Shown: positions 1-32,000, counted from the stretch's first letter. The stretch: DNA of 32,000 bases from Pseudothioglobus sp. nBUS_23 (GCF_051201565.1 NZ_CP179200.1:390001-422000), one strand, 5' to 3'. The notes: generated from the sequence alone by a model not told the origin. Numbers and translations: made by a program.

Positions 1-408
1 AAATCAAGTCAGCTTCGTTTTTTATATGAAGTTTTAAAAAAACTAAATTATTCTTTTTCAAGCTCAACAACCCCAGTAACTGGAATGTGGAATGGTGCAA
101 TTCAAAGAATGCCTACAGGTATACTTGAACTCCCGGTTAGTGGTTGCTATGACTATCCTGCAAGAATACTTGACTCTTGGGGATTTAGATTCTCACCAAC
201 TCGTAAACTAAATGAGAATGACTATATTGAACAATTTAAAAAAATGATGATGTTTTTTAGAGATCCTAAAGTGAATGGTGTGTTTAATATTTATGCTGAT
301 CCTTCTCAAGTTTACGATTGGAATATATTTTTTGAGTGTGTGAGCATGACTAACGAATTAACAAATACTTCTTTTTCAGAGCTAGTGAAGAAATATGAGC
401 ATTGCTAA
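1..408 (+). CDS. C-terminal part of an unidentified protein; the gene starts upstream of the window
   Basis: Frame 1 has no stop codon from base 1 to the TAA at 406-408, so the ATG at 85 in the ORF track is probably internal. It overlaps the next gene by 14 nt, which fits an operon. I recognise no diagnostic motif. Confidence 0.45.
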   Translation, partial: KSSQLRFLYEVLKKLNYSFSSSTTPVTGMWNGAIQRMPTGILELPVSGCYDYPARILDSWGFRFSPTRKLNENDYIEQFKKMMMFFRDPKVNGVFNIYADPSQVYDWNIFFECVSMTNELTNTSFSELVKKYEHC

Positions 409-1330
409 AGTTTTAATAACTGGCGGGGCTGGCTTTGTAGGAACCAATCTTGCCAATAACTTAATAAATGAAAATTATGAAGTTATTATTATTGATGACC
501 TTTCATCAAGTTATAGGGGGTCAATTAATCCTAAGGCTATATTTGTCGAGGGAAGTGTAGTTGATGATGTTGCTCTCACTGAGTGCTTTTCCTATAATCC
601 AGATTATGTAGTCCATTTGGCAGCATTATTTGCTAACCAAAATTCTGTTGATCATCCAGATAGTGATCTAATGGTTAATGGGATGGGTACTTTAAAAGTT
701 TTAGATTTTAGTAAAAGAGCTTGTGTTAAAAAAGTTGTTTATGCATCTTCATCATGTGTTTATGGCAATAAAGATATAATGAAAGAGGGTGATATAGAAT
801 TTCACCCTGATACCCCATATGCCATAACAAAATTACTTGGTGAATATTATTCTAAATTTTGGTCAAGTCAATACGATCTTGATATCGCAATCGTTCGTTT
901 ATTTAATGTATATGGCCCAGGAGATTTCCCTGGTGAGTATAGAAGTGTAATACCTAACTTTATTAAGCTTGCAACAAATAATAAGCCTTTAACCATTACA
1001 GGAAGTGGGAACGAGACTAGAGATTTTTGCTTTATTGATGATACTGTTGATGGAATCTGTTTGATCTTATTCAACAAGACTGAATCAAGTGCTATATTTA
1101 ATATTGCAACAGGAATCGGCTCATCAATTATTGAAGTAGCCAACTATATCAATTTATATTGTAATAATAAAGCAGGAATTCAATTTAATGAGAGAAGAGA
1201 TTGGGATTGTGTTATTGATAGGAGAGCAGATATAACTAAATTAAAAAACAGCTTTGGTTTCAGACCCAAAACTAGAATTAAAGATGGTATAAAAATAACA
1301 TGTGACTGGTTAGTTGATTTAAATAAATAG
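395..1330 (+). CDS. NAD-dependent nucleotide-sugar epimerase/dehydratase (extended SDR; UDP-glucose 4-epimerase or UDP-glucuronate decarboxylase-like)
   Basis: It has an N-terminal Rossmann motif (ITGGAGFVGTNL) and a catalytic YxxxK (YAITK). The 311-aa length is typical of extended SDRs. Confidence 0.8.
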   Translation: MSIAKVLITGGAGFVGTNLANNLINENYEVIIIDDLSSSYRGSINPKAIFVEGSVVDDVALTECFSYNPDYVVHLAALFANQNSVDHPDSDLMVNGMGTLKVLDFSKRACVKKVVYASSSCVYGNKDIMKEGDIEFHPDTPYAITKLLGEYYSKFWSSQYDLDIAIVRLFNVYGPGDFPGEYRSVIPNFIKLATNNKPLTITGSGNETRDFCFIDDTVDGICLILFNKTESSAIFNIATGIGSSIIEVANYINLYCNNKAGIQFNERRDWDCVIDRRADITKLKNSFGFRPKTRIKDGIKITCDWLVDLNK

Positions 1331-1334
1331 CTTT

Positions 1335-2576
1335 ATGAGTACTGAGCCTCTAAACAAAAAAATATTATTGCTAACTTATGCTTTTCCTCCACTTCAATCT
1401 TCTGAGTCCTTTCTAAGTATTAAAGCCCTAGCAAAAATAGAAAATATAGATATAGATATTCTTACTATTGATGCTAGGAAAATTGGATATGATTTGGATA
1501 GTTCTCTTGATACTTATACGAATAAGTATTTTGGAGAGATTTATCGAGTAAGTCCCTCTAGATTTATCTCCACAAAACTATTTAAATTCCTACGATATGT
1601 TCCAAGTTTTCCAGATAGATTTAGATTTTTTAATAGCAGATTGTTAAAAAAAGCTAATGAGATAGGCATTGAGAATTATGATTCAATTTTATCTTGGTCC
1701 ACATGGCATTCTATTCATCTAGTAGCAGCATCAATTAAAAAAAGACATCCATCAATTCGATGGGTGGCCCATTTAAGTGATCCTTGGGCTGATAATCCAT
1801 TTCTTACAAGATTTTTTGGATACAAAGCTTCTCAATATTTTTTGGAAAAAAAAGCACTTTCTTCTGCAGATGCTATTAACTTTACAACTAATAGCATTAG
1901 GTTGTTAGTAATGAAAAAATATCCTAAATCATGGATCAATAAAACATTCGTAACACCTCATTCATTTGATAATTCACTATACCCACGAAACGTGAGTCCC
2001 AAAAAAAATAATGGCTCTTTTGTAATCAATTACTTAGGGAATTTTTACGGACCCAGAAATCCAAAAAACTTAGTAAAAGCATTAATACAGATTCATAATG
2101 AAGATAAAGATCTATTAAGTAATGTTGTATTTAGATTTGTTGGAAAATGGATAGGAAATGAAAATTGGTTGTCAACAATTACTGAACTGCCTGATGGTTT
2201 AATTCAAACAAGTCCTCCAATATCTTATAAGGATTCACTTAATGAGATGGCACAATCGGACTTACTACTTATTTTAGATGCTCCATTTGAATCTAGCGTT
2301 TTTTTCCCAAGTAAGCTTGTAGACTATATTGGTGCAAGGAAACCAATCTTTGCTATAACACCAAAAGGAAGCTGTTATGATATTTTGAAAGAGGTTGGAG
2401 GTATTTTGGCGTCCCCTCAAAGTGTTGATTCTATTAAAGATGGCATTATAGAAGCGATAACTAAATTAAAAAAAGGTGAGCTTATTTTTCCTTCAAAGAA
2501 AAAAAGTGAAAGATATTCAAACTCTTATGTGTCAGAGGAGTATGAATTGTTATTTAGAATAATTTTAAATAATTAA
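1335..2576 (+). CDS. Putative GT-B fold glycosyltransferase (GT4-like)
   Basis: The 413-aa soluble protein begins KKILLLTYAFPP like the first strand of GT-B enzymes, and sits in a glycan locus. The family assignment is by eye only. Confidence 0.5.
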   Translation: MSTEPLNKKILLLTYAFPPLQSSESFLSIKALAKIENIDIDILTIDARKIGYDLDSSLDTYTNKYFGEIYRVSPSRFISTKLFKFLRYVPSFPDRFRFFNSRLLKKANEIGIENYDSILSWSTWHSIHLVAASIKKRHPSIRWVAHLSDPWADNPFLTRFFGYKASQYFLEKKALSSADAINFTTNSIRLLVMKKYPKSWINKTFVTPHSFDNSLYPRNVSPKKNNGSFVINYLGNFYGPRNPKNLVKALIQIHNEDKDLLSNVVFRFVGKWIGNENWLSTITELPDGLIQTSPPISYKDSLNEMAQSDLLLILDAPFESSVFFPSKLVDYIGARKPIFAITPKGSCYDILKEVGGILASPQSVDSIKDGIIEAITKLKKGELIFPSKKKSERYSNSYVSEEYELLFRIILNN

Positions 2577-2634
2577 TTTCTTTGATTAAGGTGATAATTT
2601 TTAATTAAGTTTCTTAAATAATTCTGATTAAATT

Positions 2635-3546
2635 ATGATAATTGCGATTACCGGCGGAACTGGGTATATAGGAAAAAAGCTTGTAGAAAATCTGCTTAAA
2701 ACGAATCATGAAATAAGATTATTGAGCCGTAAACCTATCATGAAAAATGACAGAATTAATTTTTTTTTGGGAGACTTGACTAATCCCGAACATGATTTGT
2801 CTAAATTTTTAAATGGTGTAGATATTCTTTATCATTGTGCTGGTGAACTGAAAAATGAGCATTTAATGCACGATCTCCATATTAATGGTACAAAAAAATT
2901 AATCAGAAATGCAAAAGGTAATATTTCTCTTTGGGTTCAATTAAGTAGTGTTGGTGCATATGGAAATCATCGATTTGGAACAATTTCAGAAAAATCTGAA
3001 GAAAAACCTTATGGGGTTTATGAAAATACTAAGACAATTTCCGATAGCCTGGTCATAAATAGTAATATTCCCTATGTGATTGTTCGCCCATCTAATGTTT
3101 TTAGTAAAGACATGCATAACCAGTCTTTAATTCAAATGATATCAATGATTAAAAAAGGTCTATTCTTTTTTATTGGTAAAAAGGGGTCAATAGTTAATTA
3201 TATTCATGTAGACAAAGTTGTAGATGTACTAATCAATTGTAGTTTAAATAAAAATGCTGTTGGTGAAGTATTTATTGTTTCTGAGTCAACAAGTGTAGAA
3301 AAAATGATTTTTTCATTCATGGAGGCCCTTGATAGAGATAATTACCTTATGAGAATGCCAGAATCATTTGTCAGGCTGACAGCATTTTTGTTTAGCTTTT
3401 ATCCTTACTTTCCTCTTAAAAAATCTAGGATTGATGCACTAACTTCAAGGCATACTTATAATTCCAATAAAATTAAAAATTTATTAAGTTTAGAATTTAA
3501 GACTTCAATTGAGGAGGATTTCAAATCTCTTATAAAAGAAAAATAG
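2635..3546 (+). CDS. NAD(P)-dependent epimerase/dehydratase family protein (extended SDR)
   Basis: It has the glycine motif ITGGTGYIGKKL and a YxxxK (YENTK), and is 303 aa long. Confidence 0.75.
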   Translation: MIIAITGGTGYIGKKLVENLLKTNHEIRLLSRKPIMKNDRINFFLGDLTNPEHDLSKFLNGVDILYHCAGELKNEHLMHDLHINGTKKLIRNAKGNISLWVQLSSVGAYGNHRFGTISEKSEEKPYGVYENTKTISDSLVINSNIPYVIVRPSNVFSKDMHNQSLIQMISMIKKGLFFFIGKKGSIVNYIHVDKVVDVLINCSLNKNAVGEVFIVSESTSVEKMIFSFMEALDRDNYLMRMPESFVRLTAFLFSFYPYFPLKKSRIDALTSRHTYNSNKIKNLLSLEFKTSIEEDFKSLIKEK

Positions 3547-3566
3547 CAATTATTGCCACAACTCCA

Positions 3567-4667
3567 ATGACAGTTAAGGTTTTTCTGTCTCATCAGATCA
3601 ATGCTCTGTCTAAAATTTACGATGTATCAATAATTACTAATTTAAATGGAAAACCTATTTTTTTAGAAAATATTTCAGATCAAGTAAGAGTTATTAGTAT
3701 CCCAATTAAACGGGAAATTAATATTTTCTCTGATTTTTATGTACTCTTTTTGCTTATCTATATACTACATAAAAATAAATTTTCTTTAATACATTCAGTT
3801 TCCCCAAAGGCAGGTCTGTTGGCTGCAATTTCTGCTTGGATTGTAAGAGTACCTAATCGGCTTCATACTTTTACTGGCCAAGTTTGGGTTCATAAGAAAG
3901 GAATAGCAAGGATATTATTAAAGTCATTAGATCAATTAATTATTAAACTTAATACTTTAATGTTAGTTGATAGTGAATCTCAAAAAAAATTCTTAATCAA
4001 GGAAAATTTGCTTAATGAAGAGAATGGATTAGTTCTGGGAAAAGGATCACTCAGCGGGGTGGATATAAAGCGCTTTAAGCCCTCAAAGTTTCAAAAAGAT
4101 AAATTAAGAAATAATTTAAATATACCTAATGACGGCATAGTTTTTTTATTTTTGGGAAGGATAAAAGAAGATAAAGGAATCTTTGAGCTTGTTAAAGCTT
4201 TTTTAAATGTTTCAAGAGGTAATGACAATACATATTTACTGATTGTAGGCCCTGATGAAGATAGATTGCAAGAGAGCTTATATAATTTACTCGGCAATTC
4301 ATCCAAATATTTAAGATTCATAGACTTTACATCATTACCGGAGCACTATATGATGGCCTCAGATATTTTTGTTATTCCAAGCTACAGAGAGGGTTTCGGG
4401 AGTGTGGTTATTGAAGCTGCATCTTGTGCTATACCCTCAATTGGTACTAACATTTATGGCTTAAGCGATGCTATTCAAGATGATATTACTGGAATTCTTG
4501 TTTCTTTAAAGTCAGAATCAGAATTAGAATCAGCTATGAAAAAATTAGTAGATAATGAAAAACTACGTCTGGAGATGGGGTTGCGTGCTCAAAAATATGT
4601 TTGTGATAACTTTTCGCAAGAGAAAATATCAAGTTTAATTCTGAAACTATATGAGCAGCTTATATGA
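3567..4667 (+). CDS. Glycosyltransferase family 4 (GT-B, retaining type)
   Basis: The C-terminal half has the EX7E-type region (REGFGSVVIEAASCAIPSIGT). The frame is open from 3513 and encodes KIAIIATTP upstream of the first ATG, so the true start may be upstream and non-canonical. Confidence 0.8.
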   Translation: MTVKVFLSHQINALSKIYDVSIITNLNGKPIFLENISDQVRVISIPIKREINIFSDFYVLFLLIYILHKNKFSLIHSVSPKAGLLAAISAWIVRVPNRLHTFTGQVWVHKKGIARILLKSLDQLIIKLNTLMLVDSESQKKFLIKENLLNEENGLVLGKGSLSGVDIKRFKPSKFQKDKLRNNLNIPNDGIVFLFLGRIKEDKGIFELVKAFLNVSRGNDNTYLLIVGPDEDRLQESLYNLLGNSSKYLRFIDFTSLPEHYMMASDIFVIPSYREGFGSVVIEAASCAIPSIGTNIYGLSDAIQDDITGILVSLKSESELESAMKKLVDNEKLRLEMGLRAQKYVCDNFSQEKISSLILKLYEQLI

Positions 4668-5263
4668 CCATGAAAAGAACTCTAGATATCTTCATTGTCT
4701 TACTCTCAATTCCAATAATTGCACCATTATTTATTTTTTTTGCATTTTTAATCAAAATTAATTTAGGATCTCCAGTTTTTTTTATCCAAAGAAGGCCCGG
4801 TATAAATGGAAATTTGTTTAATCTATATAAATTTAGATCTATGACTATAAGGGCAGATCTAAATTCTAATAATCTTGAAGACAGTATGAGATTGACTCGG
4901 TTTGGCAAGTTTTTGCGTTCTTCAAGCATAGATGAGTTACCGGAACTTTGGAATGTTCTAAATGGAACTATGAGTATAGTTGGACCACGCCCGCTACTGG
5001 AAGAGTATTTACCATTATATTCAGCAGAGCAATTTAAAAGGCATGAAGTTAAGCCAGGAATAACAGGCTGGGCACAAGTAAATGGAAGAAATGCGTTGAG
5101 TTGGGAGGAAAAGTTTAATTATGATATATGGTATGTTGAAAATCAATCTTTTTTCCTAGATATAAAAATTTTATTTTTGACTATAATTAAAGTTATAAAT
5201 AGGGACGGAATTTCAGCTGATGGGGAGGCAACTATGTATAAGTTCACTGGAACAAAAAAATGA
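4664..5263 (+). CDS. Small monotopic phosphoglycosyl transferase (bacterial sugar transferase family, PglC/WbaP C-terminal type); initiating enzyme
   Basis: The 199-aa protein has an N-terminal hydrophobic helix followed by SPVFFIQRRPG...KFRSM...DELPELWNVLNGTMSIVGPRP, the signature of the PglC-like family. Its start forms an ATGA overlap with the upstream stop. Confidence 0.85.
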   Translation: MTMKRTLDIFIVLLSIPIIAPLFIFFAFLIKINLGSPVFFIQRRPGINGNLFNLYKFRSMTIRADLNSNNLEDSMRLTRFGKFLRSSSIDELPELWNVLNGTMSIVGPRPLLEEYLPLYSAEQFKRHEVKPGITGWAQVNGRNALSWEEKFNYDIWYVENQSFFLDIKILFLTIIKVINRDGISADGEATMYKFTGTKK

Positions 5264-5877
5264 AAAGCATTGCAATTCTTGGTGCTAGCGGACATGGCAA
5301 GGTAGTTGCTGAGATTGCACATCTATGTGGATATGAGTCGATTATTTTTTTTGATGATAATAATAAAATTAAAAGACTTGAATCATGGAAAGTTATTGGA
5401 AATACAGATGATTTACTAGGTCGTGTATCAAGCTATGATGCATGTTTTGTAGCAATTGGTGATAATAAAATTAGGGTTAAAAAAACTGAATTACTTAAAA
5501 TTAAAAATGCCAATATAGTCTCTTTAATTCATCCTGATTCTTATGTAAGTGAATATTCCTTATTAAAAAAAGGAACAGTTGTAATGGCTAATGCATCTAT
5601 TAATCCATTCGCATCAATTGGAGAGTCTTGTATTATTAATACAAGTTCAACAATTGAGCATGATTGTTTGATTGGAAGTGGTGTCCATATATGTCCAAAC
5701 ACTGCAATAGCTGGAGGTGTAAGGGTTGGAAATAAAACATTAGTTGGTATTGGGTCATCCATTAGACAAAATATTGAAATAGGACATAACGTAATAATTG
5801 GTGCTGGATCAGTTGTAATTAATAACATCCCAGATAGTGTTTTGGCGTTTGGGGTCCCGGCGAAGATTGAAAGTTAA
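5260..5877 (+). CDS. Hexapeptide-repeat N-acetyltransferase, PglD/NeuD family
   Basis: The N-terminus (ILGASGHGKVV) is followed by a C-terminal left-handed beta-helix repeat region (IGSGVHICPNTAIAGGVRVGNKTLVGIGSSI). It is translationally coupled on both sides. Confidence 0.8.
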   Translation: MKSIAILGASGHGKVVAEIAHLCGYESIIFFDDNNKIKRLESWKVIGNTDDLLGRVSSYDACFVAIGDNKIRVKKTELLKIKNANIVSLIHPDSYVSEYSLLKKGTVVMANASINPFASIGESCIINTSSTIEHDCLIGSGVHICPNTAIAGGVRVGNKTLVGIGSSIRQNIEIGHNVIIGAGSVVINNIPDSVLAFGVPAKIES

Positions 5878-7064
5878 TGTTAAATACTAATTTTTCTCCA
5901 TGGCCGTCTTTTAGTCAAGAAGAAGTTGATGCTGTTTCTAGCGTGTTATTATCAAATAGAGTCAACTATTGGACAGGCTCTAAATGTAGAGAATTTGAAA
6001 ATGAATTCGCAAAATGGTGTAATGTTGACTACTCTGTTGCACTTGCTAATGGAACTTTGGCTCTTGATAGTGCATTTAAAGCCTTAGAGATATCCAAGGG
6101 TGATGAAGTGATTGTTACTTCACGAACTTTTATTGCTTCTGTAAGCTCAATAGTTAATGCAGGTGCAACTCCAATTTTTGTAGATGTAGATCTTGATTCA
6201 CAAAATATTGATCCACAATTAATAAAAAAAAATGTAACTTCTAAAACTAAAGCAATTGTTTGTGTTCATTTGGCTGGGTGGCCATGTGAAATGGATGAAA
6301 TCAACCAAATTGCTTCAGATAATAATCTTTTTGTTATCGAAGATTGTTCTCAAGCACATGGAGCAAAGTACAAGGGAAATCCAGTTGGTTCAATTGGTGA
6401 TATTGGATGTTGGAGTTTTTGCCAAGATAAAATTATATCAACTGGTGGTGAAGGCGGAATGGTAACTACAAATAATAAGAATTTATGGAAAAAAATGTGG
6501 TCATACAAGGATCATGGTAAAGATTTTGACTTAGCCCATAAAAGAGCTCCTTCTAATGTTTATCGATATATACATGATTCATTTGGAACCAATTGGAGAA
6601 TGACCGAAATGCAAGCGGTAATTGGACTGTTACAACTTAATAAAATGGATTATTGGCATAAAAAAAGAAATGAAAATGCAAATCAAATCTGGCAAACAGC
6701 AAGAAAGTGTCGAGCGCTCAGAGTGCCAATTTTTGGTAAACACGTTCAGCATGCAGCTTATAAATGCTATCTATTTGTTGAAAATTCCTTAATTAAATCA
6801 ACTTGGGATCGTGAAAGGATTATTAATGAAATTAAAGATTTAGGTGTTCCATGTTATTCTGGAACAGGTTCAGAGGTCTATCTCGAAAAATCTTTTGAAA
6901 ATTCTCAATTTAGACCAAAGATAAGGCTGCCTAATGCAAAAAAATTAGGCGAAGATTCACTAATGTTTCTAGTACATCCTACTCTCTCTAGTTTTGAAAT
7001 AAATAAAACTTGCGATGCAATTTCAAATGTTATGAGCAGAGCAGCAAAAGAAAATGATAAATAG
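5877..7064 (+). CDS. DegT/DnrJ/EryC1-type PLP-dependent nucleotide-sugar 4-aminotransferase (PglE-like)
   Basis: It has the family pattern, including the Schiff-base lysine context SFCQDKIISTGGEGG. It sits between the acetyltransferase and the 4,6-dehydratase. Confidence 0.85.
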   Translation: MLNTNFSPWPSFSQEEVDAVSSVLLSNRVNYWTGSKCREFENEFAKWCNVDYSVALANGTLALDSAFKALEISKGDEVIVTSRTFIASVSSIVNAGATPIFVDVDLDSQNIDPQLIKKNVTSKTKAIVCVHLAGWPCEMDEINQIASDNNLFVIEDCSQAHGAKYKGNPVGSIGDIGCWSFCQDKIISTGGEGGMVTTNNKNLWKKMWSYKDHGKDFDLAHKRAPSNVYRYIHDSFGTNWRMTEMQAVIGLLQLNKMDYWHKKRNENANQIWQTARKCRALRVPIFGKHVQHAAYKCYLFVENSLIKSTWDRERIINEIKDLGVPCYSGTGSEVYLEKSFENSQFRPKIRLPNAKKLGEDSLMFLVHPTLSSFEINKTCDAISNVMSRAAKENDK

Positions 7065-8934
7065 ATTTGTAAATCTATCACGATATAACAAGCAATTAGT
7101 CATGTTTTGTGTAGATTCTATCGTGCTTATTTTAGTATTGTTAGCGGCATTTTCAGTTAGATTGGGTTACTGGTACTTTCCAACTAATGAATTAACTTGG
7201 TTGATTTTTGGATCCCCAGTAATAGGTATTCCGATATTTGTTTATTTCGGGTTATACACAGCAATAATTAAGCATATAGGTTTTGATGCTCTATGGCGAG
7301 TTGCAAAAGCTGCTTCACTTTATGCCCTAATATGGGGAATTATTGGGTTAATGAGCCAAGTTAATGATCTTCCTCGCTCAGTAATTTTAATCAATTGGGT
7401 TCAATCTATTTTGGCTATTGCGGGTCTTAGAATTACTGCCAGGTGGATATTGTATGGTTCAAAACTAAATGCTGATAAGAACGAAGGTACAAAGGTGCTA
7501 ATATATGGTGCTGGAGATGCAGGACTTCAATTGGTTTCAGCACTCATGAGATCGAAGCAATACACTCCGGTTGGCTTTATAGATGATTCAGAAGATTTGC
7601 AAGGAAAACAACTTTCTGGCCTGAATGTTTACTCATCAAAAAAAATTGAAAAATTATTATTTTCATCGAAAGTTGATGAGATTCTTATAGCGATGCCTTC
7701 AGTTTCAAGAAATAAAAGGAGGAGCATCCTTCAAAAATTAGAAAAATTACCAGTTACAGTTAGAATTTTGCCTGGAATGTCTGAACTTGCTCAAGGAAAA
7801 GTTAGTATTGATGATTTGAGAAAAGTTAATATTAAAGATTTATTAGGAAGAACGACAGTTAAACCCAATGAAGATTTATTAACTAAAAATATTGAAAATA
7901 AGTCCATAATGATTACTGGTGCTGGAGGCTCAATAGGATCTGAACTATGCCGACAGATTATTTTATTAAAACCTAAAACTATAATCCTATATGAAATTAA
8001 TGAATTGGGTTTATATAATATTGAAAGGGAGCTTCTGAATGTCAGAGGTCCTGAACTTGAAATAATTCCAATTTTGGGCAGTATTAATAATAAAAAAAGA
8101 CTTAATGATGTTTTAAGTCTATTTAATATAAATACAATATATCATGCTGCTGCATATAAACATGTTCCTATGGTGGAATATAATATTACTGAAGGAATCA
8201 ATAACAATATCTTTGGAACGCTAGCTTGTGCCCAAGCTGCGATAGATAATTTTGTTGAAACATTTGTTCTAATCTCAACAGATAAAGCTGTTCGTCCAAC
8301 CAATACAATGGGTGCATCAAAAAGGTGCGCGGAGCTAATATTACAGGCTTTTGCTGCAAAAGAAAGTAAAACTAAATTTAGTATGGTGCGATTTGGAAAT
8401 GTTTTAGGGTCCAGTGGGTCTGTTATACCATTATTTGAGCAGCAAATTAAGACTGGAGGTCCTATTACTGTAACAGATAAAAACATAGTAAGATATTTTA
8501 TGACTATTCCTGAGGCAGTTCAATTAGTTATTCAGGCTGGCGCAATGTCCCGGGGTGGCGATGTTTTTGTGTTAGATATGGGTAAGCCAGTTAGAATTTA
8601 TGATCTAGCTAAAAAAATGATTCAGCTAAGTGGCTTACAAGTTCTTAATGGAGATAATCCTGATGGGGACATTGAGATAAAGATTACGGGCCTAAGACCT
8701 GGAGAAAAGCTATATGAAGAGCTATTAGTTGGCAATAATACATCTGGAACAGATAATAAATTAATCATGCGTGCAGAAGAAGAAATGATTCAATGGGTTC
8801 AACTAGAACCTATATTAGCAAATTTAAATGAAGAATTAATTAATGGTAACTTAAAAAGAATTCGTAAAATACTAATTCAACTAGTTCCAGAATATTCTCC
8901 AAAATCAAAAATTGTTGATTTACTTTATCAATGA
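7054..8934 (+). CDS. Membrane-anchored UDP-GlcNAc 4,6-dehydratase (CapD/WbpM/PglF family)
   Basis: The 626-aa protein has N-terminal transmembrane segments and two Rossmann regions (IYGAGDAG and ITGAGGSIGSEL). It also has a catalytic-region MGASK and the FGNVLGSSGSV motif typical of this family. Confidence 0.85.
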   Translation: MINRFVNLSRYNKQLVMFCVDSIVLILVLLAAFSVRLGYWYFPTNELTWLIFGSPVIGIPIFVYFGLYTAIIKHIGFDALWRVAKAASLYALIWGIIGLMSQVNDLPRSVILINWVQSILAIAGLRITARWILYGSKLNADKNEGTKVLIYGAGDAGLQLVSALMRSKQYTPVGFIDDSEDLQGKQLSGLNVYSSKKIEKLLFSSKVDEILIAMPSVSRNKRRSILQKLEKLPVTVRILPGMSELAQGKVSIDDLRKVNIKDLLGRTTVKPNEDLLTKNIENKSIMITGAGGSIGSELCRQIILLKPKTIILYEINELGLYNIERELLNVRGPELEIIPILGSINNKKRLNDVLSLFNINTIYHAAAYKHVPMVEYNITEGINNNIFGTLACAQAAIDNFVETFVLISTDKAVRPTNTMGASKRCAELILQAFAAKESKTKFSMVRFGNVLGSSGSVIPLFEQQIKTGGPITVTDKNIVRYFMTIPEAVQLVIQAGAMSRGGDVFVLDMGKPVRIYDLAKKMIQLSGLQVLNGDNPDGDIEIKITGLRPGEKLYEELLVGNNTSGTDNKLIMRAEEEMIQWVQLEPILANLNEELINGNLKRIRKILIQLVPEYSPKSKIVDLLYQ

Positions 8935-9768
8935 GTGTTCTAGTTTTTTTGCAAAATGATTGGTAGCATCTATGAATCCATCAATACTCCCACAGTCAAA
9001 TCTGTCGCCATTGAATTTTACTCCGATTACATTTCCCATTTTAGCCTGGATTAATAATGCGTCTGTAATTTGAATTTCACCATCTTTGTTTGGTGGAATT
9101 TTTTTAAGTATATCAAATATATCTGGCGTAAGTATGTAACGACCAATAATAGCCAAATTACTATTTGACTCGATAGGCTTTTCGACCATATCATGGATTC
9201 GAAAAGTATCAATAGAATTATCAACAAGATCCCCATTAACTATTCCATAATTGCTGATGCTTTCCTTTGGAATTTCTTGAATTGCAATTATAGAGCATTT
9301 GTATTTATTGTACTTAATTAGCATTTGCTCCAAAACAGATGGGCCCTTACAATCTACCAGATCATCTGCAAGAAGAACAGCAAAAGGCTCTTCCCCTATT
9401 AATGGCTCTCCAGTAAGAATTGCATGACCAAGCCCAAGCATTTTTTGCTGTCTAACATAAGTAAATGTTGACTTTTGAATTACATCTTTAATCTCATAAA
9501 GATAGTGTTCTTTGGCTGTCCCTTGAAGTTGAGATTCCAGTTCAAATGAATTATCAAAGTGATCTTCAATTGCTCTCTTTCCCCTTCCAGTAACAATTGC
9601 CATATTTGTTATTCCTGCTGATAATGCTTCTTCAACTCCATATTGTAAAAGAGGTTTTGTAAGAATAGGTAGCATTTCTTTTGGAACAGCCTTTGAAGCT
9701 GGCAAGAAACGAGTTCCATAGCCCGCTGCAGGAAAGAGACATTTTTTAATCAATTGATTATTTACCAT
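8920..9768 (-). CDS. galU: UTP--glucose-1-phosphate uridylyltransferase
   Basis: The N-terminus (KCLFPAAGYGTRFLPASKAVPKEMLPI) and the VEKP motif are classic GalU. It converges on the upstream dehydratase gene, with a 15-nt overlap of the two 3' ends. Confidence 0.9.
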   Translation of the reverse strand: MVNNQLIKKCLFPAAGYGTRFLPASKAVPKEMLPILTKPLLQYGVEEALSAGITNMAIVTGRGKRAIEDHFDNSFELESQLQGTAKEHYLYEIKDVIQKSTFTYVRQQKMLGLGHAILTGEPLIGEEPFAVLLADDLVDCKGPSVLEQMLIKYNKYKCSIIAIQEIPKESISNYGIVNGDLVDNSIDTFRIHDMVEKPIESNSNLAIIGRYILTPDIFDILKKIPPNKDGEIQITDALLIQAKMGNVIGVKFNGDRFDCGSIDGFIDATNHFAKKLEHSLIK

Positions 9769-9899
9769 TTACCATTTGATAATATTATAACTAAAGTAAA
9801 TCTAGGTTATGACATCCATTGAATACTTTACATAATTAACTTAGATTCAGGAATAATTGATATTCATCTAAAGATCATATTAATCTATAAGGAACTTTA

Positions 9900-10670
9900 A
9901 TGAAAGCAGTAATATTAGCGGGAGGACTTGGAACTCGATTAAGTGAAGAGACAGTAATAAAGCCAAAGCCAATGGTAGAAGTAGGTGGTAAGCCAATTTT
10001 ATGGCATATTATGAAAATGTATTCTGCTCACGGAATTAATGAATTTATTATCTGTTGTGGGTATAAAGGCTATCTAATTAAAGAATACTTCGCAAATTAT
10101 TTTCTTCATGAGTCGGATGTAACTTTCGATATGCAACAAAATTCAATGGAGGTACATCAGGAAAGGGCAGAGCCTTGGATTGTTACCTTAGTTGATACTG
10201 GGGAAGACTCCATGACGGGTGGTAGACTTTTAAGAGTTTCTGAATATGTAGAAAAGGAAGAAGCATTTTGTTTTACATATGGAGATGGTGTTTCAGATAT
10301 TAATATTACAGAGTTAATTCAATTCCATAAAAGCCATGGCAAAGATGCAACTTTAACTGCAGCATATTCACCGGCAAGATTTGGAGCCTTGAATATTCAA
10401 AATAACCAAATACTTAGCTTTACTGAAAAACCTCAGGGAGATGGAGCCTTAATCAATGGTGGGTTTTTTGTTCTTTCTCCAAAAGTGATTAAAAGACTTA
10501 GTGGAGATGACTGTATTTGGGAGCAAGAGCCTCTAAATGGGTTAGCTTCTGATGGTAATTTAATGGCATATGCTCACAATGGTTTTTGGCAGCCTATGGA
10601 TACTTTACGAGAAAAGGTCTACCTGCAAGATTTATGGGATGAAGGTAAGGCTCCATGGAAAGTATGGTAG
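9900..10670 (+). CDS. rfbF: Glucose-1-phosphate cytidylyltransferase
   Basis: The sequence [37 protein letters not shown] and the 256-aa length match the RfbF/DdhA family. Confidence 0.9.
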
Positions 10671-10676
10671 TCAAAA

Positions 10677-11747
10677 ATGAATGAAAATAATTTTTGGAAA
10701 GGCAAGAGAGTTTTTTTAACTGGGCATACTGGATTTAAAGGAAGCTGGCTTTCTATTTGGCTTAACTCAATGGGGTGTATTGTTAGGGGTTATGCACTTC
10801 TCCCTCCAAGTTCTCCTTCTCTATATACTGCTGCAAAAGTTGAAGATTTGATAGATTCTCAAATTGGTGATATTAGGAACTATCATTTACTTTATGAAGC
10901 TATGAATAAATTCAATCCTGATATTGTTTTTCATATGGCTGCTCAATCTTTGGTAAGAAAATCATACTCAAACCCTATTGAGACATATGAAGTTAATATA
11001 ATTGGAACGGCCAATGTTTTAGAAGCTGCAAGAAGTTGTGAGAATTTAAAAGTAGTAATTAACATTACTACAGATAAATGTTACGAAAATGAAGATTTTG
11101 ATAAAAGCTTTAAAGAGACTGACCCAATGGGAGGATATGACCCTTACAGCTCAAGTAAGGGCTGTGCTGAAATAATAACATCAGCTTACAGGAGGTCTTT
11201 TTATAATGAGCTTGGTATTGGGCTCGCTTCTGCAAGAGCTGGCAATGTAATTGGTGGAGGTGATTGGGCCAAAGATCGTCTTATTCCTGATATCTTAAGA
11301 TCTTTTGAGGATAAAAAACCAGTTTTAATTCGAAGTCCAAACGCTACGAGACCTTGGCAGCATGTTCTCGAGCCTTTATCAGGGTATCTAAAATTGGCTA
11401 AAGAAATTTATTTTGACTCTTATTCGTTTTCTGAAGGATGGAATTTTGGTCCAAAAGATTCAGATATTAAAACCGTAGAATGGATAATTGATAAAATGAG
11501 TTCAAAGTGGCCTAATTCTTCTTGGAAAATTGACGATAATCCTAATCCTCATGAATCATCCTTTTTGAAATTAGATATTTCAAAAGCTAAATTAAAATTA
11601 GATTGGACGCCAACATGGCAGCTGAATTTTGCTTTAGAAAAAATTATTAATTGGCATTTTGATTGGTTAGAAAATAAGAATATGCAGGAAGTATGTATTG
11701 CAGAGATTAAAGAATATATGATGGAAATAAAACATGAAATCCGCTGA
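10677..11747 (+). CDS. rfbG: CDP-glucose 4,6-dehydratase
   Basis: The sequence FLTGHTGFKGSWLSIWL and a YSSSK catalytic motif are present, the length is 356 aa, and it lies directly after rfbF. Confidence 0.9.
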   Translation: MNENNFWKGKRVFLTGHTGFKGSWLSIWLNSMGCIVRGYALLPPSSPSLYTAAKVEDLIDSQIGDIRNYHLLYEAMNKFNPDIVFHMAAQSLVRKSYSNPIETYEVNIIGTANVLEAARSCENLKVVINITTDKCYENEDFDKSFKETDPMGGYDPYSSSKGCAEIITSAYRRSFYNELGIGLASARAGNVIGGGDWAKDRLIPDILRSFEDKKPVLIRSPNATRPWQHVLEPLSGYLKLAKEIYFDSYSFSEGWNFGPKDSDIKTVEWIIDKMSSKWPNSSWKIDDNPNPHESSFLKLDISKAKLKLDWTPTWQLNFALEKIINWHFDWLENKNMQEVCIAEIKEYMMEIKHEIR

Positions 11748-13050
11748 AGAACTTAGATTAGAAATATCAGCACTTGTAAACGAGTATGCTGAGATTAAAT
11801 ACAAAGAAAATACATTTAAGCCTGGAAGGTCAATTATTCCTGCTTCGGGCAAAGTTATAGGTTCAACAGAGCTTCAATACATGGTTGATGCTTCTTTGGA
11901 TGGATGGTTAACAAGTGGAAGATTCAATAAAAAGTTTGAAAGTGAATTGGCTAAATTTATTGGTATCGAACACCTTATAACTGTAAATTCAGGGTCTTCT
12001 GCAAATTTAGTGGCATTCTCAACTCTAACTTCTTCTAAACTAGGTGAAAGGGCTATTAAGAAAGGGGATGAGGTAATTGGAGTTGCTGCTGGATTTCCTA
12101 CAACTGTCAACCCAATAATTCAATTTGGTGCAATACCTGTTTTTGTTGATGTTGATTTAACGACTCATAATATTAATGCAGATTTAATTGAGTCTGCGAT
12201 ATCTCCAAAAACTAAAGCAATTATGCTTGCACACACTTTGGGTAATCCTTTTAATTTAAAAAAAATTCACGAATTATGTGCCAAGTATGATTTATGGTTA
12301 GTTGAGGATTGTTGTGATGCTTTAGGAGCCACTTATGATGATAAGCATGTAGGTACTTTTGGTGATATTGCAACTTGTAGCTTTTATCCAGCGCATCATA
12401 TTACAATGGGAGAGGGCGGTGCTGTTTTTACAAATAACTCTGAACTAATTTCAATTGCTGAATCTTTTAGAGACTGGGGTCGTGATTGCTATTGCGATCC
12501 TGGATGTGACAATACTTGTGGCAAAAGGTTTGATCAAAACTTGGGAGACCTGCCGGCAGGTTATGATCATAAATATACTTATTCTCATTTAGGCTATAAC
12601 TTAAAAATTAGTGATATGCAGGCTGCATGTGGACTTGCTCAATTGAAGAGGCTAGATGAATTCATTGAAAAAAGAAACTCAAATTTTTCTTATCTTTTAA
12701 AGCGAATGTCTACACTATCTGAGTTTATAGAATTTACTGAGCCATCAGAAAATTCAAAACCTTCTTGGTTTGGCTTTCCAATAACAATGAAAAAATCCTC
12801 AATATTCCGTCGTGTTGATTTATTAAAGTATCTAGATAGCAATATGGTTAATACTCGCCTTTTATTTGCTGGAAATTTAACTAAGCAACCTTATTTTTCA
12901 GGGGTTGAATACAGAGTTGTAGGTGATTTAACTAATACTGATATTACAATGAATCAGACCTTTTGGATTGGAGTATATCCTGGACTAACGACTCGTCATT
13001 TGGATTATATTGCTGAAAAGTTTGAAGAGTTTTTTGGATTATCATTTTAG
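11734..13050 (+). CDS. rfbH: RfbH/DdhC (E1)-type PMP-dependent CDP-4-keto-6-deoxyglucose 3-dehydrase
   Basis: This is a 438-aa DegT-fold protein. The usual Schiff-base lysine position reads SFYPAHHITMGEGG, with His instead of Lys, which is the hallmark of E1-type dehydrases. Confidence 0.8.
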   Translation: MKSAEELRLEISALVNEYAEIKYKENTFKPGRSIIPASGKVIGSTELQYMVDASLDGWLTSGRFNKKFESELAKFIGIEHLITVNSGSSANLVAFSTLTSSKLGERAIKKGDEVIGVAAGFPTTVNPIIQFGAIPVFVDVDLTTHNINADLIESAISPKTKAIMLAHTLGNPFNLKKIHELCAKYDLWLVEDCCDALGATYDDKHVGTFGDIATCSFYPAHHITMGEGGAVFTNNSELISIAESFRDWGRDCYCDPGCDNTCGKRFDQNLGDLPAGYDHKYTYSHLGYNLKISDMQAACGLAQLKRLDEFIEKRNSNFSYLLKRMSTLSEFIEFTEPSENSKPSWFGFPITMKKSSIFRRVDLLKYLDSNMVNTRLLFAGNLTKQPYFSGVEYRVVGDLTNTDITMNQTFWIGVYPGLTTRHLDYIAEKFEEFFGLSF

Positions 13051-13059
13051 AGATTAGGT

Positions 13060-13758
13060 ATGAAAAATGTGCTAGTTTTTGGGGGTTCAGGTCAAATTGG
13101 ATCAACTATAGTAGAAAAATTTATTTCTAAGAGCTGGAATACTCTTTCAGTAGGGAGAAAAAAGATAATTTCTGAGTCATATTTATCTTGGGATCCTTTT
13201 CAAGTTATGCCAACTAAAGACTTTGAAAAATTATCTCAATTTGGAGTTTTTGATGCAGTTTGTTGGTCACAAGGCATGAATTTAAGTGATAACATTTTCA
13301 ACTACAAGAAAGATCTACATGAAGATATTTATAGGGCAAATGTTCTTTATATTCTAGAATCACTTAAATTTCTAATTAATAGTAATTTATTAAATAAACC
13401 TGCTAAATTTTGTGTGATAAGTTCTATTTGGCAAGATTTATCAAAGGAAAATAAGTTGTCTTATTCAATATCGAAAGCAGCTTTAAAAGGTTTGGTTTTA
13501 TCTTTAAGTAATGATATGGCAGAAGATGGACACTTAATTAATGCCGTCCTTCCAGGAGTTATTGATTCTCCTATGACTAATGCTAATCTTTCATCAACAC
13601 AAATTTCAAATGTTCGAAATGCATCTAAATTTAAGCGATTAGCGAGTTTAAAAGATGTGGCTAATTCTGTTTACTCTCTATGTTCTGAAGAAAATACAGG
13701 CATTACGGGTAATTTTGTAAAAATTGATTTGGGATTTTCAAATGTTCGAAACATTTGA
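13060..13758 (+). CDS. Classical short-chain dehydrogenase/reductase
   Basis: It has VFGGSGQIGSTI, the catalytic YSISKAALKGL, and NAVLPGVIDSPM, and is 232 aa long. Confidence 0.75.
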   Translation: MKNVLVFGGSGQIGSTIVEKFISKSWNTLSVGRKKIISESYLSWDPFQVMPTKDFEKLSQFGVFDAVCWSQGMNLSDNIFNYKKDLHEDIYRANVLYILESLKFLINSNLLNKPAKFCVISSIWQDLSKENKLSYSISKAALKGLVLSLSNDMAEDGHLINAVLPGVIDSPMTNANLSSTQISNVRNASKFKRLASLKDVANSVYSLCSEENTGITGNFVKIDLGFSNVRNI

Positions 13759-14812
13759 AGTAGAGTCCTCAATTAAAAACTACAAAGTTTTAATTGAAAA
13801 AGGATCGGTTCACAATTTTATTAATGATAAATCATTTTTTATAATAGATTCACATGTATATGATTTATGGCCTTCTATTAATATTAAGGAATGCATAAAA
13901 ATTGATGCAAAAGAAAGTAATAAAAGCTTAAAAATAGTATCAGAAGTAATTAAAAATTTAAAAGATTCAGGAGCTAATAGATCCAGTTCAATTCTAGCAA
14001 TAGGAGGTGGTATAACACAAGATCTTTCTACCTTTTGCGCATCTACTTTTATGAGAGGCATTAGCTGGGTATATGTTCCTACTACTTTATTAGGTATGAC
14101 CGACTCTTGCATTGGGGGTAAATCATCCATCAATGTAGGGAGGTACAAAAATATTATTGGAAACTACTATCCACCTGAAATAGTTGTTGTGGATACTAAT
14201 TTTTGTAAAACGTTGACCATTCAACAGATACTTGAGGGTCTCTTTGAGGCTGTTAAGATTTCATACGCACATTCTGAATTTAGATTTGAAAAGCATATTT
14301 CATATGTAAATCATAATCAAGATTTATATTGTTTAGACTTTGAAAAAATAGTTTTTAATAGCTTAATTTCAAAAAAAGAAATTATTGAAGAAGATGAATT
14401 CGATGAAGGTATTAGACTTTTGTTAAACTTTGGCCATACCTTTGGACACGCGCTTGAGGGCGCTAGTAGGTTTAAAATTAGTCACGGTGTTGCAGTAGGA
14501 TTGGGGATGATTGCAGCCTTTAATTTGTCTATCAGTTTAAATTTAATTCAAGAAGAGAATATTAAAGCTAGAAAATTAATTAATCATTTATATTATTTAT
14601 TAGAAATGGTTGAGGGTTTAAGTTATTTAGTTAATAATATTGATATGAAAGTTGCCTATGATAATTTTAAATCTGACAAAAAACACCTTAAAGGCGTTTT
14701 TTTTATGATTTTGTTTGATAATGAAGGCAAACTCATTAGACACAAGTTAAATAAAAGTGTCACAAATGAAATATTAATTATTAATTCTTTTGAGTCTCTT
14801 AAAACGATATGA
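13742..14812 (+). CDS. 3-dehydroquinate-synthase-like enzyme (sugar phosphate cyclase / DHQS fold)
   Basis: The motifs GGGITQDL, DSCIGGKSSIN, NFGHTFGHALE and SHGVAVGLGM match the DHQS nucleotide and metal ligands. I prefer the ATG at 13742; the ORF track starts at the TTG at 13724. Confidence 0.75.
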   Translation: MFETFEVESSIKNYKVLIEKGSVHNFINDKSFFIIDSHVYDLWPSINIKECIKIDAKESNKSLKIVSEVIKNLKDSGANRSSSILAIGGGITQDLSTFCASTFMRGISWVYVPTTLLGMTDSCIGGKSSINVGRYKNIIGNYYPPEIVVVDTNFCKTLTIQQILEGLFEAVKISYAHSEFRFEKHISYVNHNQDLYCLDFEKIVFNSLISKKEIIEEDEFDEGIRLLLNFGHTFGHALEGASRFKISHGVAVGLGMIAAFNLSISLNLIQEENIKARKLINHLYYLLEMVEGLSYLVNNIDMKVAYDNFKSDKKHLKGVFFMILFDNEGKLIRHKLNKSVTNEILIINSFESLKTI

Positions 14813-16575
14813 AATATAGTGATCAATTAGCTGAATGGCTTTTAGAAATGGGCTACACCCACTGCTTTTTTGTAAGTGGAGGTAATAGTATGCACCTAGT
14901 AGAAAGTTTCAGTAGAAAATTAGATTGTAGGGCAGTCATACATGAGGTTGCAGCTGGTATTGCTGCAGAATATTTTAATGAATCAAGTGAGGAAGGTAAG
15001 GCTTTAGCTCTTGTAACTGCTGGTCCTGGTATTACTAATATAATTTCAGCTATTGCGGGTGCTTATCTAGAAAGTCGAGAGTTGCTTGTCATTGGCGGAC
15101 AGGTTAAAACTTTTGATTTATCGTTAGGAAAGTTGCGCCAAAATGGCATTCAGGAAATTGATGGTGTAAGTATTGCGAGTTCAATTTGCAGTTCGTCAAC
15201 TACAATGACTCAAGCTTGGAATAAGGAAAAATTTGGAAAGTTTATTTGTAGCTCTGAAAATGGAAGAAAATCTCCAGTTTTTTTAGAGATACCACTTGAT
15301 ATTCAGGCTAAAAATGTTGACTTTACTAATAAAATTTATGAGCCAAAAGTTCATAACTTTAAATCAATAACTCAAAGTCAATTATTTAGATTAGTTAGCA
15401 GAATAAAGTCTTCTCAAAGGCCAATAATTATGATTGGTGGAGGCTTAAGTAGAGAGACAGCAACAGAAATACAAAATCTTTTTACCGATTCTTCTGTGCC
15501 CTTTGTAACCACCTGGAATGGGATGGATCGAATTGGATCAAATAATCCAAATTATGTGGGTCGACCAAATACATGGGGGCAAAGAAGTGCAAATGTACTT
15601 TTACAACAAGCTGATTTATTGGTTGCATTTGGAACACGATTAGGAATGCAACAGACTGGTTTTAATTGGCAAGAATTTATCCCAAATGGGAAAATTATAC
15701 AAATTGATATAGATAAAAATGAACTTGAAAAAGGACACCCCAAAATTGATCTTGGCCTAGAGTTGGATGCAAACGACACTATAATTAAGCTATTGAAATC
15801 GGAATTAGGGGATCATACTGTATGGTTAAAATTTTGTAAAAAAGTTAGAAACCTTTTGCCTCTTGTTGAAAACAGTACTCTTAATAACAGATCTGAGTTT
15901 ATTTCACCCCACTTGTTTGTTCAAAAACTTTCTCAAATAGCGTGTAAAGACGATATTGTCATTCCTTGTAGCAGTGGTGGAGCCTTTACGATAATGATGC
16001 AGGTTTTTGAGCAAAAATTTGGACAAAAAATTATTACCAATAAAGGCCTTGCTTCAATGGGCTATGGTCTTTCAGGAGCAATTGGCGCGTCAATAGCAAA
16101 TCCTAATAAAAGAGTTTTTTTAATAGAAGGTGATGGAAGTTTCTCTCAAAATCTTCAAGAGATTGGAACTGCAGCAATAAATAACTGTAATTTAAAGATT
16201 TTTATATTTGATGATGGGGGTTATGCCTCAATTAGAATGACTCAAAGAAACTACTTTAATGGAAGGTATGTTGGTTGTGATACTTTAACAGGCTTGGGTT
16301 TGCCTGACTGGAAAAAACTTTTTGAGGCTTGGAATGTTCCTGTAGTTAAAATTAGTGCTAAATCATTTAAAGAGAAATCAATTGAAGTTAATCTTGAAGA
16401 ACCTGGTTTTGCTGCGTTTATAATACCTATTGATCCAGAACAAACTTATTTACCAAAAATTACGAGTCAGCTTTCAGAGGCTAGAGGTATGATTTCGAAT
16501 CCTCTTCATCTTATGACTCCAGATATAGAAGAACCAATAAAATCAGAAGTTTTCAAATATATACTTAAGGAGTAA
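14809..16575 (+). CDS. Three-domain thiamine-diphosphate enzyme (acetolactate-synthase large-subunit fold; YerE-like candidate)
   Basis: At 588 aa, it has an N-terminal Pyr domain (VTAGPGITN) and a ThDP/Mg motif (GDGSFSQNLQEIGTAAINNCNLKIFIFDDGGY). No small regulatory subunit gene lies nearby. Confidence 0.8.
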   Translation: MKYSDQLAEWLLEMGYTHCFFVSGGNSMHLVESFSRKLDCRAVIHEVAAGIAAEYFNESSEEGKALALVTAGPGITNIISAIAGAYLESRELLVIGGQVKTFDLSLGKLRQNGIQEIDGVSIASSICSSSTTMTQAWNKEKFGKFICSSENGRKSPVFLEIPLDIQAKNVDFTNKIYEPKVHNFKSITQSQLFRLVSRIKSSQRPIIMIGGGLSRETATEIQNLFTDSSVPFVTTWNGMDRIGSNNPNYVGRPNTWGQRSANVLLQQADLLVAFGTRLGMQQTGFNWQEFIPNGKIIQIDIDKNELEKGHPKIDLGLELDANDTIIKLLKSELGDHTVWLKFCKKVRNLLPLVENSTLNNRSEFISPHLFVQKLSQIACKDDIVIPCSSGGAFTIMMQVFEQKFGQKIITNKGLASMGYGLSGAIGASIANPNKRVFLIEGDGSFSQNLQEIGTAAINNCNLKIFIFDDGGYASIRMTQRNYFNGRYVGCDTLTGLGLPDWKKLFEAWNVPVVKISAKSFKEKSIEVNLEEPGFAAFIIPIDPEQTYLPKITSQLSEARGMISNPLHLMTPDIEEPIKSEVFKYILKE

Positions 16576-16577
16576 AA

Positions 16578-17363
16578 GTGAACAAATTAGAAAAGGAAAT
16601 AATTGATGTTGTTAAGTGCTTGAAAAATGAGTATGGAGTTTTTGAAATAAAAGCAGAATTTGAGGCTGAAGGAAGTCGAATGGAAGAAATGATGAGGCTC
16701 AAAGATATTACAGGCCATGTCGGCCTTCCGATAATATTAAAAATTGGGGGTGTAGAAGCCGTGACAGATGTTTATAATGCATTAGCACTAGGTGTTAAAG
16801 GATGCATTGCACCAATGGCTGAAACTAAATATGCTCTATCAAAATTTACTGATTTAATTGATAATTTTGTTGCGCCAGATAATGCTTCTGATATTGAATT
16901 TGGAGCAAATATAGAAACAATAACTGCGTGTAATAATTTTAATGATATGCTTTCAATTTCGAATATTTCTAATTTATCAGGAATTACAATTGGGAGAGTT
17001 GATTTAGTTGGATCTATGGGATTAAGCAGAGATTCGATTAATACTTCAAATGAGGTGAAAAGTTTATGTAAGTCAGTATTTTCTTTAGCCAAAAACAATG
17101 GTTTCAAAACAGCTATGGGTGGAGGAATTGGAACAGACGCCTTTTCAGTAATAAGTGAAATGAATAGTGATAATCTAATTGATAAATATGAAACTAGAAA
17201 AGTAGTTTTTCCAGCTGAATCAGTTAAATATGGAGATAAATCAATACTTAAAGCAGTAGAATTTGAATTGCTATGGCTTAAGAGTAAAGAGCGATATTAT
17301 TCAAGAATCAAGTTAGAAGATAAAAGCAGGATACAAATGCTGGAAAAAAGACTTAATAATTAA
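16578..17363 (+). CDS. HpcH/HpaI aldolase / citrate-lyase-beta-like TIM-barrel protein
   Basis: A GTG start is preceded by aaggag (16567-16572). Aligned by eye, the family blocks are present: CIAPMAETKYAL, GANIET and ITIGRVDLVGSMGL. Confidence 0.5.
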   Translation: MNKLEKEIIDVVKCLKNEYGVFEIKAEFEAEGSRMEEMMRLKDITGHVGLPIILKIGGVEAVTDVYNALALGVKGCIAPMAETKYALSKFTDLIDNFVAPDNASDIEFGANIETITACNNFNDMLSISNISNLSGITIGRVDLVGSMGLSRDSINTSNEVKSLCKSVFSLAKNNGFKTAMGGGIGTDAFSVISEMNSDNLIDKYETRKVVFPAESVKYGDKSILKAVEFELLWLKSKERYYSRIKLEDKSRIQMLEKRLNN

Positions 17364-17377
17364 ACTATAATTTTGTT

Positions 17378-18349
17378 TTGTCTTCATTATTAATAATAGG
17401 TGGAACTGGTTTTTTTGGGAAATCTTTTCTTGATGCATATAAAAGAGGATTACTAGATAAGTGGAATATAAAAGAAATTATAATAATTTCACGCAATGTA
17501 AGAAGTTTTCAAGAAAATTATCCAGAACTTTGTAATTCATCAGTTCAATTTATTAATGAAGATATTGGTAAAGTAGATAGGTTGCCGTTTGCAGATTTTG
17601 TAATTCATGCTGCAGCTTCTACAGATGCTTCACGCTATAAAACACACAATAAACAAGAAAAAAAAAATATTATTAAGGGCACTCTTAATTATTGCCGACT
17701 TGCTACTAAATTTCATAAAGAGAGCAAAATTGTGTTTTGCAGTTCTGGTGCAGTTTATGGATATCAGCCAGAACATTCAAAGTATTTGGATGAAGATATG
17801 CCATTTGGAAACATTGAAGACCTTAATGAAATCAAAAAATCATATGCATATGCTAAAAGAGATGCAGAATTTGCAATTCAAAAATTAGGACAGTCGGGAC
17901 TTAAAGTTAGTATTGCAAGATGCTTTTCGTTTGTTGGTAAGTATTTGCCTAGAGGTCAACACTTCGCAATAGGAAATTTTATATCTGATGGATTAGCCAG
18001 AAGAGATATTATTGTAAAAGCCGATAGTAAAGTTTATAGAAGCTATATGTATGCAGATGATCTTGTTGAATGGCTTTTAACTTTGGCTGATGATGCTAAT
18101 ATAAATTGCCCAATATTTAATGTAGGATCAGATCAAGAGATTGAAATCAGAGACTTAGCACAAGTTGTTTCAAATTTTTTTAACGTCGGTGTTAAATATT
18201 TGAGTGCCATAAATAGTACTGAAATTGATCGTTATATACCCTCTATAGAAAAAGCTCAAAAACAGCTAGGATTAAAGGAAAAATTTGATATTAATAAGTC
18301 CATAATCAATACTGCAAGTAATTTTGATGATAGGCCTCTACAAAATTAA
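17378..18349 (+). CDS. NAD-dependent epimerase/dehydratase or ketoreductase (extended SDR)
   Basis: A TTG start is the only possibility, because there is an in-frame stop at 17357. It has LLIIGGTGFFGKS and YAYAK motifs and is 323 aa long. Confidence 0.75.
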   Translation: MSSLLIIGGTGFFGKSFLDAYKRGLLDKWNIKEIIIISRNVRSFQENYPELCNSSVQFINEDIGKVDRLPFADFVIHAAASTDASRYKTHNKQEKKNIIKGTLNYCRLATKFHKESKIVFCSSGAVYGYQPEHSKYLDEDMPFGNIEDLNEIKKSYAYAKRDAEFAIQKLGQSGLKVSIARCFSFVGKYLPRGQHFAIGNFISDGLARRDIIVKADSKVYRSYMYADDLVEWLLTLADDANINCPIFNVGSDQEIEIRDLAQVVSNFFNVGVKYLSAINSTEIDRYIPSIEKAQKQLGLKEKFDINKSIINTASNFDDRPLQN

Positions 18350-18520
18350 TTTAAAACTTCAAACCCGACACAGTTGAAATCATAATTGTCGAAATTAGAA
18401 ATAGCTTAAGCAATAATAATATTTCATTAATCTTTAATTTGAATCACATTTTATTAACATAAAATGTTGACTAGCTCTATTAAAGTTTTTTTAAATTAAC
18501 TTTTGTTGAATAAATTAAAA

Positions 18521-19534
18521 ATGAAAATAATCAAAGTTTCATCAGGAAAATCTGAGCTTAATAATTTATTATTAAGGCAAACATCAGGAATGAGTGGAGT
18601 TTGGGGGGATTGTAAGTTTATTTTAAATAGTGAAATAAAAAAATGTGATTGGTGGTTTGTTTTACATGGATCAGGTTTAATCAAGAATGAAGAGTGTTTG
18701 TGTGATCCAAATCATATAGTTTATGTTTCTATGGAGCCAAATGAAACAATGAGCAAGGTTTCAAATAAATTTATGCAGCAGTTTTCTCACCTTGTGACCT
18801 GCGATCGTGATGTAGAGCATTCAAATAAAATTTATCAAAATTGGCTCACATGGTGGGTTGGAATTAATTTAATTAAATCTAAAGATGGCATCTTTTCTAA
18901 GGATTATAATTTAGATTACGATGATTTAACAAATATTAAGCCATTAAAAAAGCTTAATAAGATTTCAATAGTTTATTCAAATAAAAACATGTCTGAAGGA
19001 CATTCAAAAAGAATTAAATTCTTAAATGCATTGATTAATTCAAATATTTCTCACTATATAGATGTCTTCGGAGATGGATTTACTCCAATTCCTGACAAAT
19101 GGGATGCAGTAATGAATTATAAATATCATTTAGTTATTGAAAATGAGATACAAGAAGATTATTGGTCAGAAAAGCTTGCTGATTCATTTCTGGGCTTTGC
19201 ATATCCAATCTACTCTGGATGTCCAAATATCAATAAATATTTTGATGAAAATTCAATGACAGTAATTGATATTTCTAATTTTGAAATTTCTTTAAAAAAA
19301 ATTAAAGACGTAATAGATGGGAATCTTTATGATAGAAATATTAGAGAGATAGAAGTTGCTAGAAATCAGATACTTAATGAGTACAATATTTTTAATTTAA
19401 TGGCTAAGATGTCAACATCTGAGGCATCATTAAAAAAGAAAATCCAACTTAAAACTAATTATTATTATTCAGATTCATTCTTTAAGAAGATTGCAAGATT
19501 GATTTTTAAGAAATTAAGAACATTTATTTTTTAA
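18521..19534 (+). CDS. GT10-like glycosyltransferase (fucosyltransferase-type motif)
   Basis: The sequence KYHLVIENEIQEDYWSEKLADSFLGFAYPIYSG matches the GT10 FENS..YVTEK..DA...P.Y.G signature. I prefer the ATG at 18521 over the TTG at 18503. Confidence 0.6.
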   Translation: MKIIKVSSGKSELNNLLLRQTSGMSGVWGDCKFILNSEIKKCDWWFVLHGSGLIKNEECLCDPNHIVYVSMEPNETMSKVSNKFMQQFSHLVTCDRDVEHSNKIYQNWLTWWVGINLIKSKDGIFSKDYNLDYDDLTNIKPLKKLNKISIVYSNKNMSEGHSKRIKFLNALINSNISHYIDVFGDGFTPIPDKWDAVMNYKYHLVIENEIQEDYWSEKLADSFLGFAYPIYSGCPNINKYFDENSMTVIDISNFEISLKKIKDVIDGNLYDRNIREIEVARNQILNEYNIFNLMAKMSTSEASLKKKIQLKTNYYYSDSFFKKIARLIFKKLRTFIF

Positions 19535-20463
19535 TGTTAAATTTATTACAAATAGTAATTTTATCTAGAGATCGGCCTAATTTCCTAAGCAAAACTATAG
19601 AGTCCGCAACTAATCTTAATGCATCTGATATATCTTATGAAATAATTATTTCAGATAATTCCGAATCAGATGATGTAAACAATCTATTCAAAGAAAACTA
19701 TTCTAAAAGCCATAAAATTTCATATAGAAGAAGGTTTCCAACGATTTCTTCAAGTAGCCATTATCAATTAGTAATTGAAGAGTTAAAGTCTGAGTATGCC
19801 GTAATTTTTCATGATGATGATATTTTTCATCCTGACTATTTGTTGAAAGTAAGTTCAATTTTATCAAATCAATCTTTTTCTGCTATTGGTTGCAATGCAC
19901 TAGTTTTTAAAAAGGAAATTGAAGATGGTTTTAAAAAAATGCATGATTTTAGTCAAATCAAAAAATTTAATAGAAAAAAAGATTTTATTAGACAATACTT
20001 AGTTGGAAATGGTGGTGTTGCGCCTTTTCCGGGGTATCTTTATAAGACTGAATATTTAAAAAAAATTTCATTTTTAGACTTACCATCCGGTAAGCACGCA
20101 GATGTTGCATTATTAGCATCACTAATTAATTATGGTGAAATTATATGGCTTGTTGAAACATTAATATACTACAGAGCGCATGTCGGTAGTGATAGTGCAT
20201 CTGAAGTTTTAGTAGATAGGTTGTCGTTATTGAGATACATGTTTTCTAATGGGATAAGCAGAAGTTCAAAATCAGTTTTTTTATTTAGATATTTTTATTG
20301 GTTTAACTGGCTAAGTCAAAAAGGTTTATCCACTAAAGATATTTCTAATTGGCGTTATCGTAAAGCTTTAAAATTTTTATTTTTTAGCGGCCCTAGATTT
20401 ATATTTTCCACGTATTTTATTAAAGTAATTCTAAAAAGAGTTAAAAATAAATTAACCAATTAA
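19534..20463 (+). CDS. Glycosyltransferase family 2
   Basis: The N-terminal GT-A pattern is present (IVILSRDRPNFLSKTIES...IIISDNSESDD, plus a DxD-type HDDDIF). Its start overlaps the previous stop (TAATG). Confidence 0.7.
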   Translation: MLNLLQIVILSRDRPNFLSKTIESATNLNASDISYEIIISDNSESDDVNNLFKENYSKSHKISYRRRFPTISSSSHYQLVIEELKSEYAVIFHDDDIFHPDYLLKVSSILSNQSFSAIGCNALVFKKEIEDGFKKMHDFSQIKKFNRKKDFIRQYLVGNGGVAPFPGYLYKTEYLKKISFLDLPSGKHADVALLASLINYGEIIWLVETLIYYRAHVGSDSASEVLVDRLSLLRYMFSNGISRSSKSVFLFRYFYWFNWLSQKGLSTKDISNWRYRKALKFLFFSGPRFIFSTYFIKVILKRVKNKLTN

Positions 20464-20505
20464 CTCACTAAAATAGACCATACAAAACTACTCCACAGTA
20501 ACTCA
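20452..20505. repeat. glmS-3'-end-like bipartite module, copy 1 (pseudo-att)
   Basis: It consists of ttaaccaat (20452-20460), 23 nt of spacer, and aaaactactccacagtaactca (20484-20505). The minus strand reads GTT ACT GTG GAG TAG TTTT, which is V-T-V-E-stop. Confidence 0.65.
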
Positions 20506-20897
20506 GAAGTATTGAGGACATTCTTGGAATAAGCAATGATTTGATAATATTTATATTACATTACCCTTAATTTCTTATAAACAACTTTTCCTTCATATCT
20601 TATGACAACTTACTTTTATTGAATTTACTATTTACTCCTAATCTTATTCACCTTTTAAAATAACTAATCATATAAGTAAATTTAAATTTTTATTATTAAT
20701 TCATTTTATGAATTTGTTTTTGTTATTTAAAAAAATTTTTAGTAATTATCAATTTTAGAATTACTGAAATTTAAATTTTAAAGTAATGGATAATTGACAT
20801 TATAAAATTATTTGATTTAAGAATTTTTTTTGGAGTTTTGCTGCTTTTTCAATATTATTTTGAGAAAGAATTTTATGTCTAAAATGGAGTTTAATTC

Positions 20898-23456
20898 ATG
20901 AAAATTGTTATTACTGGTGGGCTGGGATATATTGGGACAGAACTATGCAAGTTATATTCTGGAGAAGCCAGATTTAAAGAAATAATTGTAATTGATAATA
21001 TATTTGCATCCGAGAGGGTCTCACAATTAAGGAATTGGGGGATAAATTTCATTCATGGAGATATTCTTGACTTGCCTTTAATCAAAGAAGTCTTGAAAGA
21101 TTCTGATATTGTTTACCATTTAGCTGGAATCACTGATGTTGCATCAACAAAAACCGAAGCCAAAGAGGATAAAGAGCGGTTAATAGAAGAAGTTGGTATT
21201 ACTGGCACAAGAAATGTAATTAACTCAATGTCAAAAAATGCAAAATTAATTTTCCCTTCCACCCATGTTGTTTATGAAGGTTTAAAGGAAACTAAATTTG
21301 ATATTGTTGAAACTGAACCTCTTCTTCCTGTTCTTTCATATTCTACTGGGAAGGCTGAATCCGAGATAGATATTCAAAATTCAAAAGTAAATTATGTTAT
21401 CTTGAGGCTTGCAACTGTTTTTGGATATTCTGCTGCAGATACGATGCGAATAAACATTATGCCAAATTTGTTTTCTAAGATTGCCTCTCAAAATGGAACT
21501 ATTAGGCTTTTTTCTGGTGGAAAGCAACATAAAAGTTTAGTTTCGGTTTTTGATGTTGTCCGATCGATGAAGTTTATGGCAGAAAAGAATGACATTTCGA
21601 GAGAAGTTTTTCACTGTTCAAGTGATAATACTACAGTAAAGAAAGTTGCTGAGATTTGTAAAGAAATTAATAGTGAAGTTAAATTAATTGAGACTGATGA
21701 TGAGATCCCTAATTTAGGATATACAACATCAAACAAAAAAATTCTGTCTACTGGGTTTGATTTTAGATATCCTTTGAAGGAATCCCTAAAGGAAATGATT
21801 AAGCATTGGTCCAAGAAAAATCAATTTAATACTTTAGAGTTAATTCAAAAAGGACAGAAAGAGTTTATTGATGATAGGGGAAAGATAAGTAATTTTGAGC
21901 TAACTGAGCCAATAAATTTAATTGGCTATATTGAGTCAAAAGCAGGTACTGTGAGGGCAAATCATTATCATCCAATTCAAGAGCAAAAATGTTTGTTAAT
22001 TTCAGGACAATATATTAGTGTACTAAAAGACTTGTCTGATTCAAATTCTGTAATTGAGACAAATATCATTAATCCAGGAGACATAGCAGTTATACATCCT
22101 CATGTTGCACATACGATGGTTTTCCTAGAGGATTCTGTTTTTCTTAATCTCGTTAGAGGGGAAAGAGAGCATGAAAACTATGGAGTCACTCATACTATCT
22201 TTTACGAGCTTGTCAATGAAAGCTTTAGAAAGCAGATTGTTGATTATTACAAGGCTGAGTGTAGAGTTTGTGGAAGAAAAGACCTTAGAGAAGTAATTTC
22301 ACTGGGGTTGTCACCACTAGCAAATAGCTTATTAAAAGAAAAGAGTCAAGCTGAAACTTTATATCCATTAGAGTTGAACTCATGCCCAAACTGCTTTAAT
22401 TGCCAACTTTCATTTACGGTTCCAGCTAATGAAATGTTTGATGATTATCTTTATGTTTCTTCTACAAGTAAAGTTTTTAGAGATCATTTTTCAGAAATGG
22501 CAATTAAGTTCATTAAAGACTTTAAATTAGATGAAAAAAGTTTCGTTGTGGACATTGGCAGCAATGATGGAGTTTTTTTGGCTCCATTGAAAAATGCCGG
22601 TGTTAGTGTTTTAGGAGTTGACCCAGCAAAAAATTTAGCTGACTTAGCAAATTCAAAGGGTTTAGATACTATGCATGGTTATTTCAATAGCCAAATAGCT
22701 GATGAAATCATTTTGTTAAAAGGAAAGGCTGATATTGTAACTGCATTCAATGTTTTTGCTCATGCGGATGATTTGAAATCAATTGCAAAAAATGTTTTTA
22801 AAATCATGAAGAAAAACGGTGTTTTTATTATTGAAGTTCAATATTTTGCAGATACAATAAGAGACCTCACATTTGATAATATTTATCATGAACATGTTAA
22901 TTATTGGTCTGTTAATTCGCTGCAATTTTTTTGTAATAGTCTAAATTTAATTTTAGTGAAAATAGAGCATGTTGAAACTCATGGTGGCTCAATTAGGGCA
23001 TTTATATCTCAAAATGATAAGTTAATTGATAAAAGTGTTGAAGAATTCCTTACAGAAGAAAAAAAGCAAGATTTGCATTCTTTTTCAACCCTGAAAAAAT
23101 TTGCAACTAGAATTGGTGAATTAAAAAACTCAACTATAACCAAAATTAATCATCTGAAATCCCAAGGGAAAACAATCGTTGGCTATGGGTCTCCAGCAAA
23201 GGCTACTACTGTTCTCAATTATTATGGCATTGATAATGAGATTATTGACTATATTATTGAAGATAATGAATTAAAACATAACCTGTTTCTCCCTGGAATG
23301 AGAATACCAATCAAATCAAAGTCTGAAGCTTTGAGAAATCCTCCTGACTTCATATTAGTTTTAGCTTGGAATTTTTTAGAGGATATTAAGGCTAATAATC
23401 CTGAATTAATTCAGAAAGGAAGTAAATTTATTACTCTTAAGGATTTAAATTGGTAG
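20898..23456 (+). CDS. Tri-domain fusion: extended SDR + cupin (CapF/WxcM-like) + NDP-hexose C-methyltransferase (TylCIII/NovU type)
   Basis: Residues 1 to ~310 carry ITGGLGYIGTEL and YSTGK. Residues ~320-440 are a cupin (DDRGKISNF...RANHYH...HPHVAHTM). From residue ~450 there is a Cys4 zinc region (CRVCG...CPNCFNC), a SAM motif (VVDIGSNDGVF) and the C-methyltransferase C-terminal domain (IVGYGSPAKATTVLNYYGI). A GGAG Shine-Dalgarno lies 8 nt upstream of the ATG. Confidence 0.8.
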   Translation: MKIVITGGLGYIGTELCKLYSGEARFKEIIVIDNIFASERVSQLRNWGINFIHGDILDLPLIKEVLKDSDIVYHLAGITDVASTKTEAKEDKERLIEEVGITGTRNVINSMSKNAKLIFPSTHVVYEGLKETKFDIVETEPLLPVLSYSTGKAESEIDIQNSKVNYVILRLATVFGYSAADTMRINIMPNLFSKIASQNGTIRLFSGGKQHKSLVSVFDVVRSMKFMAEKNDISREVFHCSSDNTTVKKVAEICKEINSEVKLIETDDEIPNLGYTTSNKKILSTGFDFRYPLKESLKEMIKHWSKKNQFNTLELIQKGQKEFIDDRGKISNFELTEPINLIGYIESKAGTVRANHYHPIQEQKCLLISGQYISVLKDLSDSNSVIETNIINPGDIAVIHPHVAHTMVFLEDSVFLNLVRGEREHENYGVTHTIFYELVNESFRKQIVDYYKAECRVCGRKDLREVISLGLSPLANSLLKEKSQAETLYPLELNSCPNCFNCQLSFTVPANEMFDDYLYVSSTSKVFRDHFSEMAIKFIKDFKLDEKSFVVDIGSNDGVFLAPLKNAGVSVLGVDPAKNLADLANSKGLDTMHGYFNSQIADEIILLKGKADIVTAFNVFAHADDLKSIAKNVFKIMKKNGVFIIEVQYFADTIRDLTFDNIYHEHVNYWSVNSLQFFCNSLNLILVKIEHVETHGGSIRAFISQNDKLIDKSVEEFLTEEKKQDLHSFSTLKKFATRIGELKNSTITKINHLKSQGKTIVGYGSPAKATTVLNYYGIDNEIIDYIIEDNELKHNLFLPGMRIPIKSKSEALRNPPDFILVLAWNFLEDIKANNPELIQKGSKFITLKDLNW

Positions 23457-23472
23457 TCATCTCATTCCTTGC

Positions 23473-23537
23473 TTAACCAATGAAGAGATTTGAGATAGCT
23501 CAAAAGATTCCATGTAAAACTACTCAACAGTAGCAGA
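23473..23537. repeat. glmS-3'-end-like bipartite module, copy 2 (pseudo-att)
   Basis: It consists of ttaaccaat (23473-23481), 34 nt of spacer, and aaaactactcaacagtagcaga (23516-23537). Sixteen nt are identical to the real glmS end. The minus strand reads TCT GCT ACT GTT GAG TAG, which is S-A-T-V-E-stop. Confidence 0.7.
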
Positions 23538-23543
23538 CTGAAT

Positions 23544-23888
23544 TTGAAGGTACATCAAATACCTGAGATTATTCCATACCTCGAGTTTTCAATGGAGTTC
23601 CAATCCAACAAACTCATCTATCAAAAAGAATACACTAAACGACAACAAATCATTTATCTTCTTATTCATCATCTTCACGATACAGAAGGGTGGGGTTACA
23701 GAAAGATATCACAATGGTTGAATCAGAGTGGAATAAAGACCTATAGAGGGAAGAACTGGTTCACTTCATCTGTTATCTCAGTCTTAAAGAGAAAACACGA
23801 AAGAGACCTAATTAATGAACAGATCAGAAATCAACATTTCCCAAGCAAGGTCTCAAAGTTTGAGGTGAATTACTATGTTTTTGATTGA
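23544..23888 (+). CDS. Small protein consisting only of a 'Recombinase' domain (probable remnant of a large serine recombinase)
   Basis: The sequence QQIIYLLIHHLHDTEGWGYRKISQWLNQSGIKTYRGKNWFTSSVISVLKRK follows the recombinase-domain pattern (helper-protein-like HTH ... G..W....V..iL.n). There is no room upstream for a catalytic resolvase domain. The start is ambiguous between the TTG at 23544 and the ATG at 23592. Confidence 0.5.
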   Translation: MKVHQIPEIIPYLEFSMEFQSNKLIYQKEYTKRQQIIYLLIHHLHDTEGWGYRKISQWLNQSGIKTYRGKNWFTSSVISVLKRKHERDLINEQIRNQHFPSKVSKFEVNYYVFD

Positions 23889-23931
23889 ATAGAATAGTAC
23901 AATAAATTCATAGTTCAAAAAGAATGATTTT

Positions 23932-24219
23932 ATGGGTTATGAAATAGGATTTTTATTGGGGTCAATGGTCGACCCTTCAATGCTAATTGGTTCTTTATTA
24001 ATTGGAATCTTTGTTAAGTCATACTCAAAAGTTATTTTCTTTGCTATTTTGTATACAATAGTTATTGAAGTAATTCTGCTCTACGTAATGAGCAGACTTG
24101 AAATATATCATACGATTTTTGTATATAGATTTATTGGAACAATAATAGAGGCAAGTATATTTTTCGGTCTTAAATCTATATTTAAAAAAAAGGACAAAAA
24201 TACTAACGAATTATTATGA
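23932..24219 (+). CDS. Small integral membrane protein (about three predicted transmembrane helices), function unknown
   Basis: The 95-aa protein has three long hydrophobic stretches and a lysine-rich tail. Its stop overlaps the next start (ATGA). Confidence 0.55.
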   Translation: MGYEIGFLLGSMVDPSMLIGSLLIGIFVKSYSKVIFFAILYTIVIEVILLYVMSRLEIYHTIFVYRFIGTIIEASIFFGLKSIFKKKDKNTNELL

Positions 24220-24956
24220 AAAAACTACTCATACTTCTATTCTCATTGCTAATTTCCTTTAACTCTTATGGAAAATGGTCTCATATAGTCTCTAATGATA
24301 GTGATGGAGGTTCTAGGTTTTATGTTGACAATGAAACAATAATAGAAAAAGATAATCAAATTTTTTATTGGGAGTTACATGATTATTCTTCTTATCTGTA
24401 TGTATCAGATGATGATACTACACCAATATGGAGTGTTGCTGTTTATAAGCAGTTAGATTGTTCATCAAAACGAATGAAGTATATATCAGTTAAATATTAT
24501 CAGCAAAATATGGGTCAAAAATTCTATGAGTCAGAAGATGCTTCTCACATGGGATGGCAATATGAACCTCCAGGAAGCACTGGATATATCCTTGCTAATT
24601 ATGTTTGTGAATTATTTAGTCAAAAGTCTGAGTGGTTACCTATTGGTGAAAACAATGGGAATAGTGCTTATATAGGAGAAACCAATGTCACTGATGAGTT
24701 TGTATATTTCTGGCATATGATTGATTTTGATAAACCCCTTGAGTCAGGTTCAAAGAGTGGAAAAACATATAAACAGGGAGATTGTAAAACAAAACGTACT
24801 AAAGTTTTATCTTATAATTTTTATGGACTTCCGATGGGTATAGGAGATTATAAAACTGAGAATGTCACAAATCCTGAGTGGACTGATTTAGATCCAAATA
24901 GTGCTTTGGGAGGTTTCTTTGAAATGTTATGTGACTATATTGAAAATAATAGTTAA
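24216..24956 (+). CDS. Secreted protein with two tandem copies of a surface-adhesin-protein-E-like domain
   Basis: The Sec signal is MKKLLILLFSLLISFNSYG. Two internally related halves follow (W..I....G..FYVD...FYWEL...DC.SKR.K.. and W..IG...N.AYIGE...VYFWHMIDF...DCKTKRTK..), each with a Cys pair. Confidence 0.55.
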   Translation: MKKLLILLFSLLISFNSYGKWSHIVSNDSDGGSRFYVDNETIIEKDNQIFYWELHDYSSYLYVSDDDTTPIWSVAVYKQLDCSSKRMKYISVKYYQQNMGQKFYESEDASHMGWQYEPPGSTGYILANYVCELFSQKSEWLPIGENNGNSAYIGETNVTDEFVYFWHMIDFDKPLESGSKSGKTYKQGDCKTKRTKVLSYNFYGLPMGIGDYKTENVTNPEWTDLDPNSALGGFFEMLCDYIENNS

Positions 24957-24971
24957 TATGAAAAAAAATAA

Positions 24972-26534
24972 ATGAAAAAACTACTCATTTTTCTATTCTC
25001 TATTCTGATCTCCTTTAATTCTTATGGTGAAGTAGAACTAGATTTTTCATTGGACACTTTTTGTGAGGAATCACCCAAAGTACAAGTAAGAAATAATCTT
25101 TACTTTCTTCCAAATACAGAAAAACCATACTCTGGAAAAACACTTTGTGTTTATTCAAGTAATGGTCAATACTTCAGTCAAGGAAATATTAAGAAAGGAC
25201 TTTGGGATGGAAAAATTACTTTTTGGTTTGAAAATGGTCAGAAATGGAAAGAGGAAAATTGGAGTAACGGAGTTATCAATGGAAAGTGGTTAATTTGGCA
25301 TAAAAATGGTCAGTTAGAATCAGAGTTAAATTTCAAAGACAACAATGAAGATGGTAAACAGACTTCTTGGTATGAAGATGGTCAGATAAGATGGGACTCT
25401 AATTACAAAAATGGAATGGCAGATGGTTTATTCACTTGGTGGCATGAAGATGGTCAGAAAAAATCTGAGATAACATACAAAGACAATAGTTTAGTTAATC
25501 AAACTCAATATGCTTATAACAATAATTCACAGATACTTTCTATAAAAAATTACTCTGGACTACCTAATGATGAGAACCTAGAAAGTGAGACTGATTACTC
25601 ATACTATGCTAATGGTCAAATACAAAGTGAAATAACCTGGAAAAATGACATTGAGGATGGTAAGACTATTGGTTGGTATGAGGATGGTAAAAAAAGTTAT
25701 GAGTACACAAATCAAGAAGGGAAGTTGGAAGGAAAATGGTTAGAATGGAATGAAAAAGGTCATCTAATTAAAGAAAACATCTATGAAAATGATATTTTAA
25801 TTAGTGAAACCAAAGTTAAATTTTATTATTATGATAATGGTCAAATAGAAACAGAGATTACTTATTTAAATGGTAAAGAAGATGGAATAAGTAAATACTA
25901 TTATGAAGATGGTTTACTAGGTCAAGAGTCGAGTTACAAGAATGGCAAACTTCATGGTAAATCTACAAGTTGGTATCCAAATGGTCAGATAGAGTATGAA
26001 GAGTATTGGAAAGATGATAATCCTGATGGAAATTGGACTCAGTGGAATAAAAACGGTGAAAAACTGTCAGAGGGAAATTTCAAAGATGGGAATGGTTACT
26101 TTCTTGGGTTGTACGAAAACAAACAAAAATACTATGATTTTATTTTAAGAGATAGTCGTCTAACAAGCACTTGGTGGTATGAGAATGGTCAAAAACAGAA
26201 AGAAAGAAGTTGGAATAAAGATTCTAACCTAGATGGCAAATGGACTGAGTGGGATGAGGATGGTCTGACAACTTTAATAAAAAATTACAAAGATGGAACT
26301 TTAGTTGTCGAAACTGGATACTTATATTATGAAAATGGTCAAAAATCACAAGAAAACATTTACAAAGATGATGTTGAAATTAAAACTGAGTGGGATGAAA
26401 CTGGTCAGATAAGAACAGAGGAGCATTACAAAGATGGAAAGTATGATGGTAAGGTGACTGGATGGGATGAAAATGGTCAGATATATTCAGAGTCAAATTG
26501 GAAAGACGGTGAATGCATCAGTGGAGACTGTTAA
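24972..26534 (+). CDS. Secreted MORN-variant (YwqK-type) repeat protein
   Basis: The signal peptide is MKKLLIFLFSILISFNSYG. About 20 degenerate repeats of the W(Y/H)E(N/D)GQ(K/I)..E..(Y/W)K(D/N)G..(D/H)G type follow. Confidence 0.7.
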   Translation: MKKLLIFLFSILISFNSYGEVELDFSLDTFCEESPKVQVRNNLYFLPNTEKPYSGKTLCVYSSNGQYFSQGNIKKGLWDGKITFWFENGQKWKEENWSNGVINGKWLIWHKNGQLESELNFKDNNEDGKQTSWYEDGQIRWDSNYKNGMADGLFTWWHEDGQKKSEITYKDNSLVNQTQYAYNNNSQILSIKNYSGLPNDENLESETDYSYYANGQIQSEITWKNDIEDGKTIGWYEDGKKSYEYTNQEGKLEGKWLEWNEKGHLIKENIYENDILISETKVKFYYYDNGQIETEITYLNGKEDGISKYYYEDGLLGQESSYKNGKLHGKSTSWYPNGQIEYEEYWKDDNPDGNWTQWNKNGEKLSEGNFKDGNGYFLGLYENKQKYYDFILRDSRLTSTWWYENGQKQKERSWNKDSNLDGKWTEWDEDGLTTLIKNYKDGTLVVETGYLYYENGQKSQENIYKDDVEIKTEWDETGQIRTEEHYKDGKYDGKVTGWDENGQIYSESNWKDGECISGDC

Positions 26535-26588
26535 TTAACCAATTTCACCAATTTTAATGTACAACCAAAACTACTCAACAGTTACTGA
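26535..26588. repeat. Bipartite module copy 3: the authentic glmS stop region plus its downstream flank
   Basis: It consists of ttaaccaat (26535-26543), 23 nt of spacer, and aaaactactcaacagttactga (26567-26588). The minus strand reads TCA GTA ACT GTT GAG TAG, the real GlmS C-terminus S-V-T-V-E-stop. Confidence 0.75.
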
Positions 26589-28418
26589 TTTGGCTAAATT
26601 TCTTGGCTTGTCAACATCAGCTTCTCTAGACAAAGCAACATGATAGCTAAGTAATTGAAGAGGTATTGTAAAAATAATTGGGGCTGAAATTCTTCCAAGG
26701 TTTGAAGTAATTGGAATGACTTTCATTGAATCCATAGATTGAACTTTGGAGTTTTCATCTTCGAAAACTAACATCTTAGAGCCTCTTGACTTAACTTCTT
26801 GTAGATTCGATTTTAATTTTTCTAACAACTCATCATTTGGAGCAATTGCTATCACTGGCATATTTTTATCAATAAGTGCAATTGGGCCATGTTTCAATTC
26901 CCCTGCTGGATAAGCTTCGGCATGAATATAACTAATTTCTTTTAGTTTTAGTGCGCCCTCCATTGCAATAGCATACATAGTTCCTCTTCCTAAAAATAAA
27001 GCGCTGTTTTTATTTGTAAAGCTTTTAGCTAGTTGTTTTATCTGAGTTTCTTGAAGTAGAGCTTCATTAATAAGTCCAGGCAATTTTTTTAAACCATTAA
27101 CAATTTCTGACTCTTGCCTTCTACTGATATAGCCTTTTAATTTGCCAATCGAGCACATCAATAATGCTAAAGAAACTAACTGAGTAGTAAAAGCTTTAGT
27201 ACTAGCCACTCCAATTTCTGGACCAGCATGTGTTAAGAATGTTAAATCAGACAATCTAGTTAGGCTTGATTCTGCTGAGTTACTAATACAAAGAGACTTT
27301 AATGTGTTATTAATTTTTTTAGCAGCTTTCAGAGCCTCTAATGTATCTGCAGTTTCTCCACTTTGTGACAATGTTACAAAAAGAGTGTTATCTAAAAGAA
27401 TAGGTCGACGATATCGGTATTCACTAGCAATTTCAACATGACATGGAATTTTTGCAATGTCTTCAATCCAGTATTTTGCAACAAGTCCTGCATTGTAACT
27501 AGTTCCACAAGCAGCAATTTGAATTTGATCTATTGATCTAAAGATTTCATCTGCCTTATGACCAAAAGATGAAGAAATAACAGAATCATTAGTAATTCTT
27601 GATTCTAATGTATCTCTTATTGCTTGAGGTTGTTCAAAAATCTCTTTTTGCATGAAGTGATTAAAATTACCCTTATCAACCTGGCCAGCTTTAAGTTTGG
27701 ATTTTTGGACTGGACGATTCACTAATTTTCCATCCAAATCATAAATAGTAACTTTATCTAATTTAACTTCAGCAATATCACCTTCCTCAAGAAAGATAAA
27801 TTTGTTTGTTTTGGACAATAGGGCCATTTGATCTGAAGCAATATAGTTTCCATTTTCACTAATTCCAATTAATAAAGGAGAGCCTTTTCTTGCAGCAATT
27901 ATTTGATCTGGGTATTTTGATGAAATAACTCCAATCCCATACGAACCTTCAAAAGATTTAACTGCTTTCTGAACTGATTCTACAAGAGAAGAACCTAACT
28001 GCATTTCTGAATCAATTGAGTGCGCAATTACTTCTGTATCAGTTTCAGATTTGAATTCATAGCCTTGTTTTATTTGAATATTTTTTAATTCAAGATAATT
28101 CTCAATAATGCCATTATGAACTACACTGACAGTATTTTTTGATATATGCGGGTGAGCATTAAGGCTTGATGGTTCTCCATGAGTAGCCCATCTAGTATGA
28201 GCTATACCAATCTTTCCATTGATTTCTTTACTTCTAGATTTTAAGTTCATTTCTAGATTGCTAACTTTTCCAACTGATCTAGCTCGTTCAAATGAATTTT
28301 GTTTAGAAAGAACAATTAGGCCAGATGAATCATAGCCTCGATACTCTAAACGATTTAAACCTTCTAAAAGAAGCGGGGTAATATTTTGATCTGTAACACC
28401 GCCAACTATACCGCACAT
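26571..28418 (-). CDS. glmS: Glutamine--fructose-6-phosphate aminotransferase (isomerizing)
   Basis: It has the MCGIVG N-terminal nucleophile, two SIS domains, and the universally conserved C-terminus PRNLAKSVTVE, and is 615 aa long. Confidence 0.95.
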   Translation of the reverse strand: MCGIVGGVTDQNITPLLLEGLNRLEYRGYDSSGLIVLSKQNSFERARSVGKVSNLEMNLKSRSKEINGKIGIAHTRWATHGEPSSLNAHPHISKNTVSVVHNGIIENYLELKNIQIKQGYEFKSETDTEVIAHSIDSEMQLGSSLVESVQKAVKSFEGSYGIGVISSKYPDQIIAARKGSPLLIGISENGNYIASDQMALLSKTNKFIFLEEGDIAEVKLDKVTIYDLDGKLVNRPVQKSKLKAGQVDKGNFNHFMQKEIFEQPQAIRDTLESRITNDSVISSSFGHKADEIFRSIDQIQIAACGTSYNAGLVAKYWIEDIAKIPCHVEIASEYRYRRPILLDNTLFVTLSQSGETADTLEALKAAKKINNTLKSLCISNSAESSLTRLSDLTFLTHAGPEIGVASTKAFTTQLVSLALLMCSIGKLKGYISRRQESEIVNGLKKLPGLINEALLQETQIKQLAKSFTNKNSALFLGRGTMYAIAMEGALKLKEISYIHAEAYPAGELKHGPIALIDKNMPVIAIAPNDELLEKLKSNLQEVKSRGSKMLVFEDENSKVQSMDSMKVIPITSNLGRISAPIIFTIPLQLLSYHVALSREADVDKPRNLAKSVTVE

Positions 28419-28545
28419 ATTTAATATTGATATGAATAAGCTTAATATTATAGTTAATTATGAAACATGAGCATGTTCATAACTCAGGCTTTAATAAATA
28501 TTCTTAGATTTTGATTGTTTAAGCAATTTATGGTTTTAGCCTATA

Positions 28546-29382
28546 ATGAGAATCATAATGAAAGCTGATTTACATAATCATTCATACTTTTCTGATGGCT
28601 TTCTATCGCCCAGAGATATTGTAAAGCTTGCAAGCGATGCAAATTGTGATTTGTTTGCACTAACTGACCATGATAGCACTAATGGCATTGTTGAAGCAAA
28701 GTCTGAAGCCGATAAATTAGGTACCAACCTTGTTAATGGTGTGGAGATATCTGCATTTTGGCGAAATAGCGCTATACATATTGTAGGTTTAGGAATAGAT
28801 ATAGATAATGACGAGCTTCAAACAGGCTTAGAGTTTAATCAAACATTACGTAAGGAAAGGGCTAAAAAAATAGCTCTTGGATTATGGCGATCCGGCATAA
28901 AAGATGCATTAGAAAAAGCCCAAATGTTGAGTGGTGGTCATATGCTTACAAGAACGCATTTTGCGCAAATGTTAATTAGTGAAGGCTATTGTAAGGACAT
29001 GAAGTCAGTCTTTAGAAGATATTTGACAGGTAGAAAACCTGGAGGAGTGAGGGTTGAATGGAAGGATTTTAAAGAAGTCATTAAATGGGTGCAATCCTCT
29101 GGAGGTAAAGCTTTAATTGCACATCCTTTCAGATATCGAATGACTCATACTAAAATAAAAAATATGCTCATTGACTTTAAAGAAGCAAATGGAGATGGTA
29201 TTGAAGTTATAAATGCTAATAGCTCTGATCAAGAAATTTCTCTTGGAAATCAATGGATTGAAGAATACGATTTACTTGCATCAGTTGGTTCAGATTTTCA
29301 TGGATGGCCAAATCAGAGAGTTCAAATTGGTAATTTAGCTGAACTGACAAATAATAGCAGGGCTATTTGGAGCTATTTGTAA
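28546..29382 (+). CDS. trpH: PHP-domain phosphoesterase (TrpH/YciV, RNase AM family)
   Basis: The sequence ADLHNHSYFSDG...ALTDHDSTNG is the PHP metal-binding signature. It lies immediately upstream of yciO, as in enterobacteria. The start could instead be the ATG at 28558. Confidence 0.8.
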   Translation: MRIIMKADLHNHSYFSDGFLSPRDIVKLASDANCDLFALTDHDSTNGIVEAKSEADKLGTNLVNGVEISAFWRNSAIHIVGLGIDIDNDELQTGLEFNQTLRKERAKKIALGLWRSGIKDALEKAQMLSGGHMLTRTHFAQMLISEGYCKDMKSVFRRYLTGRKPGGVRVEWKDFKEVIKWVQSSGGKALIAHPFRYRMTHTKIKNMLIDFKEANGDGIEVINANSSDQEISLGNQWIEEYDLLASVGSDFHGWPNQRVQIGNLAELTNNSRAIWSYL

Positions 29383-29996
29383 TGGCATTGATTCTTGATA
29401 TTCATCCAATAAGCCCTCAAATGAGGTTAATTACTAAAGTCACAGAAACAGTTGAAAAGGGTGGAGTTATTGCCTATCCAACAGATTCAGGATATGCCTT
29501 AGGGTGTGCTCTTGGAAATAAAACTGCGATGGAGAGAATAGTAAAGATTAGAAAATTAAAAAGACATCATCACTTTACTTTAATGCTAAAAGACTTGTCT
29601 CATGTTGGAGAATATGCAAAGCTGAATAATTCAGGTTTTAGGTTGTTAAAAAAAATACTTCCTGGGGCTTATACATTTATTCTTGAAGGTGCTAAGGATA
29701 TACCAAATCGTCTTCTCAATGGCAATCGAAAGACAATCGGAGTTAGGGTTTCAAGTAATATGATAGTTCAGGCAATTCTAGGGGGCTTGGAAGATCCTTT
29801 GATGAGTGTATCCCTCATAATGCAGGGGTATGAATTCTATAATGGTAATGATGTAAAGACAGTTTTGAGCAATTCAATTGATCTGATTATTGACTCAGGA
29901 CACTGTCCTCCAGAGCCAACTTCAGTAATTGATATCTCTGAAGATGAAATATTAATTTTGAGAGAGGGTGCAGGAAGCCTTGAATCTATAATCTAA
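29382..29996 (+). CDS. yciO: YciO/Sua5/YrdC-family (L-threonylcarbamoyladenylate synthase-like) protein
   Basis: The sequence IHPISPQMRLITKVTETVEKGGVIAYPTDSGYALGC closely parallels the YciO N-terminus. I prefer the ATG at 29382, which overlaps the trpH stop (TAATG), over the ORF-track start at 29367. Confidence 0.8.
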   Translation: MALILDIHPISPQMRLITKVTETVEKGGVIAYPTDSGYALGCALGNKTAMERIVKIRKLKRHHHFTLMLKDLSHVGEYAKLNNSGFRLLKKILPGAYTFILEGAKDIPNRLLNGNRKTIGVRVSSNMIVQAILGGLEDPLMSVSLIMQGYEFYNGNDVKTVLSNSIDLIIDSGHCPPEPTSVIDISEDEILILREGAGSLESII

Positions 29997-30001
29997 ATGG
30001 C

Positions 30002-30039
30002 TTGTATTTATAATGTAATTACAATATAATTACATTATG
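30002..30039 (+). promoter_or_regulatory. Putative mazE promoter and operator
   Basis: A perfect 10-bp inverted repeat (taatgtaatt at 30011-30020, aattacatta at 30028-30037) has a 7-nt spacer. An internal palindrome tgtaattaca lies at 30014-30023. The direct repeats taattaca sit 11 bp apart. Promoter-like elements are ttgtat (30002-30007), a 17-nt spacer and tataat (30025-30030). The ATG is at 30037. Confidence 0.5.
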
Positions 30040-30243
30040 GCTAAAATCATTCAAATAGGCAATTCACAGGGTATCAGAATACCTAAGCCACTTATTGCAC
30101 TGGCTAATCTTGAGGGCAAAGAGCTTGAATATGTTGTGATGGATAGTGGTCTACTGATTACTCCAGAAAAAAAAGTTCGAGTGGGTTGGGAAAATGATAC
30201 TGATAATCTGAGCGTTGAATGGGAGTGGAGTAAGACCCCATGA
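30037..30243 (+). CDS. mazE: AbrB/MazE/SpoVT-fold antitoxin
   Basis: The sequence IIQIGNSQGIRIPKPLI is the swapped-hairpin antitoxin motif. The protein is 68 aa, and its stop overlaps the toxin start (ATGA). Confidence 0.75.
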   Translation: MAKIIQIGNSQGIRIPKPLIALANLEGKELEYVVMDSGLLITPEKKVRVGWENDTDNLSVEWEWSKTP

Positions 30244-30554
30244 GGCGCTTTGAAGTCTGGCTCATTATGAAAAATCCAGAATTTGGGCGTGTAGTTGATA
30301 ATCTTGGTCTGTGCACCATAGTCACTCCAGATGAGTTGAATAAACTGCCTAGTCTAATAGTTGCCCCTATGACTACATCATTTGAGTCAATACCCAGTCG
30401 AGTCGAATGCATTTTTGAAGGGGCAAAAGGATTCATCATGATTGATCAAATTAGAACGATAGAAAAATTATGCTTTATCAAAAAATTAGGAGAGCTTGAA
30501 AATGACGTTCAAATAAATTTATGTGATCGCTTTCAAGAGTTTTTTGCTTACTAA
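30240..30554 (+). CDS. mazF: PemK/MazF-family toxin (divergent)
   Basis: The sequences IVTPDELN...LIVAPMTTS...PSRV...IMIDQIRTIEK...IKKLGEL follow the MazF/PemK pattern. The protein is 104 aa and is coupled to the upstream antitoxin. Confidence 0.7.
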   Translation: MRRFEVWLIMKNPEFGRVVDNLGLCTIVTPDELNKLPSLIVAPMTTSFESIPSRVECIFEGAKGFIMIDQIRTIEKLCFIKKLGELENDVQINLCDRFQEFFAY

Positions 30555-30603
30555 CTAGGGCTGTGAGTATAATCATCTCATTTATAAATTATTCAACTTT
30601 GAA

Positions 30604-32000
30604 ATGAAAACTGCTGAAATACGTCAGAAATTTCTAACTTACTTTGAGAGTCATGGACATTCAATTCAGCAGAGCGCCCCTTTAGTTCCTCATAATGACA
30701 ATACTTTGCTTTTTGTTAATGCAGGAATGGTTCCTTTTAAAGATTTTTTTACAGGTGCTGCAAAGACACCCTTTAATAGGGCAGTTTCCTGTCAAAGATG
30801 CGTTAGAGCAGGTGGAAAACACAACGACCTAGATAATGTTGGATATACAGCCCGCCACCATACTTTTTTTGAAATGCTTGGCAACTTCAGTTTTGGTGAC
30901 TACTTTAAAAGTGAAGCTATACGTTTCTGCTGGGATTTTTTAACTGTAGAGCTTGGCCTTCCAAAAGATAAACTCTGGGTCAGTGTTTTTGAGGATGATG
31001 ATGAGGCTGCTAATATTTGGGTCAAAGAGATTGGCTTTCCTTTGGAAAGAATCTCTCGCTGCGGTGCAAAAGATAATTTTTGGCAAATGGGTGATACAGG
31101 GCCTTGCGGCCCTTGTAGTGAAGTCTTTTATGATCATGGAGATCATATAGAAGGTGGGCCACCTGGAACACCAGAGGAAGATGGCGACAGATTTATTGAG
31201 ATTTGGAATTTAGTCTTTATGCAATTTGACCGTCAGCAAGACGGCACCTTGGTTCCTTTAAAATCAACTGGAGTTGATACTGGAATGGGCCTTGAGAGGT
31301 TAGCTGCAGTGATTCAGCACGAAAATAATAATTATGATATCGATAGCTTTAAAGAATTAACGAATGCAGTTGCAGCACTAGTTCCAAACGAGCAAGGTAT
31401 CGAATCCACTCACGCATCAGTTAGAGTTATTGCTGACCATATCAGGTCAACTGCATTTATGATTGTTGATGGGATTAGCCCTTCAAATGAGGGAAGAGGT
31501 TATGTTCTAAGAAGAATTATTCGAAGGGCTATACGCCATGGGCACAAGTTGGGTATCAGTGAAATATTCTTCTACAAGTTGGTATCAGTACTTTCAAGCC
31601 AGAACAAGTTAGCCTATCCTGAACTTATTTCTAATCAGGGGCAAGTTGAGCAAACCCTCAAAAAAGAAGAGGAGCGTTTCATTCAAACTCTTGATACCGG
31701 AATGAGCATTCTTGAGAGTGCGATTGAAGATATTTCAGGAAGTGAAATTTCTGGTGAAGTGGCCTTTAAGCTTTACGATACTTATGGATTTCCTGTTGAT
31801 CTAACGGCTGATGTTGCTAGAGAGCGTGGTTTAACGATTGATATGTCAGGCTTTGATTCTGAAATGAATATTCAAAAAGAGCGTGCAAGAAAGGCTGGTG
31901 ACTTCGAATCCAAAAAATCATCAGTAGTTATAGAAAATCCAACAGAGTTTCTTGGTTATGACTACTTTGATAATAATGCTACTATTACTGCCATTATTAA
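30604..32000 (+). CDS. alaS: Alanine--tRNA ligase, N-terminal ~465 codons (runs off the window)
   Basis: I translated it manually. The sequence [19 protein letters not shown]...[40 protein letters not shown]...[12 protein letters not shown] is unmistakably AlaRS. Frame 1 stays open to base 32000, and the ORF is absent from the ORF track only because it has no stop. Confidence 0.95.

What the first reader, a model, noticed from the sequence alone, without database searches (positions are those of the whole stretch)
9900..18349. The CDP-3,6-dideoxyhexose core (rfbFGH) lacks E3 and is coupled to DHQS-like, ThDP, aldolase and two SDR genes
**Established.** RfbF/DdhA, RfbG/DdhB and RfbH/DdhC (E1) make the CDP-4-keto-3,6-dideoxyhexose precursor, and E1 normally needs the [2Fe-2S]/flavin reductase E3 (DdhD).

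**Seen.**
- RfbH here has the E1 His-for-Lys signature (SFYPAHHITMGEGG).
- No E3-like ORF exists anywhere in the 32 kb.
- Five tightly packed genes follow directly (overlaps at 13742/13758 and 14809/14812, and a 2-nt gap at 16575/16578). They are a classical SDR, a dehydroquinate-synthase-fold enzyme with all ligand motifs intact, a 588-aa three-domain ThDP enzyme, an HpcH/HpaI-like aldolase and an extended SDR.

**Context.** The only precedent I know for a ThDP enzyme acting on this precursor is YerE, with the reductase YerF, in yersiniose A synthesis. YerE attaches a two-carbon branch at C4. That pathway does not use a DHQS-like cyclase or an aldolase.

**Inference.** This block makes a more elaborate branched, chain-extended or even carbocyclic dideoxy sugar, conceptually like caryophyllose or caryose. 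I cannot match it to any characterised route.
Basis: partly seen in the sequence, partly recalled or inferred. Interest (0 to 1): 0.8.

Follow-up and report, generated by a model that had tools for sequence, protein, structure and literature searches.

The report
Long-branched dideoxy sugar operon (caryophyllose type)
This eight-gene operon in a marine Pseudothioglobus most likely builds a cell-surface 3,6-dideoxy sugar carrying a long hydroxylated carbon branch, like caryophyllose of Mycobacterium marinum; the kind of pathway is already known, and the one unassigned part is a dehydroquinate-synthase-like enzyme paired with a reductase.

Summary
Genes at 9900-18349 are rfbF, rfbG, rfbH (E1 type, with the His and the [2Fe-2S] cysteine motif intact), a classical SDR, a DHQS-like enzyme, a ThDP enzyme, an HpcH-fold aldolase and an extended SDR. 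They are tightly packed, and no E3 gene lies in the 32 kb.

- Aldolase + YerE-like ThDP enzyme + reductase acting on CDP-4-keto-3,6-dideoxyglucose is the published scheme for erwiniose, caryophyllose and gastriose (Steitz 2022).
- The M. marinum caryophyllose sub-cluster (MMAR_2329-2336) is annotated with the same gene types, including a DHQS-family protein.
- The cassette is conserved. In 32 related loci from five phyla the SDR and DHQS-like genes are adjacent, usually with the aldolase, the ThDP enzyme and often rfbFGH. True aroB loci show no such linkage.
- In sister loci the SDR + DHQS-like pair is replaced by a HAD phosphatase.

My best reading has four steps.
1. The aldolase makes a DAHP-like phosphorylated keto acid.
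2. The DHQS-like enzyme and the SDR remove the phosphate by elimination and reduction, leaving a terminal methyl.
3. The ThDP enzyme grafts the chain onto C4.
4. The extended SDR reduces the new ketone.

E3 is absent from all these loci, as with SpnQ. This is a new member of a known kind, and the proposed DHQS-like step is untested.

The parts
9900..10670 (+). rfbF/ddhA, glucose-1-phosphate cytidylyltransferase
   Evidence: TIGR02623 equivalog, 462.6 bits against a cut-off of 300. It is 70-77% identical to the first gene of the same cassette in L001 and L002.
10677..11747 (+). rfbG/ddhB, CDP-glucose 4,6-dehydratase
   Evidence: TIGR02622 equivalog, 485.5 bits against a cut-off of 278.
11734..13050 (+). 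rfbH/ddhC, the E1-type PMP and [2Fe-2S] CDP-4-keto-6-deoxyglucose 3-dehydrase
   Evidence: NF011936, 737 bits against a cut-off of 423. His221 replaces the Lys. Cys194-X57-Cys252-X1-Cys254-X7-Cys262 matches the published E1 cluster motif.
13060..13758 (+). Classical FabG-like SDR ketoreductase. Proposed to reduce the keto group left after phosphate elimination.
   Evidence: Matches adh_short_C2 and adh_short. GGSGQIG and S...YxxxK are intact. It lies directly upstream of the DHQS-like gene in 30 of 32 related loci. The function is inferred.
13742..14812 (+). DHQS-like enzyme. Proposed NAD+/metal-dependent phospho-lyase acting on a DAHP-like 2-keto-3-deoxy acid phosphate.
   Evidence: Matches DHQ_synthase and DHQS_C. 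TIGR04425 scores 299 bits (cut-off 400) and aroB TIGR01357 scores 253 bits (cut-off 305). All DHQS ligand and catalytic residues are identical to those of 48 true AroB sequences. Synteny with the SDR, aldolase and ThDP genes is conserved. The pair is replaced by a HAD phosphatase in sister loci.
14809..16575 (+). YerE-like ThDP carboligase. Proposed to decarboxylate the keto acid and add the acyl chain to C4 of the CDP-4-keto sugar.
   Evidence: Three ThDP domains. The best solved relatives are JanthE (8rph, 241 bits) and 5ahk (187 bits), ahead of acetolactate synthases at 168 bits or less. All acetolactate synthase models score far below their cut-offs. The HE...GDG motifs are present.
16578..17363 (+). 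HpcH/HpaI-fold class II (metal-dependent) pyruvate aldolase. Proposed to condense pyruvate with an aldose phosphate.
   Evidence: The family hits PF03328 in 14 of 14 members. A profile search of the PDB finds HpcH/HpaI aldolases best. The AlphaFold model has pLDDT 90.6, and Foldseek finds 3qz6, HpaI, HpcH and YfaU at TM about 0.6. Glu113 and Asp142 align with stretches of solved HpcH/HpaI aldolases that I recall holding their metal ligands.
17378..18349 (+). Extended SDR. Proposed YerF-like reductase of the C1' ketone of the new branch.
   Evidence: Matches the Epimerase family. GGTGFFG and YxxxK are intact. A homologue is found within the held flanks (up to 10 kb each side) in 20 of 32 related loci. 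The role is inferred from the YerF/ErwF precedent.
18503..20463 (+). GT10-like (18503-19534) and GT2 (19534-20463) glycosyltransferases, candidate transferases for the branched sugar
   Evidence: Pfam matches are Glyco_transf_10 at E 5e-7 and Glycos_transf_2 at E 6e-9. GT10 and GT2 genes also sit next to the cassette in L002, L003 and L090. This is weak evidence, based on context only.

Best explanation
The block is one operon for a nucleotide-activated 3,6-dideoxyhexose that carries a long hydroxylated carbon branch at C4. The product is a caryophyllose-type sugar for the cell-surface polysaccharide.

**Acceptor arm.** The enzyme families are shown; the electron donor is inferred.
- RfbF, RfbG and the E1-type RfbH make CDP-4-keto-3,6-dideoxyglucose.
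- The electrons E1 needs come from a reductase encoded outside the locus, such as a general ferredoxin or flavodoxin system. SpnQ works this way.

**Donor arm.** This is inferred.
1. The HpcH-fold aldolase condenses pyruvate with an aldose phosphate, most likely erythrose 4-phosphate. The product is a DAHP-like 2-keto-3-deoxyheptonate 7-phosphate.
2. The DHQS-like enzyme uses DHQS chemistry: transient NAD+ oxidation, then beta-elimination of phosphate. This strips the phosphate and leaves a 6-keto, 7-methyl end.
3. The SDR, which is translationally coupled to the DHQS-like gene, reduces that ketone. The result is 2-keto-3,7-dideoxyheptonate.

**Joining.** This is inferred from characterised homologues.
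- The YerE-like ThDP enzyme decarboxylates the keto acid and adds the six-carbon acyl group to the C4 ketone.
- The extended SDR reduces the new ketone, giving a 4-C-(1,3,4,5-tetrahydroxyhexyl) branch.
- The neighbouring glycosyltransferases then install the sugar.

**Confidence by step.**
- General aldolase / ThDP / reductase branching scheme: about 0.75.
- DHQS-like + SDR as a terminal-deoxygenation module acting after the aldolase: about 0.45.
- Exact chain length: about 0.4.
For: - **Precedent.** The published scheme and enzymology cover ErwE, MMAR_2332 and MyGE with aldolase-derived keto acids.
- **Same gene types in a genetically linked cluster.** The M. marinum LOS sub-cluster is annotated as DHQS family protein (MMAR_2329), aldolase (2331), ThDP enzyme (2332), GT2 (2333), RfbF (2334), RfbH (2335) and RfbG (2336). 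Knock-outs of 2331-2333 lose caryophyllose.
- **ThDP ORF.** It is closest to YerE-like structures.
- **Conserved synteny.** In 32 non-redundant loci from Acidobacteria, Alpha- and Betaproteobacteria, Actinobacteria and Cyanobacteria, the counts are SDR 31, ThDP 28, aldolase 27, extended SDR 20, RfbF and RfbG 15 each, RfbH 13. The order of all eight genes is the same in Methyloradius palustris and in a metagenome contig.
- **DHQS-like active site.** The protein keeps every DHQS active-site residue, including the phosphate binders and the Lys/Arg that I recall binding the DAHP carboxylate. This points to a 7-carbon keto-acid phosphate as substrate.
- **HAD swap.** In three loci with the same aldolase and ThDP families, the SDR + DHQS-like pair is replaced by a HAD-IA phosphatase. 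Five other loci have the pair. The precursor therefore most likely carries a phosphate that is removed either by hydrolysis or by elimination.
- **Gene order.** In most related loci the order aldolase, SDR/DHQS-like or HAD, then ThDP follows the proposed pathway order. In this window the aldolase gene lies after the ThDP gene instead.
- **Other parts.** The aldolase fold is confirmed. The catalytic motifs of both SDRs are intact.
Against: - Nothing here has been tested biochemically.
- I could not obtain the M. marinum or R. palustris sequences. The link to caryophyllose rests on annotation names, not on measured orthology. A search from an actinobacterial family member returned no Mycobacterium protein among its best 120 hits.
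- A DHQS-like enzyme with a fully conserved active site might simply cyclise its substrate. I know of no non-cyclising member of this superfamily.
- The published proposal places the aldolase on a free deoxy-aldehyde, not on a sugar phosphate.
- Some related loci have no rfbFGH within 10 kb, and seven use a different ThDP enzyme of about 33% identity.
- The electron donor for E1 is not identified.
Confidence: 0.6

Rival explanations
1. The end product is the same, but the order differs. The DHQS-like enzyme and the SDR act first on a small sugar phosphate such as erythrose 4-phosphate and make a terminal-deoxy aldehyde (4-deoxytetrose). The aldolase then condenses that aldehyde with pyruvate, as drawn by Steitz et al.
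For: The published scheme has the aldolase use pyruvate plus a free aldehyde, whose origin is left open. The HAD-for-DHQS swap fits this order as well, because a phosphatase could free erythrose before the aldol step.
Against: All DHQS residues that contact the seven-carbon keto acid are retained, including the Lys and Arg that I recall binding the DAHP carboxylate. That would be hard to explain for a four-carbon substrate with no carboxylate. Gene order in most loci runs aldolase, SDR, DHQS-like, ThDP. Known analogues such as KdsA/KdsC condense first and dephosphorylate afterwards (own knowledge).
Confidence: 0.2
2. The DHQS-like enzyme is a true cyclase. It makes a dehydroquinate-like carbocycle that the SDR reduces, and the final sugar carries or is fused to a carbocycle, as in caryose.
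For: The active site cannot be told apart from that of cyclising DHQS. All its best-matching solved relatives are cyclases: DHQS, DOIS and EEVS. Caryose and caryophyllose occur together in B. caryophylli (own knowledge).
Against: A dehydroquinate-like product is not a 2-keto acid, so it cannot be a donor for a YerE-like enzyme. No ligase or transferase that could attach a cyclitol is conserved in the cassette. A simple phosphatase can replace the pair, which argues that the pair's role is phosphate removal rather than ring formation. The M. marinum cluster with a DHQS-family gene makes acyclic caryophyllose.
Confidence: 0.08
3. The ThDP enzyme and the extended SDR make plain yersiniose-type C2 branches from pyruvate. 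The aldolase, SDR and DHQS-like trio makes an unrelated metabolite or a second sugar.
For: YerE itself uses pyruvate. Some related loci lack rfbFGH within 10 kb.
Against: The trio is linked to a ThDP gene in 28 of 32 loci and usually abuts it. ErwE and MMAR_2332, from clusters that contain an aldolase, reject pyruvate or prefer hydroxylated long-chain donors.
Confidence: 0.07
4. These are housekeeping aroB and ilvB-like genes that lie next to rfbFGH by chance.
For: The sequences resemble AroB and acetolactate synthase. I could not check whether the genome has another aroB.
Against: Both fall below the curated equivalog cut-offs: 253 bits against 305 for aroB, and 248 bits against 738 for the best acetolactate synthase model. 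NCBI names the protein only 'family protein'. The cassette is conserved across five phyla, while 48 true aroB loci show no such neighbours.
Confidence: 0.02

Closest known systems
Caryophyllose biosynthesis genes of Mycobacterium marinum (MMAR_2329-2336 in the LOS locus)
   Same: By annotation the gene types match: DHQS family protein, aldolase/citrate-lyase family protein, ThDP-binding protein, glycosyltransferase, G1P cytidylyltransferase, RfbH and CDP-glucose 4,6-dehydratase. No E3-like gene is listed there either. MMAR_2331-2333 are genetically required for caryophyllose.
   Different: Gene order differs. The identities of MMAR_2328, 2330, 2337 and 2338 are unknown to me. Sequence orthology was not measured. 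The host is an actinobacterium, not a marine gammaproteobacterium. In the papers I could read, no role has been assigned to MMAR_2329.
Erwiniose pathway of Pectobacterium atrosepticum (ErwE/ErwF/ErwI/ErwJ)
   Same: An aldolase makes a hydroxylated 2-keto acid. A YerE-like ThDP enzyme adds it to CDP-4-keto-3,6-dideoxyglucose, and a reductase finishes the branch.
   Different: ErwI is a BphI-type aldolase partnered with an acetaldehyde dehydrogenase, and the branch has four carbons. That cluster has no DHQS-like gene and no classical SDR.
Yersiniose A pathway (YerE/YerF) of Yersinia pseudotuberculosis
   Same: It uses the same acceptor sugar, the same ThDP carboligation at C4 and the same follow-up reduction.
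   Different: The donor is pyruvate, giving a C2 branch. It has no aldolase, no DHQS-like gene and no extra SDR. Yersinia clusters carry ddhD (E3).
3-Dehydroquinate synthase (AroB) and the sugar phosphate cyclase superfamily
   Same: The fold, the NAD+ and metal sites and every substrate-contacting residue are the same.
   Different: The score is below the aroB equivalog cut-off. Family-specific substitutions are Q93, Y111, C123, I124, S128, L208, D221, W109 and H315, plus a 5-residue insertion. The context is a polysaccharide operon. The proposed outcome is elimination without productive cyclisation, which is untested.
SpnQ (spinosyn forosamine pathway)
   Same: It is an E1-type PMP/[2Fe-2S] 3-dehydrase with no dedicated E3 partner gene. 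It uses general ferredoxin or flavodoxin reductase pairs.
   Different: SpnQ acts on a dTDP-2,6-dideoxy sugar in an actinomycete secondary-metabolite cluster.

Membership tests
CDP-3,6-dideoxyhexose core (DdhA/DdhB/DdhC/DdhD) | Glucose-1-phosphate cytidylyltransferase and CDP-glucose 4,6-dehydratase | tested here: met
   The TIGR02623 and TIGR02622 equivalog models both score well above their cut-offs.
CDP-3,6-dideoxyhexose core (DdhA/DdhB/DdhC/DdhD) | E1 dehydrase with the active-site His and the C-X57-C-X1-C-X7-C [2Fe-2S] motif | tested here: met
   NF011936 scores 737 bits. His221 and Cys194/252/254/262 are present.
CDP-3,6-dideoxyhexose core (DdhA/DdhB/DdhC/DdhD) | A dedicated E3 ([2Fe-2S] flavin reductase) encoded with the other genes | tested here: not met
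   The 32-kb window has none. Nor do the held flanks (up to 10 kb each side) of 33 related loci, or eight further loci annotated with Pfam families. The rest of the genome could not be searched.
YerE-type acyl-branched sugar clusters (Steitz 2022 scheme) | ThDP enzyme of the YerE-like subclass rather than an acetolactate synthase | tested here: met
   The best solved relatives are JanthE (241 bits) and 5ahk (187 bits), against 168 bits or less for acetolactate synthases. All acetolactate synthase models score far below their cut-offs, and no small-subunit gene is nearby.
YerE-type acyl-branched sugar clusters (Steitz 2022 scheme) | An aldolase in the cluster that can supply a functionalised 2-keto acid | tested here: met
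   The HpcH/HpaI fold and family are confirmed. The substrate is unknown.
YerE-type acyl-branched sugar clusters (Steitz 2022 scheme) | A YerF-like NAD(P)H reductase next to the ThDP gene | tested here: inconclusive
   An extended SDR with an intact catalytic motif lies in the operon. Orthology to YerF or ErwF was not measured.
YerE-type acyl-branched sugar clusters (Steitz 2022 scheme) | Carboligation of a keto acid to the C4 ketone of the CDP sugar | not testable with these tools
   This needs enzyme assays.
Caryophyllose cluster (M. marinum type) | Same set of gene families, including a DHQS-family gene | tested here: met
   This is an annotation-level comparison with supplementary Table S2 of PMC12395582.
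Caryophyllose cluster (M. marinum type) | Sequence orthology of the DHQS-like, aldolase and ThDP genes to MMAR_2329, 2331 and 2332 | not testable with these tools
   No M. marinum sequence could be retrieved. Two family searches listed no Mycobacterium protein among the best 120 hits.
Housekeeping 3-dehydroquinate synthase (AroB) | Score above the aroB equivalog cut-off | tested here: not met
   TIGR01357 scores 253 bits against a cut-off of 305. The TIGR04425 AroB-related model scores higher, at 299 bits.
Housekeeping 3-dehydroquinate synthase (AroB) | DHQS catalytic, metal-binding and substrate-binding residues | tested here: met
   R105, D121, K127, N137, E169, K172, K211, R225, N229, H232, H236, H248 and K313/K314 are identical in the family and in 48 AroB sequences.
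Housekeeping 3-dehydroquinate synthase (AroB) | It is the genome's only aroB | not testable with these tools

The most novel reading that the evidence does not exclude
The DHQS-like protein and its coupled SDR form a previously undescribed terminal-deoxygenation module. [quoted passage not shown] The SDR then traps the acyclic 6-keto product before it can cyclise. The result is the methyl-ended polyhydroxy keto acid that ThDP enzymes graft onto sugars. This would explain where the deoxy end of caryophyllose-type branches comes from, and it would be the first non-cyclising outcome in this superfamily.
Probability: 0.4. Interest if true: 0.65.

Novelty: new member of a known kind. Interest (0 to 1): 0.5.

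Why it matters
- **Distribution.** It extends long-branched caryophyllose-type sugars, so far known from a few pathogens and plant-associated bacteria, to an abundant marine SUP05-clade bacterium. It also extends them to many soil Acidobacteria, Actinobacteria and Proteobacteria, where such sugars would shape recognition by phages and grazers.
- **A testable gap.** The published branching scheme leaves open where the deoxy end of the side chain comes from. This work gives a concrete hypothesis: an aldolase, a DHQS-like enzyme and an SDR, with a HAD phosphatase as the natural alternative.
- **Biocatalysis.** The ThDP enzymes and aldolases of these cassettes are of interest for making chiral tertiary alcohols.

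Tried and rejected
**Linking to the known clusters by sequence.**
- A search from a Cellulomonas DHQS-like protein returned no Mycobacterium hit among its best 120.
- A search from an alphaproteobacterial aldolase returned no named Rhodopseudomonas or Mycobacterium hit.
It returned neither the source genome nor M. marinum.

**Literature.**
- The supplement of Steitz 2022 and the Krug 2024 cluster survey are not held.
- Three papers were searched for the DHQS carboxylate contacts without success. That point therefore rests on my own recollection of Carpenter et al. 1998.

**Scans that found nothing useful.**
- Promoter and terminator scans gave no more sites than chance.
- tRNA and Rfam scans of the window found nothing.

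**Ideas considered and dropped.**
- A phosphonate pathway (PEP mutase plus decarboxylase): there is no PEP mutase hit, and the ThDP enzyme is a full-length YerE-like protein.
- A ColD-type dehydrase that needs no E3: the Fe-S cysteines are intact.
- Housekeeping aroB and ilvB: refuted by the conserved synteny.

Full report
**Source and layout.** The DHQS-like protein is 100% identical to an NCBI protein of Pseudothioglobus sp. nBUS_23, found on a 1.79-Mb contig and named only '3-dehydroquinate synthase family protein'. The window averages about 32% G+C and is a cell-surface polysaccharide locus.
- Upstream lie bacillosamine-type genes: a PglF-like dehydratase, an aminotransferase, a NeuD/PglB-family acetyltransferase and a Bac_transf phosphotransferase. 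There are also glycosyltransferases and a divergent galU.
- The eight genes of the finding follow at 9900-18349.
- After them come a GT10-like and a GT2 glycosyltransferase and an 852-aa fusion of an SDR with a sugar C-methyltransferase.

- RfbF, RfbG and RfbH pass their NCBIfam equivalog cut-offs by wide margins.
- RfbH has the E1 signature His221. Its cysteines at 194, 252, 254 and 262 have exactly the C-X57-C-X1-C-X7-C spacing of the E1 [2Fe-2S] site (motif described). It is therefore an electron-requiring E1, not a ColD-type enzyme.
- The next five genes are packed as described. SDR and DHQS-like overlap by 17 nt, DHQS-like and ThDP share an ATGA overlap, and a 2-nt gap precedes the aldolase.
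- Both SDRs keep their cofactor and catalytic motifs.
- The weak Pfam score of the aldolase (23 bits against 25) is backed by family-wide PF03328 hits. It is also backed by a confident AlphaFold model (pLDDT 90.6, pTM 0.88) whose best structural matches are HpcH/HpaI, HpcH, YfaU and related class II pyruvate aldolases. Glu113 and Asp142 align with the stretches of those aldolases that I recall holding their metal ligands.
- No E3-like ORF exists in the window.

**The cassette is conserved.**
- The same eight genes occur in the same order in Methyloradius palustris (a betaproteobacterium) and on a metagenome contig.
- A genome-collection scan with a family alignment returned 80 loci. About 30 are family members at 35-45% identity, from Acidobacteria, Alpha- and Betaproteobacteria, Actinobacteria and a cyanobacterium. 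The rest are ordinary aroB genes.
- Among 32 non-redundant family loci, homologues lie within the held flanks (up to 10 kb each side) as follows.

| Gene | Loci (of 32) | Note |
|---|---|---|
| Classical SDR | 31 | directly upstream of the DHQS-like gene in 30 |
| ThDP enzyme | 28 | 21 are orthologous, at 50% identity or more |
| Aldolase | 27 | |
| Extended SDR | 20 | |
| RfbF, RfbG | 15 each | |
| RfbH | 13 | |

- None of the 48 true aroB loci has any of these neighbours.
Linkage is conserved, and these are not stray housekeeping genes.

**The ThDP enzyme is YerE-like.** Its best solved relatives are JanthE (8rph, 241 bits; identity confirmed) and 5ahk (187 bits), which I recall as the Pseudomonas protegens YerE. 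Acetolactate synthases follow at 168 bits or less. Every acetolactate synthase family model scores two to four times below its cut-off.

**What is already known.**
- Steitz et al. 2022 proposed, and partly demonstrated, one scheme for acyl-branched sugars. An aldolase makes a hydroxylated 2-keto acid. A YerE-like enzyme (ErwE, MMAR_2332 or MyGE) decarboxylates it and adds the chain to CDP-4-keto-3,6-dideoxyglucose. A YerF-like reductase finishes the branch.
- The caryophyllose cluster of M. marinum has an aldolase of the aldolase/citrate-lyase family (MMAR_2331).
- A 2025 review cites a survey that found more than 200 such clusters. I could not read that survey.
- So the aldolase, ThDP enzyme and extended SDR are all expected parts of a known kind of pathway.

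**Link to caryophyllose.** A supplementary table of an M. marinum transcriptome paper lists the LOS locus with current annotations:
[quoted passage not shown] - MMAR_2332, ThDP-binding protein
- MMAR_2333, GT2
- MMAR_2334, G1P cytidylyltransferase
- MMAR_2335, RfbH
- MMAR_2336, CDP-glucose 4,6-dehydratase

Mutants in MMAR_2331, 2332 and 2333 lack caryophyllose. The genetically defined caryophyllose sub-cluster therefore contains the same gene families as this window, including the DHQS-like one. This is an annotation-level match. I could not retrieve the sequences, and the papers I read assign no role to MMAR_2329.

**What the DHQS-like + SDR pair probably does.** Three observations bear on it.
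1. Compared with 48 genuine AroB sequences, the family keeps every DHQS ligand and catalytic residue. These include the phosphate binders (R105, K127, N137, K313/K314), the metal ligands (E169, H232, H248) and K211 and R225. By my recollection of the A. nidulans structure, K211 and R225 correspond to K250 and R264, which hold the DAHP carboxylate. The family differs at a handful of second-shell positions and has a 5-residue insertion. This points to a seven-carbon 2-keto-3-deoxy acid phosphate as substrate.
2. I sampled eight loci anchored on the aldolase instead of the DHQS-like gene. Five have aldolase, SDR and DHQS-like genes in a row. Three have a HAD-IA phosphatase in place of the pair, next to the same aldolase and ThDP families and, in two of them, next to RfbF/G/H-like genes. 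Two alternative ways of removing a phosphate imply a phosphorylated precursor.
3. Gene order in most of these loci (aldolase, SDR, DHQS-like, ThDP) follows a simple linear pathway. In this window and in the actinobacterial loci the order is SDR, DHQS-like, ThDP, aldolase.

The resulting proposal is as follows.
- The aldolase joins pyruvate and erythrose 4-phosphate to give a DAHP-like acid.
- The DHQS-like enzyme eliminates the phosphate.
- The SDR reduces the resulting 6-ketone to give 2-keto-3,7-dideoxyheptonate.

After ThDP transfer and reduction this gives exactly the 1,3,4,5-tetrahydroxyhexyl chain of caryophyllose. Own knowledge also bears on plausibility. The acyclic 3,7-dideoxy-2,6-diulosonate is a discrete intermediate in the archaeal DHQ pathway, and KdsA/KdsC show the condense-then-dephosphorylate logic. 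The tight coupling of the SDR and DHQS-like genes would fit trapping of a product that otherwise cyclises. All of this is inference.

**E3.** Its absence is real and general. No plant-type ferredoxin/FNR-like ORF occurs in the window, in 33 family loci or in the eight loci annotated with Pfam families. Because the Fe-S site of E1 is intact, electrons must come from elsewhere. SpnQ is the precedent: an E1-type dehydrase served by general ferredoxin or flavodoxin reductase pairs. I could not search the rest of the genome.

**Rivals.**
- The same pathway could run with the DHQS-like + SDR pair before the aldolase. This fits the published drawing but sits poorly with the conserved keto-acid-binding residues.
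- A true cyclase making a carbocycle cannot be excluded from sequence. However, a dehydroquinate-like product could not feed a ThDP carboligase, and a phosphatase could hardly replace a cyclase.
- The housekeeping reading is refuted.

**Verdict.** This is a new member of a known kind of system, the caryophyllose-type acyl-branched dideoxyhexose cluster. It contains one genuinely unassigned and testable element, the DHQS-like + SDR module.

Noticed in passing
window 20898-23456 (+): A single 852-aa ORF fuses an N-terminal extended SDR (Epimerase/RmlD-like, residues 1-260) to a C-terminal NDP-sugar C-methyltransferase (Methyltransf_13 zinc domain, a SAM domain and Methyltransf_14). This suggests a C-methyl-branched deoxy sugar is also made in this locus. 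The published R. palustris branched-sugar cluster also has a SAM-dependent methyltransferase.
   Followed up: partly
L006, L009, L012, L020, L028, L030 (also L023): A sub-group of related loci keeps the aldolase, SDR and DHQS-like trio. It pairs the trio with a different ThDP enzyme (about 33% identical), which in six of the seven loci lies beside the extended SDR. Several of these loci also have RfbF and RfbG, and RfbH is missing from all but L023. This may be a variant that branches a 6-deoxy rather than a 3,6-dideoxy sugar.
   Followed up: no
L084, L086, L087: In these sister cassettes a HAD-IA phosphatase (phosphoglycolate-phosphatase-like) replaces the SDR + DHQS-like pair beside the aldolase and ThDP genes. 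They are predicted to make a branch ending in a hydroxymethyl group instead of a methyl.
   Followed up: partly
window 23544-23888 (+); G+C dip at 18000-21000: A 114-aa ORF matches only a fragment of the serine Recombinase domain. G+C falls to 0.26-0.28 over the glycosyltransferase genes. Both hint that part of the locus was acquired horizontally and that an island boundary is nearby.
   Followed up: no
window 24216-26534 (+): Two ORFs sit between the polysaccharide genes and glmS. One is a 246-aa protein with two Adhesin_E (Haemophilus protein E-like) domains. The other is a 520-aa MORN-variant repeat protein.
   Followed up: no
window 30037-30554 (+): A 104-aa PemK/MazF-type toxin ORF is preceded by an overlapping 68-aa ORF that could be its antitoxin.
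   Followed up: no
M. marinum, literature: M. marinum strains carry another DHQS-like gene, annotated aroB_1, next to kduD-like and sugar-phosphatase genes and outside the LOS locus. At least two non-housekeeping DHQS paralogues therefore seem to exist in that species.
   Followed up: no
L085, L088: In two acidobacterial-type loci, glucose-6-phosphate dehydrogenase and 6-phosphogluconate dehydrogenase genes lie immediately upstream of the aldolase and face away from it. This could reflect supply of pentose-phosphate-pathway sugar phosphates, or it could be coincidence.
   Followed up: no

Follow-up and report, generated by a model that had tools for sequence, protein, structure and literature searches.

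Architecture of the fusion gene

The window analysed in this study is a stretch of 32,000 nucleotides from Pseudothioglobus sp. nBUS_23 (NZ_CP179200.1:390001-422000), and all positions are counted from its first letter. Analysis of this window revealed an uninterrupted, ATG-started ORF of 852 amino acids on the plus strand (20898..23456), with a GGAG sequence about 10 nt upstream of its start. The ORF is complete and joins an extended SDR domain (20898..21827, +; aa 1-310), a cupin beta-barrel (21837..22217, +; aa ~314-440) and a complete sugar C-methyltransferase of the TylC3/TcaB9 type (aa 455-846). The C-methyltransferase is made up of a Cys4 zinc knuckle (PF08421; 22260..22439, +; C455, C458, C496 and C499), a class I SAM-methyltransferase core with the DIGSNDG motif (22521..22925, +; containing H622, Y663, E665 and H666) and the C-terminal domain (PF08484; 22977..23435, +; 156 bits).

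A sequence-only reading of this DNA had proposed that one 852-aa polypeptide holds these three parts, and the observation holds. Pfam matches were found for Epimerase (aa 3-232, E 1e-26), Methyltransf_13 (aa 455-514, 61.5 bits, cutoff 31.3), Methyltransf_23 (aa 542-676, E 2.4e-16) and Methyltransf_14 (aa 694-846, 156 bits, cutoff 23.5). The domain junctions, at about 21830 and 22240, lie where that reading had placed them, and every motif it named was found in the ORF: GGLGYIG (aa 7-13) and YSTGK (aa 148-152) in the SDR; RANHYH (aa 353-358) and HPHVAHTM (aa 400-407) in the cupin; CRVCG and CPNCFNC (aa 455-459 and 496-502) in the zinc knuckle; the SAM motif DIGSNDG (aa 552-558); and GYGSPAKATTVLNYYGI (aa 762-778) and LPGMRIPI (aa 798-805) in the C-terminal domain of the C-methyltransferase. 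The structure model of the fusion is confident over all three domains (mean pLDDT 85.3). All catalytic residues checked are present in the protein and invariant in a family alignment of 31 sequences, where invariant residues occur in the nBUS_23 copy by construction. The fusion is thus confirmed as a real single gene in which three sugar-modifying enzymes are joined.

The glmS-linked island

The fusion gene is the sole gene between two direct repeats (20470-20500 and 23502-23532; 31 nt, 81% identical), as had been claimed earlier for a single-gene cassette. The window contains three copies of a 17-nt core of the repeat, where chance would give 0.02. Copy 1 (20450..20503, +) is a degenerate glmS 3' end with its downstream flank; it lies directly 3' of the stop of a GT2 gene and forms the left edge of a composite island. 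Copy 2 (23502..23532, +) matches copy 1 at 81% identity across 31 nt and forms the boundary between the fusion-gene segment and a second segment. Copy 3 (26533..26586, +) is the genuine glmS 3' end with its downstream flank and carries the last glmS codons (...SVTVE*) on the minus strand; glmS itself, the target gene with the duplicated 3' end, lies at 26571..28418 (-). The alignment of copy 1 with copy 3 spans about 54 nt, and copies 2 and 3 share an exact core of 16 nt. The repeats that the earlier reading called att-like are therefore real, but they are duplicated glmS 3' ends and not generic att sites. The island was integrated at the glmS 3' end, and the repeats duplicate the end of the target and bracket the foreign DNA in two tandem segments. 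The repeat core was matched in none of 87 other loci, so the repeats are specific to the nBUS_23 glmS site.

A truncated recombinase ORF of 114 aa (23544..23888, +) lies just inside the second segment and adjoins repeat copy 2. It matches PF07508, a serine-recombinase-type domain, over 39 residues (aa 46-84) and is the only recombinase trace in the island, in which no intact integrase was found. An AT-rich spacer of about 400 nt precedes the fusion gene; a scan of positions 20300-24000 found no terminators, and its 17 promoter-like sites compare with 18.7 expected.

Tn7 at attTn7 and the glmS-linked islands are known for site-specific insertion at the glmS 3' end. As in those systems, foreign DNA at this locus lies directly downstream of glmS and direct repeats are copied from the glmS end. 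Unlike Tn7, the nBUS_23 island has no Tn7 genes, holds only the recombinase fragment and consists of two tandem segments. The nBUS_23 copy shows the fusion gene moving as a one-gene unit into the glmS insertion hot spot.

The window also contains a glucose-1-phosphate cytidylyltransferase gene, rfbF (9900-10670, +; TIGR02623, 462.6 bits, cutoff 300), and a CDP-glucose 4,6-dehydratase gene, rfbG (10677-11747, +; TIGR02622, 485.5 bits, cutoff 278). This pair is the nearest possible supplier of an NDP-4-keto-6-deoxyhexose in the window, and it may feed the fusion. No dTDP-glucose pathway was found in the window, and tblastn found no GT17-like gene in it.

Signature residues of the SDR domain

The SDR domain matches PF01370 with an E-value of 1e-26. 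Glycines G7, G10 and G13 of the Rossmann GxxGxxG motif are invariant among the 31 sequences, the catalytic triad T122/Y148/K152 is intact and invariant, and so is D33, which lies at the end of beta-2 and is of the NAD type. Sugar 4-ketoreductases usually prefer NADPH; D33 predicts NAD, and not NADPH, as the probable cofactor of the fusion SDR.

In 4,6-dehydratases an acid/base pair is expected after the catalytic threonine (TDE in RmlB, SDK in the CDP type). The fusion has S121-T122-H123-V124-V125-Y126 ('STHVVY') at this place, with neither the Asp-Glu nor the Asp-Lys pair, and its SDR scores 77 bits with TIGR01181, below the cutoff of 365. A role of the SDR as 4,6-dehydratase was rejected on the missing acid/base pair; lacking it, the domain cannot itself make a 4-keto-6-deoxy sugar.

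Comparison with solved structures gave 6vo6, named Cj1427 in the description of the fold-search entry, as the best PDB match of the SDR (E 2.7e-22, 27-28% identity, TM 0.85). The next nearest structures were C4-epimerases, a decarboxylase and 4,6-dehydratases, and RmlD matched at about 1e-7 to 1e-8 only. CapF was not among the 60 matches listed of 72 for the SDR sequence and fell outside the top 50 fold matches of the full-length model. By sequence and model comparison, the SDR thus appears not to be CapF-like, with the C4-dehydrogenase Cj1427 and then C4-epimerases as its closest structures.

Signature residues of the cupin domain

The cupin is the weakest of the three parts by sequence. PF14667 matched it at 17.7-21.1 bits, below the cutoff of 28.7, and such sub-threshold matches were found in 15 of 16 family members; NF047837 scored 17.3 bits against a cutoff of 500. 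Weak matches to other families were found for PF00908 (2/16 members) and PF05523 (3/16). A profile of the 16 members gave Cap5F/CapF as the best solved relative (E 4e-4).

Both structure models show an all-beta barrel for the middle domain, and almost all its fold neighbours, DdahB and MlghB included, act on NDP-4-keto sugars. For the cupin-only model the best Foldseek matches were FdtA, QdtA, FdtD and WlaRA (E 2e-7 to 2e-6); RmlC-type epimerases scored almost as well, and CapF stood at rank 25. The RmlC-type and FdtA-type families are both fold neighbours at similar E-values. Within the H-x-H pair, the first His is conserved.

A two-motif cupin signature, G-x5-H356-x-H358-x3-E362 ... H405, was identified, and all four of its residues are invariant. 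The earlier description of His-rich active-site strands holds for H356, H358 and H405 (with E362), but not for H400 and H402, which are peculiar to the nBUS_23 copy; the family consensus in that region is xPNVAH.

The C-methyltransferase module

The C-methyltransferase module matches the solved enzymes MtmC (E 1e-76), TcaB9 (4e-67) and KijD1 at 30-34% identity, and its fold agrees with theirs at TM 0.90-0.94 and rmsd 1.6-1.9 A. Using mutant PDB chains as position markers, residues Y76, H181, Y222, E224 and H225 of TcaB9 were mapped to Y517, H622, Y663, E665 and H666 of the fusion, all of them invariant in the 31 sequences. Among the zinc-knuckle cysteines C455 is invariant, and in the same alignment conservation is 90% or higher at C458, C496 and C499. 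The presence of a complete unit, as proposed earlier, is upheld by the matches to PF08421 (61.5 bits), PF13489 (E 2.4e-16) and PF08484 (156 bits), and judged from its residues the module looks catalytically competent.

Distribution and variants of the family

The sequence-only reading would have been refuted by an architecture both common and already characterised. The first of these holds, and the fusion is no oddity: in a search of 5.8 billion proteins the layout of about 850 aa was shared by 113 of the 120 best clusters, relatives are encoded in 314 stretches of reference genomes, and the same collinear architecture occurs in all 80 best reference-genome loci, complete genomes included. The relatives belong mostly to SAR11 and also to Patescibacteria, Actinomarina and a Methanobacterium MAG. 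Our literature searches, with subscription journals mostly outside their coverage, found no published characterisation of the fusion and thus did not bear out the second.

This distribution bears on the reading of the gene as an assembly chimera, a frameshift artefact or a decaying pseudogene. The gene does sit in an island remnant beside a truncated recombinase, behind an AT-rich spacer and with no convincing promoter or terminator signal. Against this, the identical architecture recurs in the top clusters from independent assemblies and in the best reference loci, the family-invariant residues are all in the nBUS_23 copy (by construction of the alignment), and the structure model is confident throughout. 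An assembly artefact was accordingly rejected on the conservation of the architecture across independent assemblies, and the probability left for this reading as a whole is negligible.

The closest relatives of the fusion gene lie inside polysaccharide clusters. A GT17-like glycosyltransferase gene neighbours the fusion in half of the reference loci (40/80), and in about 40 SAR11 genomes it is the sole companion of the fusion, between lon and nuoA. Among the variants the GT17-like transferase is fused at either end of the protein, giving four-domain proteins (P0122 and P0096), and it is also part of a split operon (L088). The link between the fusion and the GT17-like glycosyltransferase, newly seen here, is tight and supported in three ways. 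The split operon contains, as a complete gene, a stand-alone SDR+cupin protein of 452 aa (P0126); its two SDRs are of non-dehydratase type, and no dehydratase was found on its 8-kb contig. In a distant variant (P0127) a 4,6-dehydratase-like SDR is fused to the same cupin and C-methyltransferase core.

Analysis of neighbouring genes revealed, in Patescibacteria, a dTDP-glucose-4,6-dehydratase-like gene with the STDEVY motif downstream of the fusion. In L005/L007 such an STDEVY-motif gene overlaps the end of the fusion, and a GalU-like nucleotidyltransferase lies upstream; in L009 the dehydratase-like gene follows about 1 kb downstream. A bona fide RmlB gene is present within 8 kb in three SAR11 loci. 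In 64 of the 80 reference loci no further SDR gene lies within 8 kb on either side, and in 77 no nucleotidyltransferase does. Homologues of rfbF, rfbG and galU of the type found in the window are rare near the fusion in other loci, so the fusion is not linked to the CDP pathway in general.

Proposed function of the fusion protein

We consider that the fusion is a trifunctional nucleotide-sugar enzyme that would finish a C-methyl-branched deoxysugar for a surface glycan, with a separate 4,6-dehydratase supplying the 4-keto substrate; we put the probability of this reading at about 0.5. The separate dehydratase would provide an NDP-4-keto-6-deoxyhexose. From its conserved residues, the TylC3/TcaB9-type module would take a proton beside the 4-keto group and add the methyl of SAM, most likely at C3, with C5 as the other candidate. 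The metal-type cupin, by analogy with CapF and RmlC, may then epimerise C3 or C5 beside the keto group, the SDR would reduce C4 with NAD(P)H, and the NDP-6-deoxy-C-methylhexose would be passed to a glycosyltransferase. The nBUS_23 gene arrived alone and would consequently draw on a 4-keto intermediate of the host, for example CDP-4-keto-6-deoxyglucose from rfbF/rfbG. The pathway logic of the sequence-only reading stands, as NDP-4-keto sugars are the substrates of each of the three domain types, and the virenose- or mycarose-like product that it named is possible.

This proposal is favoured by the kinship of the cupin to CapF and by its fold neighbours, almost all of them NDP-4-keto-sugar enzymes; by an SDR triad that is intact and lacks the dehydratase pair; by the dehydratase genes at the Patescibacteria loci, RmlB near the three SAR11 loci and the P0127 variant; by the position of the closest relatives inside polysaccharide clusters; by the published virenose model as a precedent for the pathway; and by the strong C-methyltransferase matches with the conserved TcaB9 residues. 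Several results count against it: the many loci with no other SDR or no nucleotidyltransferase, the SAR11 genomes with the GT17-like partner alone between lon and nuoA, the split operon, whose two SDRs are of non-dehydratase type and whose contig shows no dehydratase, an SDR nearer to NAD+-retaining oxidising enzymes than to any solved 4-ketoreductase, the NAD-type D33, and a window with no dTDP-glucose pathway when the solved C-methyltransferases use dTDP-sugars.

A rival reading is that the fusion performs a self-contained, redox-neutral C-methylation (NDP-hexose + SAM -> NDP-C-methylhexose + SAH) with no 6-deoxygenation, which we regard as rather unlikely. The SDR, with tightly held NAD+, would oxidise C4, the C-methyltransferase and cupin would edit the 4-keto sugar, and the retained NADH would re-reduce it in ping-pong fashion; the fused domains would keep the reduced cofactor close to the labile intermediate. 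Cj1427, the closest SDR structure by both sequence and fold, is a C4-dehydrogenase that yields a free 4-keto sugar with alpha-ketoglutarate as second substrate, and it is named a 'ping-pong dehydrogenase' in the title of the paper that characterised it (PMC10680097). The next matches all oxidise C4 transiently with retained NAD+, and the invariant D33 fits the same cofactor type. Such an enzyme would explain the single-gene cassette of nBUS_23, the two-gene module between lon and nuoA and the GT17-fused four-domain variants; half of the reference loci have a glycosyltransferase as the only functional partner, with no dehydratase or nucleotidyltransferase nearby, and the SDR position in P0127 is taken by an enzyme that generates 4-keto sugars. 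However, 27-28% identity to Cj1427 is too low for a transfer of function, dehydratase genes lie next to the fusion at Patescibacteria loci, with an overlap at one of them, and SAR11 dehydratases may be encoded elsewhere in the genome. Nor are we aware of a multi-domain enzyme in which a keto-sugar travels from one active site to another and returns.

A further reading concerns the cupin, which would be a 3,4-ketoisomerase and not an epimerase. The keto group would then move, the methylation site or the final stereochemistry would differ from mycarose and virenose, and the SDR would reduce C3 or C4. The FdtA-led Foldseek matches of the cupin-only model, the PF05523 matches in three family members and the H356/H358 pair, which matches FdtA H49/H51 (mutated according to structure entry titles), speak for it. 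Yet by sequence the cupin is nearest to CapF, which is an epimerase, RmlC-type epimerases score almost equally by fold, and the solved C-methyltransferases of the TylC3/TcaB9 type act beside a 4-keto group. To our knowledge, the full motif of three His and one Glu for the metal is not a feature of FdtA-type isomerases, and we hold this reading to be improbable.

The main known sources of C-methyl-branched sugars are antibiotics and the LPS of a few pathogens. The abundance of the fusion family in SAR11, SUP05-type gammaproteobacteria, Actinomarina and candidate-phylum bacteria suggests that the most numerous cells of the ocean may commonly carry such sugars on their surfaces. Surface glycans shape the susceptibility of cells to phages and grazers. 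The link to the GT17-like transferase offers a route to the acceptor glycan, and glyco-engineering would gain a compact tool in one polypeptide that performs the last three steps. Should the self-contained reaction be the true one, the fusion would convert an ordinary NDP-hexose by itself, and one gene together with one glycosyltransferase (GT17) would be enough for a C-methyl-branched, non-deoxy surface sugar.

Comparison with known systems

In the mycarose (TylC3/TylK/TylC2) and noviose (NovW/NovU/NovS) pathways, a C-methyltransferase, an epimerase and a 4-ketoreductase act on an NDP-4-keto-6-deoxyhexose. These routes, and the one proposed for Coxiella virenose, use the same trio of activities on separate polypeptides with RmlC-type epimerases, whereas here the activities are fused and the cupin has a metal motif of the CapF type. 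The virenose model has the same steps, carried out by separate enzymes (PMC3539893).

CapF, consistent with the analogy drawn in the sequence-only reading, epimerises C3 before it reduces C4, and like the fusion it has its SDR ahead of its cupin (PMC3699295). The analogy stands for this order in one chain and for a distant kinship of the cupins (E 4e-4); it fails for the SDR, which does not appear CapF-like, and for the PF14667 and NF047837 scores below their cutoffs. CapF/WbjC, unlike the fusion, has no methyltransferase.

The heptose enzymes of Campylobacter jejuni resemble the fusion in the closeness of Cj1427 to its SDR, in DdahB and MlghB as fold neighbours of its cupin and in their logic, by which a 4-keto sugar is made, neighbouring carbons are edited and the product is reduced. 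They differ in being separate proteins (Cj1427, cupin C3/C5-epimerases and NADPH C4-reductases) that have GDP-heptose as substrate and carry out no C-methylation. In that set the oxidation and the reduction fall to two different SDRs (PMC10680097); the fusion has one.

TylC3, MtmC, TcaB9 and KijD1 share with the fusion the Cys4 zinc knuckle, the SAM core and the C-terminal domain, and the TcaB9 active-site residues are kept. These enzymes come from the antibiotic pathways of actinomycetes, stand alone at about 410 aa and act on dTDP-sugars. The module of the fusion, by contrast, makes up the C-terminal half of a chain of 852 aa that is encoded at surface-glycan loci in marine and candidate-phylum bacteria. 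The earlier statement that such C-methyltransferases are normally stand-alone is roughly true: among the 150 nearest representatives at 50% identity, 114 have 360-460 aa, but 27 exceed 500 aa and are multi-domain proteins.

Domain composition of the fusion

ORF calling revealed a single ORF of 852 amino acids at 20898..23456 (+) without interruption, and the proposal of the sequence-only reading that three domains share one polypeptide was borne out. The Epimerase domain (amino acids 3-232; E 1e-26) and the three parts of the sugar C-methyltransferase (C-MT), namely Methyltransf_13 (455-514), a class I SAM core (542-676) and Methyltransf_14 (694-846; 156 bits), scored above the curated Pfam cutoffs. 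The middle region gave only a weak match to PF14667 (E 0.004), below cutoff. In a scan of the fusion every NCBIfam model fell short of its cutoff, and the protein thus carries only a generic name at NCBI.

The SDR domain (amino acids 1-310) is a non-dehydratase of the NAD type. Its Rossmann motif, D33 and the T122/Y148/K152 triad were invariant in an alignment of 31 sequences, and STHVVY replaces the TDE or SDK motif of dehydratases. The closest structure was Cj1427, by sequence (E 2.7e-22) as well as by fold (TM 0.85), followed by UDP-hexose C4-epimerases, a decarboxylase and 4,6-dehydratases. RmlD-type reductases matched weakly by sequence, and CapF was absent among the SDR matches listed in the structure-sequence search. 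Cj1427 is a C4-dehydrogenase of C. jejuni that releases free GDP-4-keto-heptose and uses alpha-ketoglutarate as second substrate (PMC10680097).

The middle domain (amino acids ~314-440) belongs to the NDP-4-keto-sugar class of cupins. Among solved structures, a profile of 16 family members matched Cap5F/CapF best (E 4e-4), with CapF ...GNHWHHTKNEKFLVVSGK... aligned to ...ANHYHPIQEQKCLLISGQ... of the fusion; sub-threshold matches to PF14667 and matches to Cupin_2 were found in 15 and 13 of the 16 members, respectively. Fold neighbours of a cupin-only model (pLDDT 84) were nearly exclusively cupins acting on NDP-4-keto sugars, including 3,4-ketoisomerases (FdtA, QdtA, FdtD, WlaRA), 3,5-epimerases (RmlC, WbcA, DdahB, MlghB) and, at rank 25, CapF. 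E-values for the epimerases and the ketoisomerases lie close together and do not discriminate between the two. All four classical metal ligands of cupins (H356, H358, E362, H405) were invariant among the 31 sequences.

The C-MT domain (amino acids 455-846) is of the 4-keto-sugar type and looks competent. It matched MtmC (4rv9, annotated as D-mycarose 3-C-methyltransferase) at E 1e-76, TcaB9 at 4e-67 and KijD1 at about 1e-65, and this region of the full-length AlphaFold model (mean pLDDT 85.3) superposed on the three structures with TM 0.90-0.94. Using TcaB9 mutant chains as position markers, residues Y76, H181, Y222, E224 and H225 were mapped to Y517, H622, Y663, E665 and H666 of the fusion, all five invariant in the 31-sequence alignment.

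Distribution and layout variants

A search of 5.8 billion proteins found the best 120 clusters to be nearly all full-length, 113 of them with 840-880 amino acids, 60-86% identity and 100% coverage; their assemblies come from JGI, ENA, NCBI, Logan and TARA, with Methylophilales and Patescibacteria among the sources named. When one genome per GTDB species was scanned, 314 stretches proved to encode a relative. Among the best 80 of these loci relatives are full-length or nearly so and the majority belong to Pelagibacteraceae (SAR11); the others include Patescibacteria, Peribacteria, Absconditabacterales, Actinomarina, one gammaproteobacterium and a Methanobacterium MAG, the last a notable archaeal host. 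The rarity assumed in the sequence-only reading is thus refuted. Clustering at 50% collapsed nearly the entire family into a single representative (P0121), indicating strong conservation. The collinear layout is kept across hundreds of independent assemblies; the fusion is not an assembly artefact, and this conservation answers the question of the domain junctions better than read coverage. In the Methanobacterium copy (L012:7995-11189) the called ORF spans 1065 aa, and a GT17-like ORF begins 8 nt away; this copy may be a four-domain version or a frameshift-interrupted one.

Exhaustive search of representatives, with follow-ups, revealed a combinatorial family of layouts. The cupin and C-MT occur together without the SDR (P0139, 561 aa), behind an unknown N-terminal region (P0134, 752 aa) or behind a 4,6-dehydratase-like SDR (P0127, 879 aa); P0124 (727 aa) and P0131 (768 aa) consist of SDR and C-MT, and the whole fusion carries a GT17-like glycosyltransferase at its C-terminus in P0122 (1162 aa) and at its N-terminus in P0096 (1157 aa). 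Locus L088 is a fully split operon of GT4, SDR+cupin (452 aa), GT17 (L088:3200-3991), a second SDR that is GalE-like (SSSSVYG) and not a dehydratase, and a stand-alone C-MT. Cupin plus C-MT is therefore the core that recurs; its SDR partner varies, and GT17 is found with it repeatedly. The nearest 150 representatives comprised 114 of stand-alone size and 27 longer than 500 aa.

All three domain families are known, as is the three-step chemistry from separate enzymes, and the fused form is abundant under a generic name. The literature searched, whose coverage is incomplete, yielded no work on its biochemistry or genetics, so absence is not proven. Although it is not rare, it merits an experiment on three grounds: its occurrence across SAR11, its link to GT17 and the question of mechanism.

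Gene neighbourhoods in other genomes

ORFs were called within +-8 kb of the fusion in 80 reference loci and clustered. A GT17-like gene (PF04724) lay within 1.5 kb in 40 of the 80, making neighbourhood the third form of this partnership beside the end fusions and the split operon; none is present in the window itself. In the SAR11 loci inspected the two genes are divergently transcribed across a gap of about 67-69 nt (for example L017:3454-4344:- and L017:4411-6957:+, in the series L017-L086). Some 40 SAR11 genomes share the gene order tig, clpP, clpX, lon, GT17, fusion, a zinc-ribbon protein and nuoA-D, which is a housekeeping neighbourhood and not a polysaccharide cluster. A GT2 takes the position of GT17 in nine further loci. 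The closest relatives (78-86% identity) lie within ordinary polysaccharide clusters.

Another SDR gene was present in only 16 of the 80 loci and a nucleotidyltransferase in only three. Where present, the second SDR is often a genuine dehydratase: Patescibacteria loci L007 and L009 carry an RmlB-like gene (STDEVY; TIGR01181, 312-332 bits) 3' of the fusion, overlapping its end in L005/L007 (the same contig region) and about 1 kb away in L009, and RmlB scored above the curated cutoff in three SAR11 loci. A gene for a GalU-like nucleotidyltransferase likewise lies upstream of the fusion in L007. A 175-aa CPDase gene (2',3'-cyclic phosphodiesterase family) lies between nucleotidyltransferase and fusion in Patescibacteria (L005:9432-9959 / L006:213-740). 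Two genes 5' of the fusion, the Methylophilales locus (L003:6644-8827) encodes a protein resembling ferredoxin reductases (FAD_binding_6) and a 510-aa B12-binding radical SAM enzyme, which may give this cluster a second, radical-type way of alkylating or deoxygenating sugars.

Polysaccharide cluster and probable insertions at glmS

A plus-strand polysaccharide cluster of ~20 kb, with galU on the minus strand, precedes the fusion gene. It contains a complete bacillosamine-type block (4664-8934) of PglC-like phosphoglycosyl transferase, PglD-like acetyltransferase, DegT aminotransferase (PglE-like) and PglF-like 626-aa membrane dehydratase, and a CDP-hexose branch in which glucose-1-phosphate cytidylyltransferase, CDP-glucose 4,6-dehydratase and RfbH all scored above cutoffs. 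Downstream of rfbF/rfbG (11734-18349) this branch is unusual, consisting of RfbH (E1 3-dehydrase, 737 bits), two SDRs, one of them short, a 588-aa ThDP enzyme of acetolactate-synthase-like type, an HpcH-like aldolase and a relative of AroB that matches 'sugar phosphate phospholyase' (TIGR04425) below cutoff; an E3-type reductase was not seen in it. In its logic it resembles a yersiniose-type pathway to a two-carbon-branched 3,6-dideoxyhexose (YerE), so that two different branched sugars may be produced from this locus.

As the sequence-only reading had claimed, the fusion is the sole gene between imperfect direct repeats (20470-20500 and 23502-23532). The 17-nt core (0.02 occurrences expected) has a third copy at 26567-26583, where it forms the last glmS codons (...SVTVE*, minus strand), and copies 1 and 3 can be aligned over about 54 nt, including the flank 3' of glmS. 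This arrangement would be explained most simply by two tandem, site-specific insertions at the 3' end of glmS. The fusion gene and an AT-rich leader of ~400 nt make up segment 1; segment 2 (23544-26534) has four ORFs, which encode a fragment of a recombinase (114 aa, PF07508), a small, hydrophobic membrane protein (95 aa), a 246-aa lipoprotein-like Adhesin_E protein and a MORN_2-repeat protein (520 aa). DNA similarity to the closest relatives (74-83%) ends at the ORF boundaries or at most about 20 nt away, and the att core was found in none of 87 other loci; the one-gene placement is thus specific to the Pseudothioglobus sp. nBUS_23 genome.

Proposed pathway

We infer that the three domains act successively on one NDP-4-keto sugar. 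Best supported, at a probability of about one half, is the route of the sequence-only reading, in which an external 4,6-dehydratase would supply an NDP-4-keto-6-deoxyhexose that the fusion would C-methylate, epimerise and finally reduce at C4. These steps would mirror those of CapF (PMC3699295) and of the proposed virenose route (PMC3539893), and both the P0127 variant and the dehydratase genes that lie beside the fusion in Patescibacteria support the route. The main rival, a self-contained cycle of oxidation, methylation and reduction on an ordinary NDP-hexose, appears less likely; the Cj1427-like SDR with its NAD-type D33, the absence of nearby dehydratases from most loci, the two-gene module of glycosyltransferase and fusion, and the single-gene cassette in the window speak for it. 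As regards the nucleotide carrier, a CDP-sugar route lies close to the fusion in the window, dTDP-type dehydratases accompany the gene elsewhere, and UDP-GlcNAc is the typical substrate of GT17 enzymes.

Other features of the window

The spacer from repeat copy 1 to the start codon (20501-20897; ~400 nt, GC about 0.26) contains short internal direct and inverted repeats, with AAATTTAAATTT occurring twice, 77 nt apart; no promoter call in it rose above background. The Adhesin_E and MORN_2 proteins share near-identical N-terminal signal sequences, MKKLLI(L/F)LFS(L/I)LISFNSYG. A MazF/PemK toxin ORF at 30240-30554 (+), with no antitoxin identified among ORFs of at least 90 aa, overlaps an opposite-strand ORF of 93 aa (30158-30439).
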